Positions 1 to 64,000 of a DNA stretch of 64,000 bases are shown here, piece after piece. Within the stretch, counting starts at the first letter, position 1, and each line of letters starts with the position of its first letter. The translations under genes were made by a program, and so were the position numbers. The notes under the pieces were generated by a model. The model was not told where the DNA came from, ran no database searches, and saw only the letters and a program-made list of their open reading frames with translations. Source of the DNA: Candidatus Pacebacteria bacterium RIFOXYA1_FULL_38_18 (GTDB taxonomy: Bacteria > Patescibacteriota > Microgenomatia > UBA1400 > PJMF01); contig MFWV01000007.1 in the NCBI GenBank assembly GCA_001787405.1, forward strand, positions 15,694-79,693. The letters run 5' to 3'.

Positions 1-1
1 T

Positions 2-457
2 GGAAATGAACGGTTTTTTCCAGAGGAAAATAATTCTCAGCAAGAGAATCTTTCTCAACTTCCAAGAATTTTATTGATAGATAATGATTCTTTTATACGT
101 ACCCTTTTGGCATTTCAAATTGAAAAAAGATCTGGTCAAGAAGTTGTAGTCAATGATGTGGGTAGTATTAATGAGGCTTTTGTAATGTTGGAGTTATCAA
201 TGCGGAGAAAATCAGGATCAAAACAATCAAGCCCTTTTTATGGTCACATTATTATCAGTATTTTTGATGGTGATTATGGACTTGATGAATATGAACGGTT
301 TTTGAAATTTGCACAGAAATTGAGTATTCCTGTGACTCTATTTCTACTTGACAGCGATGAAGACTTGATCAATTTGGCAGTAAAATATAAAGCAAGAGTG
401 GTATACAAAGGCGGAATAGACATTCCAACATTAGCTCAGTTTCAAATAAATTTTTGA
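2..457 (+). CDS. CheY-like receiver-domain protein, 5'-truncated by the window edge. The reading frame is open from nt 2; the ORF track starts it at a TTG at 74.
   Basis: The frame is open from the window start and translates to ...PRILLIDNDSFIRTLL..., the typical start of a receiver domain. A later ...IISIFDGDYG... patch resembles the phospho-acceptor region. The similarity is weak and partial. Confidence 0.3.
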   Translation, partial: GNERFFPEENNSQQENLSQLPRILLIDNDSFIRTLLAFQIEKRSGQEVVVNDVGSINEAFVMLELSMRRKSGSKQSSPFYGHIIISIFDGDYGLDEYERFLKFAQKLSIPVTLFLLDSDEDLINLAVKYKARVVYKGGIDIPTLAQFQINF

Positions 458-487
458 AAATTCCAAGTTGATCGATTACCTAAAATA

Positions 488-943
488 CTAGATTAACCAG
501 CCGACAATTATCAGCAAGACTATTTGTGGAGCCAGTCCCAGTAAAAAATCGGGAATGGAGTGATGAAAAAAACCATGGAATTGATTAATTTTGTGTAAAA
601 ATCGGGGTTCCCAGCGCAGAAAATTGCGAGGAGCTTCCATAAAATCTGGAACGAGTGATAAAAATGTTCCTGCCCAGACGTGAAGATTGAGTTCGCTTTG
701 GCCCGCTTGCCAAAATAAATAAACCAAGCCCAGCGCAATAGCTAGATCAAAAATTTCCAAAATAAAAGCGGTGCTTCGTTTTCTAGTGCCATTTGATAGA
801 CCCGTACCTACGTCCCAATGAGGAATCCAATCTTCTAAATAATGAGAGGCCAAAATTAGGGGAACATAAAGTGCTGGATGGGGCAGTTTGGCAGCAATGA
901 AAGCTCCAGTCACTGCATGCGATACAGAAAGCATGAAAAGCAT
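488..943 (-). CDS. hypothetical polytopic membrane protein
   Basis: The 151-aa ORF has several hydrophobic helices and His/Asp-rich loops. No family was recognised. Confidence 0.4.
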   Translation of the reverse strand: MLFMLSVSHAVTGAFIAAKLPHPALYVPLILASHYLEDWIPHWDVGTGLSNGTRKRSTAFILEIFDLAIALGLVYLFWQAGQSELNLHVWAGTFLSLVPDFMEAPRNFLRWEPRFLHKINQFHGFFHHSIPDFLLGLAPQIVLLIIVGWLI

Positions 944-958
944 TATATACTAAGTAAG

Positions 959-1786
959 ATGTGGCCGATTTTATTTTCTTTTAGCTCAATCAGTCTGCCT
1001 TCAGCTTGGGTATTGTTATTAGTGGGATTTTTTGTCAGTGGTTTTGCGTTTTGGAGGCGAGGCAAAGAAGAGCATTATTCAGAACTACAATTGTTTGATG
1101 GTTTTTTATTATCGTTTTTAATGGGAGCGATTGGAGCAAGATTGGGTTTTATTTTATTGCATTTTGATCAATTTGGTTGGAATTTATTTAATTGGTTGAA
1201 TTTGACGAATAAGCCTGGAAGTCAGGACTTATTTTTTTTACTAGTCTCTACTTTATTTCTGTATCGATTTGCCAAACGCAAAAAATGGGATGTTTTTGAG
1301 GTTCTAGATTTTTGGTCGCTTTCATTGTCACTTTGGTTGATTTTTAATTCGTTGGCAGATTTTCTGACTGGTGCTGGGCGTGGAAAATTTACCAATTGGT
1401 GGGTGGGTATAGTTTTTCCAGGGTCTATTGAAAAAACTCATCCGGTTCAACTTTATTTTACCGGTTTTTATTTGTTACTTTTTATTTATTTAGTTTGGGT
1501 AGAAAGTCGCTATCGTATTTTTGATTGGTATCGCATGGGTAGAAAATCGGCCCGAGCAGGATTCATGATTAGCACTTTTATTATTTTCTTTTCTCTTTTT
1601 TCAGCATTGATGCTTTTGTTCCGCCTGCCCGAGTTTTTCCTGGGTAATTTAGCAGTAGATATTTGGTTTTATTTATTTGGTGTATTTTTTGGTGTGCAAT
1701 TATTATTGCGTCGTTCGGACAAACCATTACTTCCCAATGCTTTTAGAAAACGTTTTGAGAGATCACATGAAGAAATCCTTCCCTAA
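959..1786 (+). CDS. lgt: prolipoprotein diacylglyceryl transferase-like membrane protein. The start is set at the internal Met MWPIL..., which avoids overlap with the upstream minus-strand ORF.
   Basis: Multi-pass membrane protein with an Lgt-like motif MGAIGARLGF and a downstream GRGKFTNWWVGIVFPGS segment resembling the Lgt signature region. Confidence 0.45.
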   Translation: MWPILFSFSSISLPSAWVLLLVGFFVSGFAFWRRGKEEHYSELQLFDGFLLSFLMGAIGARLGFILLHFDQFGWNLFNWLNLTNKPGSQDLFFLLVSTLFLYRFAKRKKWDVFEVLDFWSLSLSLWLIFNSLADFLTGAGRGKFTNWWVGIVFPGSIEKTHPVQLYFTGFYLLLFIYLVWVESRYRIFDWYRMGRKSARAGFMISTFIIFFSLFSALMLLFRLPEFFLGNLAVDIWFYLFGVFFGVQLLLRRSDKPLLPNAFRKRFERSHEEILP

Positions 1787-2609
1787 ACCAGAAATACTAT
1801 TTGAAGATGAAGATTTAATGGTAATTAATAAACCCGGTGGAGTAGTGGTCAATCGTGCTACTTCTGTTGTGGGAGAGACTTTGCAAGATTGGTTTATTGA
1901 TCGTCAAAAAACTCAAAAAATACTCACTGGTTGGTCCAAACAATTGCCAGAAGATTTTTCTGATGAATATGGTAGCCCAGAGGAGATTTATGCTCAGCGA
2001 CAGGGAATGGTGCATCGGCTGGACAAAGATACCAGCGGAGCAATGCTTTTTGCCAAACATCCAGGCAGTTTGATCAATCTGCTAGCCCAATTTCGCCAAA
2101 AATTAGTGCAAAAAGAATATTTAGCATTAACTCATGGCAAATTTCGAGTAGAGCAGGGGACACTTACTTCTCCATTGGGTCGCTCACACACTGATCGACA
2201 AAAATTTACGGTTACTATCACTGGTCGGCCAGCAATTACTCAATATCAAGTAGAACAAGTTTTTACTGATTTTAATTGGTCCAAATTGGAAGAGAGACTA
2301 GGGGAGAGAGTGGCGGAGTTGAAAAAAAATCAACGATTTTATGAACAGGGTTTTTCCTTGGTTCGCTGTTTGCCCAAGACCGGCAGGACTCATCAAATTC
2401 GTGTGCATTTAGCTCATGAGCAACATCCATTGGTAGGGGACACCAAGTATATTGGCCGAAAACGCGCCAAACTGGACCCCCTTTGGTGTCCGCGCCATTT
2501 TTTACACGCTCAAGTCTTGGAATTCAATCATCCCAGAACAAATGCTCGCCAGCGATTTGAAGCAAAATTGGCTCCTGAGCTCAACTTAGTGCTCACGTTT
2601 TTGCAATAA
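1767..2609 (+). CDS. RluA-family 23S rRNA pseudouridine synthase; start taken at the MKKSFPK... Met
   Basis: Catalytic motif HRLDKDTSGAMLFAK and a C-terminal GRTHQIRVHLA...PLVGDTKY motif, both typical of RluA/RluD enzymes. Confidence 0.8.
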   Translation: MKKSFPKPEILFEDEDLMVINKPGGVVVNRATSVVGETLQDWFIDRQKTQKILTGWSKQLPEDFSDEYGSPEEIYAQRQGMVHRLDKDTSGAMLFAKHPGSLINLLAQFRQKLVQKEYLALTHGKFRVEQGTLTSPLGRSHTDRQKFTVTITGRPAITQYQVEQVFTDFNWSKLEERLGERVAELKKNQRFYEQGFSLVRCLPKTGRTHQIRVHLAHEQHPLVGDTKYIGRKRAKLDPLWCPRHFLHAQVLEFNHPRTNARQRFEAKLAPELNLVLTFLQ

Positions 2610-2742
2610 TTATTTCGTGCTTACGTTTTTGCCAGATTATCTATCAAGATTATCTATTATCCAATTATTCAAAATTATGTCATTTCCATTTTTTTTGATG
2701 ATTGATGTTTAATAAAACTTGCCTGATCGGTTATAATTCGTT

Positions 2743-3390
2743 ATGAATTTCAAAGAGATTTCTTTTCCAGAAGAGAAAGTTAAATACATTTTTGTTAGTG
2801 AAAAACAGTTAACTGCACTGACTCGCGAACTAGCCAGGAAGATTTTGGCCGATTTGGCCAATAATGGTTCAATTGATTATCTGGTAGCAATGGGTAAAGG
2901 TGGTTGGACCGTGGCTCGCAGTTTATTTGGTTACTTACAACCAACTGGTTTACAAGAAACAGTCAACGTAGGAGCGCGCTCTTATAAAGGAATTGGACAG
3001 GGAGGTTCGGTTAATATTTACCAGGAATTAAGTCCAGAATTGGAACAAGAATTAAGTGGGAAAAGTGTATTGGTAGTCGATGACTTAACAGATACAGGCC
3101 ATCAATTGCAGGCTGTTGAACAATATTTGCGCAAACTGGGAATAGATAAAATTTTATCAGCTGTTTTATTTTCAAAACCCAGTTCTAGTGCAGAAATAAA
3201 TTATTGGGCTGAAACTACAAGTGCTTGGATTATTTTTGCTTATGAATCTTTTGAAACCATGAAGGAACTTGATCAAAATTGGCAAGCCAAAGGTATTCCT
3301 GAATCAGAGATTAGAGATCGTTTTATAGCAATAGGTTTTGATTCAGAGGACATTGATTTTTATTGGGAATATCGCGTTAACAATGATTAA
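2743..3390 (+). CDS. type I phosphoribosyltransferase-domain protein, probably purine/pyrimidine salvage
   Basis: PRPP-binding motif VLVVDDLTDTGHQL; 215 aa. Confidence 0.5.
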   Translation: MNFKEISFPEEKVKYIFVSEKQLTALTRELARKILADLANNGSIDYLVAMGKGGWTVARSLFGYLQPTGLQETVNVGARSYKGIGQGGSVNIYQELSPELEQELSGKSVLVVDDLTDTGHQLQAVEQYLRKLGIDKILSAVLFSKPSSSAEINYWAETTSAWIIFAYESFETMKELDQNWQAKGIPESEIRDRFIAIGFDSEDIDFYWEYRVNND

Positions 3391-3478
3391 AACTTCTATC
3401 AATTTTCTCCAATCTTGTTCAACTGCCGAAGGCTGAACCTTTTTTCTACGGTATTTTCATTTATAGTAAAGGAAAGTT

Positions 3479-4801
3479 ATGAACAAAGATCAAGTTTTTA
3501 AATTAATCGAAAAAGAAGAAGCGCGCCAGAAAAAAATGATTGGCCTTATTCCTTCTGAAAATCATATTTCTCCAGAGGTTTCATCAGTATTATCCAGCTC
3601 GCTTTCTAGTAAATATGCCGAGGGCTATCCTCGCCGTCGTTATTATGAAGGCAATCAAATAATTGACGAGATTGAGCTTTTAGCTCAGGAACGAATTAAA
3701 AAATTGTTTAATGTACCTCACGCCAACGTACAGCCTTATTCTGGTTCGCCAGCCAATAGCGCGGTGCAGTTTGCTTTGCTGGAAACCGGGGATACGATGA
3801 TGGGTTTGGCGTTGTCTGGTGGGGGACATTTGACCCACGGTCATCCCAAAGTAACGTTTTCTGGTAAATACTTTAACTCGGTGCAATATGGTCTGGATAA
3901 GAATGACCGAATTGATTTTGATCAAGTGCATGAATTGGCCAGTAAACATCGGCCTAAGTTGATGATCATTGGCAACACTGCCTATCCATTTGTAATGGAC
4001 TTTGAGCGTTTTCGAAAAATTGCTGACGAAGTTGGAGCTTGGGTATTAGCGGACATTTCTCATGTGACTGGTCTAGTAGTGACTGGAGAGCATCCTTCTC
4101 CCGTGCCACATGTTGATTTGATCATGAGTACCACCCACAAGACTTTTCGTGGGCCACGTGGCGCCATGATTTTGGTGACTCAGCGAGGTTTGGATAGAGA
4201 TCCAAAATTGGCCGAGAAAATCGATCAAGCTGTTTTTCCAGCTTTGCAGGGAGGTCCGCACAATGCTACTACTGCTGGAATTGCCGTTGCTGCAGCAGAG
4301 GCAATGAAGCCTGAGTTCAAAAAATATGGTCAACAAATCAGGAAAAACGCCGATACTTTGGCTAAAGCCTTGCAGGATAGAGGACTTAAACTAGTTGGCA
4401 ATGGCACAGAGACTCATTTAATGTTGATTGATTTGACCAATTACAGTAAAGGCATGGGTCTGCAAGTGGCTTTTGCTATGGACGTGGCAGGCATGTATGC
4501 CAATCGCAACACCATTCCTCATGAACCGGTTTCACCATTTTATCCGTCTGGAGTTCGTCTGGGCACACCGATGGTAACTACTAGAGGGATGAAAGAAGCA
4601 GAAATGAAACAGATTGCTGATTGGATTGCTAGAGTCGTAGAAGAAGTCAAAGATGAAGTATTGCCAAGCGACAAAACCGAGAGACGAACTTTCATCAAGA
4701 CTTTTCGAGCCAAGGCTTTGCAAAATAAAAACTTATTGGCCATTCGTCGCGAAGTAGAGACTATGGCTAGTAAATATCCCTTGTTTACTTGGGGTAAGTA
4801 A
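3479..4801 (+). CDS. glyA: serine hydroxymethyltransferase
   Basis: Matches SKYAEGYPRRRYYEGNQ, VQPYSGSPAN and LSGGGHLTHG over the full 440-aa length. Confidence 0.9.
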   Translation: MNKDQVFKLIEKEEARQKKMIGLIPSENHISPEVSSVLSSSLSSKYAEGYPRRRYYEGNQIIDEIELLAQERIKKLFNVPHANVQPYSGSPANSAVQFALLETGDTMMGLALSGGGHLTHGHPKVTFSGKYFNSVQYGLDKNDRIDFDQVHELASKHRPKLMIIGNTAYPFVMDFERFRKIADEVGAWVLADISHVTGLVVTGEHPSPVPHVDLIMSTTHKTFRGPRGAMILVTQRGLDRDPKLAEKIDQAVFPALQGGPHNATTAGIAVAAAEAMKPEFKKYGQQIRKNADTLAKALQDRGLKLVGNGTETHLMLIDLTNYSKGMGLQVAFAMDVAGMYANRNTIPHEPVSPFYPSGVRLGTPMVTTRGMKEAEMKQIADWIARVVEEVKDEVLPSDKTERRTFIKTFRAKALQNKNLLAIRREVETMASKYPLFTWGK

Positions 4802-4819
4802 ATAACAAATTTAAAACAA

Positions 4820-5671
4820 ATGCCAAACATACGCAGAATTGGAGCTCATTTATCGACTAGTGGGGGAGTAGAAAAGGCTGTGGAGCGAGCGCATGGGATT
4901 GGCGCAAACACGCTCCAAGTTTTTTCTGGTAGTCCCAGGATGTGGCGTCGCACGCCTCTTGAGAAAATTGATGCGCGAGCAGTAAAACAGGCTCAAGAAA
5001 AATACGACGTTACCCCGATTTTTACTCACGCGTTGTACTTGGTAAACTTGGCTTCTGAAAACCCAGAATTGGTGGAGAAATCTGTTTCCGCTCTCAAACA
5101 TGATCTCCAATTTGATGCGCACATCGGTGGTGCGGGAGTAGTTGTACATCTGGGCAGTCATCAGGGAAGAGGTTTTGCGGCGGCGCGGGAGTCAGTTGCC
5201 AGATCCATCAAAGATATTTTGGCAGACACCCCCAAAAATTCTCATTTGTTAATTGAAAACGCCGCCGCCCACAACGGTAAAGTTGGTGGTCAATTGGAAG
5301 AAATAGCTTGGATTTTGGCAAAAGTTCATTCTCCCAGATTAGGTTGGTGCTTTGATACTTGTCATGCTTTTGCTGCTGGCTACACTTTGGCCGGAATTAA
5401 TCAACAAACAGACGCTTTGACAGTCATAAAAAAACTCAATTTATTTCCAGCTCTTAAATGCATTCATATTAATGACAGTAAAGATGCACTCAATTCCGGT
5501 CGAGATAGGCACGCCAATATTGGTGACGGTGAAATTCCTCGAGCAGATTTGAAACAATTTTTACATGATCAGCGCCTGACTCTACTACCAATTATTACCG
5601 AAGTACCTGGCATAGATGGCAATGGTCCAGACGCAGAAAATATTCGTCGCATCAAAAGCCTGGTAAAATAA
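4820..5671 (+). CDS. nfo: endonuclease IV (AP endonuclease, TIM-barrel)
   Basis: IGAHLSTSGG...ANTLQVF, LIENAA, CFDTCHAFAAGY; 283 aa. Confidence 0.85.
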   Translation: MPNIRRIGAHLSTSGGVEKAVERAHGIGANTLQVFSGSPRMWRRTPLEKIDARAVKQAQEKYDVTPIFTHALYLVNLASENPELVEKSVSALKHDLQFDAHIGGAGVVVHLGSHQGRGFAAARESVARSIKDILADTPKNSHLLIENAAAHNGKVGGQLEEIAWILAKVHSPRLGWCFDTCHAFAAGYTLAGINQQTDALTVIKKLNLFPALKCIHINDSKDALNSGRDRHANIGDGEIPRADLKQFLHDQRLTLLPIITEVPGIDGNGPDAENIRRIKSLVK

Positions 5672-5675
5672 GCTA

Positions 5676-6599
5676 GTGCAAACCCAAATTATTGATGGCT
5701 TTCAATTAGCCGAGCAACACCGTTTAGCCCTCGCTCCTCGAGTTAAAGAACTACTTGCTCAGGGCAAAAAACCAAGTGTGGCAGCAATCTTATTTGTCGA
5801 AGATTCTGGTAGCGTGTTGTACACCAAACTCAAACGAGAAATGGCGCAAAGTCTGGGTATTAATTATCAAATTTTTTCATATTCACTCAATGACTCGGTT
5901 CAGCAAGTTGCTAGTAAGATTGAAGAGCTTGGCAGAGATGCAAAAGTGACTGGAATCATCGTCCAAAAACCTTGGCGCAACTTATGGATCGTTACTCGTA
6001 AGCTTGAATTGGAACAAGGAAAACGAGAGTTTTCCGCCTGGTGGAAGCAACTAACTTCTGCCATTAATCCAGTCAAAGATGTTGATGGTCTGCATCCCTC
6101 AACTTTAACAGCCATTCAATCAGGCACTTGGCAGATAAAAAACAAAGTTTTGCCAGCCACCTGCAAAGCTGTTATTGAACTTGCCAAAGAAGCTTTTGCC
6201 ACTGAAGATTTATTTGCTTACCTTAAAAATCAGCAATTAAAAACAATCATTTTGGGCAAGTCAGATTTGTTGGGTCAACCGTTATTTGCATTACTTAACT
6301 CAAAAAAATTATTAGTAGAAATGATTGGTTCACAGGAATTAAGCAAAAGAATAGAACAAAAAGTTTTTTTAACTGATGCCGATCTAATCATCAGCGCCAC
6401 TGGCCGAAGAAAACTCGTAACCGGTGCATTGATTAAAACTGGAGCTGTCATCATTGATGTGGGCGAACCACAGGGAGATGTAGATTTGACTAGCGTCTTG
6501 AATAAAGCCAAGGCGGTTACTCCAGTACCAGGCGGAGTAGGGCCAATGACAGTGATTTGTTTGCTGGAAAATACCATCGAGTTACTAGATATGTTATAA
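5676..6599 (+). CDS. folD: bifunctional methylenetetrahydrofolate dehydrogenase/cyclohydrolase FolD, with a GTG start
   Basis: C-terminal VTPVPGGVGPMTVICLLENT and a KDVDGLHP motif. There is an atypical roughly 25-aa insertion before the KDVDG motif. Confidence 0.8.
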   Translation: MQTQIIDGFQLAEQHRLALAPRVKELLAQGKKPSVAAILFVEDSGSVLYTKLKREMAQSLGINYQIFSYSLNDSVQQVASKIEELGRDAKVTGIIVQKPWRNLWIVTRKLELEQGKREFSAWWKQLTSAINPVKDVDGLHPSTLTAIQSGTWQIKNKVLPATCKAVIELAKEAFATEDLFAYLKNQQLKTIILGKSDLLGQPLFALLNSKKLLVEMIGSQELSKRIEQKVFLTDADLIISATGRRKLVTGALIKTGAVIIDVGEPQGDVDLTSVLNKAKAVTPVPGGVGPMTVICLLENTIELLDML

Positions 6600-6618
6600 T
6601 ACCCGCTATTCCAGACCT

Positions 6619-6957
6619 ATGAATATAGCAGAAGTCTTATCGACCGGCGGTAGTTTTTTTCATTCACGACCAACTAAGGAGCGTGGTGTTGTTGATCTTG
6701 GTGATCTTGGTGAATTGTTAAAACAAGAATTAAAACAGTTTACTCCTGATCTTAATTTCGAATCGATTCAAGCTTTGGTTGAAAAACATGGTGGCAGTTT
6801 GGAGTTGATTGCTGATGAAGACGAAACCTTTTGGACTCTAATATTTAAAAAGCCCATCGGTTTGGAACAACAAAAAGGAAGTAAAACCAGTATTACTAAT
6901 TCTAGTAAAGAAAAAATAATGCAATCAGCATACTGGTTGATCATTACGTCTTTATAA
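6619..6957 (+). CDS. hypothetical protein
   Basis: 112-aa ORF between folD and rpsB with no recognisable motif. Coding status is uncertain. Confidence 0.3.
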   Translation: MNIAEVLSTGGSFFHSRPTKERGVVDLGDLGELLKQELKQFTPDLNFESIQALVEKHGGSLELIADEDETFWTLIFKKPIGLEQQKGSKTSITNSSKEKIMQSAYWLIITSL

Positions 6958-7104
6958 GAACCAATTTCTGTTTTGCCAAAATCCAGACTATCAAGTATAA
7001 TTCCGTTTATTATTAGTTACTTTCGCTAATTCACTTTAAGCGTCCTGCAATTTGGTGAATGAAGCGCTCTCGCTAAAGAAAGTGAGAAAATAAGGACAAA
7101 AAAT

Positions 7105-7839
7105 ATGACTGATCTAAACAAACTTCCACAACAAGCACCTGAGTATGATCTTCGAGAATTACTCGAGGCTGGCATGCATTTTGGCCATGCTAGTGCCAAA
7201 TGGCATCCCAAAATGAAGGAATTTATTTATACCGAAAAAGATGGTATGCATATTTTTGATTTGGCTAAAACAGCAGCACAACTCACCAAAGCTTACAACT
7301 ATCTTTTTGATCTAGGTAAAAATGGAAAAAAAGTAATTTTTGTGGGTACCAAACGTCAAATTCGCGAATCAGTTCGAGAAACTGCTGAGCAAGCGGGCGC
7401 TTTTTTTATTGCTCAGCGCTGGATGGGTGGGCTACTTACCAACTGGGATCAAATTAGTAAATCAGTGCGTCGTATGAACGAAATTGATGAAGGTTTGGAA
7501 GCTGGTAAGTTTGATGGTTACACCAAATTTGAACGTGTTCAGTTAGAAAAAGAGCAGGGGAGACTGGCTCGTTTTTTTGAGGGAGTCAAAGGTCTAAAAG
7601 GCACTCCAGATTGTTTAGTAGTGATTGACCCCAAGAGAGAAAAAATTGCTGTAGCTGAAGCGCAAAAAGTGGGAGTACCCATAGTTGCTCTTATTGATTC
7701 AAATACTGATCCAGATCAAATTATGTTGCCCATTCCTGGTAATGATGATGCAGTCAGTAGTATTTTGTTGGTACTCAAACAATTGACAGAAGCTTATTTG
7801 CAAGGAAAAAAAGCTACCAAAAAACCCGCAAATAATTAA
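7105..7839 (+). CDS. rpsB: 30S ribosomal protein S2
   Basis: LLEAGMHFGHASAKWHPKMKEFIY...; canonical rpsB-tsf pair. Confidence 0.9.
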   Translation: MTDLNKLPQQAPEYDLRELLEAGMHFGHASAKWHPKMKEFIYTEKDGMHIFDLAKTAAQLTKAYNYLFDLGKNGKKVIFVGTKRQIRESVRETAEQAGAFFIAQRWMGGLLTNWDQISKSVRRMNEIDEGLEAGKFDGYTKFERVQLEKEQGRLARFFEGVKGLKGTPDCLVVIDPKREKIAVAEAQKVGVPIVALIDSNTDPDQIMLPIPGNDDAVSSILLVLKQLTEAYLQGKKATKKPANN

Positions 7840-7858
7840 TAATAAAATAGGAGTCAGT

Positions 7859-8326
7859 ATGTCATTTTCTATGGATGATCTCAAAAAATTACGCACAGAA
7901 ACAGGTGCTCGGGTGATGGATGCCAAAAAAGCTTTGGAAGAAGCTCAAGGTGATTTTGCCAAAGCTAAACAATTGGTCGAAGAAAAAGGTTTGGCCAGAG
8001 CAGAGAAGACCGTTGACCGAGAAACAAAAGCTGGTTTTATTGCCAATTATGTTCACAATAATGGGCAAGTAGCCAGTCTTGTTGAGTTGGTTTGCGAAAC
8101 AGATTTTGTGGCTCAGAATCAAGAATTTCGAGATTTAGGTCGTGAAATTGCCATGCAAGTTTCTGCCATGAATCCTGCTGATGTAAAAGAGCTTTTGGAT
8201 CAAGAATTTATTCGTGATGCCAGCCAAACTATCGGAAAATTGATTAAGTCACTCAGTGGCAAAATCGGTGAAAAAATCGAAGTCAGTCGATTTGCACGCT
8301 TTGCGATAGGCGATGAGCAAAAATAA
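7859..8326 (+). CDS. tsf: elongation factor Ts, short 155-aa form
   Basis: N-terminal LRTETGARVMDAKKAL...AKA plus a conserved dimerisation core. It lies immediately downstream of rpsB. Confidence 0.85.
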   Translation: MSFSMDDLKKLRTETGARVMDAKKALEEAQGDFAKAKQLVEEKGLARAEKTVDRETKAGFIANYVHNNGQVASLVELVCETDFVAQNQEFRDLGREIAMQVSAMNPADVKELLDQEFIRDASQTIGKLIKSLSGKIGEKIEVSRFARFAIGDEQK

Positions 8327-8374
8327 AAATAGCTCTGCTTTACACTTTCCCTATATTTTCTGCATAATGCACTA

Positions 8375-9319
8375 GTGAAAGATTTCATTGGTTTGAAACC
8401 CAAGCATAAGAATCCTCGTTCTGGGATTGGCCATAACAAGAAAAAAACTTCTACTAGTCGTTTTATTCGTTGGACAACCGGTTTGAGTTTATTAATTGTG
8501 CTGGTTTTCTTTATTGCCTTAGTTTTTAGATCTTTGCCTTGGGCCGATATTTTTACTGGCCGAACCTCTGAAACAGTCTTGTTTGTCACTGAACAAGTTG
8601 AACAAAGTGGGGCGTTTTTAATCAAGTTTGATTTTACTAATTTGCAAGTGGATGTTTATCCCGTTCCTTCTGATTTAGCTATGGAAGTATTGGGAGGTTA
8701 TGGAAATTATCGTTTTCAGGCTGTTTACCCTTTATTAAAATTGGAAGGTCAGGATATTTCTTTTATTCGTTCCACTATGAGTCTTTCCACTGGTGTTTTG
8801 CTGGATGAGTTATGGCCAGTTAATACCAATCACTTGCAATTAGATCAACTTGCTTATCTAAAAACTTTTTTTCTAAAAAATTTTCTGGCTGGCTCGCACA
8901 TTGCTTTAAAACATAAATTAAGTTGGTTAGGATTAGTTCTGGACCAACGTTCTGAAATTACTATTCATCAACCTTTGGTAATCTTACCTGTTTCCAATTT
9001 ATCGCAAGCAAACACCAGCAAAGAGTTATTGTGCACTGTTGCTTTGGTCAATACTACTTCTTTAAATGGTTTGGCCGGCAGAATTGAGCATTTGCTGGAA
9101 AGTCACGATTTTAGAGTCATAAGGACTACGAGTGACGATACTTTGATAGAAAAAACTACGGTAATTTCGGCAGAAGACTTATCTGATGATTGTCAACAAG
9201 TATTTAACAAAATCTTGAAACTGGTGCCCAGCGAGGTAGTATTACAGCAAAATGCTCAAGAAACTTCTTATTATCGAGCTGATCTAGTGATAAAGTTGGG
9301 GACAGACCTTGTTTGGTAG
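8375..9319 (+). CDS. membrane-anchored protein with a C-terminal LytR_C-like domain
   Basis: N-terminal TM helix. The C-terminal ALVNTTSLNGLAGRIEHLLESHDFRVIRTT...YYRADLVIKLG resembles the LytR_C domain (cell envelope-related transcriptional attenuator). Confidence 0.45.
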   Translation: MKDFIGLKPKHKNPRSGIGHNKKKTSTSRFIRWTTGLSLLIVLVFFIALVFRSLPWADIFTGRTSETVLFVTEQVEQSGAFLIKFDFTNLQVDVYPVPSDLAMEVLGGYGNYRFQAVYPLLKLEGQDISFIRSTMSLSTGVLLDELWPVNTNHLQLDQLAYLKTFFLKNFLAGSHIALKHKLSWLGLVLDQRSEITIHQPLVILPVSNLSQANTSKELLCTVALVNTTSLNGLAGRIEHLLESHDFRVIRTTSDDTLIEKTTVISAEDLSDDCQQVFNKILKLVPSEVVLQQNAQETSYYRADLVIKLGTDLVW

Positions 9320-9322
9320 GAT

Positions 9323-10078
9323 TTAGTAATCTTCACCTTTATTAATTTTCTCCAAAGTGTCTTCAAATTCTTTATTACGATCATTCTCATGCTCACCGGT
9401 CTCGACTGGAATATCATCCTCTATGAGAAATTCTTCATCTGCATTCAAGCTGGAAATAATTTTATTGTTTAATTTGCCGACTGGGAAAGATTGAAAATGT
9501 TTATTTTTGGCTGATATCTTTATTTCTCTCAAATGCACACTGCAGCTATTTTCAGAAAAAGAATGAACTAAACACTGGTATTCATTGCCTCGCTTGATAA
9601 GCTTGTTGAGTCGATAAGAAAGATCGTCTGGTAGGGCGCCGATATATTTACCGCTCTCGGTTGCAATTGATAAATATTTGTTCTTTTTACTTACTAGTTT
9701 GCAAGGTTCTCCAACGCGAAGTTTTATAAGGGTATTTTTGGGTGCCAAACGATGGAGCTCAGCAATCTTGGTTCTGCCTGGTTCTTCGATAAAATAAGTG
9801 TTGGAGATAGGAGCAGCAGTGCCGTTTTTGTTTTTTAGATTGTCCAAATGTTTTTTGGCAATTAAATTGGATTTATCTTTTTCCAAAACAGCCTTGAAAG
9901 CTTGTCGGGCTTTGATCGGTTTGCCCAATTGAGCATAGGCCAACCCCAAACGATTAAGTGCTCCCAAATCATTATTTGAGCGTTCTAGAATTTGCTCGTT
10001 GATCTTGATGGCATCTTCCCAAGCCTGAGTTTTGGCGGCGGCAATGGCTTCTTGGACAAGTGTGGCGTATTTTTTCAT
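9323..10078 (-). CDS. TPR-repeat protein with an uncharacterised C-terminal domain
   Basis: N-terminal TPR-like helices (AWEDAIKINEQIL...LGLAYAQLGKPIKARQAFKAVLEKD). The rest is unrecognised. Confidence 0.45.
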   Translation of the reverse strand: MKKYATLVQEAIAAAKTQAWEDAIKINEQILERSNNDLGALNRLGLAYAQLGKPIKARQAFKAVLEKDKSNLIAKKHLDNLKNKNGTAAPISNTYFIEEPGRTKIAELHRLAPKNTLIKLRVGEPCKLVSKKNKYLSIATESGKYIGALPDDLSYRLNKLIKRGNEYQCLVHSFSENSCSVHLREIKISAKNKHFQSFPVGKLNNKIISSLNADEEFLIEDDIPVETGEHENDRNKEFEDTLEKINKGEDY

Positions 10079-10142
10079 GAATTTATTTTCTTTTAAATCT
10101 CTCTTAAAACCTCGCGTGCAAGAATACTGGCACAGTCTTATA

Positions 10143-10171
10143 TTGTCAACCGGAGGCTAGTCGCCTACAAT
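10143..10171 (+). promoter_or_regulatory. sigma70-type promoter: TTGTCA, 17-bp spacer, TACAAT, upstream of the YebC-family gene
   Basis: The hexamers and spacing were read directly. A purine-rich RBS precedes the ATG at 10201. Confidence 0.4.
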
Positions 10172-10200
10172 CGCTCTAGAGGCTAAAGAAAGGAAATTTT

Positions 10201-10761
10201 ATGTCTGGTCATAGTAAATGGAGTACTATCAAACACAAAAAAGCGGCCACCGACGCAGTCAAAGGCAAGATTTTTGGTCAATTGTCACGCCAAATCAGGG
10301 TAGCTACCAAAGAAGGGGGATCAGGAGATCCTCAGCTCAATGCAGCTTTGCGCACTGTTTTGGAAAAAGCCAGATCAGAAAACTTGCCCAAAGACAAAAT
10401 CACCAAAGCCATCAATGCTGGTTTGGGCAAAGGCACTGGCGGGGAAATGCGGGAAATTGTTTATGAGGGGTTTGGTCAAGGCGGAATTGGTTTCTTGGCT
10501 GTGGTGGTAACTGATAATGCCAATCGCACCACTTCAGAAGTCAAAAATATTTTCAATAAATTCCAGGGCTCAGTAGGTTCTCCTGGCTCAGTGGCCTACA
10601 TGTTTGTCAGAAATCCAGAGGGTGGTTATATTTGTACTATGCCGATGACAGTGGCGGACTCAGCTCAGCAAAAAGCTTTGCAAAACTTGATGAATGAACT
10701 GAGAGAAAATGATGATGTTGAGGAAGTTTTTTGTTCAGGAGAATGGCCAGAGAAAGAGTAG
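10201..10761 (+). CDS. YebC/PmpR (TACO1) family transcriptional regulatory protein, short 186-aa form
   Basis: MSGHSKWSTIKHKKAATDAVKGKIF... is the hallmark N-terminus of the YebC family. Confidence 0.85.
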   Translation: MSGHSKWSTIKHKKAATDAVKGKIFGQLSRQIRVATKEGGSGDPQLNAALRTVLEKARSENLPKDKITKAINAGLGKGTGGEMREIVYEGFGQGGIGFLAVVVTDNANRTTSEVKNIFNKFQGSVGSPGSVAYMFVRNPEGGYICTMPMTVADSAQQKALQNLMNELRENDDVEEVFCSGEWPEKE

Positions 10762-10812
10762 GGGACTACTTGAAGAAAATCGGTTTAATTAGAATAAAAT
10801 ATTGAAAACTTT

Positions 10813-11580
10813 ATGCGCCGAAGAGAAAAATTTGTTTTTGCTGCTACTTTGCTGAGTTTGGGATTATTATTAATCCAATATTTTGGAGTGGAGTGGCGCT
10901 ATTGGGCTTTTGCTATTTTTATGATTACTACTTATTTTGTTTCAGCTTGGGCGTTGACTGATGATTTACAACCCCATGAATGGTTGACTATTTTGCCTTT
11001 CCCTGCCTTGTACGCTGGATCGGTTTCTTTATTTTACTTTTTGCTACCTAGTGCATTTTTGACTAGAGTTTTAATTTTAGCTTTATTTGGTGTTGGAATG
11101 TATGGCTTATTTCTTACCAGTAACATTTTTTCAGTTGCCAAAGGTCGTACCATTCAGTTATTGTATGCTGCCCATGCTGTAGGCTTGTTTTTCACCCTTT
11201 TTACCTCCATGCTGTTCACCAATGCTATTTTTTCCTTAAAATTGCCTTTTTACACCAATGGTGTCCTAGTTGGTCTAATTCATTTTCCTCTGATTCTAAT
11301 GAGTTTGTGGTCGATTAAACTGGAACCATTAATTAGTCGTGCAATCTGGAGTTTTTCTTTATTGCTGACCTTGTTATTGATTGAACTAGTAATTTTGTTT
11401 TCACTTTTACCTTTGCCGGCTTGGCATGTGGCCTTATTTGTAATGGGCTTTTTGTATATTGGTTTGGGCGTGTTACAGAGTCAAATTAGAGAGCGACTAT
11501 TTCAAAATACAGCCAATGAGTATTCATTGGTGGCCATTTTCTTGGGCTTAATCTTCTTGATTTTATTTCCGTGGAAATAA
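10813..11580 (+). CDS. hypothetical polytopic membrane protein
   Basis: About 7 hydrophobic helices over 255 aa; no family recognised. Confidence 0.4.
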   Translation: MRRREKFVFAATLLSLGLLLIQYFGVEWRYWAFAIFMITTYFVSAWALTDDLQPHEWLTILPFPALYAGSVSLFYFLLPSAFLTRVLILALFGVGMYGLFLTSNIFSVAKGRTIQLLYAAHAVGLFFTLFTSMLFTNAIFSLKLPFYTNGVLVGLIHFPLILMSLWSIKLEPLISRAIWSFSLLLTLLLIELVILFSLLPLPAWHVALFVMGFLYIGLGVLQSQIRERLFQNTANEYSLVAIFLGLIFLILFPWK

Positions 11581-11651
11581 AAATACTCGTTTTCAATGAG
11601 GCTTCAAGATTTTTGGGGCCTGATCAGTGTTGCTTGAGTTTTAATCACTGT

Positions 11652-11680
11652 TTTTTTAGCCTGGTATCCAGGCTAAAAAA
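11652..11680. repeat. 29-bp perfect palindrome TTTTTTAGCCTGG-TAT-CCAGGCTAAAAAA
   Basis: Read directly. Thirteen-bp arms flank a 3-bp centre. It shares the AGCCTGG/CCAGGCT core with the palindrome at 12066. Confidence 0.6.
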
Positions 11681-12065
11681 TAAGAGTGGAGGAGGCCAGA
11701 AGTAGCCAGATTAGGGTGATTAGGTTTGGTTTCGGAATTGGTTAGTCTTGAGTGTCCTTCAAGAGACTTGGTAGTTAAAAGAAATCAATTAAAAACATTT
11801 TTCAAGATTTAAAAATTAAATTAAGCTTAAAAATAGGGAAGTGTGAAGCGAAAAAAAGGGTGCCCATCCAGATAGGGAAGAGAATAATGATATAGTTTGA
11901 TACATTGTGGAAAACTCTAATAAATTATAGGATTTCTCGTGAAAATATTATAGGATCGTTATTCTAGCGTACCAGGCTAAATGATATAGTTTTATGCAGT
12001 TTCTTGGTTGTATATACCCAGTATTTGCAAGAATAATTTAAGGTCCATAGCCTGGAAGAGAGTTG

Positions 12066-12094
12066 GCATGTCCAGGCTTATAGCCTGGACATGC
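12066..12094. repeat. 29-bp perfect palindrome GCATGTCCAGGCT-TAT-AGCCTGGACATGC; candidate recombinase (dif-like) or regulator site
   Basis: Read directly. A partial third copy (ATAGCCTGGA) lies at 12048-12057. It sits about 1.1 kb upstream of the Xer-like recombinase gene. Confidence 0.5.
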
Positions 12095-13146
12095 CTGAAT
12101 ATTAGTCATCAGTCGATTGGAGAAGAAGAACACAAAAAACCCGAATGACCGTTTTTGGCCGGTTTGAAAGGATCGCTATCTGGCACGAGAGAAGTATCTT
12201 TAAAGGAAAACTAATAAAGATAAATATTTGTACAAAAAGAGAGTGGCAGGGTACTCTCACTCCCTTTTGCTTTATCCTCAATCTCTCTAACTGACTATGT
12301 CGCACAATATAACTTTTACGACGTAATGTCAGGCTAAAACTGAAAAGCGCAAATTTCACTATTTTAATATTCTTTGACTATTATCTTGATTTATCCGATC
12401 TTTACTCTGAATTGGTTTCTTATTGCTTCTCTTCTTCTTATTAATTTATTAATTAATGATGGAGCTTGGCAAATTTCTTGAGGTTTATATCTGGTTTTAC
12501 TTGATTTATCTTTGAGTGAATATTCTGACAAAATCTTTACCAATTGAGCAATTTATCAGTGGCTTATTGAGGGGTTCAAGTTTCAAAATCAGCTTTAGAA
12601 ACCCAGCCAAACCATGTGAACGTTTTTGAAACAAAAGATTGATATATCAATCTAATTTTCTTCAATGATAGATAGATCGTTTTTAATAAAAAAAGCCGTT
12701 TTTGAGCTATTAGAACGGCTCAAAAAACTTTGGTCGGTAAGGATTGAGTTGGCGATCAGATCGACAATCAGCTGAAGTCAAATTTGACAAATTTATTGTA
12801 AGTAAAATTTGGATGAGTTTCGATAAAACTTAATTAGCAAAACATTGATTGATTGTTAATTAATCGTTTTTTGAAAAACAGTTTGAATTTTTATTAAGCG
12901 AAAGATTCTTTGAATTAAATAATTTACAATCAGACTCTCGGCTTTTATTAAAAAGTCTCTTGAGAAAGCCAAAGTCCGTTTTTACTTAAAAGTTACGATC
13001 GATCAAACTTGGGAATCTCAGATGCATAAAGGAATTAAAATTGATTTATCAGGACTTTTAAGCGATTTTGGCTTTTAGCAGTAATTTAACTGCTCTGACA
13101 ATGACTTATAGTATCTCAACTAATTTTCAAGCAATTTTTCTCGACT

Positions 13147-13175
13147 TTGACTATACTCAGTTTTTCTTTTACGAT
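13147..13175 (+). promoter_or_regulatory. candidate sigma70 promoter TTGACT, 17-bp spacer, TACGAT, for the Xer-like gene
   Basis: Hexamers and spacing read directly. A GAGAGGAG RBS precedes the ATG at 13187. Confidence 0.35.
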
Positions 13176-13186
13176 GAGAGGAGCCT

Positions 13187-14125
13187 ATGGCAATTACTAC
13201 TTCTCCATCCCCTGCTTTGATCGAATTCCTCGAGTCACTCGAAGTAGAGCGCAATCTCTCCCCTCTTACTTTGCGCAACTATCATCATTATTTACGTCGT
13301 TTTATTGATTGGTTTACCAATCAGGGCCATCATGACCTCAAGGAGCTCGACAGAGATATCTTGAGGAAATATCGAGTTTTTCTCTCTAGATATTCAGATG
13401 AACAAGGCAGAACTTTATCCAAAAAAACCCAGAGTTATCATATTATTTCTCTGCGCTCTTGGTTTAAGTGGTTGACCAAGAATGATGCTGAAGTCTTAAA
13501 CTCCGAAAAAATAGAGTTGCCCAAGGCAGAATCAACACCGATGAAGTTTGTTTCTGCCGAGAAGATTCAGCGCCTACTCAATGAACCTGATCTGAGCAAA
13601 CCCAAGGGCTTGCGAGATCGGGCTATTTTGGAAGTGCTTTTTTCGACCGGCTTGCGGGTTAGTGAATTAGTTGGCCTCAATCAAGATCAAATCGACCTTA
13701 ATCGACGAGAATTTGGAGTGATTGGTAAAGGTCGCCGGCCCAGAGTGGTATTTTTGAGCGATGAAGCGGCCGATTGGCTGACTCGCTGGCTCAACACGCG
13801 TCAAGATAATTGGCGGCCAGTCTTCACTCGCTTTTCTGGGAAGAAACCAGACCTTTTGGCTGATGGTGAGGAGATGCGTTTGACGACTAGAAGCGTGCAG
13901 AGATTGGTAGATAGATATAGTCGGAGAGCTCGCCTGCCCATCAAGCTATCACCTCACGGCATTCGTCATAGTTTTGCTACGGATTTACTGAGTAATGGTG
14001 CTGGCTTGAGAGATGTTCAAGAAATGTTGGGTCATAAAAACATTGCCACTACTCAGATTTACACCCACGTTACTCAGCCCCAACTGCGCAAAGTTCATGA
14101 GAAGCATCACTCAAAGACACATTAG
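13187..14125 (+). CDS. XerC/XerD-family tyrosine site-specific recombinase
   Basis: N-terminal core-binding domain (LSPLTLRNYHHYLRRF). The catalytic region has RDRAILEVLFSTGLRVSE, HGIRHSFAT and LGHKNIATTQIYTHV (R...H-x-x-R...Y). Confidence 0.8.
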   Translation: MAITTSPSPALIEFLESLEVERNLSPLTLRNYHHYLRRFIDWFTNQGHHDLKELDRDILRKYRVFLSRYSDEQGRTLSKKTQSYHIISLRSWFKWLTKNDAEVLNSEKIELPKAESTPMKFVSAEKIQRLLNEPDLSKPKGLRDRAILEVLFSTGLRVSELVGLNQDQIDLNRREFGVIGKGRRPRVVFLSDEAADWLTRWLNTRQDNWRPVFTRFSGKKPDLLADGEEMRLTTRSVQRLVDRYSRRARLPIKLSPHGIRHSFATDLLSNGAGLRDVQEMLGHKNIATTQIYTHVTQPQLRKVHEKHHSKTH

Positions 14126-14546
14126 TTACTATTGGTTTATATTTAAAGATATAAAAATAGTGAAAGATAACTTATAATAGCTTTCTATTTTGATAAAGTG
14201 AGATTGATTAACTTATTTTTCTTCTTAAATACATCAGAAAGTATCAAAATTGGAGTAAGATCCCTGTTTAACTGACAAATTACTTACAGGATCTTAGCAG
14301 TATCTATCAATCTCTGCTAAAAACTAATTTTGAGTTTAAAGATTGTTGTATCAATCTAAATTTATACTATTTTTATAAAGCTCTTTGTCAAAAACTTTAT
14401 AATTTTCTTATTTTTCCGGTTGTTAACAATATATTAGAACAGATCAAAGCCAATCAATTTTGATTGAATAAAGTTTGCAAAATTTGCTTGGAGACGATGA
14501 TATTTGCTAACCAAAATGATACAATCGGCAACGTTAAACTCAAAAT

Positions 14547-14623
14547 GGGCCTGTGGCGCAGTTGGCTAGCGCGTCTGTATGGCATACAGAAGGTCAGGGG
14601 TTCGAGCCCCCTCAGGTCCACCA
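14547..14623 (+). tRNA. tRNA-Ala (anticodon GGC), with encoded CCA
   Basis: Cloverleaf folded by hand. The acceptor stem GGGCCUG/CAGGUCC carries a G3:U70 pair, the Ala identity element. The anticodon stem is UCUGU/ACAGA with loop AUGGCAU. The T-loop is GGTTCGAGCC and a 3' CCA is encoded. Confidence 0.8.
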
Positions 14624-14694
14624 TTGGATGATCTTGATTGGATTATTAATTTTTCTTGATTAAATTATTGATTGGTTTTAGATTGGGAAAAACC

Positions 14695-17490
14695 TTATTT
14701 TTCTTCACCTTCTCCCAGTTCGGAAGTTAGAGCGACGGCTACGACCGGATTATCATCTTTGAGTTTCATTAGGATTACTCCCTGGGTTGGTCTAGTCAGA
14801 ACAGGAATGGATTTCTTGCTAATTGGCAGTTTAATGGTTTGACCATCTTGAGTGCTGATGACCAATTCACGATGTTGATCAGTCAAGACTCGTGCAGAAG
14901 CAACTTTGCCGGTTTTTTTGGTAATTTCCGAGACTTTTACACCTAGTCCAGAGCGTTTTTGCACTGGGTAGTGTTTGAGTTGAGTACGTTTACCCAAGCC
15001 GTTTTCCGTGACGATGAGTAATGAAGTTTTTTCCAAATGATCTTTGTTATCTGGAAAAGCCTCTACTCCCACTACAAAATCACCTTTTTTGAGAGTAATG
15101 CCTTTAACACCCTTGGTATCTCTTTGAGAAGACTTTACTTCTTCTTCGCTAAAGCGAATTGATTTTCCGTCATGAGTAATGAGCATTAAGTGATCTTTGC
15201 CTGAAGTAACTCGACCCCAAACCAATTCATCGCCGTTATTGAGAGTGATGGCTACGATACCATTTTGACGAATGTTGTCGTAAAGCTTGACAGCGGTTTT
15301 TTTGACCAATCCTTCACGAGTGGCCAAAGTAATGAAATGCTCGGCGTCCTTTTCTGGATTAACAACCAGTACGGAGCGGATGCTTTCTTCTGGTTGGAGA
15401 TTCAATAAATTGACAATGGCTGTACCCTTTGCCTGTCTGGAGGCTTCTGGGATTTCATAAGTTCTGGTGCGGAAGACTCTGCCTTGATTGGTAAATAACA
15501 AGAGTGTGTCATGAGTATTACAACTGATGATGGCTTGCAAGACATCTTCTTCTTTCATTTTAAGTCCGGCACTCCCCTTTCCTCCTCTGGATTGGGAACG
15601 TAGCGCACTCGGGTTCATTCGTTTAATGTAGCCACTTTCAGTTAGAGTAATGACCGCTCCTTCATTGGCTACCAAATCTTCTTCGCTAAATTCACCGATT
15701 TTTCCTCTGACTAGTTTAGTCAAACGTTCATCACCATAGGTTTTGATGGTTTCTTGAGTTTCATCAATAATGACATTGAGAATATCTTGAGGAGAAGTTA
15801 GCAGAATGAGTAATTGATCCATCCGTTCTTTGATGGTTTTATATTCATCTTCAATTTTCTGTCGCTCCAGAGCAGCTAAGCGTTTTAGTTGCATTTCCAA
15901 AATAGCCGTTGCTTGTAGCTCGCTTAGTGCAAATTTCTTCATCAATGCTTCGCGAGCGGTGTCGGTGTCTTTGGATTTTTTGATGGTTTCGATTACATCA
16001 TCCAAGTTTTTTAAGGCAATCAATAGGCCTTCTAAAATATGAGCGCGACTTCTGGCTTCTGACAATTCAAATTGACTGCGTCTGACGATGACTAATTGAC
16101 GGTGGATGATATATTCGCGCAAAACTTGGCGCAAATTCATCAACTGTGGTGTGCCGTCGGAATTAAGAGCCACCATGTTCATTGAGAAAGTGCTTTGTAG
16201 CTCGGAATATTTAAAAAGTTTATTAAGAACTACTTTGGGTCGAGAAGCACGATTGAGTTCAATAACCATGCGCATACCGGTTCGATCCGATTCATCGCGC
16301 AAATTTCTAATACCTTCTATTTTTTTGTTTTTGACCAGATCAGCAATTTTCATCAAAAGCCGAGCTTTGTTAACTTGATATGGTAGTTCGGTCACTACGA
16401 TCTTGAAGTTATTTTTGCTATCTTCTTCAATATTGGCTTTGGCTCGGACCACGATTCTGCCTTTGCCAGTGCGATAGGCTTCCTGAATTTCTTTGAAGTT
16501 ATACATGATGCCCGCTGTGGGAAAGTCTGGTCCTTGAATGTGAGTCATCAGGGTTTCAAACTCTATCTCACTATTAAATTCTCCAGCCAAACTAATCGGT
16601 TCGACTGCTAGCACGGTATCAATGGCTTTGTTGTTTGCCAGTTCTGGTCCGGTAGTAGCGGATTTATTAGTTTTTTTCAAAGCCTCGGTTGGCAGAATAG
16701 GTTCTTCCACTTTTGCTTTGCCCTCTTGGATCATGGCTATAATGGCATTGCTGATTTCGATTAAGTTGTGCGGTGGGATCTTGGTTGCCATACCCACAGC
16801 AATACCCTCTGAACCCATTAGTAATAAATTGGGCAAACGAGTGGGAAGAACGGATGGTTCTTGGAGTGAGCCATCAAAATTATCGACAAACGGGACGGTA
16901 TTTTTATTGATATCAGCTAATAATTCTGTAGAGATTTTGGCTAGTCTAGCCTCGGTGTAACGCATAGCAGCGGGACTATCTCCGTCTACAGAACCAAAGT
17001 TTCCTTGTCCATCAACCAAAGGATAGCGCATGCTAAATTCTTGAGCCAAACGAACCATGGCCATATATACGGATGAATCGCCGTGGGGGTGATATTTACC
17101 CAAGACGTCTCCCACGATTCTGGCAGACTTTTTATAGGCGCTGCCAGGCGTGATGCCACTCTTGAACATGGAGTATAAAATGCGTCGGTGGACCGGCTTC
17201 ATGCCGTCTCTGACATCTGGCAGCGCCCGAGAAACAATCACACTCATGGCGTAATCCAGATATGATTTCTCCATTTCGGTCACGATCGAAGTATGCTTTA
17301 CGTTGCCATAACGAGTTTTTTCGATCGAACCCATCAAATGACCATTGGTTGGAGCAGTCTCTTCGTTTTCACTCTCCGTTTGCTCAATCAACTCGGCCTG
17401 CTCATCAGATGAATCGAGCTCTTGACTTATGGAGTCAACCGAATCTGAGTCTTGTTCTGCTGGAATTAATTTATCTTTTTCATCTGCCAT
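14695..17490 (-). CDS. gyrA: DNA gyrase subunit A
   Basis: [41 protein letters not shown]..., including the active-site Tyr region. There is an acidic N-terminal extension and C-terminal beta-pinwheel repeats. Confidence 0.9.
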
Positions 17491-17492
17491 AA

Positions 17493-18434
17493 TTATGCTA
17501 AAGCCTTTTCAATTGCTGGGGCAATTTCCTTTTTACGCGATAATTTGGAACCGATATCTAGAGTGTGATCTTTTACCTGACCACCAAATGCTTTTTCTGC
17601 TACCCGCGCTTCTTCTTCACCCAGAATTAATAAAATAGTGTTTACTTTGAGAATATCAGTGATGGCTACAAACAATAACTCTACGCCCTCGGCTTCTTTA
17701 GTTTTCTGCATGGCTTTGAGTAATGAATCTTTTTTGTTGTTCAAGATTGAATCTTGTTCGACTGTTTCCAACTGATCAATAAAGGTTTTTTTATTAAACT
17801 CAAAGATTTTAAAGTCATTGCGCACGATTTGTTCATCGGTTAGTGAAGAAATATCTGATTTTGCTTTGAAAATTTCCAAAGTAAAGGCCTCTACATCTTT
17901 GATGCCAGCCAGGTTTGCCAACTCAGCTCCAAACTTGCGATCTTTATCGGTGGTGGTTGGTGACTTGTAGCCCACGGTATCAGAAAGAATGGCGGCCAGC
18001 ATCAAACCAGCCAGTTTAGCTTCGGGCATAATGCCTTGTTGTTTCATGAAGTAGTAAATAATGGTACTGGTCGAACCCCAGACTTTAAAATTGAGAAAAA
18101 TGGGTTGACCAAGATTGAGCTGTGGTTTGTGATGATCAATGATTTCGACGATTTGTTCTGGATTTAAACCACCCAAACGTTGATAATTTTCATTATGATC
18201 CACCAAAACCACTTGGTCTTCTGGTTTGATTTGATCAGCCGTGATTTGTGGTGGTATTTCAAGCTCAAATTTTTCAAATAAAAACTTTGTTTCTGGATTG
18301 AGAGGATCAGCAATCACTGCCAAAGCATTGGGACGAAGAAAAGTTTCATCTTTCTGAAAAAGATGAGCCGTAGCCATAGCAGCAACTACGGAATCTGTAT
18401 CTGGCTTGGTGTGACCGATGATATATGTTTTCAT
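17493..18434 (-). CDS. ppaC: DHH-family phosphoesterase, most like family II (Mn-dependent) inorganic pyrophosphatase
   Basis: N-terminal [19 protein letters not shown], plus DHN and DHHK motifs and a DHHA2-like C-terminal half. A NrnA-type nanoRNase is an alternative. Confidence 0.6.
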
Positions 18435-18461
18435 ATTGGTTGATTAATAATTAATAATAGT

Positions 18462-20501
<2,040 letters not shown>

Positions 20502-20545
20502 TTATTTGTATCATATTCTAGGCAGAATTTGAAGAGAGTGATAGC

Positions 20546-21319
20546 CTAAGTTGTAGTTAATTGTTTTATAGTAAAAAAAGCGTGCTCTAGAACTAGTTTC
20601 ACATTACCATTTTTTTCCAATGAATCAAGAGCAGACAGTAATTGTTGAGTGATTTTGGGTTGCAAATTCAAAGAATTATGAAGAGATATTTCATTCAAAA
20701 GGGAGTGTAATGTTTGTTTAGCAGTATCTAGTTCCTGCAATTGTTCTGCCAAGGCAATTAAAGCACTATATTGAAAACTGTCAGGGTTGCTCAAAAACTC
20801 TTGCACTTGTTGAAGTTTTTGAAGTAGCTCTGTTTCTGTTTGTTGGGTTGCATCAATCTGATCCGCATCTTCAGCCGAAATTCCGGTGAGAGCAGTCGAA
20901 TCAGCTTCGGCCGACCAAATAATTTCTCTACAACGAGAAGATAGAGTGGGTAGTAATTGATGACCTGGATTGGTAACCAAAATAATTTGTGTATGAGCTG
21001 GCGGTTCTTCCACGATTTTTAAGAGAGCATTTTGCGCCGGTAGGCTGGCATTTTGCACAGCGCAAACGACGATCACTTGTGGTTCGGTTTTGGCTCTGGC
21101 AAAGCTAGCGTGTTGCAGTAGTTCCCTGACAGTGTCTATTTTCAGAGTTTCTTCTTGTTCATTAAAAAAAATTGGTTGAGTTTTTTGATGTTGATCATTT
21201 AAAAAAGCTAGCGCTGCAACACGATGATTGTTCTTCTCTGGTATGATCAACAAAATTGATATAGAAGAATCTGGTACTAAATCTTTCTTTTGCATAATGT
21301 TTCTGTCATTATATGACAT
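20546..21319 (-). CDS. holB: DNA polymerase III delta-prime-like clamp-loader subunit, short form
   Basis: ALLKIVEEPP and SRC sensor motifs characteristic of delta'/tau AAA+ clamp-loader subunits. Confidence 0.55.
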   Translation of the reverse strand: MSYNDRNIMQKKDLVPDSSISILLIIPEKNNHRVAALAFLNDQHQKTQPIFFNEQEETLKIDTVRELLQHASFARAKTEPQVIVVCAVQNASLPAQNALLKIVEEPPAHTQIILVTNPGHQLLPTLSSRCREIIWSAEADSTALTGISAEDADQIDATQQTETELLQKLQQVQEFLSNPDSFQYSALIALAEQLQELDTAKQTLHSLLNEISLHNSLNLQPKITQQLLSALDSLEKNGNVKLVLEHAFFTIKQLTTT

Positions 21320-21325
21320 AGAGTT

Positions 21326-23095
21326 ATGAATGAACCTGCCCAGAATTCACCAGGTAGTATTGCTGTTACACCACAGAGCTTTGTGGATGTTTTGGTAAGT
21401 GAAGGCAAATTAACTACTGAGCAAGCTGTCCAGCTTCGCAACGACCAGTTCCAATCCGGTAGATCGTATGAAGAACTAATGCTTGAAAAGCAATTGGCTA
21501 CGGAACTGGATATTACTAAGGCCAAAGCTTCATTTAATAAAATTCCCTTTATCAATATCAGTGAAACGAGTGTTTCTCCAGAAGCAATGATTCTGATAGA
21601 CGAGAGTGTAGCCAAAAGATATAAAGCTCTGCCTTTTGCCTACGACAAGGCCAATCGAATTTTAAAAATAGCCATGGTAGATCCTCTGGATTTATCAGCT
21701 ACCAATTTTTTAAAACAAAAAACTGGTCTAAATTTGGAACTTCATTATGCTGTGCCCTCAGAATTAAAAAGAGCTTTGAATGAACGCTATTCTCAAGATA
21801 TTTCTTCAGAAGTGACTGAAGCTTTGGAACAATCCGATCGTTCTTTGGGAGTGGCTGTCCAACAGCAGGCGCTCACTTCTCGCGCTGAGGTCGTCAGAGA
21901 TGCTCCCGTTAATAGGATCGTGGAAACTGTTTTGGATTTTGCTATTAAAGCCAGAGCTTCTGATGTGCATATTGAACCTCAGGCAGGCAGGACTAGAGTG
22001 CGTTACCGAATCGACGGTATTTTGATGGAAAAATTGATCTTACCCAGCACAGTGCATGATGCGGTAGTTTCCAGAATCAAGATTTTGGCCAAATTAAAAA
22101 TTGATGAACGACGAGTACCACAAGATGGTCGTTTTAATTATGTAGCCGAGACAAAAGACATTGATCTGCGTATTTCTACCATGCCCACTATTTATGGTGA
22201 AAAGGTAGTGATGCGGTTGTTGGAAAAAAATACTACGGTCCCCACTCTAGAAGAACTGGGTCTCACTGGTCTGGCTCTCAGAAATGTTCAAGAGAGCATA
22301 AAAGTACCTCGCGGTATTGTTTTAATAACAGGTCCCACTGGTTCTGGTAAAACCACGACACTTTACTCTATCTTGCATGAAATTAATTCTCCCAAAGTCA
22401 ATATTATGACGATCGAGGATCCAGTGGAGTATCAAATTACGGGAGTAAGTCAGGTTCAAGTCAATGCTCAAGCGGGACTTACTTTTGCGACCGGAATGAG
22501 ATCATTTTTACGGCAAGATCCAAACATCATCATGGTTGGAGAGGTGCGGGATACGGAAACGGCTGAGTTGGCTATTCAAGCTTCGCTGACTGGTCACTTA
22601 GTATTTTCTACACTGCACACTTCTTCAGCAGCTGGAGCGATACCTCGTTTACTAGATATGGGAGCAGAAGCTTTCCTACTCTCTTCTACGATTACTTTAA
22701 TTATGGCGCAACGGGTAGTGCGACGTATTAATCCTAAATATATAGAAGAATACACGCCTGACCCAGCATTGGCGGAAGATGTCAAACAAGTGTTGGGCAA
22801 TTGGTACACTCAGTGGTGCCAACAAAATAAAAAAGATCCCAATAAACTGACTTTATACAGACCGATTGAGAGTCGGCCAGCTGGCGAACTAGATTATTTG
22901 GGTAGAATCGGTATTTTTGAAGTTTTACCAGTTACTGAGCAAATTAGTCATCTAATTGCTACCAGCGCCAATGATGCAGAGATAGAAAAAATAGCTCTTC
23001 AAAACGGTATGCTCTTGATGAAACAAGATGGTTATTTGAAAGCCTTGTCTGGGATGACTACCATAGAAGAAGTTTTGAGAGTGGCAGAGGTATAA
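21326..23095 (+). CDS. pilB: type IV pilus assembly ATPase PilB (GspE family)
   Basis: N-terminal GSPII domain, a Walker A motif (GPTGSGKTT), Asp box, Walker B motif and His box typical of GspE/PilB. Confidence 0.85.
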   Translation: MNEPAQNSPGSIAVTPQSFVDVLVSEGKLTTEQAVQLRNDQFQSGRSYEELMLEKQLATELDITKAKASFNKIPFINISETSVSPEAMILIDESVAKRYKALPFAYDKANRILKIAMVDPLDLSATNFLKQKTGLNLELHYAVPSELKRALNERYSQDISSEVTEALEQSDRSLGVAVQQQALTSRAEVVRDAPVNRIVETVLDFAIKARASDVHIEPQAGRTRVRYRIDGILMEKLILPSTVHDAVVSRIKILAKLKIDERRVPQDGRFNYVAETKDIDLRISTMPTIYGEKVVMRLLEKNTTVPTLEELGLTGLALRNVQESIKVPRGIVLITGPTGSGKTTTLYSILHEINSPKVNIMTIEDPVEYQITGVSQVQVNAQAGLTFATGMRSFLRQDPNIIMVGEVRDTETAELAIQASLTGHLVFSTLHTSSAAGAIPRLLDMGAEAFLLSSTITLIMAQRVVRRINPKYIEEYTPDPALAEDVKQVLGNWYTQWCQQNKKDPNKLTLYRPIESRPAGELDYLGRIGIFEVLPVTEQISHLIATSANDAEIEKIALQNGMLLMKQDGYLKALSGMTTIEEVLRVAEV

Positions 23096-24187
23096 ATGAC
23101 GGAACAAACAACCCAATCAGTTAGTATGGAGGCCTTGCTGAATATTTTAATCGATCAGCGAGGTTCTGATTTACATCTATTGGTTGATTCGCCACCTACG
23201 ATCAGAGTCAATGGAGAGCTTACTGCTTTGCCCAATTTTCCGCCCCTGACTATTGAAGCGACCAAACGCTTGGTTGCCTCATTGATGACAATCGAACAAA
23301 TAGAATACATAAACGCCAATAAAGAGCTTGATTTCGGCTATCAATACAAAGGTCTTGGCAGATTCAGAGTAAATGTTTATCAAGAAAAAGGTCAAATTGC
23401 AGCGGCTTTGCGTTTGATTCCTGCGGAAATTATGAGTATTGATAAGCTTGGTTTGCCAGATGTTTTTCATCAATTTACCAAATTTTCTCAAGGTTTGATT
23501 TTGGTCACTGGTCCGACTGGAGAAGGCAAAAGCACTACTTTGGCAGCTGTGATTGATGAGATTAATCGCACACGCAGAGAACACATTGTCACCATTGAAG
23601 ATCCGATAGAATTTATTTATAAACCAAATAAAAGCCTGATTTCTCAGCGCGAACTGAATCGCGACACTCATTCTTGGAATATGGCTCTGCGTTCTGTTTT
23701 ACGCGAGGATCCCGATGTTGTTTTGATTGGTGAATTGAGAGATTACGATACTATTGCTTCTGCTATTACCATTGCTGAAACAGGTCATTTGGTACTTGGT
23801 ACACTACACACTTCTACGGCTGCTCAAACAGTAGATAGAATTATTGATGTTTTCCCCTCTCATCAACAGGATCAGGTTCGCACTCAGTTAGCTTCTACTT
23901 TGAGCTTAGTAGCCTCTCAACGTTTGGTTCCCAGAGCAGATAATAGCGGTTTGCAAGCGGTTTTTGAGTTGTTGATTGCCAATTCAGCAACGCGCAATTT
24001 GATCAGAGAAAACAAAACTCATCAAATTGATAATGTTATTCAAACCTCGGCTGAGGAGGGAATGATGTTGATGGAAACAAACTTGGCGAGTCTAGTCAAT
24101 CAAGGTGTAATTTCCAGAGAAAAGGCTTTGCGCGCGGCGATGAGACCCAATGTCTTAATACGTTTATTGGGCAATCAAGAGTCATAA
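23096..24187 (+). CDS. pilT: type IV pilus retraction ATPase PilT
   Basis: GLILVTGPTGEGKSTTLAA, IEDPIEF and GHLVLGTLHT motifs; 363 aa. Confidence 0.85.
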   Translation: MTEQTTQSVSMEALLNILIDQRGSDLHLLVDSPPTIRVNGELTALPNFPPLTIEATKRLVASLMTIEQIEYINANKELDFGYQYKGLGRFRVNVYQEKGQIAAALRLIPAEIMSIDKLGLPDVFHQFTKFSQGLILVTGPTGEGKSTTLAAVIDEINRTRREHIVTIEDPIEFIYKPNKSLISQRELNRDTHSWNMALRSVLREDPDVVLIGELRDYDTIASAITIAETGHLVLGTLHTSTAAQTVDRIIDVFPSHQQDQVRTQLASTLSLVASQRLVPRADNSGLQAVFELLIANSATRNLIRENKTHQIDNVIQTSAEEGMMLMETNLASLVNQGVISREKALRAAMRPNVLIRLLGNQES

Positions 24188-24202
24188 AATCAAGCTTTAA
24201 TT

Positions 24203-25405
24203 ATGTCAATTTTTTCATATACGGCCAAAAATACTCACGGAGAAGTAATCAAAGGCAAGGTAGAGGCACAAACCAAAGCTCAAGCTGCCTCGATGCTATT
24301 TAGTCGCAATTTATTGGTGATCAAGATTTCTCCTATAGGAGATTCTAGTTTAGCTTTTGTGACTGAAGCATTAAACAAAGTCAAACACGAAGACTTGGTC
24401 AATTTTACTCGTCAATTATCTACCATGATTAGTGCTGGTTTGCCGTTGGCGACAGGACTGACTATCCTACGTGAACAAAACAATCCAGCCATGGCAGAGG
24501 TAGTGACTGATCTTTTACGCGAAATAGAAGGCGGAAATACTTTTGCCAAATCACTGGAAAAGCAACCAGATGTTTTTGATAGAATTTATATTCAGCTTAT
24601 CAAAGCAGGAGAATTGGGTGGAGTGATGGATAAGGTTCTGAGCAAATTGGCCGAAAACTTGGAAAAAGACAAAGAATTTCGAGCCAAGACCAAAGGAGCC
24701 ATGATCTATCCAGTAATTGTTTTGGTTGCGATGTTGGTTGTGGGTTTTATCATGTTGGTTTTTGTGATTCCCAAATTGACGGCCATGTACCAAGATTTTG
24801 GAGCAGAATTACCTCTACCTACCTTGATTTTAATCGGGCTTGCCAATTTTGCCTCTCGTTTTTGGTGGCTGTTTATTCTTTTATTAATTGGTGGCGGTGC
24901 TATTTTTAAGAAATGGTCCAAGACCATTACTGGCCAAAGAAAAATCGACTCGATTTTACTTAAAGTTCCCATTATTGGCACTCTCCGGCAAAAAATTATC
25001 TTGACCAATTTCTCCAGAACCCTGTCATTGCTTTTAACTTCTGGAGTGCCATTATTAAGTTCCTTGGGGATCGTATCTGAGGCAGTAGACAGTATTTTGT
25101 ATCGTGAGGCTTTACAAGAGGTAAATAAAAAAGTGGAAAAAGGAGTGTCACTTTCTAGAGCCATGTCAGTTTATGATTTATTTCCCGGCATCTTGCATCA
25201 AATGTTGAGTGTGGGTGAGGAAACCGGTAAATTAGATGAGGTATTATTGAAATTATCCAGTTATTTTGAGGCAGAAAGCGAGCAAGCAGTCAAAAACCTG
25301 ACTTCGGCTATGGAGCCACTCATCATGGTGGTCTTAGGTTTGGGTGTGGGCGCGATGGTAATTGCCATTATTATGCCTATCTATAGTTTGACCAGTCAAT
25401 TTTAG
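24203..25405 (+). CDS. pilC: type IV pilus platform protein PilC (GspF family)
   Basis: Two GspF repeats with 3 TM segments; GELGGVMDKVL-like motifs. Confidence 0.85.
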   Translation: MSIFSYTAKNTHGEVIKGKVEAQTKAQAASMLFSRNLLVIKISPIGDSSLAFVTEALNKVKHEDLVNFTRQLSTMISAGLPLATGLTILREQNNPAMAEVVTDLLREIEGGNTFAKSLEKQPDVFDRIYIQLIKAGELGGVMDKVLSKLAENLEKDKEFRAKTKGAMIYPVIVLVAMLVVGFIMLVFVIPKLTAMYQDFGAELPLPTLILIGLANFASRFWWLFILLLIGGGAIFKKWSKTITGQRKIDSILLKVPIIGTLRQKIILTNFSRTLSLLLTSGVPLLSSLGIVSEAVDSILYREALQEVNKKVEKGVSLSRAMSVYDLFPGILHQMLSVGEETGKLDEVLLKLSSYFEAESEQAVKNLTSAMEPLIMVVLGLGVGAMVIAIIMPIYSLTSQF

Positions 25406-25602
25406 ACAAGTGACTGATTTTTTGATTCACACGTTTCCATTTGAGTGAAAATTATACCCTTGTTTTCACAAGCGCTCGTTTTAAAAGACCAGTCACTTGC
25501 TCAGTAGACTCATTTTAGTGTACAGTTATAGATGATAGAAATTAGTAATTATGCAGTTGTGGGTTAATTAATGGGTAATTTAAATAATACCAGGGAGGAA
25601 AT

Positions 25603-26253
25603 ATGAAAATACTGCCTTTTTTAAAAAATCTTCAATCACGAGTCAAACTCGGTGGTGGTAGTGGTGGTTTTACCATGATTGAGCTCTTGATCGTGATTGC
25701 TATTTTGGGTATCTTGGCGGTGGCGGTGCTATCAGCCATCAATCCAATTGAGCAAATCAATCGTAGTCGAGATACTGGTAGTCGCTCTGATGCAGAGCAA
25801 TTGATCAGTGCCATTGACCGCTACTACGCCTTCAATGGTTACTATCCATGGCAAACTGGAGCAGATGATCTAACTAACGTTGATTTGGCTTGGACGAAAT
25901 TTGATACTACGCTTTTAAAAGATAGTGGTGGGACTTGTTTTGTGGGAGAGAAACTTGGTACAGCTACTACGGCTGGTTGTACGGGTGCTGACGAGTTGAA
26001 ACAGAGTTTCTTGGAAAGAGTATCAAAAACTACCTATAACGCGTTGTATATTTACAATGACGGTAGTCAAGGTAGTAGTACTTATGCTTGCTTTGCTCCC
26101 AAATCTCAAGCCTTTGTTCAAGAAACGGAACAACGCCTTGATCCAGATGGTGATGGTACTTTGGATAACTACCCCACTGATTATCCGGCCACTGATGCGA
26201 TCGGCAATACTGCTCAATGTGGTACTGGTGGCAACTGTGTGTGTCTACCATAA
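25603..26253 (+). CDS. type IV major pilin with a long leader peptide
   Basis: Class III signal ...GGSGG|FTMIELLIVIAILGILAVA with the conserved Glu5. A C-terminal Cys pair is present. A strong RBS (AGGGAGGA) precedes the gene and a strong intrinsic terminator follows it. Confidence 0.75.
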   Translation: MKILPFLKNLQSRVKLGGGSGGFTMIELLIVIAILGILAVAVLSAINPIEQINRSRDTGSRSDAEQLISAIDRYYAFNGYYPWQTGADDLTNVDLAWTKFDTTLLKDSGGTCFVGEKLGTATTAGCTGADELKQSFLERVSKTTYNALYIYNDGSQGSSTYACFAPKSQAFVQETEQRLDPDGDGTLDNYPTDYPATDAIGNTAQCGTGGNCVCLP

Positions 26254-26282
26254 GGTTGGAAGTTAAATCAAAAAATAAAAAA

Positions 26283-26308
26283 CCCCGAACTTAAACTTCG
26301 GGGTTTTT
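26283..26308 (+). terminator. rho-independent terminator after the major pilin gene
   Basis: CCCCGAA-cttaaac-TTCGGGG hairpin followed by TTTTT. Confidence 0.8.
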
Positions 26309-26368
26309 AGTTTCTCTGCTGTTGGTTTAGATTTGCTCTCCTCTCCCCTGATTTAGTATACTGAACTC

Positions 26369-27187
26369 ATGGAGTTTTCTTGGCCGATAGCAATCACGGT
26401 TTTTTTACTGGGTACTGCAGTGGGCAGTTTTCTAAATGTATTGGTTTATCGCATGTTGAGAAATGAAGATTGGATTAGGGGCAGATCATATTGCGAGACT
26501 TGTCATAAACAGATTTCTTGGTATGAAAATATTCCGATCTTATCCTATCTTTGGTTAAAAGGTCGTTGTTCTCGTTGTCAAACGTTGATTAATCCTATTC
26601 ATCCTACTTTGGAGTTGTTGACGGGCGCACTTTTTTTATGGTGGTATGTAGAAGGCTGGCAAGTATTTATGGCCAAAGCCTGGCTATTGCCTATCTTGCA
26701 ACCATTGTTTTGGTTAGTAATTGGTCTGGTTTCAATTACTATCATTATTGCTGATTTCAGAGAAATGATCATTCCTCGTTGCTCAGTCTCTCTTTTGATT
26801 ATTCTTACCCTGCTTTATCGGTTAGTTTTAATTCTCACGGGTGAAATGCAAGCGGTTGATCTTTGGTGGAGTTTGCTTTGGTCACTGATTTTGGTTTTAG
26901 TTTTCTTTTTTTTATGGTGGGTTACCAAAGGCAAGAGTTTTGGTTTTGGTGATGTACAACTAGCTTTGCCACTAGGCTTATTATTGGGCAGTTGGCAGAG
27001 AATCGTGATTGGTATTTGGCTGGCTTTTTTGATTGGAGCAGTAGTTGGTTTGTCATTAGTTTTTTCAAAAAAGAAAGGCTTTCGTCAATCAATTCCCTTT
27101 GGACCATTTTTGATTTTAGGTACGGCTTTAAGTTTGCGCTGGGGTTGGCAATTATGGGAAGCTTATCTTAAATTGATTGGTAGTTAA
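26369..27187 (+). CDS. pilD: prepilin peptidase (A24 family)
   Basis: An N-terminal CxxC...CxxC zinc-binding tetracysteine (CETCHK...CSRCQ) and multi-TM peptidase A24 core. Confidence 0.85.
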   Translation: MEFSWPIAITVFLLGTAVGSFLNVLVYRMLRNEDWIRGRSYCETCHKQISWYENIPILSYLWLKGRCSRCQTLINPIHPTLELLTGALFLWWYVEGWQVFMAKAWLLPILQPLFWLVIGLVSITIIIADFREMIIPRCSVSLLIILTLLYRLVLILTGEMQAVDLWWSLLWSLILVLVFFFLWWVTKGKSFGFGDVQLALPLGLLLGSWQRIVIGIWLAFLIGAVVGLSLVFSKKKGFRQSIPFGPFLILGTALSLRWGWQLWEAYLKLIGS

Positions 27188-27204
27188 AAAAGAATAAAAA
27201 ATCT

Positions 27205-28239
27205 ATGAGAGTGCTAAAAATTTTTTTCAGTTTTGTTTTCGCTTTGTTAATCTTGGGGTCTTTGAGCTGGCTTTCTTGGCGTGAAATTCAACTTTACCGA
27301 GCAATTAGTCAAGTCAGATCTTCTGCAAGAAAAATGCGCGAACTGCAACCCAGCGGTCAATTTAGTCAAAATTGTTTGATATATGGTGGCTCACCAGTTG
27401 ATAGCCAAACTTTGACTAGAACACAATTGCGTTTTATTTCAAATAAAGATTATGTTTTGGAAATAGTTTGTCAAACAAACGAATCTTTGCGTCAATTAGT
27501 TGAAGAAGCTACTTTGCCAATGCTGGTAAATAAAGATTCCAATCAATCTGGTTTAATCTTTGGTCAAAAACAACATGGTGTGACCTTGTCGATTTTGGGC
27601 AGAACTGGAGTAGTTTATGAAGGAGAATCATTTATTCAAAGTGCTACACGTTATCGGGTTGATGATGGTTTGATTTTGGATCAAGGTCCAGTTACTGCTT
27701 GTACTGGTTATGGTTTTACTTGTTGTGACGAAACTTATCAATTGGGTCAGAATGAACAAAATACTCAAGCTTTGGATTGTCCCAAATCTTGTTATGAAAG
27801 TTGCATCGAAAAGCCAGTAATCTTGAGTTTTCATAGTCTTCCCTCTTACTCTTCGGCAGAAAAAATAATCCAAATTCAATCTGGTGAGCAGGTTGAGTTT
27901 TTTTATACAGTCAATGATATTCAGGGAGACTTGCTCACTAGAAGATTTGCTAGTCAAGAAGAGTGGTCTGATACAAGTTGGTCAGAGAAGCTAATTCGTG
28001 TCATAGAAAGTTTTTTTAATCAACAGCCAGTGACTGATAGTTTGGAAAAAATTATTGTTTCTTTTGGTGACAAAGAAACCGCAGAGCTCTCTGACTTGCA
28101 AGGATCGGTTGTACACACCTATACTTGTAATCAGCGCTTGTGTGTTTATAACGCTACTATTCAAGCCATGACCAAAAACAAGATTACTAGTTCTTTGGAT
28201 CAAGACAGTAGTATTCAAATACAAGTACAAGGACAATAA
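27205..28239 (+). CDS. hypothetical membrane-anchored, Cys-rich extracytoplasmic protein within the pilus locus
   Basis: N-terminal TM or signal-anchor segment. Many Cys residues lie in the mature part (CTGYGFTCCDETYQ..., CPKSCYESC). No family recognised. Confidence 0.4.
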   Translation: MRVLKIFFSFVFALLILGSLSWLSWREIQLYRAISQVRSSARKMRELQPSGQFSQNCLIYGGSPVDSQTLTRTQLRFISNKDYVLEIVCQTNESLRQLVEEATLPMLVNKDSNQSGLIFGQKQHGVTLSILGRTGVVYEGESFIQSATRYRVDDGLILDQGPVTACTGYGFTCCDETYQLGQNEQNTQALDCPKSCYESCIEKPVILSFHSLPSYSSAEKIIQIQSGEQVEFFYTVNDIQGDLLTRRFASQEEWSDTSWSEKLIRVIESFFNQQPVTDSLEKIIVSFGDKETAELSDLQGSVVHTYTCNQRLCVYNATIQAMTKNKITSSLDQDSSIQIQVQGQ

Positions 28240-28242
28240 ATT

Positions 28243-28692
28243 ATGATAAAGTTTTCTCCCTCAAGATTTTCCCCAGGTTTTAGTTTGTTGGAGTTGTTAG
28301 TAGTAATTTCTATTATTGGAATCTTGATTGCCATCAGCACAGTTGCTTTTACCACTGCCCAAAGAACTAGTCGTGATTCTCGTCGTCGGTCTGATATCAA
28401 AGCAATGCAAGATGCTTTTGAACAATATATGGCTGACAATGGCACTTATGAAGCTTGTGCAACCATGGCAGCCTATGATAATGGCTCTGGCTCGATCATG
28501 CCGGCTGGTTTGCCGATTGATCCGCGCAATTCCGGGGATCATGTTTATAACACCAGCACTGGTTGCACGACCAGTGGTTATTGTGTTTGCGCGCTTTTGG
28601 AAAGTGGGTCTGGTAATGCAGCTGCTCCTCTTGCTGATGCGTGCAATTATGTGAGTGGCGGTGATTATTATTGTTTATCTGATCTTCAATAA
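28243..28692 (+). CDS. type IV (pseudo)pilin
   Basis: Prepilin signal RFSPG|FSLLELLVVISIIGILIA. C-terminal Cys residues are present. Confidence 0.7.
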   Translation: MIKFSPSRFSPGFSLLELLVVISIIGILIAISTVAFTTAQRTSRDSRRRSDIKAMQDAFEQYMADNGTYEACATMAAYDNGSGSIMPAGLPIDPRNSGDHVYNTSTGCTTSGYCVCALLESGSGNAAAPLADACNYVSGGDYYCLSDLQ

Positions 28693-28747
28693 AATTCAAA
28701 ACAAGTCAAATAAGATTGATAAATCAATTAAAAAGAAATAAAAAAAT

Positions 28748-29155
28748 ATGAGAAAACCCTCTACCCCTTCTGGTTTTACCATGATTGAGTTATTGGTGGT
28801 GGCCACAATCATGATTGTTTTGACCACGATTGGTTTGATCAGTTATCGCAGTGCCATCCAAAACAGTCGCAATGCCAAACGAAAAACAGATTTACAAATC
28901 ACTCGCCAAGCCCTAGTTCTTTATCGTAGTGATAATGGTTGTTACCCGGCAGATAATACTTTTTTGGGAATGCTGAATACCATTACTGGCTACATTAACG
29001 AAACTCCTTATGATCCACTGGGTTCTGCAGGAGCTCCACTTTATATCTATACACCCATTGATGCCGGTAGTTGTGGCATTGGTGAAGCGACTGGATTTGT
29101 TCTGGAAGCAAGTTTAGAACCGGACAATACAGCCTATACAGTTGAGAATCCGTGA
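28748..29155 (+). CDS. type IV (pseudo)pilin
   Basis: Prepilin signal STPSG|FTMIELLVVATIMIVL. Confidence 0.7.
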   Translation: MRKPSTPSGFTMIELLVVATIMIVLTTIGLISYRSAIQNSRNAKRKTDLQITRQALVLYRSDNGCYPADNTFLGMLNTITGYINETPYDPLGSAGAPLYIYTPIDAGSCGIGEATGFVLEASLEPDNTAYTVENP

Positions 29156-29174
29156 GGGATAGAAAAATAAAATC

Positions 29175-29708
29175 ATGATCAAAAAAAATATTTTTTTTCC
29201 AGTTGGTTTTTCTTTAATTGAACTGTTGGTAGTAGTAGCTATTTCCATGATTTTATTGAGCGTGGCAATTAGTTCACTGATTACTTTCAATGAACGCAGA
29301 TCAATCACCAATGCTGTAGATGAATTAAAAAGTCAAATTCAAACGGCTCAATCTAAAGCACAAGCCGGTGATTTGGGAGGGTGCAATCAGTTGGCTGGTT
29401 ATTCATTGCAAACTTATCTTAATGGTAATGTTACCGAGATATCCATGCAAGCAAGCTGTGGGGTGGGTATTCCTGACACTGCTCAAATTCAATCTTTGCC
29501 GGCTGGAGTGACCGTGACTCCCGATTTGGATGCTAATTTTCAAGTTCTCAATGCCGGAGTACAGTTGCCAAGTGGGGTGGCCAGTCAAGATTTCACGATC
29601 GCCAATAACACTCATAGTTATGTTTTTACTTTGTATCGAGAAGGTAGAACCAGTGAAGGAGCGTGGCAAGAAAATCAATTACCGGTAGGACCGGTATCAC
29701 CGTTTTAA
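29175..29708 (+). CDS. type IV minor pilin
   Basis: Prepilin signal FFPVG|FSLIELLVVVAISMILL. Confidence 0.7.
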   Translation: MIKKNIFFPVGFSLIELLVVVAISMILLSVAISSLITFNERRSITNAVDELKSQIQTAQSKAQAGDLGGCNQLAGYSLQTYLNGNVTEISMQASCGVGIPDTAQIQSLPAGVTVTPDLDANFQVLNAGVQLPSGVASQDFTIANNTHSYVFTLYREGRTSEGAWQENQLPVGPVSPF

Positions 29709-29718
29709 AAAACAAAAA

Positions 29719-30207
29719 ATGAAAAAATGGTTTAACAAAAAATTACTCAATCAGACCGGTTCTAGCTTGATTGAGGTGATTGTAGCTACTGGTGTTATCG
29801 CTTTGGTGTTGACGGCGCTAGTAGCTGGTATGACTGTTTCTTTACAGACTAGTGCAGAAGCAAAATATCGCTCGCAAGCTATTAAGCGAGGTCAGGAAGC
29901 GATGGAGGTTTTTCGCAGAGAGAGAACTTTATTGGGTTGGCATGGTTTTATTAATCAATTTGGTAGTGGTGGTACTTACTGTTTGCAAACGCTACCAGCA
30001 CCAAGAGGAAGTTTTACTTTGGGTGAATGCGCAAGCAATGAGAGTTTAGTCATATCAGGACTTGATTTTTATCGAAATGCAATCGTCAGCGTGGACAATA
30101 CTGATCCCACCAACGCCCAGATGAAGGTGGAAATAGTGATTACTTGGAATTCTGGTCGAACCGAGCACAACATCGATTTAACTCAGGTTTTTCGTCAATG
30201 GGATTAA
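29719..30207 (+). CDS. PilV-like minor pilin
   Basis: N-terminus ...NQTGS|SLIEVIVATGVIALVL, characteristic of the PilV/FimT class. Confidence 0.6.
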   Translation: MKKWFNKKLLNQTGSSLIEVIVATGVIALVLTALVAGMTVSLQTSAEAKYRSQAIKRGQEAMEVFRRERTLLGWHGFINQFGSGGTYCLQTLPAPRGSFTLGECASNESLVISGLDFYRNAIVSVDNTDPTNAQMKVEIVITWNSGRTEHNIDLTQVFRQWD

Positions 30208-30231
30208 ATGAAAAGCTAACCTTTTTTTTAA

Positions 30232-30780
30232 TTAATTATTGCGTAGAGTCACTCCCGACTGAAAGGTTTCTTGAGCTGTTTCTCGGTCAGCACTCTCCCC
30301 TGCTCCAATCTGTAACTGAAATGAAATGCCGATATAAAAAGAGGATTCTTCTCCAGTCAAACAAACAAATTCTAGGTTTGACAGGTTAGTTTCATCAGAA
30401 GTCAAATAATAATAATCATTGATGGCACTAGAATAAGAAGCAATTTTGGGATTTTCCTCTGGATAAGTCTGGAGAGTAGTAATGAAACCATCAAAACCCT
30501 CTACGGCAAGACTGGTCATGGGATTGTTTGGATCATTATTGCAAGTAGTGGCTCCGTCCAGAGATGGTGCCAAACGCCGAGCATTACGTAAAATAAACTC
30601 TATATTTGACAGAGCATTTTCTCCTTCACTTTTTACTTTTTGTTCAATGCTAGTCTTTTGGGAAGTGATCAAAAAAGTCATCAAGATGGAGGTGACGGCT
30701 AGCATAATAATCACGGTTAGAGAAGTTACTACTAGTAGTTCTATCAAAGTAAAGCCGGCGGATTTTTTCAGCATTTTCAT
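30232..30780 (-). CDS. type IV minor pilin; start set at the internal Met (MKMLKKSAG|FTLIELLVV)
   Basis: Prepilin signal with Glu5. It is the last gene of the convergent minus-strand operon. Confidence 0.6.
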   Translation of the reverse strand: MKMLKKSAGFTLIELLVVTSLTVIIMLAVTSILMTFLITSQKTSIEQKVKSEGENALSNIEFILRNARRLAPSLDGATTCNNDPNNPMTSLAVEGFDGFITTLQTYPEENPKIASYSSAINDYYYLTSDETNLSNLEFVCLTGEESSFYIGISFQLQIGAGESADRETAQETFQSGVTLRNN

Positions 30781-30806
30781 TTTTATTGTAGCGATTTTTG
30801 GCATAG

Positions 30807-32153
30807 TTAGGGAGTTGAAAACCGCGGTTGAATTTCACGAATATTAAAATGAGCAGATTTCATCAAAGTGGGAATGTTGACCATAAAATCAGGGCGAAAA
30901 ACAAAAGTTTCAGTAGGAGTAGTATTATTGACGCTATTATCTTCAAGTTTGGCAAAACTTCTTTGTAAATTAATTCCGGTCCATCCCACAAAAGTACCAG
31001 CAGCAATGAATTTTTTGTCTGGATTGGTCAAATAACTTTGTACCCAGATAGTTCCATCAGTAATAAAAACACCTTCTATCAAGGGAGTATCTGGGGAAGC
31101 TGAATCAGTATTTACATTTGCGTAACCTACATGAGGAGTAATAATTACGTCTCCTTGGCTAATAAAAGCCAGAAAGCCTCTACCCCCCCTCTCCACCGTA
31201 ATCAGCCGATTTTCTGCTCCTGGCTGATCGTCAATGATCAAATTTCCTTCCAAGAAGACAATAATTTGTTCATTGGCAGTTAAGTGCCACTGATTGCCCT
31301 CTCCGATAGTCAGATCACCACTTTGATGGTAAATAGCTGGATAATTTGCTACGGTTGGTTTCTGAGAGCTGGGCAAAGGCATTGCTTTTGCAGACATTTT
31401 TTTATAAAAATAGGCATAATTTTCCGTAGGCAAACTTATACCAAGTGCAAAACCTTGATCAGAATTAGAGCGCTGATCTGGATCATGAATAAAGTTTCCA
31501 CCGGTTGCGTGAGTATAAATAATTCCGTCACTACTAAAAGCAAAACCGGGACTATCCAGAGTTGTTTGATTATCATCACCGATCAATGCCGGCAAACAGC
31601 CAGCAGTAGTATTGCAGTATCCAGGCGTTCCAGCCAAACTTACGGGAATTAAACTCTGGATATTATATTTGGAAAAAACATTGCCGCCTCGTACTTGCCA
31701 CCAGGCGTTATTTTGTACATTAGCTCGTTTGACAAAGACATTGATCGGTCCAGGAGTGGCTGGATTTTGATTGGTAAAAACACATTGATACGCATCCAAA
31801 GGATTGGCGTTACAGGCACACTGCCAAGCATTGGTTGGATCCGGTGGAGGATAAGGCAGACTAATAGTGACTGAATAATCAGGATAGTTGCCTTCTACTT
31901 GAACAGAATAAGTATTATCAATTACATTACCAGAGTTTTCTTCTCCAGGCCTACTGGCTTTGATTTTGAAACCCACTCCGCTCACTTGTGTAGTAGTCAG
32001 GCCAGCGCAGCGATTATCAGTACTCTCAAAACCCACAGGTGTGGCATTTTCATCAACAAAGATTCCCCCACCAAAGCCAGCAGCACTGACTATTTGACTT
32101 GAACGAATCAACACGAGAAAAAAACTCAAACCAATCAAAATGATTTTTCGCAT
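30807..32153 (-). CDS. secreted protein of unknown function, paralog A; start set at MRKIILIGLSFF..., a signal peptide
   Basis: Signal peptide present. It shares an approximately 400-aa C-terminal domain with the upstream 678-aa protein (for example NAWQCACNANP..., GAENRLITVERGGRGFLAFISQGD, KKFIAAGTFVGWTG, IFRPDFMVN). Confidence 0.5.
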   Translation of the reverse strand: MRKIILIGLSFFLVLIRSSQIVSAAGFGGGIFVDENATPVGFESTDNRCAGLTTTQVSGVGFKIKASRPGEENSGNVIDNTYSVQVEGNYPDYSVTISLPYPPPDPTNAWQCACNANPLDAYQCVFTNQNPATPGPINVFVKRANVQNNAWWQVRGGNVFSKYNIQSLIPVSLAGTPGYCNTTAGCLPALIGDDNQTTLDSPGFAFSSDGIIYTHATGGNFIHDPDQRSNSDQGFALGISLPTENYAYFYKKMSAKAMPLPSSQKPTVANYPAIYHQSGDLTIGEGNQWHLTANEQIIVFLEGNLIIDDQPGAENRLITVERGGRGFLAFISQGDVIITPHVGYANVNTDSASPDTPLIEGVFITDGTIWVQSYLTNPDKKFIAAGTFVGWTGINLQRSFAKLEDNSVNNTTPTETFVFRPDFMVNIPTLMKSAHFNIREIQPRFSTP

Positions 32154-32182
32154 TAATATCAGTGTACAAGAAATCTTCTTTG

Positions 32183-34219
32183 CTAGAAACTCGGTTCGAT
32201 TTCTCGCCAACTCATTTGAGCAGACTTAATTTGTCTGGGAGCATTGATGATAAAGTCAGGGCGGAAAATAAAGACTTCGGTGGCAGCAGCGCTATTTAGT
32301 TCTGGACTCACTCCGTCATCAAAATTCCTCTGTAAATCTACTCCGTCCCATCCCACAAAAGTACCAGCCCCAATAAATTTTTTATCAGTGACTCCTGTTT
32401 GACCAGCAATGGTTATCAAACCATCAGCTACAAACACTCCCTCTACATTGGCCACATTGGCAGTAGCGGCATTGGTATAAATATTGTCATAACCTACATT
32501 GGCAGAAATAGTGAGATCTCCACGGACAACAAACATCAAGAAACCATCTCCTCCAGAAGCTACGGTAGTGAGTCTATTCTCTCCTCCTACCGTATCATCG
32601 ATAGTCAAATTACCATCTACAAAAACAATGATTTGTTCTGTATTGTTTAAATTCCAGGAATTGGTCTGATCAATATTTAAGTTTCCGGAATAAAGATAAA
32701 CTCCCAAATTGTCACTGCCGACAATGGGTTTTTGAAGATTGGTAAGAGTTTGAGCTGAAGCACCAAATTTATTGTAGAAATAGTCGTAGTTTTCCAAAGG
32801 TACTCTTACTCCCAAAGCCTGACCTTGAACAGCACTGCTTCGACCATCTACCTCATGGATATAGACTCCAGAACTGTCACTGGTCACGATTGCACCAGTA
32901 TTTACCAAGGGAAAACCAGCACTATCTACTGTGCCTGATGGATCACGCAACATCAAGGCAGGATTGCAAGTAGGCAGACTACAAGTAGCAAAAGGAATCT
33001 TGGATTGAATATTGTCTGAGGCCCAAGAACTGCCACCCAAAGTTTGGAACCAGGCAGAAGTTATTTCATTGCGTTTGACAAAGAAATTGATGAAACCCTG
33101 ATTTGGTTGTTGATTGGTATACAGACAGCGGAAGGGATTGGAAGGATCGGCATTACAAGCACACATCCAGGCATTGTTTGGATCTGCTGGTGGAAACTCT
33201 AGTTCCAGGGCAACGGTGTAATCACTATTACTGGTATTGGCGACAATAGAATAGGCAGTGTTGTTGATGATTTTGGATTGATTTTCTCCAGTCCGATTGA
33301 GAGTCAATAGACCATTAGTAATTGAAGCGGCAACTGCGGTGCTACCGGTACACAGATTATCTGTTCCGCCAATGCCTGAAGCAATGGCATTTTCATCCAT
33401 GTAAAAATTACCTCTAAATCTTTGCACTGGTGTAGGCGTAGGGGTGAGCGTGGGCACTATTGGTGCGGTTACGTATAAAATCTTATCGTCGTAGCACATC
33501 GACACCCCAGACGCATATACCCTAGCCCGCAAAGTTACGCTTCCGGAAGTATCTCCACTAGTAGCTACAGATTTCCACCCATCTGCTCTTACAGTATCAT
33601 CCAAAGGATCTAGTGTTAATGTGCCAACCCCAGCTATTTTTCGAAAAGTTACTTTGGTGGCAATCATATTGTTTTCATTTACCACCGCTATCAAGCTTTT
33701 TGTATCATTTTCTCCCGCCACAAAATCTCCTGTAAGCGCATTTAGTGTTACCGTACAACTAGGCGTGGTAGGTGTAGGCGTGGGTGTAGGCGTAGGTGTA
33801 GGCGTGGGTGTAGGCGTTCCCCCTCCTCCAGTGGGTGTGGGGGTGGGACAAGGAATAATCTGAAAGAGAGTGCTATCTGTCGTACACTCACAGTAGAGAA
33901 AGCCCGCATCATCACACTGATCAGCACACCAGGTATAAGTCCCCGCACAATTATTTCCTCCAAGAGGACAATTCTCACAGGAGATAGCACACTGGTAATC
34001 GCTGTTGCAGTAGGTGGTTTGACCCTGACAATCAGTAGCGCAACCCGTTCCAGCTGGAGCATAATAATCACACCCATATTCTCCTGGTGTAGTACAAATG
34101 TTTGGATCAGTAATAGTTGGATACACAGTTTGGGCAAGAGCCTGCTGGACAGAAGTAAACAGGAAAACAATAGCCAAGATCACTAGACTGAGTTTGGACA
34201 AAAATTTCATCCCACTCAT
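32183..34219 (-). CDS. secreted protein of unknown function, paralog B, with an N-terminal Cys-rich module and a Pro-Thr linker
   Basis: Signal peptide, then a Cys-rich approximately 100-aa module and a (PT)n linker, then a C-terminal domain paralogous to 30807..32153. Confidence 0.5.
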   Translation of the reverse strand: MSGMKFLSKLSLVILAIVFLFTSVQQALAQTVYPTITDPNICTTPGEYGCDYYAPAGTGCATDCQGQTTYCNSDYQCAISCENCPLGGNNCAGTYTWCADQCDDAGFLYCECTTDSTLFQIIPCPTPTPTGGGGTPTPTPTPTPTPTPTPTTPSCTVTLNALTGDFVAGENDTKSLIAVVNENNMIATKVTFRKIAGVGTLTLDPLDDTVRADGWKSVATSGDTSGSVTLRARVYASGVSMCYDDKILYVTAPIVPTLTPTPTPVQRFRGNFYMDENAIASGIGGTDNLCTGSTAVAASITNGLLTLNRTGENQSKIINNTAYSIVANTSNSDYTVALELEFPPADPNNAWMCACNADPSNPFRCLYTNQQPNQGFINFFVKRNEITSAWFQTLGGSSWASDNIQSKIPFATCSLPTCNPALMLRDPSGTVDSAGFPLVNTGAIVTSDSSGVYIHEVDGRSSAVQGQALGVRVPLENYDYFYNKFGASAQTLTNLQKPIVGSDNLGVYLYSGNLNIDQTNSWNLNNTEQIIVFVDGNLTIDDTVGGENRLTTVASGGDGFLMFVVRGDLTISANVGYDNIYTNAATANVANVEGVFVADGLITIAGQTGVTDKKFIGAGTFVGWDGVDLQRNFDDGVSPELNSAAATEVFIFRPDFIINAPRQIKSAQMSWREIEPSF

Positions 34220-34259
34220 TTAATCAGGTTAAAAGAGCAACTTCAAGCGTGATTGCTAG

Positions 34260-36098
34260 TTATTGCCAATAATCCATTGGAAATTGAGGTGTTGCTGCCA
34301 TTAATATTTCGTATTGAAGAGAGTTGATATCTTCTGGAGAGGCTGGCCCCACAAAACCCAATCCTCCAAGCTCTTTAATTTCAGGAAACTTGGTATTGAA
34401 TAGATCTACTAGATCGGGATTGCTAGCCAAAGGTCCCCCTTCTGAAGCATGATAAAGCTCGTCTGGGGCACTGGCTTCGGAAACGAAATCAGGACCGATG
34501 AACTGACCAGAAACTGAGCCGGTAAAATTACCATAGGCAACATAGGGCATTGGTCTGGCGGTCATAGAAAGACGATCTTCAGAATTATTAGTTTGACCTA
34601 GAAAGACCCCATAAACTAAATTCCTGGGAGTTTGATTGCCTGGTCTATAATCTTCTTCCCATGGCCACTCTGGTCCAAAAATATAGTGGAAGAGAACCGA
34701 GGTTTTACCATCGGGCATAAGCATTTGTTGGGTGCCAATGAGAGCCTCTTTGCCCTCTGGGGTAGTTGTTCTGCTAAAGTTTGTCCAGCGACGGGGATCA
34801 GTTTCATGGGTAATGATGTCTTTCATTGCAGTCCAAGCGTCGTCGTTTGTGCCATGAGTAATGCCGACGAGTTGAATAGTATAATCATATTGAATACCTG
34901 TACTCAAAACCCACCAAAGATCATCTAGCACCAGTGTCCCCTCGGGGAAGGGTTGGGCGACGAGAGCCTCAGAAATGAGTAGTCGGCCAGATTCGATGTC
35001 TGCCAAGTCGATTTCTGGGTAGTTTTCAGTTTCTCTGGCGTCAGTGAATATTTCCAGAGGAGCGACCCATTGACCGGTTCTTTCCAGGAAGAAGTAGATG
35101 ACTTCTCCCTCGGTGTTTTTGATGGTCAGGACATGTTCTACACCAGCCACGATGGTGTCTCTGGCTTCAAAAGCTTCCTGGGGGAAACTGAGTGTTTCTT
35201 GGTCTGCGGTGGTGATGGTGATGGTGGCTGCTTCGGTAGAGCGAATTACTACTTTGTTTTCTCGGTTGATGAGTTGGGTGCCGTCTTCTGTTGATTGAAT
35301 GGTGTAGCCTGCTTCTCTGAGAGCTGATTGTTGACTGGTGAAAGACTCTGGAGTGGCCGAGATTACTTCGGTGGGTTTGACGGTGGGAGTGGGAATCTGA
35401 TTAATGTCATCTGGATCTTCGTCATCAGGATTGGAAATATCAGGATCTTCATCTATGACAACGGCTGTGGGGTAGTTGTTATTGATTTCCGGTGGTGAAA
35501 CTTTACAAGAAACAGCAATAAGGGCCAAAAGAGCGGTAGCAGACAGACCAATTACTTTTTTGGTTTGATTACTACTATCATAATTTCTATTCTCCCAAAT
35601 CAATTGTAGTGCCTGTTTTTCTGCGTCTTTGGCTTTGAACTTGGCCACTGCTTTTTTGGTTTTATTGGCAAACCCTTTTTCCGGTAGATTATTTACTATC
35701 AAATGAAATCTAGCAGCTGTTTCTAGAGCTAAAGTTAACTGGGCGGATAAAGTCAATTCTTGAGGTTTGATTTCTTCAAATTTACTATCAGAAGCAATGC
35801 CTCGTATCAATCCTCTTCTGCTAACACGAAGAGTAATAGGATTTTTTTGGTTCGGTTCTGGAATTTTCTCAATCAGAGTGGCTAATTGTTCCACAGAAAG
35901 CCGATCAAGGTTGTCTATTTCAGCGGGAAAGACAAGCTTGCCGGCTTCGATCAGAGCTTTTACATATTTAGCAACAACTTCTTCTACCTGTTTTTTACCT
36001 TGGAAATCTTTAAGTTCAAAGTGATGCTGAACTTCAATAGGATCTGATTCGGCTTCAGGCGATTTAGGTGCGATAGAGTTTAACTCTTTTTCTGCCAT
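34260..36098 (-). CDS. bitopic membrane protein of unknown function
   Basis: Roughly 180-aa cytoplasmic N-terminal domain, a single TM helix (VIGLSATALLALIAV), an acidic DEDPD-rich linker and a roughly 380-aa extracytoplasmic domain. No family recognised. Confidence 0.45.
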   Translation of the reverse strand: MAEKELNSIAPKSPEAESDPIEVQHHFELKDFQGKKQVEEVVAKYVKALIEAGKLVFPAEIDNLDRLSVEQLATLIEKIPEPNQKNPITLRVSRRGLIRGIASDSKFEEIKPQELTLSAQLTLALETAARFHLIVNNLPEKGFANKTKKAVAKFKAKDAEKQALQLIWENRNYDSSNQTKKVIGLSATALLALIAVSCKVSPPEINNNYPTAVVIDEDPDISNPDDEDPDDINQIPTPTVKPTEVISATPESFTSQQSALREAGYTIQSTEDGTQLINRENKVVIRSTEAATITITTADQETLSFPQEAFEARDTIVAGVEHVLTIKNTEGEVIYFFLERTGQWVAPLEIFTDARETENYPEIDLADIESGRLLISEALVAQPFPEGTLVLDDLWWVLSTGIQYDYTIQLVGITHGTNDDAWTAMKDIITHETDPRRWTNFSRTTTPEGKEALIGTQQMLMPDGKTSVLFHYIFGPEWPWEEDYRPGNQTPRNLVYGVFLGQTNNSEDRLSMTARPMPYVAYGNFTGSVSGQFIGPDFVSEASAPDELYHASEGGPLASNPDLVDLFNTKFPEIKELGGLGFVGPASPEDINSLQYEILMAATPQFPMDYWQ

Positions 36099-36144
36099 CT
36101 TTATCTAGTGGAAAGTATACCACTAGTGAGAAATTTGAGCAAAT

Positions 36145-36744
36145 TTATTGCCAGAATTGTCTAGTAACTTCAATGATGATTTGGTCAGCTATTTTATCAG
36201 GCACATCACGTACATCAGTGACATAAGAAATAGCTACACCATTACCGATTTCCATTTGGGTATAGGCAATGACAGAGGTTTTACCATCACTATTTAGAGT
36301 TACTCGCGTTTTTTCTAACTCGGCTTTGGTTAATTCAAAAACAACGGTTGTTTCTGGTGTGCCTTTGTTTAGTTCCAAAACTAGAGCAACATCGTCTGGA
36401 TTGGTAGCTTCTTGTGTGTACCAATTTGCAAGCAAACCACTGTAGGTAGTGCGCAGAGAGCCCATTACCAGCAGAGAACTTTTGGGGTCGGCATCAGATA
36501 ACTCTCCAGTTGTTTCAGCAACTTTTTGTTGATCTATCTTTACTCCTGGTATGAGACTAGTAGGTTGATTAGTTTTTTCTGCTTGTTGATTGTTTTTTCG
36601 TGAGATAGCTAGAGCTATCCAGACGCTGAAAATAATGACGGCTACGATAATGCCAGCAATCAAGATGGGTGATTTCCACTGAATTTCTTCATCTTCTTTA
36701 GTGGATTTTGGCAGAATTGGTTTGGAAAACACAGAATCAGTCAT
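36145..36744 (-). CDS. membrane-anchored protein of unknown function; first gene of the convergent operon
   Basis: N-terminal TM helix (ILIAGIIVAVIIFSVWIALAI) followed by a roughly 140-aa extracytoplasmic domain. Confidence 0.4.
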   Translation of the reverse strand: MTDSVFSKPILPKSTKEDEEIQWKSPILIAGIIVAVIIFSVWIALAISRKNNQQAEKTNQPTSLIPGVKIDQQKVAETTGELSDADPKSSLLVMGSLRTTYSGLLANWYTQEATNPDDVALVLELNKGTPETTVVFELTKAELEKTRVTLNSDGKTSVIAYTQMEIGNGVAISYVTDVRDVPDKIADQIIIEVTRQFWQ

Positions 36745-36831
36745 GCGAGTGATTTGAAGTTGGTTGATTATTTGCTACTTTCACTAGTATAGCTATCTTT
36801 ATTTACGTTTGACAATAGTGGGTTGTCTGCC

Positions 36832-36860
36832 TTGCGTTTTCTCTTGCTCTTGGTTACAAT
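36832..36860 (+). promoter_or_regulatory. candidate sigma70 promoter TTGCGT, 17-bp spacer, TACAAT, for rpmF
   Basis: Read directly. A divergent candidate (TTGTCA, 18-bp spacer, TATACT) on the minus strand (about 36786..36815) would serve the 36744 operon. Confidence 0.3.
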
Positions 36861-36908
36861 CGCAAAGTTAGTGCAAAAAGAAAATAAAGAGATAAAAGAA
36901 AGAGAAAA

Positions 36909-37073
36909 ATGGCAGCAGTACCCAAAAATAAAATTACTAGAGCCGAGCGTGGCAAGCGTCGGGCCGGCAACAAACCAAAACTTAAGAAAGATCTCAACAC
37001 CAAAATGCCTTTACATAAAAAAGGTATTATGGCTTCTATTTTTAAAGCAACGGGAATGGATAAGGAAGAATAA
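36909..37073 (+). CDS. rpmF: 50S ribosomal protein L32, a 54-aa ORF below the ORF-track size cutoff
   Basis: Translates to MAAVPKNKITRAERGKRRAGNKPKL..., matching the L32 N-terminal pattern (MAVPK.K.S..R...RR). An AAAGAGAAAAA purine-rich run precedes the ATG. Confidence 0.5.
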   Translation: MAAVPKNKITRAERGKRRAGNKPKLKKDLNTKMPLHKKGIMASIFKATGMDKEE

Positions 37074-37136
37074 TTTGAAGTTGGTCAAAAAAGATACTGC
37101 TTGCATTTTTTCCACCTCTCCCCTACTGTGTAATTT

Positions 37137-37601
37137 ATGACTGACGCTATTGACCCCAGACATGAGAAACGCGTGCAATTGATGCAAACTTTGTTTGCGC
37201 TGATGTTTACCAAAGAAATCAAAATTCAAGATCAAGAAACTCCCAATATTGATGATCACAAAGAAGAAAGATTGGTAGGAGATGAAATTCAAGAAACTGC
37301 AGAACTACCATATTTTTCAGAAGCGCAAGCGATCTTGGATCAAATAGCACAAATTGATCAACAAATCATTGAACACGCCTCAGAAAGACCTCTGGCAGAA
37401 ATCAATCAAGTAGATTTGGCGATCATGCGTCTAATTATTTTTGAAGCCAATACCCAACAAACCCCCAAAAAAGTACTGGTTGACGAAGCCATAGAATTGG
37501 CCAAAGAATATGGTACTGATAGTTCATCAAAATTTGTGAATGGTGTATTGGGCAAAGTATTATTGGGTGAAAATAAAATTAAATTAGCAAAAAATAATTA
37601 A
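37137..37601 (+). CDS. nusB: NusB-family transcription antitermination protein
   Basis: N-terminal [15 protein letters not shown] and C-terminal [10 protein letters not shown]...[30 protein letters not shown] match NusB conserved blocks. Confidence 0.6.
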
Positions 37602-37631
37602 TAATAAAAAAATAATAAAAAAGCAAAAATT

Positions 37632-37895
37632 ATGCAAAATGAAATTTTTGAACAATTGAGAGAATTATTGGCGATGGCTACCGGTCATAATACCGAGGAA
37701 ATTTTTCCAGAAAGTCAGTTGGAAGTAGATTTGGGCATTAATTTGGAAGAAGATTTTGGTAGATTGCTGGCGATCATCAATCATGAATTTGGGATCGAGC
37801 TAGAAGCCATTCACGTACTCAATGAATTGGAAGAAGCAGAAGATACGGTGGAGCAATTGGCCAAATTAATCGAAGAAGAAGTAGAATTAGGCTAA
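37632..37895 (+). CDS. acyl carrier protein-like small acidic protein lacking the phosphopantetheine-attachment Ser
   Basis: Four-helix acidic ACP-like sequence. Where the DSL motif is expected (DLGADSLD), this protein has DLGINLEE, with Asn in place of Ser. Confidence 0.5.
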   Translation: MQNEIFEQLRELLAMATGHNTEEIFPESQLEVDLGINLEEDFGRLLAIINHEFGIELEAIHVLNELEEAEDTVEQLAKLIEEEVELG

Positions 37896-37922
37896 AGAGC
37901 AAAAATCCAAAGTTAATCAAAA

Positions 37923-38594
37923 ATGCTACCAAAATTTAAAAACAAACAATTACTGGCCACTGCCCTTTCTCATCGCAGTGCTTTCAATGAAACCGATTCG
38001 GGTACTAGTGCCTTGGAATCCTATGAACGCTTGGAGTTTTTGGGCGATGCTGTTTTGGAATTGGCAACTACGGAGTGGCTTTATAAAAAATATGCTACTG
38101 AACCAGAGGGAATCTTGACCGCCTATCGCAGTTCTTTGGTGAAAACCACTACCCTGGCAGAAACTGCCCGCGAACTTAAGTTGGGCGAGCAGATGTATAT
38201 GAGTCGTGGCGAAGAAGCAACTGGTGGTAGGAAAAATATTGGTTTATTGGCTGATGTTTTTGAGGCTGTGATTGGTGCTTTGTATTTGGATCAAGGTTTT
38301 GTGGCAGTCGAAAAATTTTTACATCAGCATCTTTTTCCCAAATTTGAAGAAATTAAAAAGAATAAACTTTATCGCGATCACAAGAGTTTCTATCAAGAAG
38401 TGATTCAAGCAGAGAGTTTGCCCACTCCCGTTTATGAAGTGGCTGAGGCTATTGGTCCAGATCACGACAAGGTTTTTACGGTCAATGTTTTGGTAAATGG
38501 GAAGATAACTGGTAGTGGCACTGGCAAAAGCAAACAAATAGCACAACAAGCAGCAGCCAGACAGGCGCTTGAGAAATTTGAAGAAGAAAGGTAG
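37923..38594 (+). CDS. rnc: ribonuclease III
   Basis: RNase III signature ERLEFLGDAVLEL plus a C-terminal dsRBD. Confidence 0.9.
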   Translation: MLPKFKNKQLLATALSHRSAFNETDSGTSALESYERLEFLGDAVLELATTEWLYKKYATEPEGILTAYRSSLVKTTTLAETARELKLGEQMYMSRGEEATGGRKNIGLLADVFEAVIGALYLDQGFVAVEKFLHQHLFPKFEEIKKNKLYRDHKSFYQEVIQAESLPTPVYEVAEAIGPDHDKVFTVNVLVNGKITGSGTGKSKQIAQQAAARQALEKFEEER

Positions 38595-38649
38595 AATCAC
38601 CCCCTAATATATTTAATAGTCTAAAGTTTGAACCTAAATAGAAAAAAAT

Positions 38650-39156
38650 ATGCTCAAAATTAAATTAGCTCACTTTGGTAAACGCAATCAATCACATTTT
38701 CGAATCGTGGTTAATGAAGCCAGAGATAAACGCGATGGTAGTTACGTGGCTCTTTTGGGTCATTATATTCCTGCCCAAGAACCTAAAATCTTGGAAATTG
38801 ACGTCAAAGCTTATCAAGCCTGGATAGCCAAAGGTGCTCAACCCACCGAAACCGTGGCCAATCTTTTTGAGCGTTACCAGTCCAAAAATCCTTTTCCTGC
38901 CAAGCCCAAAAAACCTTCTCGTAAAACTTTGGCAAAAGCCGAAGCTGCCAAAAAAGCCAAAGCAGAAGAAAAACCAGCCGAAGAAATTAAAATCGAGCAA
39001 CCAGCCGAGAAAACTCCTGTTGAAGAAACACCCACTGAAGAAAAGCCCGTTGAAGAAGCAACCGTTGAACAAGCACCAGCCGAAGAAAAGCCCGTTGAAG
39101 CAAAACCAGTTGAAGAAACACCCACTGAAGTAGTACCAGTAACCGAAGAAAAATGA
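38650..39156 (+). CDS. rpsP: 30S ribosomal protein S16 with a low-complexity C-terminal extension
   Basis: MLKIKLAHFGKRNQSHFRIVVNEARDKRDGSYVALLGHY... followed by roughly 90 aa of KPVEE/EEKP/TPTEE repeats. Confidence 0.9.
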   Translation: MLKIKLAHFGKRNQSHFRIVVNEARDKRDGSYVALLGHYIPAQEPKILEIDVKAYQAWIAKGAQPTETVANLFERYQSKNPFPAKPKKPSRKTLAKAEAAKKAKAEEKPAEEIKIEQPAEKTPVEETPTEEKPVEEATVEQAPAEEKPVEAKPVEETPTEVVPVTEEK

Positions 39157-39383
39157 AAAATTTTGTTGAATATCTGCTCGTTCGCTTAGTTGATCACCCC
39201 GATGATTTAGTTGTAGAAGAAGAACAGACAGACGAAGGTTTGGTTGTTCATATCAAAGTACACGCTGATGATATGGGTCGCGTAATTGGTCGCAGTGGCA
39301 ACGTAATCAAAGCGATTCGCAAGTTGGTGCAAGTCAAGGCAGCCAAAGATGATTTGCAGGTCAGAGTTTTACTAGACGAATAA
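39153..39383 (+). CDS. KH-domain RNA-binding protein (YlqC/KhpA-like)
   Basis: GRVIGRSGNVIKAIRKL (GxxG KH motif). It lies immediately downstream of rpsP with a 4-bp overlap, as in the rpsP-ylqC arrangement. Confidence 0.7.
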   Translation: MKNFVEYLLVRLVDHPDDLVVEEEQTDEGLVVHIKVHADDMGRVIGRSGNVIKAIRKLVQVKAAKDDLQVRVLLDE

Positions 39384-40208
39384 TTATTCTGTAAGTTCTT
39401 CCAAGCCCAATGTTTCCTCCAAATTCGTAACAGTCAGTCCTTGAATACCAAACAGATCATCATTGTTACCGCTGATAATCGTTGTTTGTCCTTCAATTTT
39501 GGTTGGTGAAAATTCCAAAATAGCTTGAAACACTCTTTTTTCTTCTTCAGAAATAATGGGGAGAGCAGAAGACAGGGTAGAAGAGATGGGCTTGGTGTAG
39601 TAATAAGCGCTCAGTGACAAATCAGCTCTAGTGGCATTTTCAATCAAAGGGTCATTGACCTTGCGATCAATAGTCAAACTATTGATAGTGGTCAAAGGAG
39701 AAACTCTTTCGATCAGATCCATAAACATTCTCACTTGTGGCAACGGACCAACAACGGTTAATTCCAAGTCCAATTGGTCATAATCAGATTTAATCTTTTT
39801 TTGATTGGCAGTTTTATCTACTTGAGTGCTATCGCTGGCAATTTCTCCAGGATTTATCTCAAATTCTGTAATAGAAACTCTTGTTTCTCCAGCTACGCTA
39901 TTCAAGTTATTCAAAACTTCCAAAAGTGGTTTGTGGGAAGGCAAAACACGATTAATTTGTTCTGCTTGAGCGAATTCTGGAGAAAATTTTAATTGTGCCA
40001 GTTCTTGAACTTTACGATCCAGTTGGGCAATTTTGTCATTTTCTTTTTTCAATTGGCGGTTGGTTGCCAGAGCATTGGTAGTTTGATTATAAGTGAGAAT
40101 AATCAGAATGAGAGTTGTCAAACCAAAAGCAATAGCCAGAAGCAAATCTCTTCTGGTATTGAGCAATAATTGCCAGTTAAAATCGCTGAAGCGATTAAGC
40201 TTTGCCAT
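39384..40208 (-). CDS. pilO: PilO-like type IV pilus assembly protein
   Basis: N-terminal TM helix, coiled-coil segment and a periplasmic domain. Position after pilM-pilN supports the call. Confidence 0.5.
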   Translation of the reverse strand: MAKLNRFSDFNWQLLLNTRRDLLLAIAFGLTTLILIILTYNQTTNALATNRQLKKENDKIAQLDRKVQELAQLKFSPEFAQAEQINRVLPSHKPLLEVLNNLNSVAGETRVSITEFEINPGEIASDSTQVDKTANQKKIKSDYDQLDLELTVVGPLPQVRMFMDLIERVSPLTTINSLTIDRKVNDPLIENATRADLSLSAYYYTKPISSTLSSALPIISEEEKRVFQAILEFSPTKIEGQTTIISGNNDDLFGIQGLTVTNLEETLGLEELTE

Positions 40209-40211
40209 AGC

Positions 40212-40766
40212 TTATTTATCTCTTTCTTTTTTCAGTTCTACCGCAATATCCAAACTATAATTGCCAGTTTCATCTCGTCTCAAGCCACTTTGAGAAACAG
40301 AACTAAAAACATTTTTTACTTCATCAGATTCAAGTACATTCAGAGTATTTTCAAAGGCAAAAACATCCTGACTGGTTAAACGTAGCGATAGCTCATTTCC
40401 CTCTCCTCCATAATTCATGCCTGATAAAAATACTTGATCACCAAAAACATTGGAGAAAAAATCAATGGCTTGTTGTTTATTACTCCGACTTTCATAAATT
40501 TCTCTGACACTTTTCAATTTTTGAGAAAAAATCAAGAAACTCACTTCCACTGGTTCTTCATCGGCAATTTGTGTTGTAAGAGCTTGTTGGGTGGCATTTG
40601 CTTGTCGCAAACGGGTGGTAAGAAAAATATTGGCCCCGATCGCCAAAACAAAGAAACTTAGAGCAATAATAAAAGCGATCGTGGCATAACGACGATAAAG
40701 AGTGTCTTGTTTATTGGCTTTGCCCAAAGAAGCTCTGCGTCCAGTAAGGAAATTAATCTCCGACAT
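40212..40766 (-). CDS. pilN: PilN-like type IV pilus assembly protein
   Basis: MSEINFLTGRR... N-terminus, a single TM helix and a coiled coil; 184 aa, directly downstream of pilM. Confidence 0.55.
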   Translation of the reverse strand: MSEINFLTGRRASLGKANKQDTLYRRYATIAFIIALSFFVLAIGANIFLTTRLRQANATQQALTTQIADEEPVEVSFLIFSQKLKSVREIYESRSNKQQAIDFFSNVFGDQVFLSGMNYGGEGNELSLRLTSQDVFAFENTLNVLESDEVKNVFSSVSQSGLRRDETGNYSLDIAVELKKERDK

Positions 40767-40769
40767 ATT

Positions 40770-41795
40770 TTAAGCCTCCCTCATTAGCAATCCCATGCAA
40801 ACGGAAAAAGCTAATTGATTTTGAGTGGGGATTTCTCCGGTGGCAGTAGCAAAAGGAGCTGCAAGTAAAATTTCCAGGTTGAGGGTACTAGTAAGATGTT
40901 CTACTAAACCTGGTAATTGTGCCGATCCGCCGGTTAAAACCAAGCGCTGAATTGTATTTTGAGGAGCTTGGTCGGCAAAATAACGCAAAGCTTTTTGAAT
41001 TTCTCCAGCTAGATTATTGATAGTGGGCAACAAGGCATTTTTTACTTTACCTTCAAATTGATCTGCGTTGAGTCCATAGGCGCGCTTGTATTGTTCAGCT
41101 TGTTGTAAATCTAGGCCTACTGTTTGTTGCAAAGTATTGGTCAGAAGATTGCCGACTCCTTTGTGAGTAAAAACAAACTGAATTTCTCCGTTTGCTACCA
41201 CCATGATATCCATATTGGTTGCTCCCAAATTAATAACCATGGTGGCTGGTTCTTGTTGATCAATACCTAAAGAGCGCAGTACCGAGAGCATTTGAGTTTC
41301 CAAAAAACTTGGCTCAATACCAGCATTGGTAAATAAAGCAAGATAGCGTTCTACCAAAGGTTTGCGAGTGCCAGTTAATAAGACACGCATTTGTGCTTGT
41401 TCATTATTTTTTTGAGAAAGACTGGATTTTGGCGGACGATATAAAACTTTGTATTGTAAAGATAATTCTTCTTTGGGAATAGGAATGTGTTGTTCTGCTT
41501 GCCAACCAATTGCAGAAGCAAGCTCGGCATCGGTGAGAAAAGGAATGGTGATTACTTTGGTAGAGACTGCAGTTTCTGGCAGACTCAAACGAATGTCCGT
41601 ATGGGGTAATTTATTTTCAAAAATGGTGTTATTGATTAGTTCGCTGAGTTGTTCTGTTTGCAAATCATCAGTGGGCATGGCCACTCCAAAATTATTTGGT
41701 ATTTCTATGGTACGCAAAATATTGGGAGTTCCATCAGGATCGGCAGCGATCGCTTTTATTGCATAAGTTCCAATGTCGATAGCTGTGGCAGGCAT
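40770..41795 (-). CDS. pilM: type IV pilus assembly ATPase-like protein PilM (actin/FtsA fold)
   Basis: N-terminal AIDIGTYAIKAI phosphate-1 motif and a later LVLTGGSAQLPGL motif typical of PilM/FtsA. Confidence 0.8.
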   Translation of the reverse strand: MPATAIDIGTYAIKAIAADPDGTPNILRTIEIPNNFGVAMPTDDLQTEQLSELINNTIFENKLPHTDIRLSLPETAVSTKVITIPFLTDAELASAIGWQAEQHIPIPKEELSLQYKVLYRPPKSSLSQKNNEQAQMRVLLTGTRKPLVERYLALFTNAGIEPSFLETQMLSVLRSLGIDQQEPATMVINLGATNMDIMVVANGEIQFVFTHKGVGNLLTNTLQQTVGLDLQQAEQYKRAYGLNADQFEGKVKNALLPTINNLAGEIQKALRYFADQAPQNTIQRLVLTGGSAQLPGLVEHLTSTLNLEILLAAPFATATGEIPTQNQLAFSVCMGLLMREA

Positions 41796-41807
41796 GATAG
41801 TTTTTCT

Positions 41808-42617
41808 TTAATTTTTAATAATCGAACTACCGCTCACCAAAGCATATTCCATGAAAGCTGGGGCCGTGGAGAGAGTGCGTTTTACTTCAAAAGATCTGGT
41901 TTCTTGACCGGCTAAAGTGTTTTGAGCCTGAGAATTGATCGTAAATTGACTAACAGCTGGCGAACCAACGATTTTTATATCAGTGTCGTTGTAAACAGGT
42001 TTGACTCGCACAAACTCATCCGTATCAGTAGTAAAGAGAGTGTAGCCGTAATTATAAGGAGTAGGTCCTGGATCATTGGCAATAAAATTGTCTCCCCTAG
42101 TACTAGCCCCACTACAGTTTCCAACTGCGTAATGACGCACGGTAATTGTGCCGGCATTATTGTTATAAACAGACAAAATAAGTGAGGCAGTTTCTTCGCA
42201 GGTTGCTTCAATCGCCCAATAAAAACTTATACTACCAGCAGCAGGTAAAACCAGCTCAGTGCTAGTGCCTTGTTTGAGATGAGTTTCCAGAGTATTACTT
42301 TTATCAATGGTGTAGTTAATATCAGTATTGCTACCAGATAAATCTAGTGAAGAAACATCTTCTGAAAGCTCATCTATACTGCCAGTTGATTCTGATTGAA
42401 AAATATCAGCTAGTGCTGCTTCTACACCAGCCTCGGCAGCATTGAATACCCTAGTGGTGTCCTGTTGTTGGATCGAGATCTCTGCTTGTTGAGAAGTACG
42501 GGTGGCCAGGGATAAACCCAAAGCCAAAACTACGACCATGATCAATAAAACAACTAAACCAATCTGTCCATTTTGTGATTGATAAATGGTGGGAAATTTG
42601 AATATTTTTTTTGACAT
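41808..42617 (-). CDS. PilX-like or pilin-like secreted protein; start set at MSKKIFKF..., which has a GGAAGCAGGA RBS
   Basis: Hydrophobic N-terminal segment (QIGLVVLLIMVVVLALGLSLA) without the prepilin Glu5. It is the first gene of the pilM-pilN-pilO operon. Confidence 0.35.
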   Translation of the reverse strand: MSKKIFKFPTIYQSQNGQIGLVVLLIMVVVLALGLSLATRTSQQAEISIQQQDTTRVFNAAEAGVEAALADIFQSESTGSIDELSEDVSSLDLSGSNTDINYTIDKSNTLETHLKQGTSTELVLPAAGSISFYWAIEATCEETASLILSVYNNNAGTITVRHYAVGNCSGASTRGDNFIANDPGPTPYNYGYTLFTTDTDEFVRVKPVYNDTDIKIVGSPAVSQFTINSQAQNTLAGQETRSFEVKRTLSTAPAFMEYALVSGSSIIKN

Positions 42618-42691
42618 GATTTTTCCTGCTTCCATGATACGAATTCTTGATTCAGGAAACAAGAGTTAGTTAATTTATGATGGTTTTTGGA

Positions 42692-44752
42692 TTAATTAGC
42701 CGTAGGGGTAGTTTTTTTATTATTGTCTTGATAGAAAATGAGTGGTTGCCATGTTTTGGCTAGTTTGTTTTGTAATTGATGAGCTTCTTGAATTAGTTTC
42801 AAGTTTGTCCAAGAAGCAAATCTCAAGTCGCTCAAACCATGTTGGCGAAAACCAAATAAATCTCCAGCTCCGCGATTTTTTAAATCCTGCTCGGCTAGTT
42901 TTAGGCCATCGTGTTCTTGGGAAAAAATCTTAAGGCGTTGAGCAGCTGATTTGGAGAAATTACTCATTGATAATAAACAAAAACTTTCCTGCCCGGCGCG
43001 GCCGACACGGCCGCGCAATTGGTGTAAGCTAGCCAGACCGAAGCGCTCTGCCCCCTCGATTACTACGACGTTGGCTGAAGGGAGATCTATGCCTACTTCT
43101 ACTACTGGGGTGGTGATTAAAACATCAATTTTTTTGGCAAAAACTTGTTCGATGATTGCTTGTTTTTGATCTGGTTTAAGTGAGCCGTGTAGCAAACCAA
43201 TTTTAAGTTTGGGAAAGCTTTTTTGAAAGTTTGTTTGAATTTCTTTAAATAATTTGGTAGCTGCTGTTACATTGCCCAGTGTTTCGTGCAGTGAAGGTTC
43301 GATGAAAGGACAGACAATCAAAGCTTGACCATGAGTGTGAGTGATTTTTTCTGCCAGCCATTGCCAGCCATCAGATCTTTTTTTATGAGGGACTAACCAA
43401 GTTTTGGTAGGTTTAATTCCGGGAGGCAACTCGTCAATCACACTCAAACTCAAATGCGAAAACAGAGTGAGCATTAGACTTCTGGGAATGGGTGTGGCAG
43501 ACATAGTCAAAACGTGAGGTGTTTTATTTTTAGTTTTGAGTGGTGAGCGTTGTTTGACTCCGAACCGATGCTGCTCGTCGTAAATAATTAAACTTGGTTG
43601 AATTAAATCCAAGCGATTGATGACAGCGTGAGTACCGATATAGAGTTTTGGACTGATGCTTGGTTTAAATTTGGCAGATTCTTTACTAGTGAGTTGTTCA
43701 ATTTTCAAATCAGGAAACAATTTTGTTAAACTTTCTGCGTGTTGTTGGGCCAAGATTTGAGTTGGTGCAATCAAAACAGCATTTAATTGATTTTGCCAAA
43801 CAAAGTGGGCAGCAATGCCGGCCACTACGGTTTTTCCAGAGCCTACATCACCAGTCAATAATCGATTCATGGCAACATCTTTTTGTAAATCGATCAAGAT
43901 TTCGCGAGTAGCTTTGACCTGGGCCCCAGTTAATTTGAAAGGAATGCTTTTGGGCAACCAAGCTGAGAAGTTATGGGCATCATAATTTTTGAGCTGGAGC
44001 GGCTGGGCGCTATGTTCTTTTTGCCATTTAGCTTTGATTTGGTGTGAGTGAGCAATCAATCCCAGCAGTTCTTCTAGCGCCAGCCGCTCCCGCGCAGACT
44101 CAACCTCTTTAGTTTCTGAAGGGAAATGTAGAGTTTGCAAAGCCTCAATAAAATTGGGATATGTTTGTTCAGTCAATTTGACAATTTGATCATCAATCAC
44201 TTGTAAATGATCCACGATTTCTTTGATGATTCTGCGCAATGAACCAATTTTTAATTCCTTGGTTAATTGTGAATAAATCGGTACCAACCGAGCAGTATGA
44301 ATAGTATCGTCACTAATTATCTCCACTGTTGGCTGAACAAACATACCTCGCTCATTTAACTTGCCAGCAAAATATAATTCACTCCCCTCTTTGAGCTGAT
44401 TGATCACAAAACGATTATTAAACCAAATGCATTGCAGTTTTCCGCTAGCATCTTCGATGGTAGCGCGCACCGTTCTTCGCCTGCCTTGATAGGAAATATT
44501 GGCACGTCGTACCACTGCTTTGATAGTAGCTGGTTCATCAATTTTGAGTTCATTGATAAACACAATATTACTGCGATCTTCATAGCGATACGGCAGTTGC
44601 AATGTTAGGTCCAATACAGTTTGAATTTCCACCTGATTAAGCGCTCTTCTCAAAGTTTCCCCAATGCCTTTGACGACTGAAATAGGATCACTAAGTCGAT
44701 AAATCATTAATAGCAGTGTACGAGAAAAACAATAAAAACCAAAGCAGTGCAA
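42692..44752 (-). CDS. recG: ATP-dependent DNA helicase RecG
   Basis: N-terminal wedge/OB domain, a helicase Walker A motif LLTGDVGSGKTVVA, a DEQH box and a C-terminal helicase domain. Confidence 0.9.
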   Translation of the reverse strand: MHCFGFYCFSRTLLLMIYRLSDPISVVKGIGETLRRALNQVEIQTVLDLTLQLPYRYEDRSNIVFINELKIDEPATIKAVVRRANISYQGRRRTVRATIEDASGKLQCIWFNNRFVINQLKEGSELYFAGKLNERGMFVQPTVEIISDDTIHTARLVPIYSQLTKELKIGSLRRIIKEIVDHLQVIDDQIVKLTEQTYPNFIEALQTLHFPSETKEVESARERLALEELLGLIAHSHQIKAKWQKEHSAQPLQLKNYDAHNFSAWLPKSIPFKLTGAQVKATREILIDLQKDVAMNRLLTGDVGSGKTVVAGIAAHFVWQNQLNAVLIAPTQILAQQHAESLTKLFPDLKIEQLTSKESAKFKPSISPKLYIGTHAVINRLDLIQPSLIIYDEQHRFGVKQRSPLKTKNKTPHVLTMSATPIPRSLMLTLFSHLSLSVIDELPPGIKPTKTWLVPHKKRSDGWQWLAEKITHTHGQALIVCPFIEPSLHETLGNVTAATKLFKEIQTNFQKSFPKLKIGLLHGSLKPDQKQAIIEQVFAKKIDVLITTPVVEVGIDLPSANVVVIEGAERFGLASLHQLRGRVGRAGQESFCLLSMSNFSKSAAQRLKIFSQEHDGLKLAEQDLKNRGAGDLFGFRQHGLSDLRFASWTNLKLIQEAHQLQNKLAKTWQPLIFYQDNNKKTTPTAN

Positions 44753-44879
44753 TTTTCCTCAACTTTTTCAGTTTTAAAGTAAAGAAAAAACAAAACTAGC
44801 AATGCTGGTCATGAGCAATGAAGCAATGGCTATGATCGCAAAAGCCTTGACCATTCTCTCTCTTTGTTTGCGAGTCATC

Positions 44880-46073
44880 TTAGTCGATTAGTTTATAAAT
44901 TTTACGTTTACCCACTCGAATAGCATCAACGGTTTGCAGATCAGGAATTTCATTAGGATCATTGATTCTTTGATTGCTGGGCAATAAAGCAGTGCCACCC
45001 TGCTCAATCAATCTTCTAGATTGGCTATTGCTTGCTCCACTAGCAAGAGAAACCATCGCAAAAGCAGGTTTGCCAACCAAGACAGCTCTTTTGATTTGCT
45101 GCGCTTCATCAGAAATTACTTTATTTTGAATGGTATCTTCAAAATGTTGCTGTGCTTTTTCCGCTTCTTTAGTTGAATGATATTGCTCAGTGATAGTGAA
45201 GGCCAATTGTTTTTTGAAAGTCATGGGGTTCTCCCCTGCTCTCATCGCCTTATCCATCTTGGCAATCTGACTGGAATGAACATCAGTTAAAAGCAGAAAG
45301 TACTCAATAATCAAGTTATCAGTAATTCGCATCAGCTTGCCATACATATCAATAGGATTTTCTGCCAATCCTACAAAGTTGTTGTAAGATTTACTCATTT
45401 TGCGGCCATCAGTGCCATTGATAATTGGTGTAGTCAGTACCCACTTTTCTTTATTGTGGTAAATTTTTTGCAAAGTTCTACCCATCATCATGTTGAAAGT
45501 TTGATCAGTGCCTCCCAACTCCAAATCAACATCCATTTCCACTGAGTCGTAACCTTGTAGTAGCGGATAGAGAATTTCATGACCATGAATGGGTTGTCCT
45601 TTTTTGATTCGTTCTTGGAACATGTCGCGTTCAATCAATTGCTGAACCGTGGTTTTGGCGGTTAACTTAATCACATCCACCATGGTCAATTTATCCAGCC
45701 AATCGCCATTGCGACGAATCTCTATTTTGGAAAAATCTAGGACCTTACTGGCCTGTTTCTTCCAAGTTTTGAAATTAGCCTCAATTTCCAAATCAGTTAA
45801 CATGGGTCTGGACTCATCGCGACCAGTAGGATCGCCAATCTTCACCGTGCCATTGCCGATCAATAAAATCACCTGATGACCAAGCAGAGCAAACTGATTG
45901 AGTTTACGCAAAACTACCGAGTGACCCAAATGCAGTTCAGAACCAGTTGGATCAATTCCCAAGTAGAGTCTGATTTTGCGCTTGTTCATCAATTTTTCCA
46001 GACCGGAACGGCTAGGCAAAACCTCCGCCACTCCTCTGGTTAGGACTTCTTTGATAGTTAAATTATTTGACAT
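44880..46073 (-). CDS. tyrS: tyrosyl-tRNA synthetase
   Basis: HIGH-type motif LHLGHSV, KMSKS motif and a C-terminal S4 RNA-binding domain (SNSQSRRLIEQGGTAL). Confidence 0.85.
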   Translation of the reverse strand: MSNNLTIKEVLTRGVAEVLPSRSGLEKLMNKRKIRLYLGIDPTGSELHLGHSVVLRKLNQFALLGHQVILLIGNGTVKIGDPTGRDESRPMLTDLEIEANFKTWKKQASKVLDFSKIEIRRNGDWLDKLTMVDVIKLTAKTTVQQLIERDMFQERIKKGQPIHGHEILYPLLQGYDSVEMDVDLELGGTDQTFNMMMGRTLQKIYHNKEKWVLTTPIINGTDGRKMSKSYNNFVGLAENPIDMYGKLMRITDNLIIEYFLLLTDVHSSQIAKMDKAMRAGENPMTFKKQLAFTITEQYHSTKEAEKAQQHFEDTIQNKVISDEAQQIKRAVLVGKPAFAMVSLASGASNSQSRRLIEQGGTALLPSNQRINDPNEIPDLQTVDAIRVGKRKIYKLID

Positions 46074-46120
46074 AAAACTCCTTTATTGTAATCTAATTAT
46101 TGCTTTCCTCAAAATTACGC

Positions 46121-47161
46121 TTATATAGAATTTGCTCTTTCCAATGCTTGCTCAAGATCATTTATTACTTCCTTGGGTTGCTCTAGTCCGATAGAAAGTC
46201 TAAATAGTCTGTCATCAATTCTTTGATCAGAGTTATCTGAGAGATCCATCATGGTGGTGGGTTGTTGAATTAACGTTTCAGTACCACCAAAACTATGTCC
46301 AATCACGATTTTTTTCAAAGATTTAATGAATAGATGAGGATTCAGATTGTGTTTTATTTTGAATGAAATTATTGGTCCTACCGCATGAAAGACATCTGCA
46401 ATTAATAGTGATGAGCGTAAAAAATTAACTATTTTTTGTTTATTATTTTTAATTTTTTGATGTCTCAAATCGAGTGTTTTTAGACCTCTCATTATTAGCC
46501 AGCTATCACTTGCTGACAAAATTGCTCCCACCGTATGTTGAAGAAACTTAATTTGTTGAGCAAGTTGTGCATCGTTGGTAGCGATCATTCCACCAATGGC
46601 ATCTGAATGGCCGTTAATCATTTTCGTTAGACTTTCAACTACTAAATCTGATCCAAGTTGTAACGGTTTTTGTTCCAAAGCTGTAGCCAAAGTATTGTCC
46701 ACCACAGTGATGATGTTGTGCTGACGAGCAACTTTGCACAATTTATTAATTTGGAGCACTTCCAACATTGGGTTGGTTGGGCTTTCAAACCACAATAGTT
46801 TGCTGTGCGGAGTAATATTTTGAGAAAGTAGATCAACTTTTTTCAAATCAATAGATTTACTATTGATTCCTAACGGCTGGAATACTTTTTTCAACAGTCT
46901 GGTTGTCCCTTCATAGATTTGTTGATGGTGTAGCACCTCATCTCCTTTTTTGAGGAGTAATAATGAATTGAGAATAGCTGCCGAGCCTGATGCAAACACA
47001 AAAGCATGTTTGGCATGGTGAAGTGTGGCCAGTTTTTCTTCCAGCAACTGTCTTGTTGGATTTCCCACCCGACCATATTGAAAACCTCGATCGCTACTAG
47101 GTTTAGTCATGGGAAATACAGTTGAAAGTTCTATGGGAGGCACTAATCCTGGATTTTTCAT
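46121..47161 (-). CDS. Cys/Met-metabolism PLP-dependent enzyme (cystathionine gamma-synthase/beta-lyase/gamma-lyase family)
   Basis: PLP-Lys motif VVESLTKMINGHSDAIGG and the general fold of this family. Its start overlaps (ATGA) the stop of the upstream gene. Confidence 0.75.
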   Translation of the reverse strand: MKNPGLVPPIELSTVFPMTKPSSDRGFQYGRVGNPTRQLLEEKLATLHHAKHAFVFASGSAAILNSLLLLKKGDEVLHHQQIYEGTTRLLKKVFQPLGINSKSIDLKKVDLLSQNITPHSKLLWFESPTNPMLEVLQINKLCKVARQHNIITVVDNTLATALEQKPLQLGSDLVVESLTKMINGHSDAIGGMIATNDAQLAQQIKFLQHTVGAILSASDSWLIMRGLKTLDLRHQKIKNNKQKIVNFLRSSLLIADVFHAVGPIISFKIKHNLNPHLFIKSLKKIVIGHSFGGTETLIQQPTTMMDLSDNSDQRIDDRLFRLSIGLEQPKEVINDLEQALERANSI

Positions 47162-48240
47162 TGGATCCTTTCTTTAGTTTTTTTAGTTAGAAGCACAATG
47201 TGTCTGTGGCAACTTAGTGGCGGTTGATGGCTATCAATGCCGATACGATCTTGCATGTCAGCAATAATCAACCCATCTTTTTCCCAAGTTTTGAGATGAT
47301 CATTAAATGATCTAAACCACTCGCCATGACCGCTTTCGTCTTCAGCAAATACCACAAAACTTTCACCTTCTGGCTCAATCTCAACTATTTTGCCTCTCAG
47401 AAATTCTAGATGTTCTCCAAACTCTTCTTTGAGCTGGTTTAAATCAAAAATTCTTGTTTGCAAAGCATGAACTGCTTCGCTAGAGGGAAGAATAGTTTGA
47501 AGCTGGTGGTGAGAAATTATTTCTCTATCTAGTGATTTAGTTAGCTCATCACTAGTTGTGATATTAACAATGGCTACACCATCCTCATCAAGGACACGTG
47601 TTACTTCTTCATTGATTGATCTGCTGATAGCTGGTGGGCAACAGTTATCAATATGATCTCTCAGTACAAGTTGTTGAGAAGCCTCATGAAGCGAGGTTTG
47701 TCTAGCATCTTGGTGCAGTGTTGTTACTTGTTGAAATTGTTTCTCATCTACCGCTTTTAGTATGTCTGAGTCAATATCAATTACCGATAATTGATTCCAA
47801 TTTGTTTCTAAAGTAGTTTGAAGAAATTTTTGAAAATCTGGCACACCTTCTACAATAGCCAAGCCAAAAATGGCTGCATCAATTGGTTTCTGCTCTAAAT
47901 TTTCGCGCAGTATTGCCACTGATGATTCTTTTTGAAGAAGTAATCTGAGATTTAACCCAACTGGCGGTGTTCCAGCAATGTCTTCCAAGTTAATACCTTG
48001 TCGTTCTGCTTCAATCACTCGCTGTTGAGTATTTTCGTATTGAGCGTGTTGTCTTAAACTTTGCCCAAATTTAGTCCCAATTTCTCCTGCTAAGTTGGTA
48101 ACTGATTCATCTTTACAATCATTTGCCAGCAACTCAAATGTCTTGAGTGATAGCCAGTTTTTCCAGGATGATTGCTGATCCTTTATGCTCTTGCCTAATT
48201 CAAGAGCAAGATGATGTTTAATTCTTAATTTTTCTGTCAT
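47158..48240 (-). CDS. hypothetical cytoplasmic protein; first gene of a T-box-controlled operon
   Basis: A 360-aa acidic protein with no motif I can assign. It lies directly downstream of the T-box leader and is translationally coupled to the PLP enzyme. Confidence 0.5.
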   Translation of the reverse strand: MTEKLRIKHHLALELGKSIKDQQSSWKNWLSLKTFELLANDCKDESVTNLAGEIGTKFGQSLRQHAQYENTQQRVIEAERQGINLEDIAGTPPVGLNLRLLLQKESSVAILRENLEQKPIDAAIFGLAIVEGVPDFQKFLQTTLETNWNQLSVIDIDSDILKAVDEKQFQQVTTLHQDARQTSLHEASQQLVLRDHIDNCCPPAISRSINEEVTRVLDEDGVAIVNITTSDELTKSLDREIISHHQLQTILPSSEAVHALQTRIFDLNQLKEEFGEHLEFLRGKIVEIEPEGESFVVFAEDESGHGEWFRSFNDHLKTWEKDGLIIADMQDRIGIDSHQPPLSCHRHIVLLTKKTKERIQ

Positions 48241-48327
48241 TTTTCTTTCTTTTTAAATAAAATATTATTACTTTTTTGGCGCCGATTTAGCGCGATTCTA
48301 TAGTCTATTTCCATAATTACCTTTCTT

Positions 48328-48690
48328 TTTTAATACTAAAAAACGCCCCGCACATACACCTGAATGGTGTACATGCAAGGGCGTTAAGATCCAACGCGGT
48401 ACCACCTTGCTTTATTTGCCTTTTTCTACAAAAAATCCTGCGAACGCAGGACTCGAAAAAAAGGAAAACCTCATTTCGAGCACTCTGTTTCTAGTGTGTC
48501 ATGCTCTTTCGCTATTATGGGCGATCCCATTCCTTGCTACTTTCCAAGATGAAATTTGGATTTGGTGTGGACTGCTCAGGAAGGTATTTCATTCTGTTAA
48601 AGCTAGTTCAGCTTTCACCAACCGCTGAATCTCTGTTTTCCGCTTTAGGAATTACTAAGTTTCCGTCACTGCATTTCTGTTAACTTGTTC
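48328..48690 (-). promoter_or_regulatory. T-box riboswitch leader with a Met (AUG) specifier, antiterminator and intrinsic terminator
   Basis: All on the minus strand. The T-box sequence AAGGUGGUACCGCG is the reverse complement of plus 48395..48410. The antiterminator has A1 AAGG/CCUU, the 7-nt bulge UGGUACC and A2 GCGUU/AACGC. The terminator is AACGCCCUUGCAUGUACACC-auuc-AGGUGUAUGUGCGGGGCGUU plus UUUUUU. Stem I has an AGAGA bulge, a distal loop GGUUGGUGAAAG and a specifier loop ...AGA-AUG-A.... A Stem III-like hairpin lies at 48436..48451. Confidence 0.7.
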
Positions 48691-48695
48691 GTGAA

Positions 48696-48723
48696 ATTAT
48701 ACACATGGTTTTTTAGTTTGCAA
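48696..48723 (-). promoter_or_regulatory. strong sigma70 promoter TTGCAA, 16-bp spacer, TATAAT (TG-extended) driving the T-box leader
   Basis: Read directly on the minus strand. A TG sits immediately 5' of the -10 hexamer. Confidence 0.6.
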
Positions 48724-48761
48724 GTTTTAATTTGAAAAGCAAAAAACTGGTACAATAATGT

Positions 48762-51482
48762 GTGAGTATGGAAATCAATTTTACAAAGATGTTTGAAAGT
48801 TTACGACGGGGGTGGTACGGACTGACCCGTAAAGTTCGGATTTTGATGATTCGTCTGTCTCGTGGTCGCACTCGTCGTTTTGCTCACTTCTCCCCTGCCC
48901 AACAAGAATTGGCCAAAGTACAACGCATGCGTCTGCTTGCTCGTGGAGCAGTGATGGCGGTTATTGCGGGGATTGTTGGATTTTTTGTAATGTTTGCTTG
49001 GTATTCTCGCGATTTGCCAAAGCCTGGTGAAGTGATCCGTCGTGAAGGATTTAGTACCAAACTTTATGATCGCAAAGGAGTATTACTCTATGATCTTTAT
49101 GACACTGAGAGACGCACGCCAATAACTCTAAACGATACTCCCGCTTATTTGGAACAAGCTACGGTAGCTATCGAAGACAGGGATTTTTATCGTCACAGTG
49201 GTTTTGATTTATTGACCGCTCTGCGGATTCCTTACAACATTCTTTTTCGCGGTCGAGTAGTTGGTGGCTCAACCTTGACTCAACAATTAGTAAAAAATGC
49301 TTTATTAACAAATGAGCGGACCATCTCTAGGAAATTCAAAGAATTGGTACTTTCTATCCAAATTGAACGCACTTTTACCAAGGATCAAATCTTGGAAATG
49401 TATTTGAATGAAGCACCTTACGGTGGAACTTCTTGGGGAGTTGGTACGGCTTCAGAAATTTATTTCAATAAACCAGTTGCTGAATTAAATTTGATGGAAT
49501 CGGCTTTTTTGGCAGGACTTCCTCAACGCCCCAGTGTTTACTCACCGTTTTCAGGTAAAAAAGACAAAGACGGTAATCCTTATTGGAAGATTCGTACCGA
49601 AAGTGTGTTGCGCGCCATGGAAAAATCCGGTGATATTACCAAGTTACAAATGGAAGAAGCAATTTCCTCTTTAGATAATTTGGAATTCAATACGACTGCT
49701 GCCAATATTAAAGCCCCACATTTTGTTTTTTATGTTAGAGATCAGCTGGAAGAAATGTTTGGTTTGGAATTGGTAGAGGCTGGTGGTCTGAAAGTAACTA
49801 CTACTTTGGATTTACCACTTCATGAACGGGCTCAAAGTATTGTTGCCGAAGAAATCGAGGCAGTGGAAAGTTTGAATATCACCAATGGATCAGCCGTGAC
49901 AATGGATCCTAGAACTGGTGAGATATTAAGCATGGTGGGAAGCAAAGATTATTTTAATGATGACATAGATGGCCAATTCAATGTGGCTGCGGATGGTTTG
50001 CGCCAACCCGGATCTTCGATCAAACCAGTTACTTATTTAGGTATGTTACGTCGTGGTTATTCTCCCTCCTCCATGCTGATGGATGTAGAAACTACTTTTC
50101 AGGCCAATGACAAGATCGATCCTTACGTTCCCAAAAACTATGATGGGGTTTTCCGAGGTCCAGTAAACTTGCGCAGTGCCTTAGGCAGTTCACTAAATAT
50201 TCCAGCCGTCAAATCAGTAGCTATTGTAGGCATTGAAGATTTTCTGCAACTGGCTTTTGATTTGGGTTTCAAAACTTTGGAGCCGACTAAAGAAAATTTA
50301 CAGCGTTTTGGTTTTTCAATCACTTTGGGTGGTGGCGAGGTTCATTTACTGGATACCGTAACTGCTTACAGTGCTTTTGCCAATAAAGGTTTTAAAGTTG
50401 AGCCGGTTTCTATTTTGAAAGTAGAAGACAAGGACGGTCGAGTTTTGTTTGAACACAAACAAGTGCCCGGCAAACAAGTCATCAGTGAGGGTGAGGCTTT
50501 TATTATTAATGATATTCTGTCTGATAATAATGCTCGCTTGTTGGCTTTTGGTGCCAACTCGCTTCTCAATACCGGTCGACCAATTGCAGTCAAAACTGGT
50601 ACTACCAACGAACAAAAAGACAACTGGACGATTGGTTGGAGCCAAGAAGTAATGGTGGGTGTTTGGGTGGGTAACAATGATAATAGCTCGATGCGTCAGG
50701 TAGCTTCTGGTATTACTGGTGCCTCACCTATTTGGCGACGAATTATTTTGACGGCTTTAGAAATGGGCTATCAAGCTCCGGCTTGGGAAGTTCCTGCTGG
50801 AGTGATTCGGCAAGAAGTAGATAGTATTTCTGGTTATCCAGCGCACGATGGTTTTTCCACTAGAACAGATTATTTTTTACAAGGCACTGCGCCCACCACT
50901 CCTGATCCTATTCATGCCAAACTAAAGGTTTGTCGAGATGATGAAAATAAATTGGCTACGGAAGCCAAAATTAGTGCTGGAGATTACAACGAAAAAGAAT
51001 TTGTTGTACTCAAAGAAAATGATCCAGTTAGCGAAGATGGTCGCAATCGCTGGCAAGAAGCCATCAATACTTGGATCAATGGCCAGTCGGATTCTCGTTA
51101 TAAAGTGCCTACAGAATACTGTGGAGATGCACAAGAAATCTCGGTTCGTATTTCCAGACCAGAGAACGAAAAATCATACAATGAACAAGACATCGAAGTT
51201 CATATTGATGCTGGAAGCAATCAGGGTATTGAAAAAATCGAGATTTGGGTAGATGGAACATTACGGGAAACAGTAAATGATCGCAGTTATAGAGGTTGGA
51301 TCAATTTTCCAACAGGCAAACATGAGCTTTATGCGATTGCTTTTTCCAGAGATAATAAACAAGCCAAAAGCAACACGGTCAAGATAGGTTCTGGTGGTGC
51401 TGATTGGAAAGATCCTGAACCCACTCCCACCCCCACTCCTACTCCTACTCCTACCCCCACTCCTGCTCTACCCACTCCCTAG
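48762..51482 (+). CDS. class A penicillin-binding protein (bifunctional glycosyltransferase/transpeptidase) with a C-terminal extension and Pro-Thr tail
   Basis: N-terminal TM helix. GT51 motif EDRDFYRHSGFD. Transpeptidase motifs SSIKP, SLN and KTGT. The C-terminal roughly 200 aa ends in (PT)n. Confidence 0.85.
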   Translation: MSMEINFTKMFESLRRGWYGLTRKVRILMIRLSRGRTRRFAHFSPAQQELAKVQRMRLLARGAVMAVIAGIVGFFVMFAWYSRDLPKPGEVIRREGFSTKLYDRKGVLLYDLYDTERRTPITLNDTPAYLEQATVAIEDRDFYRHSGFDLLTALRIPYNILFRGRVVGGSTLTQQLVKNALLTNERTISRKFKELVLSIQIERTFTKDQILEMYLNEAPYGGTSWGVGTASEIYFNKPVAELNLMESAFLAGLPQRPSVYSPFSGKKDKDGNPYWKIRTESVLRAMEKSGDITKLQMEEAISSLDNLEFNTTAANIKAPHFVFYVRDQLEEMFGLELVEAGGLKVTTTLDLPLHERAQSIVAEEIEAVESLNITNGSAVTMDPRTGEILSMVGSKDYFNDDIDGQFNVAADGLRQPGSSIKPVTYLGMLRRGYSPSSMLMDVETTFQANDKIDPYVPKNYDGVFRGPVNLRSALGSSLNIPAVKSVAIVGIEDFLQLAFDLGFKTLEPTKENLQRFGFSITLGGGEVHLLDTVTAYSAFANKGFKVEPVSILKVEDKDGRVLFEHKQVPGKQVISEGEAFIINDILSDNNARLLAFGANSLLNTGRPIAVKTGTTNEQKDNWTIGWSQEVMVGVWVGNNDNSSMRQVASGITGASPIWRRIILTALEMGYQAPAWEVPAGVIRQEVDSISGYPAHDGFSTRTDYFLQGTAPTTPDPIHAKLKVCRDDENKLATEAKISAGDYNEKEFVVLKENDPVSEDGRNRWQEAINTWINGQSDSRYKVPTEYCGDAQEISVRISRPENEKSYNEQDIEVHIDAGSNQGIEKIEIWVDGTLRETVNDRSYRGWINFPTGKHELYAIAFSRDNKQAKSNTVKIGSGGADWKDPEPTPTPTPTPTPTPTPALPTP

Positions 51483-51517
51483 TGGGAATCAATTACCAAT
51501 TTTTTGGTTAGTTCTGG

Positions 51518-52735
51518 CTATTTTGAAGTTTCATTGCTGGAAAGAATTAAGACTAATAAAACTCCTCCTATCCACTGTGTGACTAAATAGTGGTCCAAGC
51601 TGAGGATGACTGCCAACAACAGCCACCAAGCAGGATCAATCTTGAGTGTTTGTTTTTTAATCAATAAATAAATGATGAGTAAACCTAACAAACCAGTTTC
51701 CGCAATAAATAGTAAAGGTGCGTTATGAGTAGGTTGAATAAATCTAATCAGTTCATTGGCATTAAAAACTGGTGTTTTGAGAGTGGTGGTAAACATTCCC
51801 ACCCCCACACCGGTGAGTGGTTGTTGAGTGATGACAGCGATGGTCTGGCTATTGAGAAAGTTTCTTCTAAACAAAGACTCGGTTTGCAGTTGGGCTGGAA
51901 CGAGAAAAATCAAAAGAGGAATTAGGATCAATAAATTACTGGCCAAATAATAACCAATCTTTTTCAATTTGGGAAAACTTTGTAAACCTAGAAATAAACT
52001 AAAGCCAATGATGGCAGTAAATGATTGAGTGAGAAATAATGCCCAACTGCTCAAAGCAATTATTATCAATTCCCACCAACCAAACTGTTTTTTGAATTTG
52101 GCTTGCAACTGCAACCAGATCAAACTAAAAATAGCGATTACACCGGCCAAAATATTGGGGTGAGCAGTAGTCCCGTAAGGCAAAATCATTTCTCCAGATT
52201 TGAAATTTACTCTAGCAATATTGATTGCACCAGTTAGTTGTGTCTCTCCTAGCACTATATAGTCAAATAAAGATTTTTGGCGAAAGAACTGTAATGAAGC
52301 CACTGCAATTTGCAAACTCAAAGCCAGTAAAATTACGTGACGAAACAAAGGACGATTGATGATTGATTGATTGGCACGCAACAACCAAACAAATAAGCCC
52401 AGTTCGACAACTTTGGCTAAATATAAAAAAGAAACAGTTGGTAATGGAGTAAAAAACTGTCTAACAATTAATAAACTGAAAAAAAACAATAAAAATTTAT
52501 TTTTTTTCAAAAAATCAATAATTTTTGTTTTTTCTTGAATAATTTTTTTTGGCAACCATAAAAATAAAGCTAGTAAAAGCGGTATTTCACTGAGCCAAAA
52601 CTTTTGCACTAAGTAGTCAGTAAAAATTCCTCCCACATAAGCATTTAATTCTCCCCATTTTAAAAATAAATTTAAAGGAGCTAAAAAAATTGCTGCATAA
52701 ATTAGCAGTGATAAAACATTGGGTATGCGTTTCAT
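51518..52735 (-). CDS. polytopic membrane protein, O-antigen ligase/Wzy-like
   Basis: About 10-12 TM helices with a large loop. The topology resembles O-antigen ligase/polymerase family proteins. No specific motif was confirmed. Confidence 0.35.
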   Translation of the reverse strand: MKRIPNVLSLLIYAAIFLAPLNLFLKWGELNAYVGGIFTDYLVQKFWLSEIPLLLALFLWLPKKIIQEKTKIIDFLKKNKFLLFFFSLLIVRQFFTPLPTVSFLYLAKVVELGLFVWLLRANQSIINRPLFRHVILLALSLQIAVASLQFFRQKSLFDYIVLGETQLTGAINIARVNFKSGEMILPYGTTAHPNILAGVIAIFSLIWLQLQAKFKKQFGWWELIIIALSSWALFLTQSFTAIIGFSLFLGLQSFPKLKKIGYYLASNLLILIPLLIFLVPAQLQTESLFRRNFLNSQTIAVITQQPLTGVGVGMFTTTLKTPVFNANELIRFIQPTHNAPLLFIAETGLLGLLIIYLLIKKQTLKIDPAWWLLLAVILSLDHYLVTQWIGGVLLVLILSSNETSK

Positions 52736-52742
52736 TTAAAAA

Positions 52743-54731
52743 TTATTCTAACTTACCGACCAATTTTGCTTGATAGGTTTTTTCTATTACTTTAACAATA
52801 CGTTTGCGAAGAGGACGAACATTTTCATTGGTAAGATTTTTTTGAGGATCCCAATATTCTATAGTTAAGGTGTAATTTTGTTGATAAACTCCTTTTAACA
52901 AAACAGTTTTGATTTTGGGACTAAGCTCACTAATATCTGTGATAATAGGACCAATAAAAGTTTTTGTGGGCAAAGTAAAGGTGAGCTGTTCAATGACGCT
53001 GGCAGTTTTTGGCAGTGGTTGATAGTGAGGATGAGTTTTCATTAAAGGCAATAGTTGAGTAAAAATAATTTCTATAATAGTTATTTTGTCGATAACTTTT
53101 AATTGTCCAATTCTAATATCATCGACTTTAATGAAACCAGCGTCTTCATTTAAATTTGGTTTGACCGTGACATTGGAAATATGAAATTTTTTCAATAAAC
53201 TGATTAAATCTCCCTTCACTTTGGGAAAAGATTTGTTAGATGCCAAACTCAAATGCAAAACTTCTTTTGGCAAACCATGATTTTGCGGATGATAAACATG
53301 AGCCAGTTCAAAAACAGAAAGCTCGGGTAGATGAGAATTAGTTTCTATTACTTGTAACAATGATGGAATCAATGATCGTCGCAAATAAGTTTTATCATCT
53401 GTCAGAGGATTGATTAATTTAGCGTGGCTGGCGACCGACCAGTTACTCTTTTTTGCTAGTTCTTCGCTAATCAAAGAATAGGTATAAACTTCTTGCCAGC
53501 CAATATTGCTCAAATAATGTTTGGCAATGTTTTCTGCTTGAAAGTTAGTGTCCGTCTGCTGGCTCAAAGGAATACTGGTTGCCATCAGTTTGCTTGGTAG
53601 TTGGTGATAGCCGTAAATGCGAGCAATTTCTTCAATAATATCTACAGGAATATTTAGATCTCTGCGAAAAGTTGGCGGTATTATTCTCAGTGTTTCTCTA
53701 GTAATTTTTACCTGACATTCCAAAGCTGACAAAATATCAATGATTTTTTTCGTTGGTAATACCAATCCCAAATAAGCGTGAATTTTATGTAAATCAAGAG
53801 TGATTGTAGGAGGTATTTTTTGATTGGGAAAAGCATCATAAACTTCACTAGCAATTTGGGCATTGCACAACTCTTGATAAAGCTGAACAGCTTTGACCAT
53901 GGTTGGTTCTGCCAAATGAGGATCAATCCCCTTCTCCGCCAGTTGGGCAGCGACGGTGCGAATGGCGTGAGTCATGGAAGCAAATCGAATCTTGGTGGGA
54001 TCAATGGACTCAATCCACAATAAAATATTTTTTGTGTTAGCGCTGACTGCACTGTTGCTAGTACCCTTGATGGCTGGCAAATCAATGATTTTTCCAGCTG
54101 GATTTTTATAAACCACTTCTCCACCAGTAGCAACATAATTTTCTCCATCGAGTGTAGTAAATTTCTCTCCTTTTTTGGCTAGAGTAATAATGATTTCTCC
54201 GCCCAGTTGCATGATGCGATCATAGTCAAAAGCATGAATGGGATGACCTTGTTCATGAGTGACGTAGTTGGTGATATCAATGGCAGCATCGTGAACATTG
54301 GCCTCAATTAACTGCAATCTATCAGCCATCCATTTGGGAGTTGGCTGGCGTTGAACATTTTGTAAAATAACACCGCTCATTCTGGAACAGAGTTTGGTTT
54401 TATCAGTAATTTTGGGTAAGGGTAATAATTGTTTGCTGGTTGGTTTAATTTGGGCAAAGCTTAGAGAATTTTTGACCAATTTTGCAGGTATATCAAATTG
54501 TTTCAAAATTACGGCTGCTTCGCGAGCAACACCTCGCACGCTCATACTATCCACGCGGTTGGTAGTTATTTCTATATCATAGACTCGTTCGCGACCATGC
54601 TCATAAACTCTTTCTATTGAAGGACCGGAAAGTGAGAGATATTCTTGAATTTTTTCAGGAACAGCTTCGGTTTTTAACTGCTCCAATAGCCAGTGGTGAG
54701 GAATTAAAATATTCATATTAAAATTGTTCAA
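52743..54731 (-). CDS. pheT: phenylalanyl-tRNA synthetase beta subunit
   Basis: B3/B4 and B5 domains and a C-terminal catalytic-like domain. It overlaps pheS by 14 bp in the canonical pheS-pheT order. Confidence 0.8.
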   Translation of the reverse strand: MNNFNMNILIPHHWLLEQLKTEAVPEKIQEYLSLSGPSIERVYEHGRERVYDIEITTNRVDSMSVRGVAREAAVILKQFDIPAKLVKNSLSFAQIKPTSKQLLPLPKITDKTKLCSRMSGVILQNVQRQPTPKWMADRLQLIEANVHDAAIDITNYVTHEQGHPIHAFDYDRIMQLGGEIIITLAKKGEKFTTLDGENYVATGGEVVYKNPAGKIIDLPAIKGTSNSAVSANTKNILLWIESIDPTKIRFASMTHAIRTVAAQLAEKGIDPHLAEPTMVKAVQLYQELCNAQIASEVYDAFPNQKIPPTITLDLHKIHAYLGLVLPTKKIIDILSALECQVKITRETLRIIPPTFRRDLNIPVDIIEEIARIYGYHQLPSKLMATSIPLSQQTDTNFQAENIAKHYLSNIGWQEVYTYSLISEELAKKSNWSVASHAKLINPLTDDKTYLRRSLIPSLLQVIETNSHLPELSVFELAHVYHPQNHGLPKEVLHLSLASNKSFPKVKGDLISLLKKFHISNVTVKPNLNEDAGFIKVDDIRIGQLKVIDKITIIEIIFTQLLPLMKTHPHYQPLPKTASVIEQLTFTLPTKTFIGPIITDISELSPKIKTVLLKGVYQQNYTLTIEYWDPQKNLTNENVRPLRKRIVKVIEKTYQAKLVGKLE

Positions 54732-55770
54732 AAAATCTCATCTCTTCAGAATAAAGTAAACGGATATCATCAATGTTCAGACCTTCTTTAAGAGTGTAGG
54801 TACGCTCTACTCCCCAACCGAAGGCAAAACCAGTGTATTTATTGGGATCAATGCCCCCAGCTTTTAATACATTGGGATGAACCATCCCTGCTCCGCCCAC
54901 TTCATGCCAACCTGATTTGCAAAAACTACACTTCTCTCCTCCAATCAGACCAGTGCCATGACAAAGATGACAACTAAAATCAACTTCAAATGAAGGTTCG
55001 GTAAATTGAAAATGAAAGGGTCTAATTCTACTTTTAGTGCCAGGTCCATAGAATTCTTTGGCGAAATAATCCAGCGTGCCTTTGAGATGTTGAATATTGA
55101 TGCCTTGGTCTACCACCAATCCTTCGAATTGATGAAACATTTGAGTATGAGTGACATCTTGTTGGCGACGATAGCAACGAGCGATATTAATCATTCTGAT
55201 GGGTGGTTTGCCTTTTAATCTCTCCATTTCCCTCACTTGTCCATTGGAAGTATGTGGTGTGAGCACGATCTTGCCCATTTTTTTGTCAGCAGGCAAATCA
55301 ACAAAAAAAGTTTCCCATTCATCGCGAGCTGGATGGTCAGGGGGCATATTTAATGACCCAAAAGCATAATAGTCCCAATCTACCTCTGGATATCTAGCTC
55401 TAGTGAAACCAATTTTTTTAAAAATCTCGGAAATTTCTTCGATGGCTTGAGAAACTGGATGCAAATGACCCTGAGGAGGTAGTGTCCCAGGAAAAGTGAG
55501 ATCTACCCAGTCTTCCGCTTTATGTAGCTGAAGGTTACCCAGTTTGGTTTGTAAGGAGTTTTTTAAGGCATTGAGTAGCTTTCCAGCCTGTTTGCGATCC
55601 TTTGGAGAGATGTCTTTAATTTGTTTGGAAAGTTCATTGAATAGACCTCTTTTGCCTAGATACTTAGTATTTAGTTTTTGCGGATCCAATTCTGTTTCGT
55701 GATCTAGTTGTTGTTCTAAAGTCTGAATTGCTTGCTCCAAACTAGTTAGCGAAATTTCCATATATACCAT
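54718..55770 (-). CDS. pheS: phenylalanyl-tRNA synthetase alpha subunit
   Basis: Class II motifs including ...FAFGWGVERTYTLKEG... and RPFHFQFTEPSFEVD; 350 aa. Confidence 0.9.
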   Translation of the reverse strand: MVYMEISLTSLEQAIQTLEQQLDHETELDPQKLNTKYLGKRGLFNELSKQIKDISPKDRKQAGKLLNALKNSLQTKLGNLQLHKAEDWVDLTFPGTLPPQGHLHPVSQAIEEISEIFKKIGFTRARYPEVDWDYYAFGSLNMPPDHPARDEWETFFVDLPADKKMGKIVLTPHTSNGQVREMERLKGKPPIRMINIARCYRRQQDVTHTQMFHQFEGLVVDQGINIQHLKGTLDYFAKEFYGPGTKSRIRPFHFQFTEPSFEVDFSCHLCHGTGLIGGEKCSFCKSGWHEVGGAGMVHPNVLKAGGIDPNKYTGFAFGWGVERTYTLKEGLNIDDIRLLYSEEMRFFEQF

Positions 55771-55826
55771 TCTAACAGCAGACCTAAAAAATTATTATGC
55801 AATAGGTCTAATTAATTTTTGATTTT

Positions 55827-55860
55827 AAAAAACCCCCTTGCGGGGGTTTTGCTTTTTTTT
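55827..55860 (-). terminator. intrinsic terminator between rplT and pheS, with U-runs on both strands
   Basis: CCCCC-ttgc-GGGGG hairpin flanked by AAAAAA (plus 55827..55832) and TTTTGCTTTTTTTT (plus 55847..55860). Confidence 0.75.
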
Positions 55861-55869
55861 GATTTTTAC

Positions 55870-56232
55870 TTATTTGCCAGCACCCCGAGCTTTATCAATG
55901 ATGCTTTTAAATGTTTTTTCATCACGAATTGCAATCTCGGAAAGCATTTTGCGATTCAAAGAAATATTAGCTTTTTTGAGAGCATTAATAAATCTAGAAT
56001 AATTAAAAGTACTTTCCAGTTTGGTCAAAGCGGCGTTTACTCTCATAATCCACAACTTACGTATGTCACGTTTTCTTAATTTACGACCAATAAAAGCATA
56101 TTGACCGGCGTGCAGTGATGCTTCTTTGGCGCGTTTATATAAACGACTGTTTGTTCCTCGATAACCTTTATTAAGTTTGAGAATTTTTTTATGACGTCTG
56201 CGTCTGACAACTCCTGTTTTGGTTCGTGACAT
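55870..56232 (-). CDS. rplT: 50S ribosomal protein L20
   Basis: MSRTKTGVVRRRRHKKILKLNKGYRG... Confidence 0.9.
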   Translation of the reverse strand: MSRTKTGVVRRRRHKKILKLNKGYRGTNSRLYKRAKEASLHAGQYAFIGRKLRKRDIRKLWIMRVNAALTKLESTFNYSRFINALKKANISLNRKMLSEIAIRDEKTFKSIIDKARGAGK

Positions 56233-56251
56233 ATTTTACTTTCTTGTAAAT

Positions 56252-56455
56252 TTAAGCGATGCCCAGCATGCGCTTGGCCTTTGTTGCCCATTTGCCTTTT
56301 ACCTCAACTAAAATGCGGTAATTGCGCTTGGCCTTTTTACTTTTATTACGTTGTAAATGTCGTTGATTTTGCACACGACGCATTACCTTACCGCTTCCGG
56401 TAATCTTGAAGCGTCGGTTGGCACCTTTTCTGGTTTTTTGTTTAATTTTTTTCAT
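56252..56455 (-). CDS. rpmI: 50S ribosomal protein L35
   Basis: MKKIKQKTRKGANRRFKITGSGKVMRR... Confidence 0.9.
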   Translation of the reverse strand: MKKIKQKTRKGANRRFKITGSGKVMRRVQNQRHLQRNKSKKAKRNYRILVEVKGKWATKAKRMLGIA

Positions 56456-57003
56456 TTTTTCTTGCTTGTGGGTGAAAGTTGAGCCATCAGCTTTCTACCC
56501 ATCATTTTTGGTTTGATTTCTATCACAGCAATATCTGCTGTTCGTTCAAAGATTTTATCAAATAACTCAAATCCAAATTCTTTTTTAGTAATAGCTCTTC
56601 CTTTGAAAAGAAGATCTAGGCGAACCTTATCCCCTCTTTTTAAGAATGTAATTACTTTTTTCAAGCGAGCCTCGAAATCTCCCTCAGCCATAAAGGGGCT
56701 AAAGCGGATTTCTTTGAGCTCTTGTGTCTTGGCGTGTTTTCGATCTTCGGCTTGTTTTTGCTGAAGTTGATATTTATGCTTCGACAACTCAATAATTTTA
56801 ACGACCGGCGGTTGTGCCTGTTCAGTGATTAAAACCAAGTCTTTACCGGCTTCCCTAGCCTTTTCCATGGCCTCAGCCGTAGTCATTATCCCCAAGGCCT
56901 CTCCCCTTTCCGCCAGGACTCTTACCTGAGGAAAGCGAATATGATGATTGGCCTTTATAAAGTCTTTTATTCTTCTGCCGCGTATATTTCTGTTTTGAAT
57001 CAC
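56452..57003 (-). CDS. infC: translation initiation factor IF-3, with a GTG start
   Basis: IRFPQVRVLAERGEALGIMTTAEAMEKAREAGKDLV... in the canonical infC-rpmI-rplT order. Confidence 0.9.
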   Translation of the reverse strand: MIQNRNIRGRRIKDFIKANHHIRFPQVRVLAERGEALGIMTTAEAMEKAREAGKDLVLITEQAQPPVVKIIELSKHKYQLQQKQAEDRKHAKTQELKEIRFSPFMAEGDFEARLKKVITFLKRGDKVRLDLLFKGRAITKKEFGFELFDKIFERTADIAVIEIKPKMMGRKLMAQLSPTSKKK

Positions 57004-57102
57004 TATGTTTATTATATGTTTCTATTAATTACTGGGCAAGACTCTCAACTAAGGTTCTTGACCCGAGAACAACAAGGGGCAATTATATCATCTCCTCGAT
57101 AA

Positions 57103-57131
57103 TTGTGAAATCCAGATTAGTTGGGTATAAT
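57103..57131 (+). promoter_or_regulatory. sigma70 promoter TTGTGA, 17-bp spacer, TATAAT, for tRNA-Val
   Basis: Read directly. The -10 hexamer ends 11 nt before the tRNA 5' end. A divergent TGaTATAAT extended -10 on the minus strand could serve infC. Confidence 0.5.
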
Positions 57132-57142
57132 CCCTAACGTGC

Positions 57143-57216
57143 GAGCTCGTAGCTCAGTTGGTTAGAGCGCTTCGTTGACATCGAAGAGGTCAGAGGTTCG
57201 AGTCCCCTCGAGCTCA
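57143..57216 (+). tRNA. tRNA-Val (anticodon GAC), no encoded CCA
   Basis: Cloverleaf folded by hand. Acceptor stem GAGCUCG/CGAGCUC. D-arm GCTC-AGTTGGTTA-GAGC. Anticodon stem CUUCG/CGAAG with loop UUGACAU. Variable loop AGGTC. T-loop TTCGAGT. Discriminator A. There is one A:C mismatch in the T-stem. Confidence 0.75.
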
Positions 57217-57242
57217 CATAAATTTTCTCTGGAAAGCTTTAA

Positions 57243-57830
57243 TTAAGCGCCAGTGCTACCCAAGGCACGTTCGTGATGGAATGTGTCCTGAATTTCTTTA
57301 GTTTTTGCACCTGGGCCTTTTTTGCGTTGTTTAATTTTAAAAACCTGAGACCAATTTCCGGTATAGGCTTCAATAAATTGTTTGGCTTTTTCCAGCAGAC
57401 CATTGGCGCTGGATCCTCTTTGACCAGTTGCTACGACTGGAGCTTCAAGCACTTTTGGTTGTGCTTCTGGAACAATTTGTCTTTGAGTAGCTAGCTGACG
57501 CAATTCTTGTACCAATGCTTCTTCTTTTCTTCGATCTTCTTCTTTTTGGGCTGCAAAAATCTCGGTTTGATCCGCAGGATTCACACGATCATGTTGCTCT
57601 TGGCTCAAAAGTTGTTTTTTCAACTCTTCTTCACGCATTTCGGCAAATTTCTTTTCCCAGTTTGGATCCATATCTTGAGGATTTTGATCTGTTAGATCAG
57701 CTACACCATTAGAGGATTCTTTGACGAGGGATTCTGCTTCTTCATCAGGCACAACACCAATAGCCTCACTTTTGGAAGCAGTTTGCATTGCTGTTGCAAA
57801 TGGATTTAATTTAGGTGTTTGTCCTGCCAT
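57243..57830 (-). CDS. hypothetical highly charged protein, probably disordered
   Basis: A 195-aa Glu/Lys/Gln-rich sequence with no recognisable domain. Confidence 0.35.
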   Translation of the reverse strand: MAGQTPKLNPFATAMQTASKSEAIGVVPDEEAESLVKESSNGVADLTDQNPQDMDPNWEKKFAEMREEELKKQLLSQEQHDRVNPADQTEIFAAQKEEDRRKEEALVQELRQLATQRQIVPEAQPKVLEAPVVATGQRGSSANGLLEKAKQFIEAYTGNWSQVFKIKQRKKGPGAKTKEIQDTFHHERALGSTGA

Positions 57831-57913
57831 ACTCGGTATTATAGGTTCTTAGCCTGGTAGCTGTCAAGTTGGGCAGATAAAATAATTAAAAATCTTCGAA
57901 TGACCAGAGATTA

Positions 57914-58957
57914 CTACATTTTTAGTAAATAGTCCACTACTTTTTGTTTAATCAGATTGGTGTTGAGATGTCCCAAATAATGGGGATCTTTACTCAATTG
58001 CTCTGCCTGTTTTTCGTCTTTGATTTGTTTGAAGTATTCAGCTCGATCTTGATCGGTAACGGTTAGTTGCTTTTCTCTAGCAATTGCACCCAGGACAAGA
58101 TCAAGTTGAAGACGATTAAGAGTGGAAATAGCTAATTCTTGAGAAAGTTTATCCATGTCCATGTTTCTGCGTTTGAGATAATCGTCAATGGAGATACCCA
58201 GTTGTTTAAGCTGACCGATTAGATGCTCAAATTCATGTTGAGTTTCATGTTTGAGCAGCATTTCCGGCACTTGAGGTTTGAGTTGCAGAACCAATTCACG
58301 GAAAATATGTTGAAGCTTGATTTCTTTTACTTGTTGATCAGTGGGGGCTGACTGAGGACTGGTCGTGGTCTTGGTTTTATTTTCTGAGTCAGGTTTTATA
58401 AGCTTGGCTGACTTGTCTGTTTTAATAGCTTTTTTTTGTTCAGCTAGAGTTTTTTCTCCTGCTTTGAGACCTGCTTTGACGTGTTTTTGATAATCTTTCA
58501 AATTAACGGTGGGTAATTGAGCAAATTGTACTTCTACTACCCAATCTTTACCCATCTCAACCGAAACGATCGAGAATTCTGGTTGAGTAATGGGAGTTTT
58601 TTTATTTTCTTGAAGAGCTTTTTGATAAGCCTCTGGCAAGAGAGTATCCAACACATGTTCAATGATTTTTGCTTGACCTAGTTTTTCTTCAGCAATTTTA
58701 TTGGGAACTTTGCCTTTACGAAAACCAGATGTGGCAACACTTTTAGATAGTTGTTTCAAGATTTGTTCATATTTTTGAGCAACTTGAGCTTTAGCCAGAG
58801 TGATAGTTAGTTTGACGTTGGGGATAATCAGTGAGGTACCAGTTGATTTTTCAGTCGGTTTTGCTGATTTTTCAGTCGGTTTTGCTGATTTAGCAGTTGT
58901 TTTTTTGGCTATTTTGCCGGAGTTATTCTTTTGAGTCATGCGGGAATTATACCTCAT
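57914..58957 (-). CDS. tig: trigger factor-like ribosome-associated chaperone, short form
   Basis: Trigger-factor N-domain signature GFRKGKVP. There is a Lys-rich N-terminal extension with a duplicated SAKPTEK heptad. No obvious FKBP/PPIase motif is seen. Confidence 0.6.
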   Translation of the reverse strand: MRYNSRMTQKNNSGKIAKKTTAKSAKPTEKSAKPTEKSTGTSLIIPNVKLTITLAKAQVAQKYEQILKQLSKSVATSGFRKGKVPNKIAEEKLGQAKIIEHVLDTLLPEAYQKALQENKKTPITQPEFSIVSVEMGKDWVVEVQFAQLPTVNLKDYQKHVKAGLKAGEKTLAEQKKAIKTDKSAKLIKPDSENKTKTTTSPQSAPTDQQVKEIKLQHIFRELVLQLKPQVPEMLLKHETQHEFEHLIGQLKQLGISIDDYLKRRNMDMDKLSQELAISTLNRLQLDLVLGAIAREKQLTVTDQDRAEYFKQIKDEKQAEQLSKDPHYLGHLNTNLIKQKVVDYLLKM

Positions 58958-59017
58958 TGTGCGCAGGGGTAAACCTCATTGGGATTTTTCTTAATATGTT
59001 AAAAACTTGTCATTTTG

Positions 59018-59055
59018 CTGTTATATATTTGTTATATAACAACGATATAACAAAG
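59018..59055. promoter_or_regulatory. operator-like array: perfect 14-bp palindrome TTGTTATATAACAA plus direct TGTTATATA and TATAACAA repeats
   Basis: Read directly. It ends 15 bp upstream of the RHH gene ATG. Confidence 0.35.
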
Positions 59056-59069
59056 ACATACCTGAAAAT

Positions 59070-59381
59070 ATGCCTAAAATAAGTGTTTTCATACCAGCTT
59101 ACCTCAAGACGGAAGCTGAGCAACTAATTAAAGAGGGACATTTTGTTTCCTTAAGCGATTTAATTAGAACTGCTTTGCGAAAAACAATTGACCAGGCACA
59201 GCAGAACTTTATTTTTCATGAATTCAAACGAGAATATCGTCGTGGCGGAGCAATAGTGTTAGAAAATCCCAGAGATGTTGAGGTTTTTCTGGAAACAGTT
59301 GCTAATAAGGGCGAAAAGATTAAAGAGCTTTTTCAACCAGCCAGAAAACATATTTATCAGAAACGAAAGATAAAGTTTTAG
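59070..59381 (+). CDS. ribbon-helix-helix (CopG/Arc/MetJ-like) DNA-binding protein
   Basis: N-terminus KISVFIPAYLKTEAEQLIKEGHFVSLSDLIRTALRK fits the beta-strand, helix, helix RHH pattern. Confidence 0.45.
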   Translation: MPKISVFIPAYLKTEAEQLIKEGHFVSLSDLIRTALRKTIDQAQQNFIFHEFKREYRRGGAIVLENPRDVEVFLETVANKGEKIKELFQPARKHIYQKRKIKF

Positions 59382-59391
59382 TTGGCGGTTT

Positions 59392-59467
59392 GAAGTTCGG
59401 TTGAATATTCAAAGTTTAATTACTCGCTCGAAGTTTGTTTAAATATTCAAAGTTTAACCACTTGCTC
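59392..59467. repeat. two tandem imperfect 38-bp direct repeats, each containing a TTGAATATTCAA-type palindrome
   Basis: GAAGTTCGGTTGAATATTCAAAGTTTAATTACTCGCTC versus GAAGTTTGTTTAAATATTCAAAGTTTAACCACTTGCTC, about 31 of 38 identical. The second copy overlaps the 3' end of gap. Confidence 0.5.
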
Positions 59468-60490
59468 GATTAATCGATTGCAATAACCCCATTCATTGTC
59501 ATACCAGCTAATTATTTTGACTAAATTGCCGCCAATTACTTGGGTCATTTCCAAATCCACGATGCTTGACTCTGATCGACCGATGATGTCAGAAGAAACC
59601 AATGGTTCTCGAGTGACGGCAAGAATTCCCCGCCATTTATCTGATTGAGAGGCTTCTTCAAAAACACGATTTACTTCTTCGACAGTGGTGTCTTTTTTGG
59701 TAATAAACACCATGTCTGACAGTGAGCCGGTAGCGACAGGAACGCGCACTGATAATCCATCAAACAAACCATCTAGTTCTGGAATAACTTGCCCAGTAGC
59801 TTTGGCTGCTCCGGTCGAAGTGGGCACAATGTTCATTGCTGCTGCTCTGGCACGACGCAAATCTTTATGAGAATTATCATGCAGATTTTGATCATCGGTG
59901 TAGGCGTGAATAGTGGTTAGGGTAGCCTTCTCTACTCCAAAATGGTCAACCATGACTTGTGCAACCGTAGCAACGCATTGAGTGGTGCAGGAAGCATTGG
60001 AATGAAGATTCTGATTGGGATCAAGCTGATTGATTCCCAGCACTCCCATTTCCACACCGTCTCCTTTGGCTGGTGCGGAAATGATGACTTGTTTGGCTCC
60101 GGCAGTGAGGTGTGCCTGAGCTTTTTCTGCAGTTCTGAAGGCTCCTGTTGATTCGATGACGGTTGCCACTTCTAGTTTATTCCAAGGAATTTTGGCTGGA
60201 TCGCGTTGAGCAGTGATGGTGATGGCTTGACCATCTATGAGTAATTTACCCAAGACTGGATTCTCATCAGTAACCTGATCTTTGGTTTGTTGAACTTCAA
60301 CTTCGATTTTGCCAGGAAATTGTCCGTAGTTGGAATCATATTTCAAAAGGTGAGCCCATCCCTCAAGATCCATAGAGCCAGAAGTATTAATTGCTTTGAG
60401 CTCTAAAGTATCTCGATGATTTTTCCACCAAACTCGTAAAGCCACTCGGCCAATGCGTCCAAAACCATTGATGCCAAAATTCTTTTTCAT
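59447..60490 (-). CDS. gap: glyceraldehyde-3-phosphate dehydrogenase, type I
   Basis: NGFGRIGR, the active-site ASCTTQC motif and WYDNEWGY. Confidence 0.9.
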   Translation of the reverse strand: MKKNFGINGFGRIGRVALRVWWKNHRDTLELKAINTSGSMDLEGWAHLLKYDSNYGQFPGKIEVEVQQTKDQVTDENPVLGKLLIDGQAITITAQRDPAKIPWNKLEVATVIESTGAFRTAEKAQAHLTAGAKQVIISAPAKGDGVEMGVLGINQLDPNQNLHSNASCTTQCVATVAQVMVDHFGVEKATLTTIHAYTDDQNLHDNSHKDLRRARAAAMNIVPTSTGAAKATGQVIPELDGLFDGLSVRVPVATGSLSDMVFITKKDTTVEEVNRVFEEASQSDKWRGILAVTREPLVSSDIIGRSESSIVDLEMTQVIGGNLVKIISWYDNEWGYCNRLIEQVVKL

Positions 60491-60603
60491 GAGTTTCCTT
60501 TTTTAAATAAACTACTAATTTGAAGCAAATTTTAATTTATTGTTGATTAATCTAAGCTTACCCTATTAATATATCTCAATTAATACATTTTTAAAGTTTT
60601 TTC

Positions 60604-61641
60604 TCAATTAAAACCAATTTTTTTCTTAAGACGTAATAACTTCCAGCGCAAATTATCTATCCAACGGAAGATGGGATACAAAATAGGATCCAAAACCAAA
60701 TCATAGGTACCAACAAATTCCATCAATTTTCCACCGTAACCCTCTTTAAAGCGATGAAAACCATACCAAGGATTTTTCTTGTCTGGTTCTGGTCCAAGTG
60801 AGCCCCACATATCAAATTTTTTACAACCCTGAAGTTTCCCAAAACGAATGACTTCCCACATCATGAGATTGCTGGCCATTACCTCTCGATATTCACGAGT
60901 TGAAGCTCCGTAAGGGTAATATAAAACATCATTAAAAATAAAAACTATCCAAGAAACTAAAACTTTTTGTTGATAAACGGCATTGAAGATTCTCATAGTG
61001 CCAGTAGTGCTCAATTGATCCCACATTTTTTGAAAATAATCTGGTTTATGAGCATAAAAACCTTGTCTAGAAGTAGTTTTTCCCAAAATTTTTAAATAAA
61101 TGTCCAAACCTTCCTGAGAACTATTTTCAAAAATCTGCACTCCTTTTTTCTGAGCCAACTTGGTGTTATAGCGAGTTTTACTATTCAAGCCAGCAAATAA
61201 AGTTTCTTCATCGGGAGTTAAATCCAGCTCGAAAGTATATCTAGTAAACAATGGTTTGCCTGGTTGGCAACCATGATCGAGTAAAAATTGATGTAATTTC
61301 TGGTGAGTGGCTTGAGCGGTTTGCACTGGAGAAGCGACGTTGGGCTCTAGTTTGATAAACAATGAATTGTGTTGTTTGCCCAGTGTTTTCAGAGCAGCCA
61401 ATTGGTCTTCATCTGGAATGAAGCCTTTTGGCAAATAACCAGCGGTTTTTCCCATGAGAGGAATAGGATGAAAAGTAATTTGCAAGCCTTTACTCAAAGT
61501 ACCATTTTCATAAAAACCCAATCGTTCTACCGCTACTCCTGTTTTTTTGCGAAACTCTCCCCAACCCCAAGATTGTAAGGGGTGATCAATTATTTGATTG
61601 AAAAGTGTTTGCTCTTCGTCTTTAACCGATCGAATTAACAT
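60604..61641 (-). CDS. FemAB-family peptidoglycan peptide-bridge aminoacyltransferase
   Basis: HPLQSWGWGEFRKKTG (FemAB hallmark) and a GNAT-like duplicated fold; 345 aa. Confidence 0.7.
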   Translation of the reverse strand: MLIRSVKDEEQTLFNQIIDHPLQSWGWGEFRKKTGVAVERLGFYENGTLSKGLQITFHPIPLMGKTAGYLPKGFIPDEDQLAALKTLGKQHNSLFIKLEPNVASPVQTAQATHQKLHQFLLDHGCQPGKPLFTRYTFELDLTPDEETLFAGLNSKTRYNTKLAQKKGVQIFENSSQEGLDIYLKILGKTTSRQGFYAHKPDYFQKMWDQLSTTGTMRIFNAVYQQKVLVSWIVFIFNDVLYYPYGASTREYREVMASNLMMWEVIRFGKLQGCKKFDMWGSLGPEPDKKNPWYGFHRFKEGYGGKLMEFVGTYDLVLDPILYPIFRWIDNLRWKLLRLKKKIGFN

Positions 61642-61692
61642 AGATTGATCAATTATAAGAGTTTTTACAGAGCTTGTCAGGGAGGGGAATTT

Positions 61693-63639
61693 TTAAGATT
61701 TCAAAAAATCGTGGGCGGTAAGCTCTCCATCCAAAAGAGCATCCAGTGCGTCGTCATTAATAATTTTTCTCACTGATTTGGCGGCCGTTGGTTGGTCAGT
61801 AGTTATCATCGGTTCAGAAAAACCAATTTCTTGGACTAAGTCTTTACCAATTTCAGATAAAAAACGGCTTCGAGTGCTATGAGTGATTCTCCCAAAACTC
61901 CAACGTTTTTTAGCGTAAGTAATGATTAGCCTACGTTTGGCTCTGGTAATTCCTACGTAACACAGACGCCTTTCTTCTTCCATTTGTTCTTTTTCCCATA
62001 ATGATCTTTGATGAGGAAGCAAGCCTTCTTCTGCGCCAACAATAAAAACCATGGGAAATTCCAAGCCCTTGGCGGAATGCAGACTCATTAAGGTTACGAT
62101 TTTGGTTTGGTCTTTTATCGAATTGGTTGAATTTGTTGGTTGAGTAGCTAGATCGTGTAAGTATCCATCTTGAACGAGAGTTACATTTTCCAAAAATTGG
62201 TTTAGAGAAGTAAACTTGGCAGCTGTATTTAACAATTCTTGAATGTTTTCTACCCGCGCCAAATCTTGAGGATCATTTTCATTGAGTGTTTTGAGATATT
62301 CAGTGGTTTTGAGAATTTCCTCCAATAATTCCAGTGGCGAGAGAGCAGTAACTTTATTTTTATTTTTTTCTAACCACTTAAGATATTTATTCAGTCTTCG
62401 TTTGCCATTTTTTTCGGCTCTCTCTTTACTGACAGTGTCAGCATGATTGATGCCAAAACGTAAATAGGCCAATAAATCCTTGATCTCTTTACGCTCATAA
62501 AACTTAACTCCGCCAATGATTTGATAAGGAATTCCTCGCCTGACAAAAACTTCTTCAAAAGGACGAGATTGAGCGTTGGTGCGATATAAAATGACTATTT
62601 CGTGAGGAGAAAATTCTGTTTCTGCCTGAATGAGTTGGGCTACTTTTTCTGCTTCAATTTCCTCATCATTGGTTTCGATGATTTGAATTTTTTCCCGATC
62701 ATGGTTGTCAGTCCAAAGAGATAAGACGGGATGGGAGGTATTTTGTGAAATTACTCTAGTAGCAGCATCCAGAATAGTTTGTGTAGAGCGATAATTTTTT
62801 TCCAAACGATACTCTTTAATTTCAGTGAAATCCTGATTGAGACGCAACAAATTGCGATAATCTGCTCCGCGCCACGCATAAATACTTTGTGAAAAATCTC
62901 CCACAACATACAAATTATTTTGTGGCTGAGCCAAAAACTTGGTTAAAAAATATTGTGCTTTATTTGTGTCTTGATATTCGTCAACCAAAACATGTTTGAT
63001 CTGTTGTTGATAATAATCCAATACTTCTTTTTTTTGACGAAACAACCTCACTGTTTCCAGTAGCAAATCATCAAAATCCAAGGCCTCTTGTTTTTTGAGG
63101 GCTTGTTGGTAGAGCCGATAAACTTTACCAGCAAATTCTTGAGTAGCATCATGGGCTAGTCCTTGATATTCTTCTGGACTGAGCATCTCATTTTTTGCTT
63201 GGGAAATGAGGGAATGAATGAACTGTGGTTTGTATTTTTTTTGATCAAATTGATGTTGACGATAAATTTGTTTTAACAATGCTCGCTGATCACCACTGTC
63301 ATAAATAGTAAAGTTTTTATCTTTGCCTAGGTGATGAATGTGTTGGCGTAAAATCTTGGCGCATAAACTATGGAAGGTGCCAGAAAACTTAAGTTTTTGA
63401 CCAGTCAGCTTAAGCACTCGTTTATTCATTTCTCCAGCTGCTTTATTGGTAAAGGTAACCAACAAGATCTCTTCTGCTTTGAGGTTTTTTTCTTGAATAA
63501 GAAAAGCTGCTCTGGTAGTCAGCACTCTAGTTTTACCACTTCCTGCTCCGGCCAACACTACTGCTGGTCCGCCTTCATGTAACACAGCAGCTTTTTGCTG
63601 ATCATTAAGAGAACTTAACAATTGATTCATAAAAATCAT
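61693..63639 (-). CDS. UvrD/PcrA/Rep-family ATP-dependent DNA helicase
   Basis: LNDQQKAAV, Walker A motif AGAGSGKTRVLT, VDEYQDTN, and QNYRS-like and VGITRAK motifs. Confidence 0.85.
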   Translation of the reverse strand: MIFMNQLLSSLNDQQKAAVLHEGGPAVVLAGAGSGKTRVLTTRAAFLIQEKNLKAEEILLVTFTNKAAGEMNKRVLKLTGQKLKFSGTFHSLCAKILRQHIHHLGKDKNFTIYDSGDQRALLKQIYRQHQFDQKKYKPQFIHSLISQAKNEMLSPEEYQGLAHDATQEFAGKVYRLYQQALKKQEALDFDDLLLETVRLFRQKKEVLDYYQQQIKHVLVDEYQDTNKAQYFLTKFLAQPQNNLYVVGDFSQSIYAWRGADYRNLLRLNQDFTEIKEYRLEKNYRSTQTILDAATRVISQNTSHPVLSLWTDNHDREKIQIIETNDEEIEAEKVAQLIQAETEFSPHEIVILYRTNAQSRPFEEVFVRRGIPYQIIGGVKFYERKEIKDLLAYLRFGINHADTVSKERAEKNGKRRLNKYLKWLEKNKNKVTALSPLELLEEILKTTEYLKTLNENDPQDLARVENIQELLNTAAKFTSLNQFLENVTLVQDGYLHDLATQPTNSTNSIKDQTKIVTLMSLHSAKGLEFPMVFIVGAEEGLLPHQRSLWEKEQMEEERRLCYVGITRAKRRLIITYAKKRWSFGRITHSTRSRFLSEIGKDLVQEIGFSEPMITTDQPTAAKSVRKIINDDALDALLDGELTAHDFLKS

Positions 63640-63692
63640 CTTAACATGCTCACCTACTGACCGCTGAGAAGGAAAATGATAAGATGTGAATC

Positions 63693-64000
63693 ATGAACAA
63701 ATTGATTATTGGTAATTGGAAGGCAAATAAATCATTAACGCAAGCACAAGCTTGGTTGGCAGTCGTTTCAAACTCAGTAGATAAATTGGATTTAACCAAA
63801 GTTACTCCAATATTGGCACCAGCCTTTTCTTTATTGGGCACGGTAGCTCCAGTAATAACCAAGCTTGGTTGGCGATTGGCGGTTCAAGACGTGAGTCCTT
63901 TTCCGGCAGGTTCTTATACTGGAGCTGTTTCGGTTGTAAATCTTCAAGACTTACCCATCACTTATGTTCTAGTTGGTCATTCCGAAAGACGTCAGTATTT
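63693..64000 (+). CDS. tpiA: triosephosphate isomerase, 3'-truncated by the window edge
   Basis: MNKLIIGNWKAN...LVGHSERRQY are canonical TIM N-terminal motifs. The frame is open to the window edge and is absent from the ORF track because no stop falls within the window. Confidence 0.75.
   Translation, partial: MNKLIIGNWKANKSLTQAQAWLAVVSNSVDKLDLTKVTPILAPAFSLLGTVAPVITKLGWRLAVQDVSPFPAGSYTGAVSVVNLQDLPITYVLVGHSERRQY

Follow-up and report, generated by a model that had tools for sequence, protein, structure and literature searches.

A long gene-free gap upstream of xer

In the window (the whole 64-kb stretch of DNA that we analyzed), a gap of 1,606 bp (11581-13186) separates the stop codon of a 255-aa gene (at 11580) from the ATG of a tyrosine recombinase gene, xer (at 13187). 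The gene on the left encodes a DUF5656-like membrane protein, for which we found 653 homologs. The product of xer scored 253.6 bits against the XerC model and 251.4 bits against the XerD model, with both scores under the equivalog cut-offs. In an alignment to the XerD structure 1a0p, its catalytic R, K, HxxR, H, and Y are all matched (motifs GLRVSEL, GKG.., HxxRH, LGH, and IYTH). The protein belongs to the Xer group of recombinases, has the full catalytic R-K-H-R-H-Y set, and is intact and XerD-like. A tRNA gene lies 420 bp beyond xer, and gyrB and gyrA are close to the locus.

Judging from the list of open reading frames and their translations, the gap contains no credible gene. Its longest ORF (85 aa, GTG start, 12102-12359, minus strand) has no match in Pfam, in line with the first-pass annotation of this DNA, which had considered it spurious. 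Each of the six frames contains 40-48 stops over 11400-13400. The gap is 33.1% G+C, versus 39.5% for the window. According to the ORF list, the next largest spacers in the window are 521, 421, 321, and 227 bp, and the majority fall below 150 bp. At about three times the length of any other spacer, the gap stands out. All this bears out the initial description of an AT-rich, ORF-free region of about 1.6 kb among spacers that are mostly under 150 bp.

The first-pass annotation had left it to a comparison with syntenic regions to decide whether the region is conserved or an insertion. It is conserved. Our sample covered some 65 GTDB species plus at least 120 metagenome contigs (about 190 related ultra-small genomes of Patescibacteria overall), and every relative whose sequence reaches far enough has a long, ORF-poor gap between the DUF5656 gene and xer. 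Across the ~65 GTDB species, this gap is 950-2,800 bp long and its longest stop-free stretch is usually under 120 aa. The gap and its gene neighbors are syntenic across a class-level clade. In a relative whose DUF5656 protein is 92% identical, the gap is about 75% identical, and it includes islands that are conserved in nearly all loci. The features that we identified are listed in Table 1.

Table 1. Features of the gap and its flanking genes (positions in the window; distances are from the core)
Feature	Position	Strand	Basis
DUF5656-like membrane-protein gene	10813..11580	+	Weak Pfam DUF5656 match; conserved left neighbor of the gap
Perfect palindrome TTTTTTAGCCTGG-TAT-CCAGGCTAAAAAA, 13-bp arms	11652..11680	.	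Inverted repeat I14; conserved in close relatives (alignment A2)
G/A-rich boxes AATAGGGAAGTG ... CCAGATAGGGAAGAG, ahead of the repeat array	11830..11884	+	Conserved block, alignment A2 and 73-sequence alignment
R3 repeat TGATATAGTTTGATA, copy 1	11888..11902	+	In 65/66 gaps, at about -412
DnaA-box-type motif (TGTGGAAAA on +, TTTTCCACA on -)	11906..11914	-	Conservation in related gaps
TTATAGGA - CGTGAAAA - TTATAGGA, inverted R1 (CCTATAA) and R2 (TTTTCACG) units	11925..11955	.	Motif positions
CCAGGCTAAA, then R3 copy 2 (TGATATAGTTTTATG)	11972..11996	+	Direct repeats D3 and D5; alignment
TGCAAGAATAA box	12026..12036	+	Conserved in gap alignments
Perfect 14-3-14 palindrome GGCATGTCCAGGCT-TAT-AGCCTGGACATGCC, lineage-specific	12065..12095	.	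Inverted repeat I7
AAAAAACCCGAAT box	12133..12146	+	AACCCGAA in 65/66 gaps at -190 (interquartile range 21)
Terminator-like hairpin GAGAGTGGCAGGGTACTCTC, flanked by A and T runs	12239..12258	.	Pairing kept in alignment A2, by eye
Dif-like core, 28-mer ATGTCGCACAA-TATAAC-TTTTACGACGT	12297..12324 (dyad symmetry 12295-12326)	+	Comparative conservation
TCAGGCTAAAA box directly after the core	12329..12339	+	Direct repeat D5
T-rich, pyrimidine-rich tract with two TTGATTTATC copies	12349..12520	+	Conserved composition
Palindrome GATTGATATATCAATC	12637..12652	.	Conserved block, alignment A4 and 73-sequence alignment
Short hairpin (AATGAT..ATCGTT), then A-run and terminator-like hairpin (GCCGTT..AACGGC)	12664..12728	.	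AAAAAGCCGTTTTT conserved at about +293
Third TTGATTTATC copy, degenerate TTGATATATCA site	13041..13050	+	Direct repeat D8
Conserved CTCTGACAATGACTTATAGTATC, likely xer promoter (-10 TATAGT) and putative degenerate left-arm-like operator	13093..13116	+	Invariant block, alignment A4
XerC/XerD-like tyrosine recombinase gene (xer)	13187..14125	+	Pfam Phage_integrase (143 bits) and SAM-like N domain

A single conserved 28-bp site

The one sharply conserved island of the gap, and its most conserved element, is a 28-bp core that the first-pass annotation had overlooked. The core consists of two inverted 11-bp arms around an asymmetric 6-bp spacer, TATAAC (11-6-11), with the dyad axis between positions 12 and 13. 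By its sequence, this is the architecture of the core site of a tyrosine recombinase: dif sites span 28-31 bp and have inverted 11-bp arms and a center of 6-8 bp, and the core falls within these bounds.

The 64-kb window contains one copy of the core, and so does each of about 190 loci that span up to 15 kb, invariably on the same strand. The core was retained in no fewer than 120 metagenome contigs, where only the middle of the spacer varies; the pattern used to search the metagenomes had fixed positions, which inflates the apparent invariance of the core in this set. Among 186 distinct sites, the arms were fixed and the variation was at spacer positions 11-13. The central dinucleotide of these sites stays TA or AT (85% complementary, versus 48% expected).

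The position of the core relative to its neighbors is also conserved. In nearly all loci that extend that far, the DUF5656 gene is upstream of the core and on the same strand, at a median distance of 706 bp (interquartile range 663-750), and the same core lies between DUF5656 and xer even where the DUF5656 protein is only 29-40% identical. On the other side, the core is usually 0.5-1 kb from xer, and it is adjacent to xer only in distant lineages. In two of these (loci L103 and L158), it lies 24-43 bp before xer without the motif array that is described below; the linkage of site and gene is kept down to a distance of 24 bp.

The left arm of the core recurs near xer. In 46 of 132 loci, a copy of it (GTCG[C/T]ACAAT) lies within the 120 nt that precede the xer start, against a background of 0.003 per 120 nt. 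These copies, which overlap the promoter of xer, abut TTGACA or overlap the -10. In the window, the block with the likely xer promoter appears to include a degenerate match to the left arm. The core appears to be the site on which the neighboring Xer recombinase acts.

Several other readings of the core were rejected. Within it, AATATTAC resembles the geminivirus nonanucleotide, which would make it a nick site for a HUH/rolling-circle protein, but TATTAC is present in only 19 of the 186 sites and there is no Rep gene nearby. A nine-codon mini-ORF inside the core (ATG TCG ... TAA) has neither a conserved start nor a conserved stop. An extended hairpin around the core is not a general feature, as swapping the right flanks between loci barely altered the folding energy (41/74 lower, p = 0.045). 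For a KOPS-like flip of polarity around the core, the top flipping words were the Shine-Dalgarno-like AGGGGAG and codon repeats; these track the orientation of the genes, and the test was confounded.

A DnaA box and repeats upstream of the core

Upstream of the core there is a modular array of one consensus-type DnaA box, TTTTCAC[G/A] units, CCTATAAT repeats, and TGATATAGTT repeats. The number, the order, and partly the orientation of the motifs differ between clades, and the motifs are 20-200 times denser in the array than in the flanks. The DnaA box and R3 have a fixed polarity, whereas the orientation and the copy number of R1 and R2 differ from clade to clade. As many as 4 copies of R1 stand in tandem, with a period of 14 nt, in distant lineages. 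There are 1-3 copies of R3 per locus (203 copies in the orientation seen here versus 7 in the opposite one), and TGATATAGT, within the first copy (11888-11896), also reads as an extended -10.

The sequence TGTGGA[A/T]AA occurs exactly once in 62 of 66 gaps and at least once in 65 of them. A perfect TGTGGATAA is found once in 57 of 95 distant loci, with a density of 0.857/kb versus 0.011/kb in the flanks. All 139 copies of the DnaA box point one way and none points the other. Two DnaA-box-like 9-mers had been reported from the sequence at the outset: TGTGGAAAA (11906) is conserved in 65 of the 66 related gaps, always in the same place and orientation, but TTATCCTCA (12273) is in a stretch that is not conserved. 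Each locus also has 0-2 TTTTCAC[A/G] units within 120 nt of the DnaA box; read by eye, they agree with 7-8 of the 9 positions of the relaxed consensus TTWTNCACA. In some lineages, tandem CCTATAAT units with a 14-nt period adjoin DnaA-type boxes; for instance, in L156 and L171, four CCTATAAT units (14-nt period) are followed by two TTTTCAC[G/A] units and then TGTGGATAA.

The region upstream of the core is purine-rich, with a GC skew of up to +0.49 (mean over 74 loci). Distant lineages have a palindrome related to the AAAAAACCCGAAT box, CCCGAAAA, downstream of the core.

Palindromes, hairpins, and a T-rich tract

The two palindromes with a CCAGGCT core that had been noticed initially are both real and perfect. 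Judging by its form, the one at 11652-11680 may serve the upstream gene as a bidirectional terminator. The halves of the other (12065-12095) are about 30 nt apart or absent in relatives. Across relatives, CCAGGCT/AGCCTGG is 11-fold enriched in the gap versus the flanks. In the hairpin shortly before the core (12239-12258), the sequence of the stem varies among relatives and the pairing is kept, as judged by eye, without counts, from alignment A2.

Beyond the core, AGGCTAAA recurs in 42 of 106 distant loci. Between +50 and +200 from the core, the T content is 44-51% (averaged over 74 and 120 loci) and A+T is 70%. Repeated motifs that had been placed near 12387, 12494, and 13038 exist as copies of TTGATTTATC at 12386, 12501, and 13041, and they are degenerate versions of the conserved palindrome TTGATATATCAA at 12639. 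At the hairpin that lies farther downstream, relatives have a stem (AGCC..GGCT) flanked by an A-run and a T-run.

Relation to the origin and terminus of replication

A chromosomal dif site is expected at the replication terminus, where the GC skew switches sign. In the window, the skew at third codon positions (GC3 skew) does not change sign across the locus; the + strand is G-rich on either side. The same was true of 44 of 49 GTDB loci and 13 of 15 metagenome loci. In CP011212 (L027), which is said to have an ordinary V-shaped skew (PMC7143001), there is no flip at the locus. In the window and in most of the sampled loci, the dif-like site is not at a change of sign. Of the suggestion in the first-pass annotation that this is a dif or terminus region, a dif-like site that is linked to xer is strongly supported, but the location at the terminus is not.

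The suggestion of a region like an origin is not established: motifs resembling DnaA boxes and AT-rich repeats are present, but there is no skew minimum and no dnaA nearby. The cumulative GC skew has no minimum at the site, which is uninformative for lineages with monotonic skew. Using tblastn with a Bacillus subtilis DnaA query, we found no dnaA in the window or in about 200 loci, which is a weak negative. The coordinates of complete genomes were of no use for locating the origin, as the start points of the records are evidently arbitrary. A skew that places the origin and terminus elsewhere, which had been named as evidence against the initial proposals, carries less weight because related Microgenomatia are reported to have a skew that never flips (PMC7143001).

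Specifically, in genomes of the order UBA1400 (Microgenomatia), the cumulative GC skew falls monotonically around the whole chromosome. The authors of that study, who placed CP011212 in UBA1400, proposed that the origin and terminus are adjacent or that theta replication is unidirectional, and they did not propose a locus (PMC7143001). The motif array might be a chromosomal origin, about 400 bp from the dif-like site and xer, with replication both starting and ending here. Under this model, the DnaA box and the DnaA-box-like units, the tandem AT-rich CCTATAAT 14-mers as an unwinding element, and the T-rich tract would be parts of the origin, and the dif-like site would be beside it because one-directional replication makes origin and terminus coincide. 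The relatives that we found bear the names Pacebacteria or Paceibacterota and include CP011212. The layout in L156 and L171 resembles the 13-mers and DnaA boxes of oriC, the polarity of the DnaA box is strictly fixed, the purine/pyrimidine asymmetry switches sharply at the core, and gyrB and gyrA are close by. The skew has the same sign on both flanks, and is often strong (GC3 skew of 0.2-0.5), as the model predicts; but any locus inside a replichore has same-sign flanks, so this is not positive evidence. Also, each locus has just one consensus-type DnaA box, dnaA was not found, and loci in which the core abuts xer (L103 and L158) lack the array. The PJMF01 family has an intact array but a local replication-type skew of about +0.15 to either side; this family includes CP011212, whose skew is reported to be V-shaped. 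We consider it unlikely that the origin and terminus meet at this locus.

RNA and protein readings of the gap

At gathering thresholds, Rfam 15 identified only two tRNAs in the whole window and no family in the gap. A permissive scan of 11300-13400 (E <= 10) gave chance-level matches only, and ARAGORN reported no tmRNA. These results agree with the first-pass annotation, in which no RNase P, tmRNA, or SRP motifs could be seen by eye. We noticed some resemblances to conserved regions of RNase P (GAGGAAAAC.AGGCT, GTGAAAA, and AAAACCCGAAT), but we abandoned this interpretation, as none of the RNase P models scored, even at E <= 10. RNAalifold, run on 68 sequences, found no consensus structure beyond the inverted repeat of the core, and the mean fold z-score was about -1.0 and equal on both strands. 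We saw neither a conserved structure with covariation nor a fixed order and strand of the blocks. A large structured RNA, the first candidate to be put forward for this region, does not fit the lack of any Rfam match or consensus fold, or the changes in motif order and orientation between clades.

The conserved blocks might instead be promoters and RNA elements of one or more noncoding RNAs. One such RNA, about 350 nt long and controlled by DnaA, could run from the extended -10 in TGATATAGT to the hairpin at 12239-12258; another, on the minus strand, could terminate in the hairpin at 12695-12719. TGATATAGT fits TGnTATAAT at 8 of 9 positions, and the DnaA box is about 19 nt upstream of it or just downstream. 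At DnaA-repressed promoters, the DnaA box is typically at such positions relative to the -10. Furthermore, terminator-like hairpins with differing stems are found at about -50 and +370 from the core, the distance from R3 to the core is kept, and single sequences gave fold z-scores of -3.6 and -3.9. However, the 14-bp palindrome that is specific to this lineage accounts for the low z-scores in the window, sequence conservation is poor from R3 to the core, and the copy number of the motifs varies along with their order and orientation. Given these observations and the Rfam and folding results, transcripts of this kind seem distinctly unlikely. TGATATAG is no more common in the flanks than expected by chance, so it is not a general promoter motif.

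A small hydrophobic protein encoded by the T-rich tract was rejected as well. The stop-free stretches are non-homologous between loci, mismatches within the tract lack a 3-base periodicity, and indels shift the frame.

Decay, mobile elements, and integrons

A decayed spacer, or the remnant of a mobile element beside its integrase, without a function of its own, is very improbable: the gap is AT-rich and ORF-free, it adjoins a tyrosine recombinase with a tRNA gene beyond it, and some relatives carry additional genes in it, but this reading is already contradicted by the identity of the gap to that of a relative (about 75%), by its near-universal conserved islands, and by the retention of the gap, the gene order, and the motif positions in at least 190 genomes, although identity between the flanking proteins has dropped to 30-60%. 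The degraded mobile element that the first-pass annotation had listed among its candidates is also at odds with the class-wide synteny. We saw no remnants of transposases or phages in the region, and the core had 0 matches in viral contigs.

In some loci, there are cargo genes between the core and xer, and these look ordinary. In loci with inserted genes, we found no recombination products (an inserted element with hybrid sites). A search for hybrid att sites flanking the inserted genes turned up only the left-arm copies at the xer promoter. The recombinase scored far under the cut-offs of integron-integrase models (108.6 versus 265, and 53.9 versus 435), and no attC-like repeated hairpin sites were found flanking the cargo genes.

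A putative single-recombinase Xer/dif-type module

The best reading of the 1.6-kb gap is that it is a conserved DNA control region, rather than a decayed spacer or a large RNA gene. More specifically, we think it reasonably likely that the gap is DNA that acts in cis, with the recombination site of the neighboring Xer at its center, and that site and gene form a single-recombinase Xer/dif-type module. Two protomers of Xer would bind the two inverted arms of 11-13 bp, and the asymmetric spacer would set the polarity of the site. Recombination between the two copies of the core on a chromosome dimer would yield monomers. In many relatives, the extra copy of the left arm in the xer promoter may allow Xer to repress its own gene.

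Some 700 bp before the core and 400 bp after it would then be sets of binding sites, not spacer: one DnaA box of the high-affinity type with fixed polarity, TTTTCAC[G/A] units, CCTATAAT/TGATATAGTT repeats, TGATA palindromes, and the T-rich tract. We take these flanks to be accessory or regulatory. They could shape the synapse, as in cer and psi, or they could couple the locus to the replication cycle via DnaA. We know of no role for a single strong DnaA box at dif sites.

The closest parallel in logic is XerS/difSL of Streptococci and Lactococci, which was found by the same kind of comparison (Le Bourgeois et al. 2007, PMC1914069). In both cases, a single tyrosine recombinase gene is linked to its own upstream site, the site is two imperfect inverted repeats around a 6-8-bp center, and the module is preserved across a clade. 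But the recombinase here is XerC/D-like and not XerS (128 bits against the XerS model, with a cut-off of 267), and the core is unrelated to difSL in sequence. Also unlike difSL, the site is usually some distance from xer, it is embedded in 1-2 kb of conserved, motif-rich noncoding DNA, and it does not coincide with a shift in GC skew, as difSL does.

XerH/difH of Helicobacter and Campylobacter and XerA/dif of archaea likewise combine one recombinase with a near-palindromic site. The inner ends of the arms of difH (..GAAAA-N6-TTTTC..) are A-rich and T-rich, as they are here (..CAA-N6-TTT..). The archaeal case shows that a Xer/dif system can work with one protein (PMC2958812). By eye, difH and archaeal dif share no sequence similarity with the core, and the Xer of the window is below the cut-off of the XerA model (207 versus 220).

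In cer (from ColE1) and psi (from pSC101), an Xer core is flanked on one side, at a fixed distance, by long accessory DNA that binds proteins, and this accessory DNA makes recombination independent of a position at the terminus and of FtsK. A similar arrangement would account for the conservation of the flank as well as for the location of the locus away from the terminus. The accessory regions of cer and psi are about 180 bp and bind ArgR/PepA or ArcA/PepA, whereas the flank here is 400-700 bp with other motifs, including a DnaA box, and the locus is chromosomal and conserved at the level of a class.

The locus also has some likeness to a bacterial oriC: a DnaA box of the consensus TGTGGATAA with weaker TTTTCAC[A/G] units, tandem short AT-rich repeats, a T-rich tract in a long noncoding region, and gyrB and gyrA nearby. 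It differs in having one strong box per locus, no skew minimum, neither dnaA nor dnaN beside it, and a recombinase core in the middle.

Implications for Patescibacteria

Patescibacteria (CPR) comprise a large share of bacterial diversity, yet to our knowledge, the maintenance of their chromosomes has hardly been studied, and our literature search found no paper that describes a dif site for them. The locus supplies a precise 28-bp candidate site, along with its recombinase, for a whole class. This site is in the interior of a replichore, or in genomes that lack a skew switch, and it is linked to a conserved set of DnaA-box and repeat motifs. It is also a concrete candidate locus for the one-directional GC skew of Microgenomatia genomes. 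If the origin and terminus do meet here, then this would explain the monotonic whole-genome skew of UBA1400, and it would be the first type of bacterial chromosome with a coincident origin and terminus. More practically, the site is a landmark for orienting and checking metagenome-assembled genomes, and it may offer a safe place to integrate DNA once genetic tools for these organisms are developed.

A conserved noncoding locus upstream of xer

Comparative sequence evidence indicates that the gap between the DUF5656-like gene and xer is a conserved, cis-acting chromosome-maintenance locus; most probably, it comprises a candidate recombination site of the adjacent Xer together with accessory or regulatory DNA. 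The first-pass annotation had described a long, ORF-free, AT-rich gap (11581-13186), and this description holds. G+C is 33.1% in the gap and 39.5% in the window, and each frame has 40-48 stops over 11400-13400. The longest ORF, an 85-aa one on the minus strand that begins with GTG (12102-12359), lacks a Pfam match. The gap is also an outlier among spacers, as the next largest in the ORF list are 521, 421, 321, and 227 bp. The 521-bp spacer is at 48241-48761; the 421-bp spacer (14126-14546) runs from xer to tRNA-Ala and has several promoter-like sites on both strands. Elsewhere in the window, 30807-36098 contains three successive large minus-strand ORFs (467, 678, and 612 aa) with no Pfam match at E ≤ 1e-5.

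Genes flanking the gap (window positions) and motifs flanking the core (distances from the core)
Feature	Sequence	Position	Occurrence or remark
DUF5656-like membrane-protein gene, 255 aa		10813-11580	gap starts after its stop
XerC/D-like recombinase gene (xer)		13187-14125	gap ends before its ATG
R3	TGATATAGTTTGATA	about -412	65/66 gaps
D	TGTGGA[A/T]AACT	about -392
R1, inverted	TTATAGGAC		k-mer enrichment, GTDB set
R2, inverted	CGTGAAAA		k-mer enrichment, GTDB set
Motif	TGCAAGAATAA		k-mer enrichment, GTDB set
Motif	AAAACCCGAAT	-190	65/66 gaps
Palindrome core	CCAGGCT/AGCCTGG		11-fold enriched, GTDB set
Motif	TTGATATATCAA		k-mer enrichment, GTDB set
Motif	AAAAAGCCGTTTTT	about +293

The window is from groundwater Patescibacteria (CPR) of the "Pacebacteria/Paceibacterota" type, and copies of the gap's 1606 bp that are 100% identical are present in other assemblies. 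We sampled relatives through homologues of the DUF5656 protein, using the contigs of four homologues and then 80 GTDB species representatives. Wherever xer was found downstream (~65 loci), the gap was 950-2800 bp long, and its longest stop-free stretch was usually under 120 aa. For instance, in a relative whose DUF5656 protein is 92% identical, the gap aligns at 75% over 1.1 kb. The blastn coverage profile has one sharp island, at 12296-12340, which is present in almost all loci, and weaker islands at 11820-11940, 12640-12720, and 13040-13120. Decayed spacer had been named at first pass as the fallback reading; the gap is kept in syntenic relatives, and it is conserved, not decayed.

In many relatives, the DUF5656 gene is immediately followed by an additional 170-250-aa gene (L004:7770-8282, L006:7819-8340, and others) with weak, sub-threshold similarity to DprA/DNA_processg_A (E=1e-4). 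The window lacks this gene and has ~70 nt in its stead. Across ~190 loci, genes converge on the locus, being mostly on the plus strand to the left and mostly on the minus strand to the right. The strand bias of AGGGGAG(A), which is probably the clade's Shine-Dalgarno sequence, tracks gene orientation (156 to 4 in the left flank and 12 to 132 in the right).

The core resembles a tyrosine-recombinase site

The sharp island covers the core, a 28-bp dif-like site with the consensus (T)ATGTCGCACAA-TAT[A/T]AC-TTTT[A/G]CGAC[A/G]T(AA). Each locus has one core, whose strand is invariably that of the flanking genes, and it is single-copy in the 64-kb window. Its median distance is 706 bp from the DUF5656 gene upstream (interquartile range 663-750) and 919 bp from xer downstream. 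Scanning metagenome contigs with a degenerate pattern, we found at least 120 further stretches with one core match apiece. Their DUF5656 homologues are 29-65% identical and their Xer proteins 45-78%, and despite this divergence, the order DUF5656-core-xer and the shared strand are retained.

We built a position matrix from 186 distinct core sites; the metagenome set is biased at positions fixed by the search pattern, and the GTDB set, which was found through the protein rather than the core pattern, has the same core invariance. The arms span -3 to 9 and 16 to 28, with the dyad axis between positions 12 and 13. The 6-bp spacer, T-A-(TA|AT)-A-C, is asymmetric, and variation is concentrated at spacer positions 11-13; the central dinucleotide is self-complementary in 85% of sites (48% expected). 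Judged from the matrix, the core is built like a tyrosine-recombinase site. Window 12297-12326 can also be read as a 9-codon ORF, ATG TCG CAC AAT ATA ACT TTT ACG ACG TAA (MSHNITFTT*). We rejected this candidate: its ATG and TAA, which form part of the palindrome, are not kept in every locus.

In two GC-rich distant loci (L103 and L158), an HflX-like gene immediately precedes the core, and xer starts 24-43 bp after the core; there is no further noncoding DNA, and neither a DUF5656 gene nor a motif array. The core-xer pair is therefore probably older than the remainder of the region. In other loci (L055, L075, L086, L088, L146, L154, and others), the core and the xer promoter are separated by 2-5 kb of genes, whose products include glycosyltransferase-like membrane proteins, a lysyl-oxidase-like protein, and unknowns. 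Insertions are tolerated or attracted at this point.

The XerC and XerD scores of the Xer protein are nearly equal (253.6 and 251.4 bits, respectively), and each falls short of its equivalog cut-off; alignment to E. coli XerD shows every catalytic residue present. In 46 of 132 loci, the left arm recurs as a second copy, GTCG[C/T]ACAAT, in the 120 nt that precede the xer start (background, 0.003 per 120 nt). This copy is usually directly next to a TTGACA -35 hexamer or overlaps the -10. Such an arrangement, with the arm as an operator in the xer promoter, would be expected of a site-specific recombinase that regulates its own gene. This copy is the best indirect evidence that the core arms are candidate Xer-binding sequences. 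The likely xer promoter of the window, with a degenerate arm, is the conserved block CTCTGACAATGACTTATAGTATC (13093-13116). Also, CTTTTACGAT (13166-13175), 12 nt before the xer ribosome-binding site, matches the core right arm CTTTTACGAC at 9/10 positions; at this position, relatives have TTT[A/G]CG[A/G]T (alignment A4).

Motif arrays flank the core

K-mer enrichment in the GTDB set identified flanking motifs at set distances from the core (see table). Among them are two features noticed at first pass, the CCAGGCT-core motif and a DnaA-box-like 9-mer. The latter, D, fits the DnaA-box consensus (TTATCCACA or TTTTCCACA); 62 of 66 gaps have exactly one copy and 65 have at least one. A perfect DnaA box occurs once in 57/95 distant loci (0.857/kb, vs. 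0.011/kb in flanks), and all 139 copies of D have the same orientation. By eye, R2 (TTTTCAC[A/G]) agrees with TTWTNCACA, a relaxed form of the DnaA-box consensus, at 7-8 of 9 positions.

R1 and R2 follow D in the window, in inverted orientation. In distant lineages, the array has, in this order, four copies of CCTATAAT (14-nt period), two of TTTTCAC[A/G], TGTGGATAA, ~19 nt, and TGATATAGTT. R3 occurs as 1-3 tandem copies or inverted pairs. Protein-binding DNA sites, which these motifs may be, typically shift in number, order, and orientation in this way; one RNA fold would not fit such shifts. In averages over 74 and 120 loci, the ~600 nt before the core are purine-rich on the plus strand (GC skew as high as +0.49), and this strand turns abruptly T-rich (44-51% T) at +50 to +200; this tract tested as not coding. 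A palindrome, a short hairpin, and a terminator-like hairpin are conserved downstream. A second copy of a conserved box, TGCAAGAATA, lies at 10117-10126, in the divergent promoter region of a TPR gene and yebC.

Alternative explanations

The gap may produce small transcripts: TGATATAGT has the form of an extended -10, the DnaA box is at a position that would fit a repressor, and hairpins resembling terminators are present about -50 and +370 from the core.

The dif-like site beside xer and the DnaA box recall the earlier suggestions of a terminus or an origin-like region, respectively. However, third-codon-position GC skew (GC3 skew, plus strand) in the window is 0.116 for plus-strand genes to the left, and 0.085 and 0.115 for plus- and minus-strand genes to the right. 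It is positive on both sides in 44/49 GTDB loci and 13/15 metagenome loci, so there is no replichore switch at the locus. Also, we saw no dnaA in the window or in any related locus (a weak negative). Taken alone, these results argue against both oriC and a classical dif.

According to Kadnikov et al. 2020 (PMC7143001), cumulative GC skew is monotonic around the chromosome in complete genomes from the order UBA1400 (Microgenomatia); as explanations, the authors put forward an origin adjacent to the terminus or unidirectional replication. The skew test is blind in such genomes, where the two flanks of any locus have the same sign. This would allow the origin and terminus to lie together at the gap. 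But CP011212 (L027), which is ordinary according to PMC7143001, has an intact array and core, and its skew is ~+0.15 on both sides once gene-strand and chromosome-strand effects are separated. This argues against an origin or terminus at the locus in its family, and we consider a joint origin and terminus unlikely. We found no paper that followed up the Microgenomatia skew anomaly. Almost throughout window 1-64000, plus-strand GC3 skew is positive (~+0.1) for genes of both strands (24 kb plus, 33 kb minus), so the window has an asymmetry between chromosome strands but no switch, in line with the strand disparity that PMC7143001 reports for related Microgenomatia.

A large structured ncRNA, also proposed earlier, is not supported: at gathering thresholds, Rfam found only two tRNAs in the whole window, a permissive Rfam scan of the region gave chance-level matches, no tmRNA was found, RNAalifold (68 sequences, -205 to +45) predicted only the core repeat, and fold z-scores for -330 to -30 average -1.0 on either strand (coding controls, +0.1 and +0.3), with the window's own values of -3.6 and -3.9 due to a lineage-specific 14-bp palindrome.

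Relation to known Xer systems

XerH/difH and archaeal XerA/dif, like difSL-xerS, are single-recombinase systems. The accessory sequences of cer and psi free Xer recombination from its dependence on FtsK and position, and the long one-sided flank at a fixed distance may be analogous to them. The closest precedent for a candidate Xer site at the gap is the difSL-xerS module, in which a single recombinase has its site kept immediately upstream of its gene; it was found by comparing terminus regions (PMC1914069). The locus described here differs in that its recombinase is XerC/D-like and its site sequence is unrelated. Also, the site does not sit at a skew switch, is embedded in 1-2 kb of conserved DNA that is rich in motifs and includes a DnaA box, and is linked to a DUF5656 gene. 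Our literature search turned up no account of dif in Patescibacteria. Besides the site, the locus carries the motif arrays and the T-rich tract, and it is plausibly tied to how these genomes replicate.

Follow-up and report, generated by a model that had tools for sequence, protein, structure and literature searches.

Setting of the xer gene and its upstream spacer

Which sequence beside the only xer gene of this locus is its recombination site, and what are the two long palindromes that lie in front of the same gene? The window (the whole stretch of DNA analysed, 64,000 nt) was taken from contig MFWV01000007.1 of Candidatus Pacebacteria RIFOXYA1_FULL_38_18, a member of the Microgenomates in the candidate phyla radiation (CPR). 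We consider it probable that a 28-mer at 12297-12324 is the dimer-resolution site; the palindromes are paired copies of a short motif.

11581..13186, no strand: ORF-free spacer of 1.6 kb between a 255-aa DUF5656-like gene and xer, with no ORF of 100 aa or more
13187..14125, + strand: xer, encoding a 312-aa tyrosine recombinase with Pfam Phage_integrase and SAM-like domains

The xer product scored 253.6 bits against the NCBIfam XerC model (cut-off 335) and 251.4 bits against the XerD model (cut-off 330), both below cut-off, and since these scores were equal it could be assigned to neither. It fell just under the cut-off for XerA (207 against 220 bits) and reached 128 bits against the XerS model, for which the cut-off is 267. 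Among solved structures, E. coli XerD (1a0p) came closest (E 7e-43), and the alignment matched up the R, K, HxxR, H and Y motifs. Homologues numbered more than 7,900 at E ≤ 1e-30, the best 120 of these being at least 72% identical. No second xer-like gene (paralogue) was found within the 64-kb window.

The spacer, which gene callers had left empty in the source contigs, holds the palindromes, the motif copies and the dif-like site. The gene order yebC, 255-aa gene, long gap and xer was conserved among relatives, and synteny of the spacer and of its motif order extended throughout a class-level clade; the spacer contains many short invariant blocks with variable stretches between them. The gap sequence was 100% identical between two independent assemblies, the source population being without variation here.

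A conserved 28-bp dif-like site upstream of xer

12297..12324, + strand: candidate dif site ATGTCGCACAA / TATAAC / TTTTACGACGT, an 11-6-11 imperfect inverted repeat
13166..13174, + strand: CTTTTACGA, a possible Xer half-site (weak in this genome), 12 nt before the xer start codon

The dif-like site is located 862 bp upstream of xer and about 200 bp beyond the second palindrome. Its arms differ from each other at one position in the family consensus and at three in this genome. We fetched 80 loci by Xer protein (Xer identity 56–96%) and accepted site matches with up to eight mismatches, most of which had four or fewer; the 28-mer was found once, 0.36–3.9 kb upstream of xer, in approximately 70 of them. 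Information content was 1–2 bits at positions 1–28 and about 0–0.3 bits outside, giving sharp boundaries. The arms were almost invariant, and the central 6 bp varied (TATAAC, TATTAC, TAATAC, TATACA and TGTATC). In four loci, the site (about 30 bp) was inverted alone with its flanks still collinear, and it therefore behaves as an autonomous DNA element.

The 28-mer was unique in the 64 kb. Exact matches to the 28-mer were found in at least 120 metagenomic stretches and in 33 ‘viral’ stretches. Each of the metagenomic stretches carried one copy, and no contig appeared twice among the 80 matches listed, which included contigs of 830, 473 and 346 kb, each with a single copy. Arm-like half-sites of the form ATGTCGCA(C/A)AAT were located inside the xer promoter in most distant relatives; in this genome, the possible half-site matches 9 nt of the right arm exactly. 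These half-sites and the genetic linkage to xer are indirect signs of a link between site and recombinase.

Judged by its dif layout, its conservation and the convergence of polar words on it (below), 12297-12324 is most likely the sequence that Xer would bind and recombine. Two monomers of the adjacent Xer would occupy the two nearly identical 11-bp arms, cleave the DNA and exchange strands across the 6-bp central region, and KOPS-like G-rich octamers, which point to the site from both sides, would guide FtsK there. No ftsK was present among the large ORFs of the window scanned by Pfam, which we count against this reading.

Polar words converge on the region of the site

11875..11882, + strand: KOPS-like octamer GGGAAGAG, pointing rightward, toward the dif-like site
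11833-11842 and 11684-11696, + strand: looser KOPS-like copies, also rightward, toward the dif-like site

Polarity and skew counts were extended past the window to −21.8 and +61.3 kb around the dif-like site (approximately 83 kb in total). In this genome, the + to − counts of GRGNAGRG were 14:0 over the 21.8 kb to the left and 4:27 over the 61.3 kb to the right. Pooled over 69 loci, which are syntenic and therefore not independent, the counts were 248:17 to the left and 73:249 to the right, and the switch fell no more than 500 bp from the site. An unbiased scan of all XXXNXXXX words in lineages whose site is unlinked to xer ranked GGGNAGGG, the E. coli KOPS, first (90:8, z 8.3).

Two artefacts were considered. 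A coding-strand origin of the polarity was rejected by stratifying on gene strand, the GRGNAGRG switch persisting separately in + genes, − genes and intergenic DNA. A purely compositional origin was rejected in part only: permuted G-rich purine octamers flip too (on the + strand, 86% left of the site and 40% right of it), which makes the polarity compositional in part, and GRGNAGRG was only more extreme than the permutations (94% and 22%), falling in the top 3% of 300 in the window. The polarity switch is resolved to about 300 bp and for that reason cannot on its own separate 12297 from 12066, where the second palindrome lies; the choice between them rests on conservation and architecture.

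Two perfect palindromes in the spacer

11652..11680, no strand: palindrome 1, TTTTTTAGCCTGG-TAT-CCAGGCTAAAAAA, with 13-bp perfect arms
12065..12095, no strand: palindrome 2, GGCATGTCCAGGCT-TAT-AGCCTGGACATGCC, with 14-bp perfect arms

Both of the perfect TAT-centred palindromes listed in an initial annotation of this DNA were confirmed by direct reading, the second being one pair longer than it had reported. A scan of the whole 64-kb window for close inverted repeats with perfect arms of at least 13 nt returned only these two. Palindrome 1 starts 72 bp past the stop codon of the 255-aa gene and consists of the inverted pair TTAGCCTGG-TAT-CCAGGCTAA with an A/T extension. Palindrome 2 is formed by two copies of the same motif that abut in inverted orientation, and its palindrome form is species-specific. 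Single-strand folding gave −18.0 kcal/mol (z −8.2) for the first and −12.5 kcal/mol (z −7.0) for the second.

Ten of 70 loci, all from near relatives, had a CCTGG-N3-CCAGG dyad 583–702 bp to the left of the dif-like site, and two loci (L017 and L018) carried unrelated palindromes with 16–18-bp arms at the palindrome 1 position. Palindrome 2 was broken in the closest relative (locus L004, Xer 91% identical), in which the left arm reads GTATCTCTTGGTT. A CCAGG..CCTGG dyad occurred in just four of the 70 related loci, at scattered positions.

It was palindrome 2, taken as 12066-12094 and read as 11-7-11, that the initial annotation had put forward as the dif-like core of the adjacent Xer. The sequence occurs once in the window, its ends (ATGTC...GACAT) are similar to the outer bases of the 12297 arms, it lies within the resolution of the polarity switch, and its distance from xer, given as about 1.1 kb, is correct (1.09 kb from 12094 to 13187). 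However, the closest relative and 66 of the 70 related loci lack it as a palindrome, whereas dif sites are conserved over far larger distances. It is a perfect 14-3-14 hairpin, and when read as 11-7-11 its centre, CTTATAG, is itself symmetric, in contrast to an imperfect 11-6-11 repeat with an asymmetric centre; a far better conserved 11-6-11 site lies 200 bp away. We regard palindrome 2 as a very improbable dif site. The general idea of a single Xer with a core site beside its gene holds for this region, in which one xer was found, and it is the choice of sequence that fails.

Each palindrome joins two inverted copies of a clade-specific motif

11972..11980, + strand: single motif copy CCAGGCTAA, directly upstream of the second TGATATAG copy
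12047..12055, − strand: single motif copy ATAGCCTGG, the partial third copy of the initial annotation
12329..12337, + strand: motif copy TCAGGCTAA, immediately right of the dif-like site

In each palindrome, two copies of a clade-specific 9-bp motif (CCAGGCTAA/TTAGCCTGG) stand in inverted orientation, and the motif occurs on both sides of the dif-like site. The partial third copy noted earlier proved to exist at 12047-12055, off by one from the 12048 reported for it. The window contains 12 copies of CCAGGCT, whereas shuffles gave 5.6 ± 2.1 and none of 100 reached 12; six of the 12 copies fell in 11658-12088, a stretch of 431 bp. At no more than one mismatch, CCAGGCTAA was likewise found 12 times, seven of them in the 1.6-kb gap (2.5% of the window). 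The five copies outside the gap compare with about 13 by a rough uniform-composition estimate; the check for dispersal suggested with the earlier description thus found the motif not dispersed, which argues against a MITE or REP element; the genome was covered over 83 kb in all. The 64 kb contained no further perfect palindrome of the kind. A CCWGG methylation cluster or avoidance was considered and rejected, CCWGG occurring 69 times against 59 expected.

In the loci of relatives, CCAGGCTAA density, with copies in both orientations, reached 2–3.9 per kb at 800–200 bp left of the site over a background of 0.15–0.2 per kb, and a second peak of 1.8 per kb was located 200–400 bp to the right. Single non-palindromic copies were conserved in position and flipped in orientation between subclades; at the position of 11972-11980, the motif points the other way (TAGCCTGG) in some relatives. 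Lineages without xer linkage had no CCAGGCTAA enrichment near the site.

The palindromes are most likely putative accessory protein-binding or insulating elements. The motif, placed head-to-head in the palindromes and iterated as single copies and as pairs, in either orientation, up to about 800 bp away from the site to its left and right, may be recognised by a sequence-specific DNA-binding protein that would organise or insulate the dif region, with the palindromes as dimer sites that could also extrude as hairpins; palindrome 1 may additionally mark the 3′ end of the upstream gene. The earlier alternative, operators for an unknown regulator, comes close to this preferred reading, which takes the palindromes as putative protein sites. 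We know of no protein that binds CCAGGCTAA, and this counts against the accessory-protein reading. The palindromes matter mainly as a pointer to a candidate protein–DNA system organised around dif.

GC skew, terminus and a possible neighbouring origin

According to the classical rule, dif sits where GC skew inverts, and the position of the skew terminus had been named as a check on a dif site here. No such terminus was found within −22/+61 kb, which by the classical criterion would refute a dif here. Over the 83 kb, mean GC skew was +0.093 to the left and +0.049 to the right of the site, thus of the same sign on both sides, and GC3 skew and TA skew likewise had no sign change. There was no skew inversion at the site in 45–50 of 54 xer-linked loci; two loci (L056 and L069) were strongly G-rich on one strand (G 27–30% vs C 15%). 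The polar KOPS-like words converge at the region nonetheless, despite the absent inversion.

In the unlinked lineages, mean GC skew fell from +0.014 to −0.073 across the site, the sign changing terminus-ward in 17 loci and in the opposite sense in four, and genes were convergent on the site in at least nine of 12 loci inspected.

The lack of skew inversion at the site matches the monotonic GC skew published for some Microgenomates, for which origin and terminus were proposed to lie close together (Kadnikov et al. 2020, PMC7143001). The organisms of that study belong to the same superphylum, and here, too, the same strand is rich in G to the left and to the right of the site (83 kb). The same paper describes a typical skew pattern for CP011212 (locus L015 in our set) and names no dif, KOPS or origin sequence.

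11906..11914, − strand: DnaA-box-like 9-mer TGTGGAAAA (= TTTTCCACA on the − strand), a perfect TGTGGATAA in many relatives
11925-11933 and 11948-11956: two TTATAGGAT repeats, after the DnaA-box-like 9-mer
11938-11945: CGTGAAAA, after the DnaA-box-like 9-mer

Across 70 loci, the density of DnaA-box-like sequences peaked at 3.0 per kb at 400–200 bp left of the site (background 0.15–0.4), and one conserved DnaA box, TTTTCACG-type boxes and an AT-rich stretch were located 200–600 bp left of it. No dnaA was found within 22 kb of the site, and dnaB lies 11 kb to the left; a search of the gap for parS gave no match within four mismatches. A bidirectional oriC was rejected, the skew being positive on both sides. 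In the unlinked lineages, a DnaA box was seen about 200–270 bp from the site in approximately 21 of 84 loci, where it may fall inside a conserved neighbouring gene.

These elements could form a composite region, with origin and terminus side by side and DnaA boxes, AT-rich stretch, dif-like site and CCAGGCTAA dyads combined in the 1.6-kb spacer, the dyads, both palindromes among them, serving as polar fork-barrier or termination-protein sites; the neighbouring origin would then be why the KOPS convergence point and the skew switch are uncoupled. We think this arrangement distinctly unlikely. If it were true, replication would be effectively unidirectional, as Kadnikov et al. hypothesised from skew alone. 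The convergence of polar words without skew inversion, unexpected in the xer-linked clade, makes checkable the published idea that some Microgenomates copy most of the chromosome in one direction.

Alternative readings of the palindromes and the spacer

11888..11902, + strand: clade-conserved 15-mer TGATATAGTTTGATA, containing an extended −10-like TGnTATAGT
11982-11996: diverged second copy of this 15-mer
12137..12146, + strand: AAACCCGAAT, a nearly invariant block of about 54 of 60 loci, 160–400 bp to the left of the dif-like site
12239..12258, + strand: terminator-like hairpin GAGAGTGGCAGGGTACTCTC with a T-rich tail; the dif-like site follows after about 40 bp

The palindromes might act by hairpin formation alone, as terminators or insulators that shield the dif region from RNA polymerase, with CCAGGCT incidental. 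Consistent with this are the great stability of the hairpins, the place of palindrome 1 just past a stop codon, the unrelated A6-stem-T6 palindromes at that position in other subclades (L017 and L018), the further terminator-like hairpin that precedes the dif-like site, and the location of the site between convergent genes in other lineages. At the position of the 12239 hairpin, relatives have GC-rich hairpins of other sequence followed by TTTTG. The unrelated hairpins at the palindrome 1 position are compatible both with a purely structural role, like that of a terminator, and with a protein site. Against hairpins alone, a U-tract follows neither palindrome in either direction, and a scan for rho-independent terminators called neither: palindrome 1 is not a canonical terminator because a T-run stands before the stem and an A-run after it on both strands, and CTGAATATT comes after palindrome 2. 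Copies of the 9-mer that stand alone and form no hairpin are moreover conserved and enriched on both sides of the site, which indicates sequence-specific recognition. We hold a hairpin-only role to be unlikely, though a serious candidate. An improbable reading is that the spacer encodes a large structured non-coding RNA with the palindromes as its helices. The ORF-free region is indeed long and conserved, with short invariant blocks amid variable stretches, a terminator-like hairpin lies about 370 nt downstream of promoter-like TGATATAGT elements, and two of three changes in one motif copy of L004 would preserve pairing through G-U. However, Rfam 15 gave nothing at gathering score on the window beyond tRNAs, no match on 11400-13300 even at E ≤ 10, and none at gathering score near the site in 13 distant loci; ARAGORN found no tmRNA. 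RNAalifold returned no consensus structure for 18 sequences from promoter to site, and single-sequence folds downstream of AAACCCGAA had no common shape beyond the terminal hairpin. The pairs CGTGAAAA/TTTTCACG, CTATAGGAC/GTCCTATAG and CCAGGCTA/TAGCCTGG swap orientation between subclades at the same place, which, together with the inversion of the 28-mer alone in four loci, fits DNA sites and not one transcript.

Short intergenic inverted repeats beside a tyrosine recombinase gene may also call to mind a mobile or dispersed element (MITE, REP) or the remnants of an integrated element. We give this reading next to no weight, given that the motif outside the gap stands at or under the uniform-composition estimate, that spacer and motif order are syntenic across the clade, and that the two assemblies agree completely over the gap. 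In the preferred reading, by contrast, the 28-mer is the candidate dif site and the palindromes are paired copies of a putative protein-binding motif.

Comparison with known Xer systems

The literature that we searched describes no dif site, KOPS motif or Xer mechanism for Patescibacteria/CPR, and the 28-mer is printed in none of the papers. CPR bacteria account for a large share of bacterial diversity and almost none have been cultured. The 28-mer would offer a sequence landmark of the dimer-resolution point in CPR genomes and MAGs, helping in assembly checks and replichore orientation, and would also flag integrative elements that exploit Xer.

A gene-adjacent site has been described as a possible hallmark of single-recombinase Xer systems (review, PMC5357621). 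The locus resembles XerS/difSL and XerH/difH in its single Xer-type gene, the sole one in the window, with a core site nearby, in arms that are imperfect inverted repeats and in polar words that point at the site. It differs in that the protein is neither XerS nor XerH, its 312 aa being the length of XerC/D; in that difSL has 31 bp with an 11-bp centre, compared with 28 bp and a 6-bp centre here; in that the site is 0.36–3.9 kb from the gene in a long, motif-rich spacer and not immediately adjacent; and in that this clade shows no GC-skew inversion there.

With E. coli XerCD/dif it shares the 28-bp 11-6-11 architecture and a similar left arm and centre. The E. coli dif sequence, GGTGCGCATAATGTATATTATGTTAAAT, is identical to the site at 14 of 28 positions, sharing CGCAnAAT.TA. 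Further points of likeness are GGGNAGGG as the top convergent word in related lineages and XerD as the best solved relative of the protein. Unlike in E. coli, both arms are XerC-like, with no counterpart of the conserved XerD arm TTATGTTAAAT, and one recombinase gene was found, with the site beside xer and without skew inversion.

Archaeal XerA/dif likewise combines a single recombinase with a nearly palindromic 11-6-11 site. Archaeal dif was found by the same comparative criteria (conserved, intergenic, single copy, 14 of 28 positions matching bacterial dif), polar short words point at it, and it is not always 180 degrees from the origin. Archaeal XerA acts without FtsK, whereas the KOPS-type octamers here imply an FtsK-like translocase; the lineage is bacterial and the arm sequence is another one.

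By analogy, the conserved flanks with their repeated putative protein sites recall cer/psi and the arm-type sites of lambda att. Chromosomal dif sites normally have no need of accessory sequences, and in cer/psi the core is flanked by accessory protein-binding sequences, which may serve as a model for the CCAGGCTAA motif. No ArgR, PepA or ArcA-type sites were recognised at this locus, and, in a further difference from cer/psi, its motifs lie on both sides of the core, spanning about 800 bp.

Palindromes and gene context of the xer spacer

The two palindromes described in the initial annotation are both present in the sequence, each with a TAT centre and with the inner heptamers swapped between them (AGCCTGG..CCAGGCT in palindrome 1 and CCAGGCT..AGCCTGG in palindrome 2). 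Palindrome 1 has perfect arms of 13 bp (11652-11664 and 11668-11680); palindrome 2, for which the same length had been given, is likewise perfect, with arms of 14 bp (12065-12078 and 12082-12095). The 64-kb window has no other closely spaced perfect inverted repeat with arms of at least 13 nt, and their single-strand hairpins are predicted to be very stable (-18 and -12.5 kcal/mol, respectively). The window contains 12 copies of CCAGGCT, compared with 5.6 +/- 2.1 in shuffled sequences, and half of these copies lie within 431 bp. With one mismatch permitted, seven of the 12 window copies of the 9-mer CCAGGCTAA fall in the gap that holds the palindromes, which is 2.5% of the window. The palindromes are real and not a chance occurrence.

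This gap is ORF-free, spans 1,606 bp and is bordered by a gene for a 255-aa DUF5656-like protein and a gene for a 312-aa tyrosine recombinase (xer).

Features of the spacer (window coordinates)
11581-13186, ORF-free gap
11652-11680, palindrome 1
11888-11902 and 11982-11996, TGATATAGTTTGATA copies
11906-11956, DnaA box with CGTGAAAA/TTTTCACG and TTATAGGAC repeats
12065-12095, palindrome 2
12137-12146, AAACCCGAAT
12297-12324, 28-bp dif-like site
12621-12720, conserved non-coding block between dif-like site and xer, including the GCCGTTTTTGAGC..GAACGGCTC inverted repeat
13068-13125, conserved non-coding block between dif-like site and xer, probable xer promoter or 5' UTR
13166-13174, 9-nt right-arm match (CTTTTACGA)
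13187-14125, + strand, xer

The recombinase scored equally as XerC and XerD, under both curated cut-offs, and slightly under the archaeal XerA cut-off. Its closest solved structure is E. coli XerD, with which the catalytic motifs align. Close homologues carry the annotations Pacebacteria, Woesebacteria or Patescibacteria, which identifies the organism as a groundwater CPR bacterium. No further xer-like gene was found in the window. The gap is 100% identical between independent assemblies, and relatives share the gene order yebC, 255-aa gene, long empty gap, xer. The YebC/TACO1 homologue (10201-10761) comprises merely 186 aa, its second-domain match ending at profile position 55 of 160, and this short form (184-192 aa) is also retained in relatives. 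GyrA (14695-17490) comprises 931 aa, versus 881-907 aa in relatives, and its topoisomerase domain matches as two stretches, which suggests an insertion.

A conserved 28-bp dif-like site beside xer

Using the Xer protein as query, we retrieved 80 loci from genomes representative of species and compared their gaps by BLAST. Palindrome 2 was absent from the conserved gap blocks of these loci; a short block (12296-12326) was common to almost all of them, down to 56% Xer identity. The element extracted from this block is 28 bp long (ATGTCGCACAA-TAWWAC-TTTTRCGACRT) and occurs as one copy per locus in 70 loci. Each of its positions 1-28 carries 1-2 bits and the flanks carry essentially zero. The 11-bp arms are inverted repeats differing at one consensus position, and the central 6 bp differ among species. 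Judged from its sequence, the 28-mer has the textbook architecture of an Xer core site. The initial annotation was right to place a dif-like site beside xer, the site being this conserved 28-mer instead of the palindrome at 12066-12094, for which a dif role now seems highly improbable.

In a comparison with the established sequence of E. coli dif, we counted 14 of 28 identical positions; the left arm and centre resemble those of E. coli dif. The right arm of the 28-mer copies its left arm and is not of the XerD type, which would be the case were both halves bound by a single recombinase. The element of approximately 30 bp is inverted alone in four loci while the neighbouring blocks are still collinear, indicating that the 28-mer behaves as a self-contained DNA site instead of belonging to a transcript. 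Most of the more distant relatives (loci L059-L087) carry an arm-like half-site, ATGTCGCA(C/A)AAT, between the TTGACA -35 and the -10 of the xer promoter, 10-100 bp upstream of xer, which suggests that Xer may recognise the arm and autoregulate. The window has only the 9-nt right-arm match, 12 nt ahead of the xer ATG.

The putative system resembles the single-recombinase modules XerS/difSL, XerH/difH and XerA/dif, but its scores place the recombinase outside XerS, XerH, XerC and XerD. The site has the classical 28-bp geometry with two XerC-like arms, shows KOPS-type polarity and, in this clade, lies within a motif-rich spacer without skew inversion. A search of a literature library returned no description of this Xer/dif system.

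Copy number and polar words around the site

The 28-mer is unique within the window. Scanning metagenomes for GTCGCACAATNNNNCTTTTRCGAC gave at least 120 stretches with a single match in each, and no contig was repeated among the 80 matches listed, including contigs of 830, 473 and 346 kb. KOPS-like purine-rich conserved gap blocks prompted a strand count of the octamer GRGNAGRG, and the genome was extended to 83 kb (-9512..73639) by two neighbouring fetches (L241 and L243). Over these 83 kb, the ratio of + to - strand copies was 14:0 left and 4:27 right of the 28-mer for GRGNAGRG, and 15:0 and 3:34 for AGGGGA/GGGGAG. Pooled over 69 related loci, GRGNAGRG gave 248:17 on the left and 73:249 on the right, and the change of strand falls within the 500 bp adjoining the site. 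The switch persisted when + genes, - genes and intergenic DNA were taken separately, and right of the site the octamer was on the template strand of + genes at 76:25. Permuted G-rich purine octamers also flipped, but less (from 86% to 40% on the + strand, versus 94% to 22% for GRGNAGRG, which ranked in the top 3% of 300 permutations).

The site in lineages without xer linkage

Most metagenomic matches (loci L088-L207, 30-57% GC) carry the 28-mer without a nearby xer or 255-aa gene, most commonly as ATGTCGCACAATATATCTTTTACGACAT, in a short spacer between convergent genes. In this independent set of loci GC skew falls across the 28-mer, with the sign changing in the terminus direction in 17 and in the opposite direction in four. 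In 114 non-redundant loci totalling 618 kb, a de novo ranking of all XXXNXXXX words put the E. coli KOPS, GGGNAGGG, at the top, with 90 convergent versus 8 divergent copies. Across a broad range of CPR-like lineages the 28-mer behaves, on the combined sequence evidence, as a putative dif, and it is probably the dif of many such lineages beyond Microgenomates; the xer linkage was acquired in the Microgenomates branch.

Exact site matches were also found in 33 viral-classed contigs (IMG/VR, L208-L240), which may represent either integrative elements that exploit dif or CPR fragments wrongly assigned to viruses. In L209 (3338-4683) and L196 (14-1437), the site is directly adjoined by a tyrosine recombinase that is only distantly related to Xer (23-28% identity).

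The 9-mer motif and the role of the palindromes

The closest relatives retain palindrome 2 half by half: L004 keeps the right half (AGCCTGGA.GTGCC) with a non-complementary left half, and L010 and L031 keep the left half (ATGTCCAGGCT) with the right half replaced. Since, in addition, a CCAGG..CCTGG dyad occurs in only 4 of 70 loci, at differing positions, palindrome 2 is read as a species-specific apposition of two motif copies. The palindrome 1 type (CCTGG-N3-CCAGG) is retained in the 10 nearest relatives, where it lies 583-702 bp to the left of the dif-like site; at this position another subclade carries palindromes of unrelated sequence whose arms are 16-18 bp long, and one locus has a TTAGCCTGG..CCAGGCTAA dyad 194 bp right of the site. 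In both orientations, the 9-mer is enriched 10- to 20-fold in the interval 800-200 bp to the left of the site, with a second enriched interval 200-400 bp to the right; no such enrichment was seen around the site in lineages without xer linkage. Single copies are conserved beside the TGATATAGTTTGATA block, with orientation reversed between subclades, and in the deepest branches the copies are jointly changed to TAGCCTC/TAGCTTC within tandem units of approximately 100 bp.

We favour, with moderate confidence, the 9-mer copies as putative binding sites of a DNA-binding protein, because non-palindromic copies are conserved in a sequence-specific manner, orientation is free and change is concerted. 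We consider the main rival, that the palindromes are purely structural (a terminator or insulator), unlikely. Given copies in either orientation, a single large RNA is still less probable, and a mobile element, at a spacer whose motif positions are shared among relatives, is hardly credible.

In L071 (3578-4061), five repeats of approximately 42 nt, 78-181 bp apart (TAGCCTYGA..TTTAGCNCG-loop-CGNGCTAA, each hairpin flanked by TTAG..CTAA), form the counterpart of the CCAGGCTAA motif array in a deeper branch. Across the clade TGATATAGTTTGATA is kept at almost 15 of 15 positions; it contains an extended -10-like TGnTATAGT and has one to three copies in relatives (three in tandem in L034); it could be a protein site, or else a strong promoter or set of tandem promoters directed at the dif-like site. 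In approximately 54 of 60 loci, AAACCCGAAT is present nearly unchanged at 160-400 bp to the left of the dif-like site.

GC skew and replication geometry

A GC-skew terminus near the site, proposed in the initial annotation as a mark of dif, was not found in this genome, where GC, third-codon-position and TA skews keep the same sign on both sides. Mean GC skew was +0.093 over the 21.8 kb left and +0.049 over the 61.3 kb right of the 28-mer, and G+T-rich words (TTGGT, TGGTG) were biased identically on either side. Of 54 xer-linked loci, 50 had positive skew to the left of the site and 45 had positive skew to the right, where it was only lower. In two loci the xer strand had 27-30% G versus 15% C. 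The + strand is G-rich and T-rich throughout the 83 kb despite several gene-orientation changes, and strand skew and KOPS-like polarity are discordant along the 61 kb to the right of the 28-mer.

Monotonic cumulative GC skew across whole chromosomes was reported for three Microgenomates, with the suggestion that origin and terminus are close together; CP011212 (locus L015 here) was described as having typical skew (Kadnikov et al. 2020, PMC7143001). Our finding raises a question about replication geometry. An origin beside the terminus in this clade is a doubtful prospect, an idea and not a conclusion. At 200-600 bp to the left of the site, the gap has a positionally conserved DnaA box (TGTGGAWAAC), boxes of the TTTTCACG type and an AT-rich stretch. 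Neither dnaA nor dnaN was seen in the 83 kb; the replicative helicase gene dnaB (L241 11422-12732) lies approximately 11 kb left of the window start, which is about 23 kb from the dif-like site, and on the right of that site gyrA, gyrB and holB are found at distances of 2-9 kb. The orientation of the DnaA box and its accompanying repeats varies among subclades, and in L071 the dif-like site is enclosed by an inverted repeat made of two TTTCACG pairs (3495-3524 and 4622-4651).

What the first reader, a model, noticed from the sequence alone, without database searches (positions are those of the whole stretch)
30807..34219. Tandem paralogous secreted proteins with a shared approximately 400-aa C-terminal domain and a Cys-rich N-terminal module
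The 467-aa and 678-aa proteins share long collinear blocks: NAWQCACNANP versus NAWMCACNADP, GAENRLITVERGGRGFLAFISQGD versus GGENRLTTVASGGDGFLMFVVRGD, KKFIAAGTFVGWTG versus KKFIGAGTFVGWDG, and IFRPDFMVN versus IFRPDFIIN. These indicate a local duplication followed by divergence. The larger copy adds an approximately 100-aa module with about 20 Cys and a (PT)14-like linker. The pattern of conserved Gly/Asn/Asp with alternating hydrophobics hints at a beta-helix or beta-solenoid fold. A diversifying adhesin pair is plausible for an epibiotic or host-attached lifestyle.
Basis: seen in the sequence. Interest (0 to 1): 0.6.

Follow-up and report, generated by a model that had tools for sequence, protein, structure and literature searches.

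The report
Pilus-linked secreted beta-solenoid adhesin pair
Two neighbouring genes of an ultrasmall (CPR) bacterium encode related secreted proteins with an ice-binding-protein-like beta-solenoid, and because they sit in the type IV pilus gene cluster just before a dedicated minor pilin gene they are good candidates for the sticky part of the pilus.

Summary
The 678-aa ORF (32183-34219, minus) and its neighbour share 45% identity over 421 residues (E 9e-118), spread evenly rather than confined to low-complexity sequence. The neighbour is 448 aa from ATG 32153, not 467 aa.

The genes lie in a complete type IV pilus cluster, in one operon that ends in a canonical minor pilin gene 2 nt downstream. 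This gene pair recurs in 33 of 63 related genome loci.

The family is large, with 3152 clusters at 50% identity, mostly Patescibacteria. Members have Sec-type signal peptides rather than prepilin ones. The C-terminal domain is conserved and under purifying selection (omega about 0.12). The N-terminal modules are highly variable and often Cys-rich or lectin-like.

Best reading, inferred from context and fold: a non-pilin, pilus-associated adhesin or receptor that works like PilY1 and uses a ComZ-like fold. It is uncharacterised, which makes it a new variant of a known kind.

The parts
32183..34219 (-). Long paralogue, 678 aa. Layout: Sec-type signal peptide (res 1-29, nt 34133-34219); Cys-rich module (res 42-124, 14 Cys, nt 33848-34096); PT/GGGG linker (res 125-153, nt 33761-33847); unresolved ~100-aa module (res 154-255, nt 33455-33760); second PT linker (res 256-265); shared beta-sandwich plus beta-solenoid domain (res 266-678, nt 32186-33424).
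   Evidence: ORF and translation. Cys positions and linkers. AF2 model m86435639c956 has pLDDT above 90 for residues 266-660 and 31-62 for residues 30-260. The signal peptide was judged by inspection (n-region, hydrophobic core, ALA|Q), not with SignalP.
30807..32153 (-). Short paralogue, 448 aa from ATG 32153. Layout: signal peptide res 1-24; beta-sandwich res 25-130 (nt 31764-32081); irregular middle part res 131-245 (nt 31419-31763); flanking helix plus beta-solenoid res 246-420 (nt 30894-31418); conserved C-terminal tail res 421-448 (nt 30810-30893).
30232..30804 (-). Minor pilin (w190, 190 aa) with a canonical prepilin motif G|FTLIELLVV including Glu5. Its start codon lies 2 nt after the stop of the short paralogue.
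   Evidence: Pfam N_methyl E 7e-6. Weak N-terminal NCBIfam hits to HpsC, ComGF, GspH and GspJ. Spacing. A homologue follows a family gene at -34 to +75 nt in 33 of 63 loci. The reciprocal check held in 3 of 3 loci.
34260..36098 (-). Upstream operon gene (w612, 612 aa) with one internal transmembrane segment near residue 187. Function unknown.
   Evidence: No Pfam or NCBIfam hit. 40-nt gap to the long paralogue. Genes of similar size and topology sit upstream of family genes in many loci, but sequence homology between them is not detectable.
36145..36744 (-). First gene of the operon (w199, 199 aa), anchored by an N-terminal transmembrane segment. Function unknown.
   Evidence: The best promoter-like match on the minus strand (10/12) lies at 36815-36786, just upstream, but promoter-like sites in the region are no more frequent than chance.
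21326..30207 (+). Convergent type IV pilus operon. It encodes PilB (21326-23095), PilT (23096-24187), PilC (24203-25405), a 216-aa pilin (25603-26253), the prepilin peptidase PilD (26369-27187), a conserved unknown TM protein w344 (27205-28239) and four further pilin-like genes (28243-30207).
   Evidence: Pfam hits. The same set is present in about 35 related loci.
39384..42662 (-). Further pilus genes 5 kb away: PilO/T2SSM_b-like (39384-40208), a 184-aa protein in the PilN position (40212-40766), PilM (40770-41795), and a PilX_N-like 284-aa pilin lacking Glu5 (41808-42662).
   Evidence: Pfam hits. N-terminal sequence.

Best explanation
The two genes encode paralogous, Sec-exported surface proteins of a large uncharacterised family.

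Architecture (shown): the conserved C-terminal ~420 residues form a beta-sandwich plus a right-handed beta-solenoid of the ice-binding-protein / choice-of-anchor-A / ComZ fold. Variable modules sit N-terminal to it. In the long copy these are a 14-Cys module, PT linkers and one more domain. The short copy has none.

Proposed function (inferred): the proteins are accessory components of the type IV pilus. They are made from the same operon as one particular minor pilin, exported by Sec and stabilised by disulfides. They then dock through the conserved C-terminal domain onto the minor-pilin priming complex that ends up at the pilus tip. There the variable N-terminal modules bind the target, either a host-cell surface glycan or possibly DNA.

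In function this resembles PilY1/PilC, a non-pilin tip protein encoded among minor pilins. In fold it resembles the solenoid of the tip pilins ComZ and cyanobacterial PilX, but here the solenoid and the pilin are separate polypeptides. The long and short copies may act as a heteromeric pair, one carrying the binding modules and one bare.

Shown: paralogy, fold, signal type, synteny, selection regime, domain modularity. Inferred: pilus association, tip location, docking through the C-terminal domain, ligand.
For: - Paralogy is 45% over 421 aa and even along the length.
- AF2 is confident for the shared domain in both copies.
- ComZ is a pilus-tip DNA receptor whose solenoid resembles ice-binding proteins (PMC6561018). 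Cyanobacterial PilX proteins share that architecture and are proposed to act as PilY1-like tip plugs (bioRxiv 10.64898/2026.02.12.705559). The CAA adhesive domain has the same fold (bioRxiv 10.1101/2023.03.06.531300).
- The window holds a complete pilus cluster.
- Operon spacing is 40, 29 and 2 nt.
- In 63 genome loci found through the domain, 33 have a w190-like pilin gene starting -34 to +75 nt after the family gene on the same strand, and about 35 have PilB/T/C/D within 10 kb.
- Distant homologues (32-35% identity) occupy the same position.
- Starting from the pilin instead, 3 of 3 w190-like pilins at 31-38% identity are preceded at 8-30 nt by a family member.
- None of about 190 family N-termini has a prepilin GFxxxE motif. 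Nearly all look like Sec signals.
- Omega is about 0.12 for both copies and 0.06 for the pilin. The N-terminal region of the long copy aligns only with the closest relative.
- Larger relatives carry F5/8 type C, NedA-like galactose-binding, Laminin_G_3, fn3 and TSP1 domains.
Against: - No direct evidence places the proteins on a pilus. The link is gene context plus fold resemblance.
- 26 of 63 loci have no pilus gene nearby, including four loci on Chloroflexota contigs of 1.7-3.7 Mb. The domain is therefore not strictly tied to pili.
- The conserved C-terminal tail motif is equally present in pilus-linked and unlinked copies, so it is not a pilin-specific docking signal.
- There is no sequence similarity to ComZ, PilX, PilY1 or any PDB chain (E up to 10).
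- Foldseek finds nothing significant.
- The N-terminal 260 residues of the long copy are not modelled with confidence, so its binding function is a guess.
- A membrane-anchored partner encoded upstream could tether the proteins to the cell surface instead.
Confidence: 0.5

Rival explanations
1. The proteins are cell-surface adhesins that do not ride on the pilus. After Sec export they are held at the envelope by the membrane-anchored proteins encoded just upstream (w199-like and w612-like). They sit beside pilus genes only because attachment functions are co-regulated.
For: A small N-anchored protein (~170-250 aa) preceded by a ~550-770-aa protein with an internal TM lies upstream of family genes in most of 55 loci, whether or not pilus genes are near. 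26 of 63 loci lack pilus genes. The conserved C-terminal tail is shared by linked and unlinked copies. Lectin-like N-terminal modules occur in relatives.
Against: The upstream proteins show no detectable homology across lineages, so a conserved tether is unproven. This model does not explain the near-invariant tight coupling to one specific minor pilin class in 33 loci, or the reciprocal pairing.
Confidence: 0.25
2. The proteins are secreted beta-helix enzymes, such as polysaccharide lyases or hydrolases acting on host cell walls or EPS. They may be exported or positioned by the pilus-like machine in the way type II secretion substrates are.
Confidence: 0.1
3. The proteins are structural parts of the pilus machine itself, for example an extracellular conduit or cell-wall-spanning collar that replaces the secretin in these monoderm-like cells, rather than ligand-binding proteins.
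For: The C-terminal domain is strongly conserved under purifying selection, at a level similar to PilT and PilD. It is constantly present next to pilus genes in many Patescibacteria.
Against: Extreme N-terminal modularity with lectin-type domains, lineage-specific copy number and many unlinked copies are not what a core machine part would show.
Confidence: 0.08
4. The proteins are true ice-binding or antifreeze proteins of the DUF3494 type.
Against: No sequence match to DUF3494 even at E up to 1. The fold is also used by ComZ of a thermophile and by adhesive CAA domains without ice binding. The pilus synteny argues for another role.
Confidence: 0.02

Closest known systems
ComZ of Thermus thermophilus (PDB 6QVI) and cyanobacterial PilX/HpsA-type tip pilins
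   Different: ComZ and PilX are pilins, with the solenoid inserted into a GspK-like pilin fold behind an N-terminal hydrophobic helix. The proteins here have Sec signals and no pilin fold, and the pilin is a separate gene. There is no sequence similarity. The solenoid here keeps the flanking alpha-helix typical of ice-binding proteins.
PilY1 / PilC tip-associated adhesins of proteobacterial type IVa pili
   Same: Both are large, Sec-exported non-pilin proteins encoded among minor pilin genes and followed by a pilin gene. Both combine a variable N-terminal part with a conserved C-terminal part thought to dock on the minor-pilin complex. This comparison rests on established knowledge.
   Different: The PilY1 C-terminal domain is a beta-propeller and its N-terminus often carries a vWA domain. 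Here the conserved domain is a beta-sandwich plus beta-solenoid. No Pfam match to the PilC/PilY1 family was found.
DUF3494 ice-binding proteins and choice-of-anchor A (CAA, PF20597) adhesive domains
   Different: No sequence-level match was found. No LPXTG, PEP-CTERM or T9SS anchor follows the domain, which is itself C-terminal in most members. The pilus synteny is specific to this family.
Pfam DUF7305 (PF23981)
   Same: A minority of relatives hit this model weakly on the solenoid core: 8 of 58 at E up to 1 and 7 of 54 at E up to 0.001, best E 1.2e-6 at about the 27-bit cut-off.
   Different: The two window proteins do not hit it. The model covers only about 95 residues of the ~420-aa conserved region. 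DUF7305 has no known function, and no paper in the held library mentions it.
PilX1 / PilX2 of Nanosynbacter lyticus TM7x (Saccharibacteria)
   Same: Both are large pilus-locus proteins of a CPR bacterium with non-canonical signals and proposed adhesin roles. PilX2 is needed for host binding.
   Different: PilX1 and PilX2 have an N-terminal helix and a pilin domain followed by a lectin-like jelly roll or a beta-propeller. They have neither a solenoid nor a Sec-type signal.

Membership tests
ComZ / PilX-type solenoid-bearing tip pilins | N-terminal hydrophobic pilin helix (class III signal or at least the alpha1 helix) and a pilin fold | tested here: not met
   No GFxxxE-type motif in about 190 family N-termini; they look like Sec signals with AXA-type cleavage sites. 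The AF2 models show a beta-sandwich after the signal peptide, not a pilin fold.
ComZ / PilX-type solenoid-bearing tip pilins | Triangular ice-binding-protein-like beta-solenoid | tested here: met
ComZ / PilX-type solenoid-bearing tip pilins | Solenoid inserted between the last two strands of the pilin domain | tested here: not met
   The solenoid is the C-terminal part of a separate non-pilin polypeptide.
ComZ / PilX-type solenoid-bearing tip pilins | Encoded next to a partner minor pilin in a pilus or competence locus | tested here: met
   w190 starts 2 nt downstream. The pair recurs in 33 of 63 loci, and in 3 of 3 loci in the reciprocal check.
ComZ / PilX-type solenoid-bearing tip pilins | Detectable sequence homology | tested here: not met
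   A profile of 58 family members finds no PDB chain at E up to 10.
ComZ / PilX-type solenoid-bearing tip pilins | DNA binding and tip location | not testable with these tools
   Needs biochemistry or imaging.
PilY1 / PilC tip adhesins | Sec-exported non-pilin protein encoded in the minor-pilin operon | tested here: met
PilY1 / PilC tip adhesins | C-terminal PilY1/PilC beta-propeller domain | tested here: not met
   No Pfam hit at E up to 1. The fold is a beta-solenoid.
DUF3494 ice-binding proteins (PF11999) | Match to the family profile | tested here: not met
   Absent from the Pfam results for the window proteins at E up to 0.1 and for 58 relatives at E up to 1.
DUF3494 ice-binding proteins (PF11999) | Right-handed triangular beta-helix with a flanking alpha-helix | tested here: met
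DUF3494 ice-binding proteins (PF11999) | Flat Thr/Ser-rich ice-binding face and ice-binding activity | not tested
   Model coordinates could not be inspected with these tools.
Choice-of-anchor A domain proteins (PF20597) | Match to the family profile and a C-terminal sorting anchor (LPXTG, PEP-CTERM or T9SS) | tested here: not met
   No Pfam hit. The proteins end with the conserved tail ...W[RQ]E.. and have no transmembrane anchor.
DUF7305 (PF23981) | Match above the gathering score (27 bits) | tested here: inconclusive
   The window proteins give no hit. A few relatives reach 26.9-28.4 bits over about 95 residues.

The most novel reading that the evidence does not exclude
The family is a 'split ComZ'. 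The receptor solenoid and its pilin stalk are made as two tightly coupled polypeptides, and the conserved, monomer-disordered C-terminal tail of the solenoid protein completes or clamps the fold of the dedicated minor pilin. The interchangeable N-terminal lectin-like and Cys-rich modules would then be the host-range determinants of Patescibacteria episymbionts. The long and short paralogues would form a heteromeric tip.
Probability: 0.15. Interest if true: 0.8.

Novelty: new variant of a known kind. Interest (0 to 1): 0.6.

Why it matters
How ultrasmall Patescibacteria recognise and attach to their host cells is largely unknown. Type IV pili are the best-supported attachment organelle, but the binding component has been identified only in one Saccharibacterium (PilX2 of TM7x).

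This family is widespread, with 3152 clusters at 50% identity. It is genetically welded to one minor pilin class across many CPR lineages. It pairs a conserved domain with freely exchanged lectin-like modules, which is the pattern expected of a specificity-determining tip adhesin.

If confirmed, the family would give a sequence handle for predicting host range from metagenomes. It would also show that the ice-binding-like solenoid has been recruited to pilus tips in a second architectural way, as a separate subunit.

Tried and rejected
- Pfam and NCBIfam on both paralogues and the neighbours w612, w199 and w344: nothing informative.
- PDB sequence search with the family profile: nothing at E up to 1 and up to 10.
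- Foldseek against the PDB and viral libraries: no significant hit. The afdb50 library was unavailable.
- AF2 of the long copy: did not resolve the N-terminal 260 residues, so the fold of the Cys-rich module stays unknown.
- dN/dS between the paralogues themselves: not attempted, because at 45% identity synonymous sites are saturated. Even orthologue comparisons beyond the closest relative were saturated (pS above 0.7).
- Homology among the upstream membrane proteins: phmmer clustering and hhalign between clusters found none, best probability 83% over 67 columns between two sub-clusters. Pfam on ten of them gave nothing.
The reciprocal synteny test therefore rests on four look-ups only.
- Literature searches for DUF7305, PF23981, Patescibacteria plus solenoid, and CPR plus cysteine-rich adhesin: nothing found.
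- Considered and rejected: low-complexity artefact, recent duplication, pilin identity, phage origin.
Full report
**Observation.** The region holds two adjacent minus-strand ORFs. BLASTP aligns residues 46-464 of the downstream product with residues 268-678 of the upstream one. It gives 45% identity, 61% positives, 12 gaps and E 9e-118. Identity is 30-70% in every 30-residue window and 43-52% in each structural segment. A family HMM finds only these two copies in the window.

Three details need correction. The downstream gene most likely starts at ATG 32153 (448 aa), as in the identical public protein P0001 from Candidatus Pacebacteria bacterium RIFOXYB1_FULL_39_46 and in its orthologues. The Cys-rich module has 14 Cys in residues 42-124, not about 20. 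After the PT/GGGG linker there is a further ~100-aa module and a second PT linker.

**Fold.** An AF2 model of the short copy was built on 58 homologues and has mean pLDDT 85. It shows a signal-peptide helix, a beta-sandwich (residues ~25-130), a less regular stretch (131-245) and then a short helix followed by a beta-solenoid (246-420, pLDDT mostly above 95). It ends in a conserved but poorly modelled tail. The long copy gives the same fold for residues 266-660, but its first 260 residues are unresolved at pLDDT 31-62.

At sequence level there is no match to Pfam or NCBIfam for the window proteins, and none to any PDB chain at E up to 10. A few relatives touch DUF7305 at about its threshold.

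The literature supplies the link between these folds. ComZ is a GspK-like pilin with an inserted solenoid that resembles ice-binding proteins. It binds DNA and the neighbouring pilin PilA2, and is argued to sit at the pilus tip (PMC6561018). Cyanobacterial PilX proteins have the same architecture and are proposed to replace PilY1 as a tip plug. The choice-of-anchor-A adhesive domain also shares the fold.

**Context.** The window carries a complete type IV pilus system.
- PilB, PilT, PilC, a 216-aa pilin, PilD, a conserved unknown TM protein (w344) and four more pilin-like genes lie on the plus strand at 21326-30207.
- PilM, a 184-aa protein, a PilO-like protein and a PilX_N-like pilin lacking Glu5 lie at 39384-42662.

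The paralogues sit in a convergent minus-strand operon in the order w199 (N-anchored), w612 (internal TM), long copy, short copy, w190. The gaps are 40, 29 and 2 nt. w190 is a canonical prepilin with G|FTLIE.

**Family and synteny.**
- A word-indexed search found 58 clusters, all from Patescibacteria or metagenomes. The short (~442-448 aa) and long (565-636 aa) forms fall into separate similarity tiers and are adjacent on the same contigs.
- A full HMM scan of 1.84 billion representatives found 3152 proteins at E up to 1e-3 and 955 at E up to 1e-30. Lengths among the 150 best-scoring proteins listed run from 250 to 1600 aa, and the domain is almost always at the C-terminus.
- None of about 190 N-termini has a prepilin motif. 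Nearly all look like Sec signals followed by Cys-rich sequence (20-30 Cys in the first 200 residues). A subset has an N-terminal membrane anchor and no Cys in the first 200 residues.
- Larger members carry F5/8 type C, NedA-like galactose-binding, Laminin_G_3, fn3, TSP1 and CarboxypepD_reg domains ahead of the conserved domain.

A scan of one genome per species returned 63 loci. In 33 of them a w190-like pilin gene starts -34 to +75 nt after the family gene on the same strand. About 35 have PilB/T/C/D within 10 kb. Homologues at only 32-35% identity occupy the same position.

I also ran the test in reverse, starting from the pilin. Three of three w190-like pilins at 31-38% identity are preceded at 8-30 nt by a family member (E 1e-75 to 1e-108). 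A 23%-identical pilin is not.

Against a strict pilus link, 26 loci have no pilus gene nearby. These include four on Chloroflexota contigs of 1.7-3.7 Mb. A TM6 genome does carry the linked arrangement (L042).

**Evolution.** The long-plus-short tandem pair is conserved in L004-L010 at 53% identity or more. Each copy is closer to its orthologues than to its paralogue, so the duplication predates these lineages. Other lineages have one copy, or independently two (L001, L030, L034, L046).

Against the closest relative, NG86 gives omega 0.12 for both copies and 0.06 for w190, with dS 0.9-1.3. More distant comparisons are saturated. The shared domain is conserved about as well as PilT or PilD. Residues 30-265 of the long copy align only with the closest relative. 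The conserved part is therefore under purifying selection, and the N-terminal modules are what change.

**Interpretation.** The data show a secreted, modular protein family whose conserved C-terminal domain is genetically coupled to one class of minor pilin. The most economical mechanism is a non-pilin pilus-tip partner. It would work like PilY1, with a ComZ-like solenoid supplied as a separate subunit and the variable N-terminal modules doing the binding. I put this at about 0.5.

The main rival, at 0.25, is a surface adhesin tethered by the membrane proteins encoded upstream. That arrangement recurs in linked and unlinked loci, although no homology among those proteins is detectable. The conserved tail motif E.F.[FY]RPDF..N.P..MK.....W[RQ]E occurs in both linked and unlinked copies, so it cannot be a pilin-specific signal.

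Enzyme, machine-part and ice-binding readings are less likely, for the reasons given under the rivals.

**Novelty.** No paper in the held library describes this family. The TM7x PilX1 and PilX2 proteins are built differently. I rate the family as a new variant of a known kind, the pilus-associated adhesin or receptor. Its pilus association remains to be shown.

Noticed in passing
window 27205-28239 (+): A 344-aa protein (w344) with an N-terminal TM segment and a Cys-rich C-terminal half, and no Pfam or NCBIfam match. A homologue follows PilD in nearly every pilus-linked locus examined. It looks like a conserved but unnamed component of the Patescibacteria type IV pilus cluster.
   Followed up: partly
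window 41808-42662 (-): A 284-aa protein with a PilX_N match just below the Pfam cut-off (24.9 vs 25.5 bits). Its pilin-like N-terminus (..NGQIGLVVLL..) lacks Glu5. It is encoded with PilM, a 184-aa protein and a PilO-like protein, and is a candidate cap pilin of the same system.
   Followed up: partly
window 34260-36744 (-); loci L001-L066 upstream of family genes: Family genes are usually preceded by a ~170-250-aa N-anchored protein and a ~550-770-aa protein with an internal TM segment, in pilus-linked and unlinked loci alike. In the window and in L004 the order of the two is swapped. No sequence homology is detectable between lineages, and no Pfam domains are found.
   Followed up: partly
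window 30810-30893 and 32186-32260 (-): The last ~25 residues of the family (N.P..MK.....W[RQ]E..) are strongly conserved, yet they have low pLDDT in both monomer models. This suggests a segment that folds only against a partner.
   Followed up: partly
L012, L016, L019, L025, L038, L055 (Chloroflexota); L042 (TM6): Family members occur outside Patescibacteria. Four lie on Chloroflexota contigs of 1.7-3.7 Mb, and none of the six Chloroflexota-labelled loci has pilus genes nearby. One lies in a complete TM6 genome with the full pilus-linked arrangement. Horizontal transfer or mis-binning was not examined.
   Followed up: no
loci L008, L009, L014, L015 and about 25 others: Many contigs with typical Patescibacteria pilus synteny carry record titles such as 'uncultured Pseudomonadales bacterium' or 'Gammaproteobacteria'. 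One (L046) is titled 'Methylococcaceae'. These are probably mislabelled or mis-binned MAGs.
   Followed up: no
P0059, P0062, P0151, P0162; P0059 residues 515-726: In a few representatives the conserved domain is not C-terminal. P0059 carries a Gly_rich_2 domain after it.
   Followed up: no
window 14695-17490 (-): The GyrA ORF is 931 aa. The topoisomerase domain begins at residue 88 and matches in two stretches, so there may be an N-terminal extension or an insertion.
   Followed up: no
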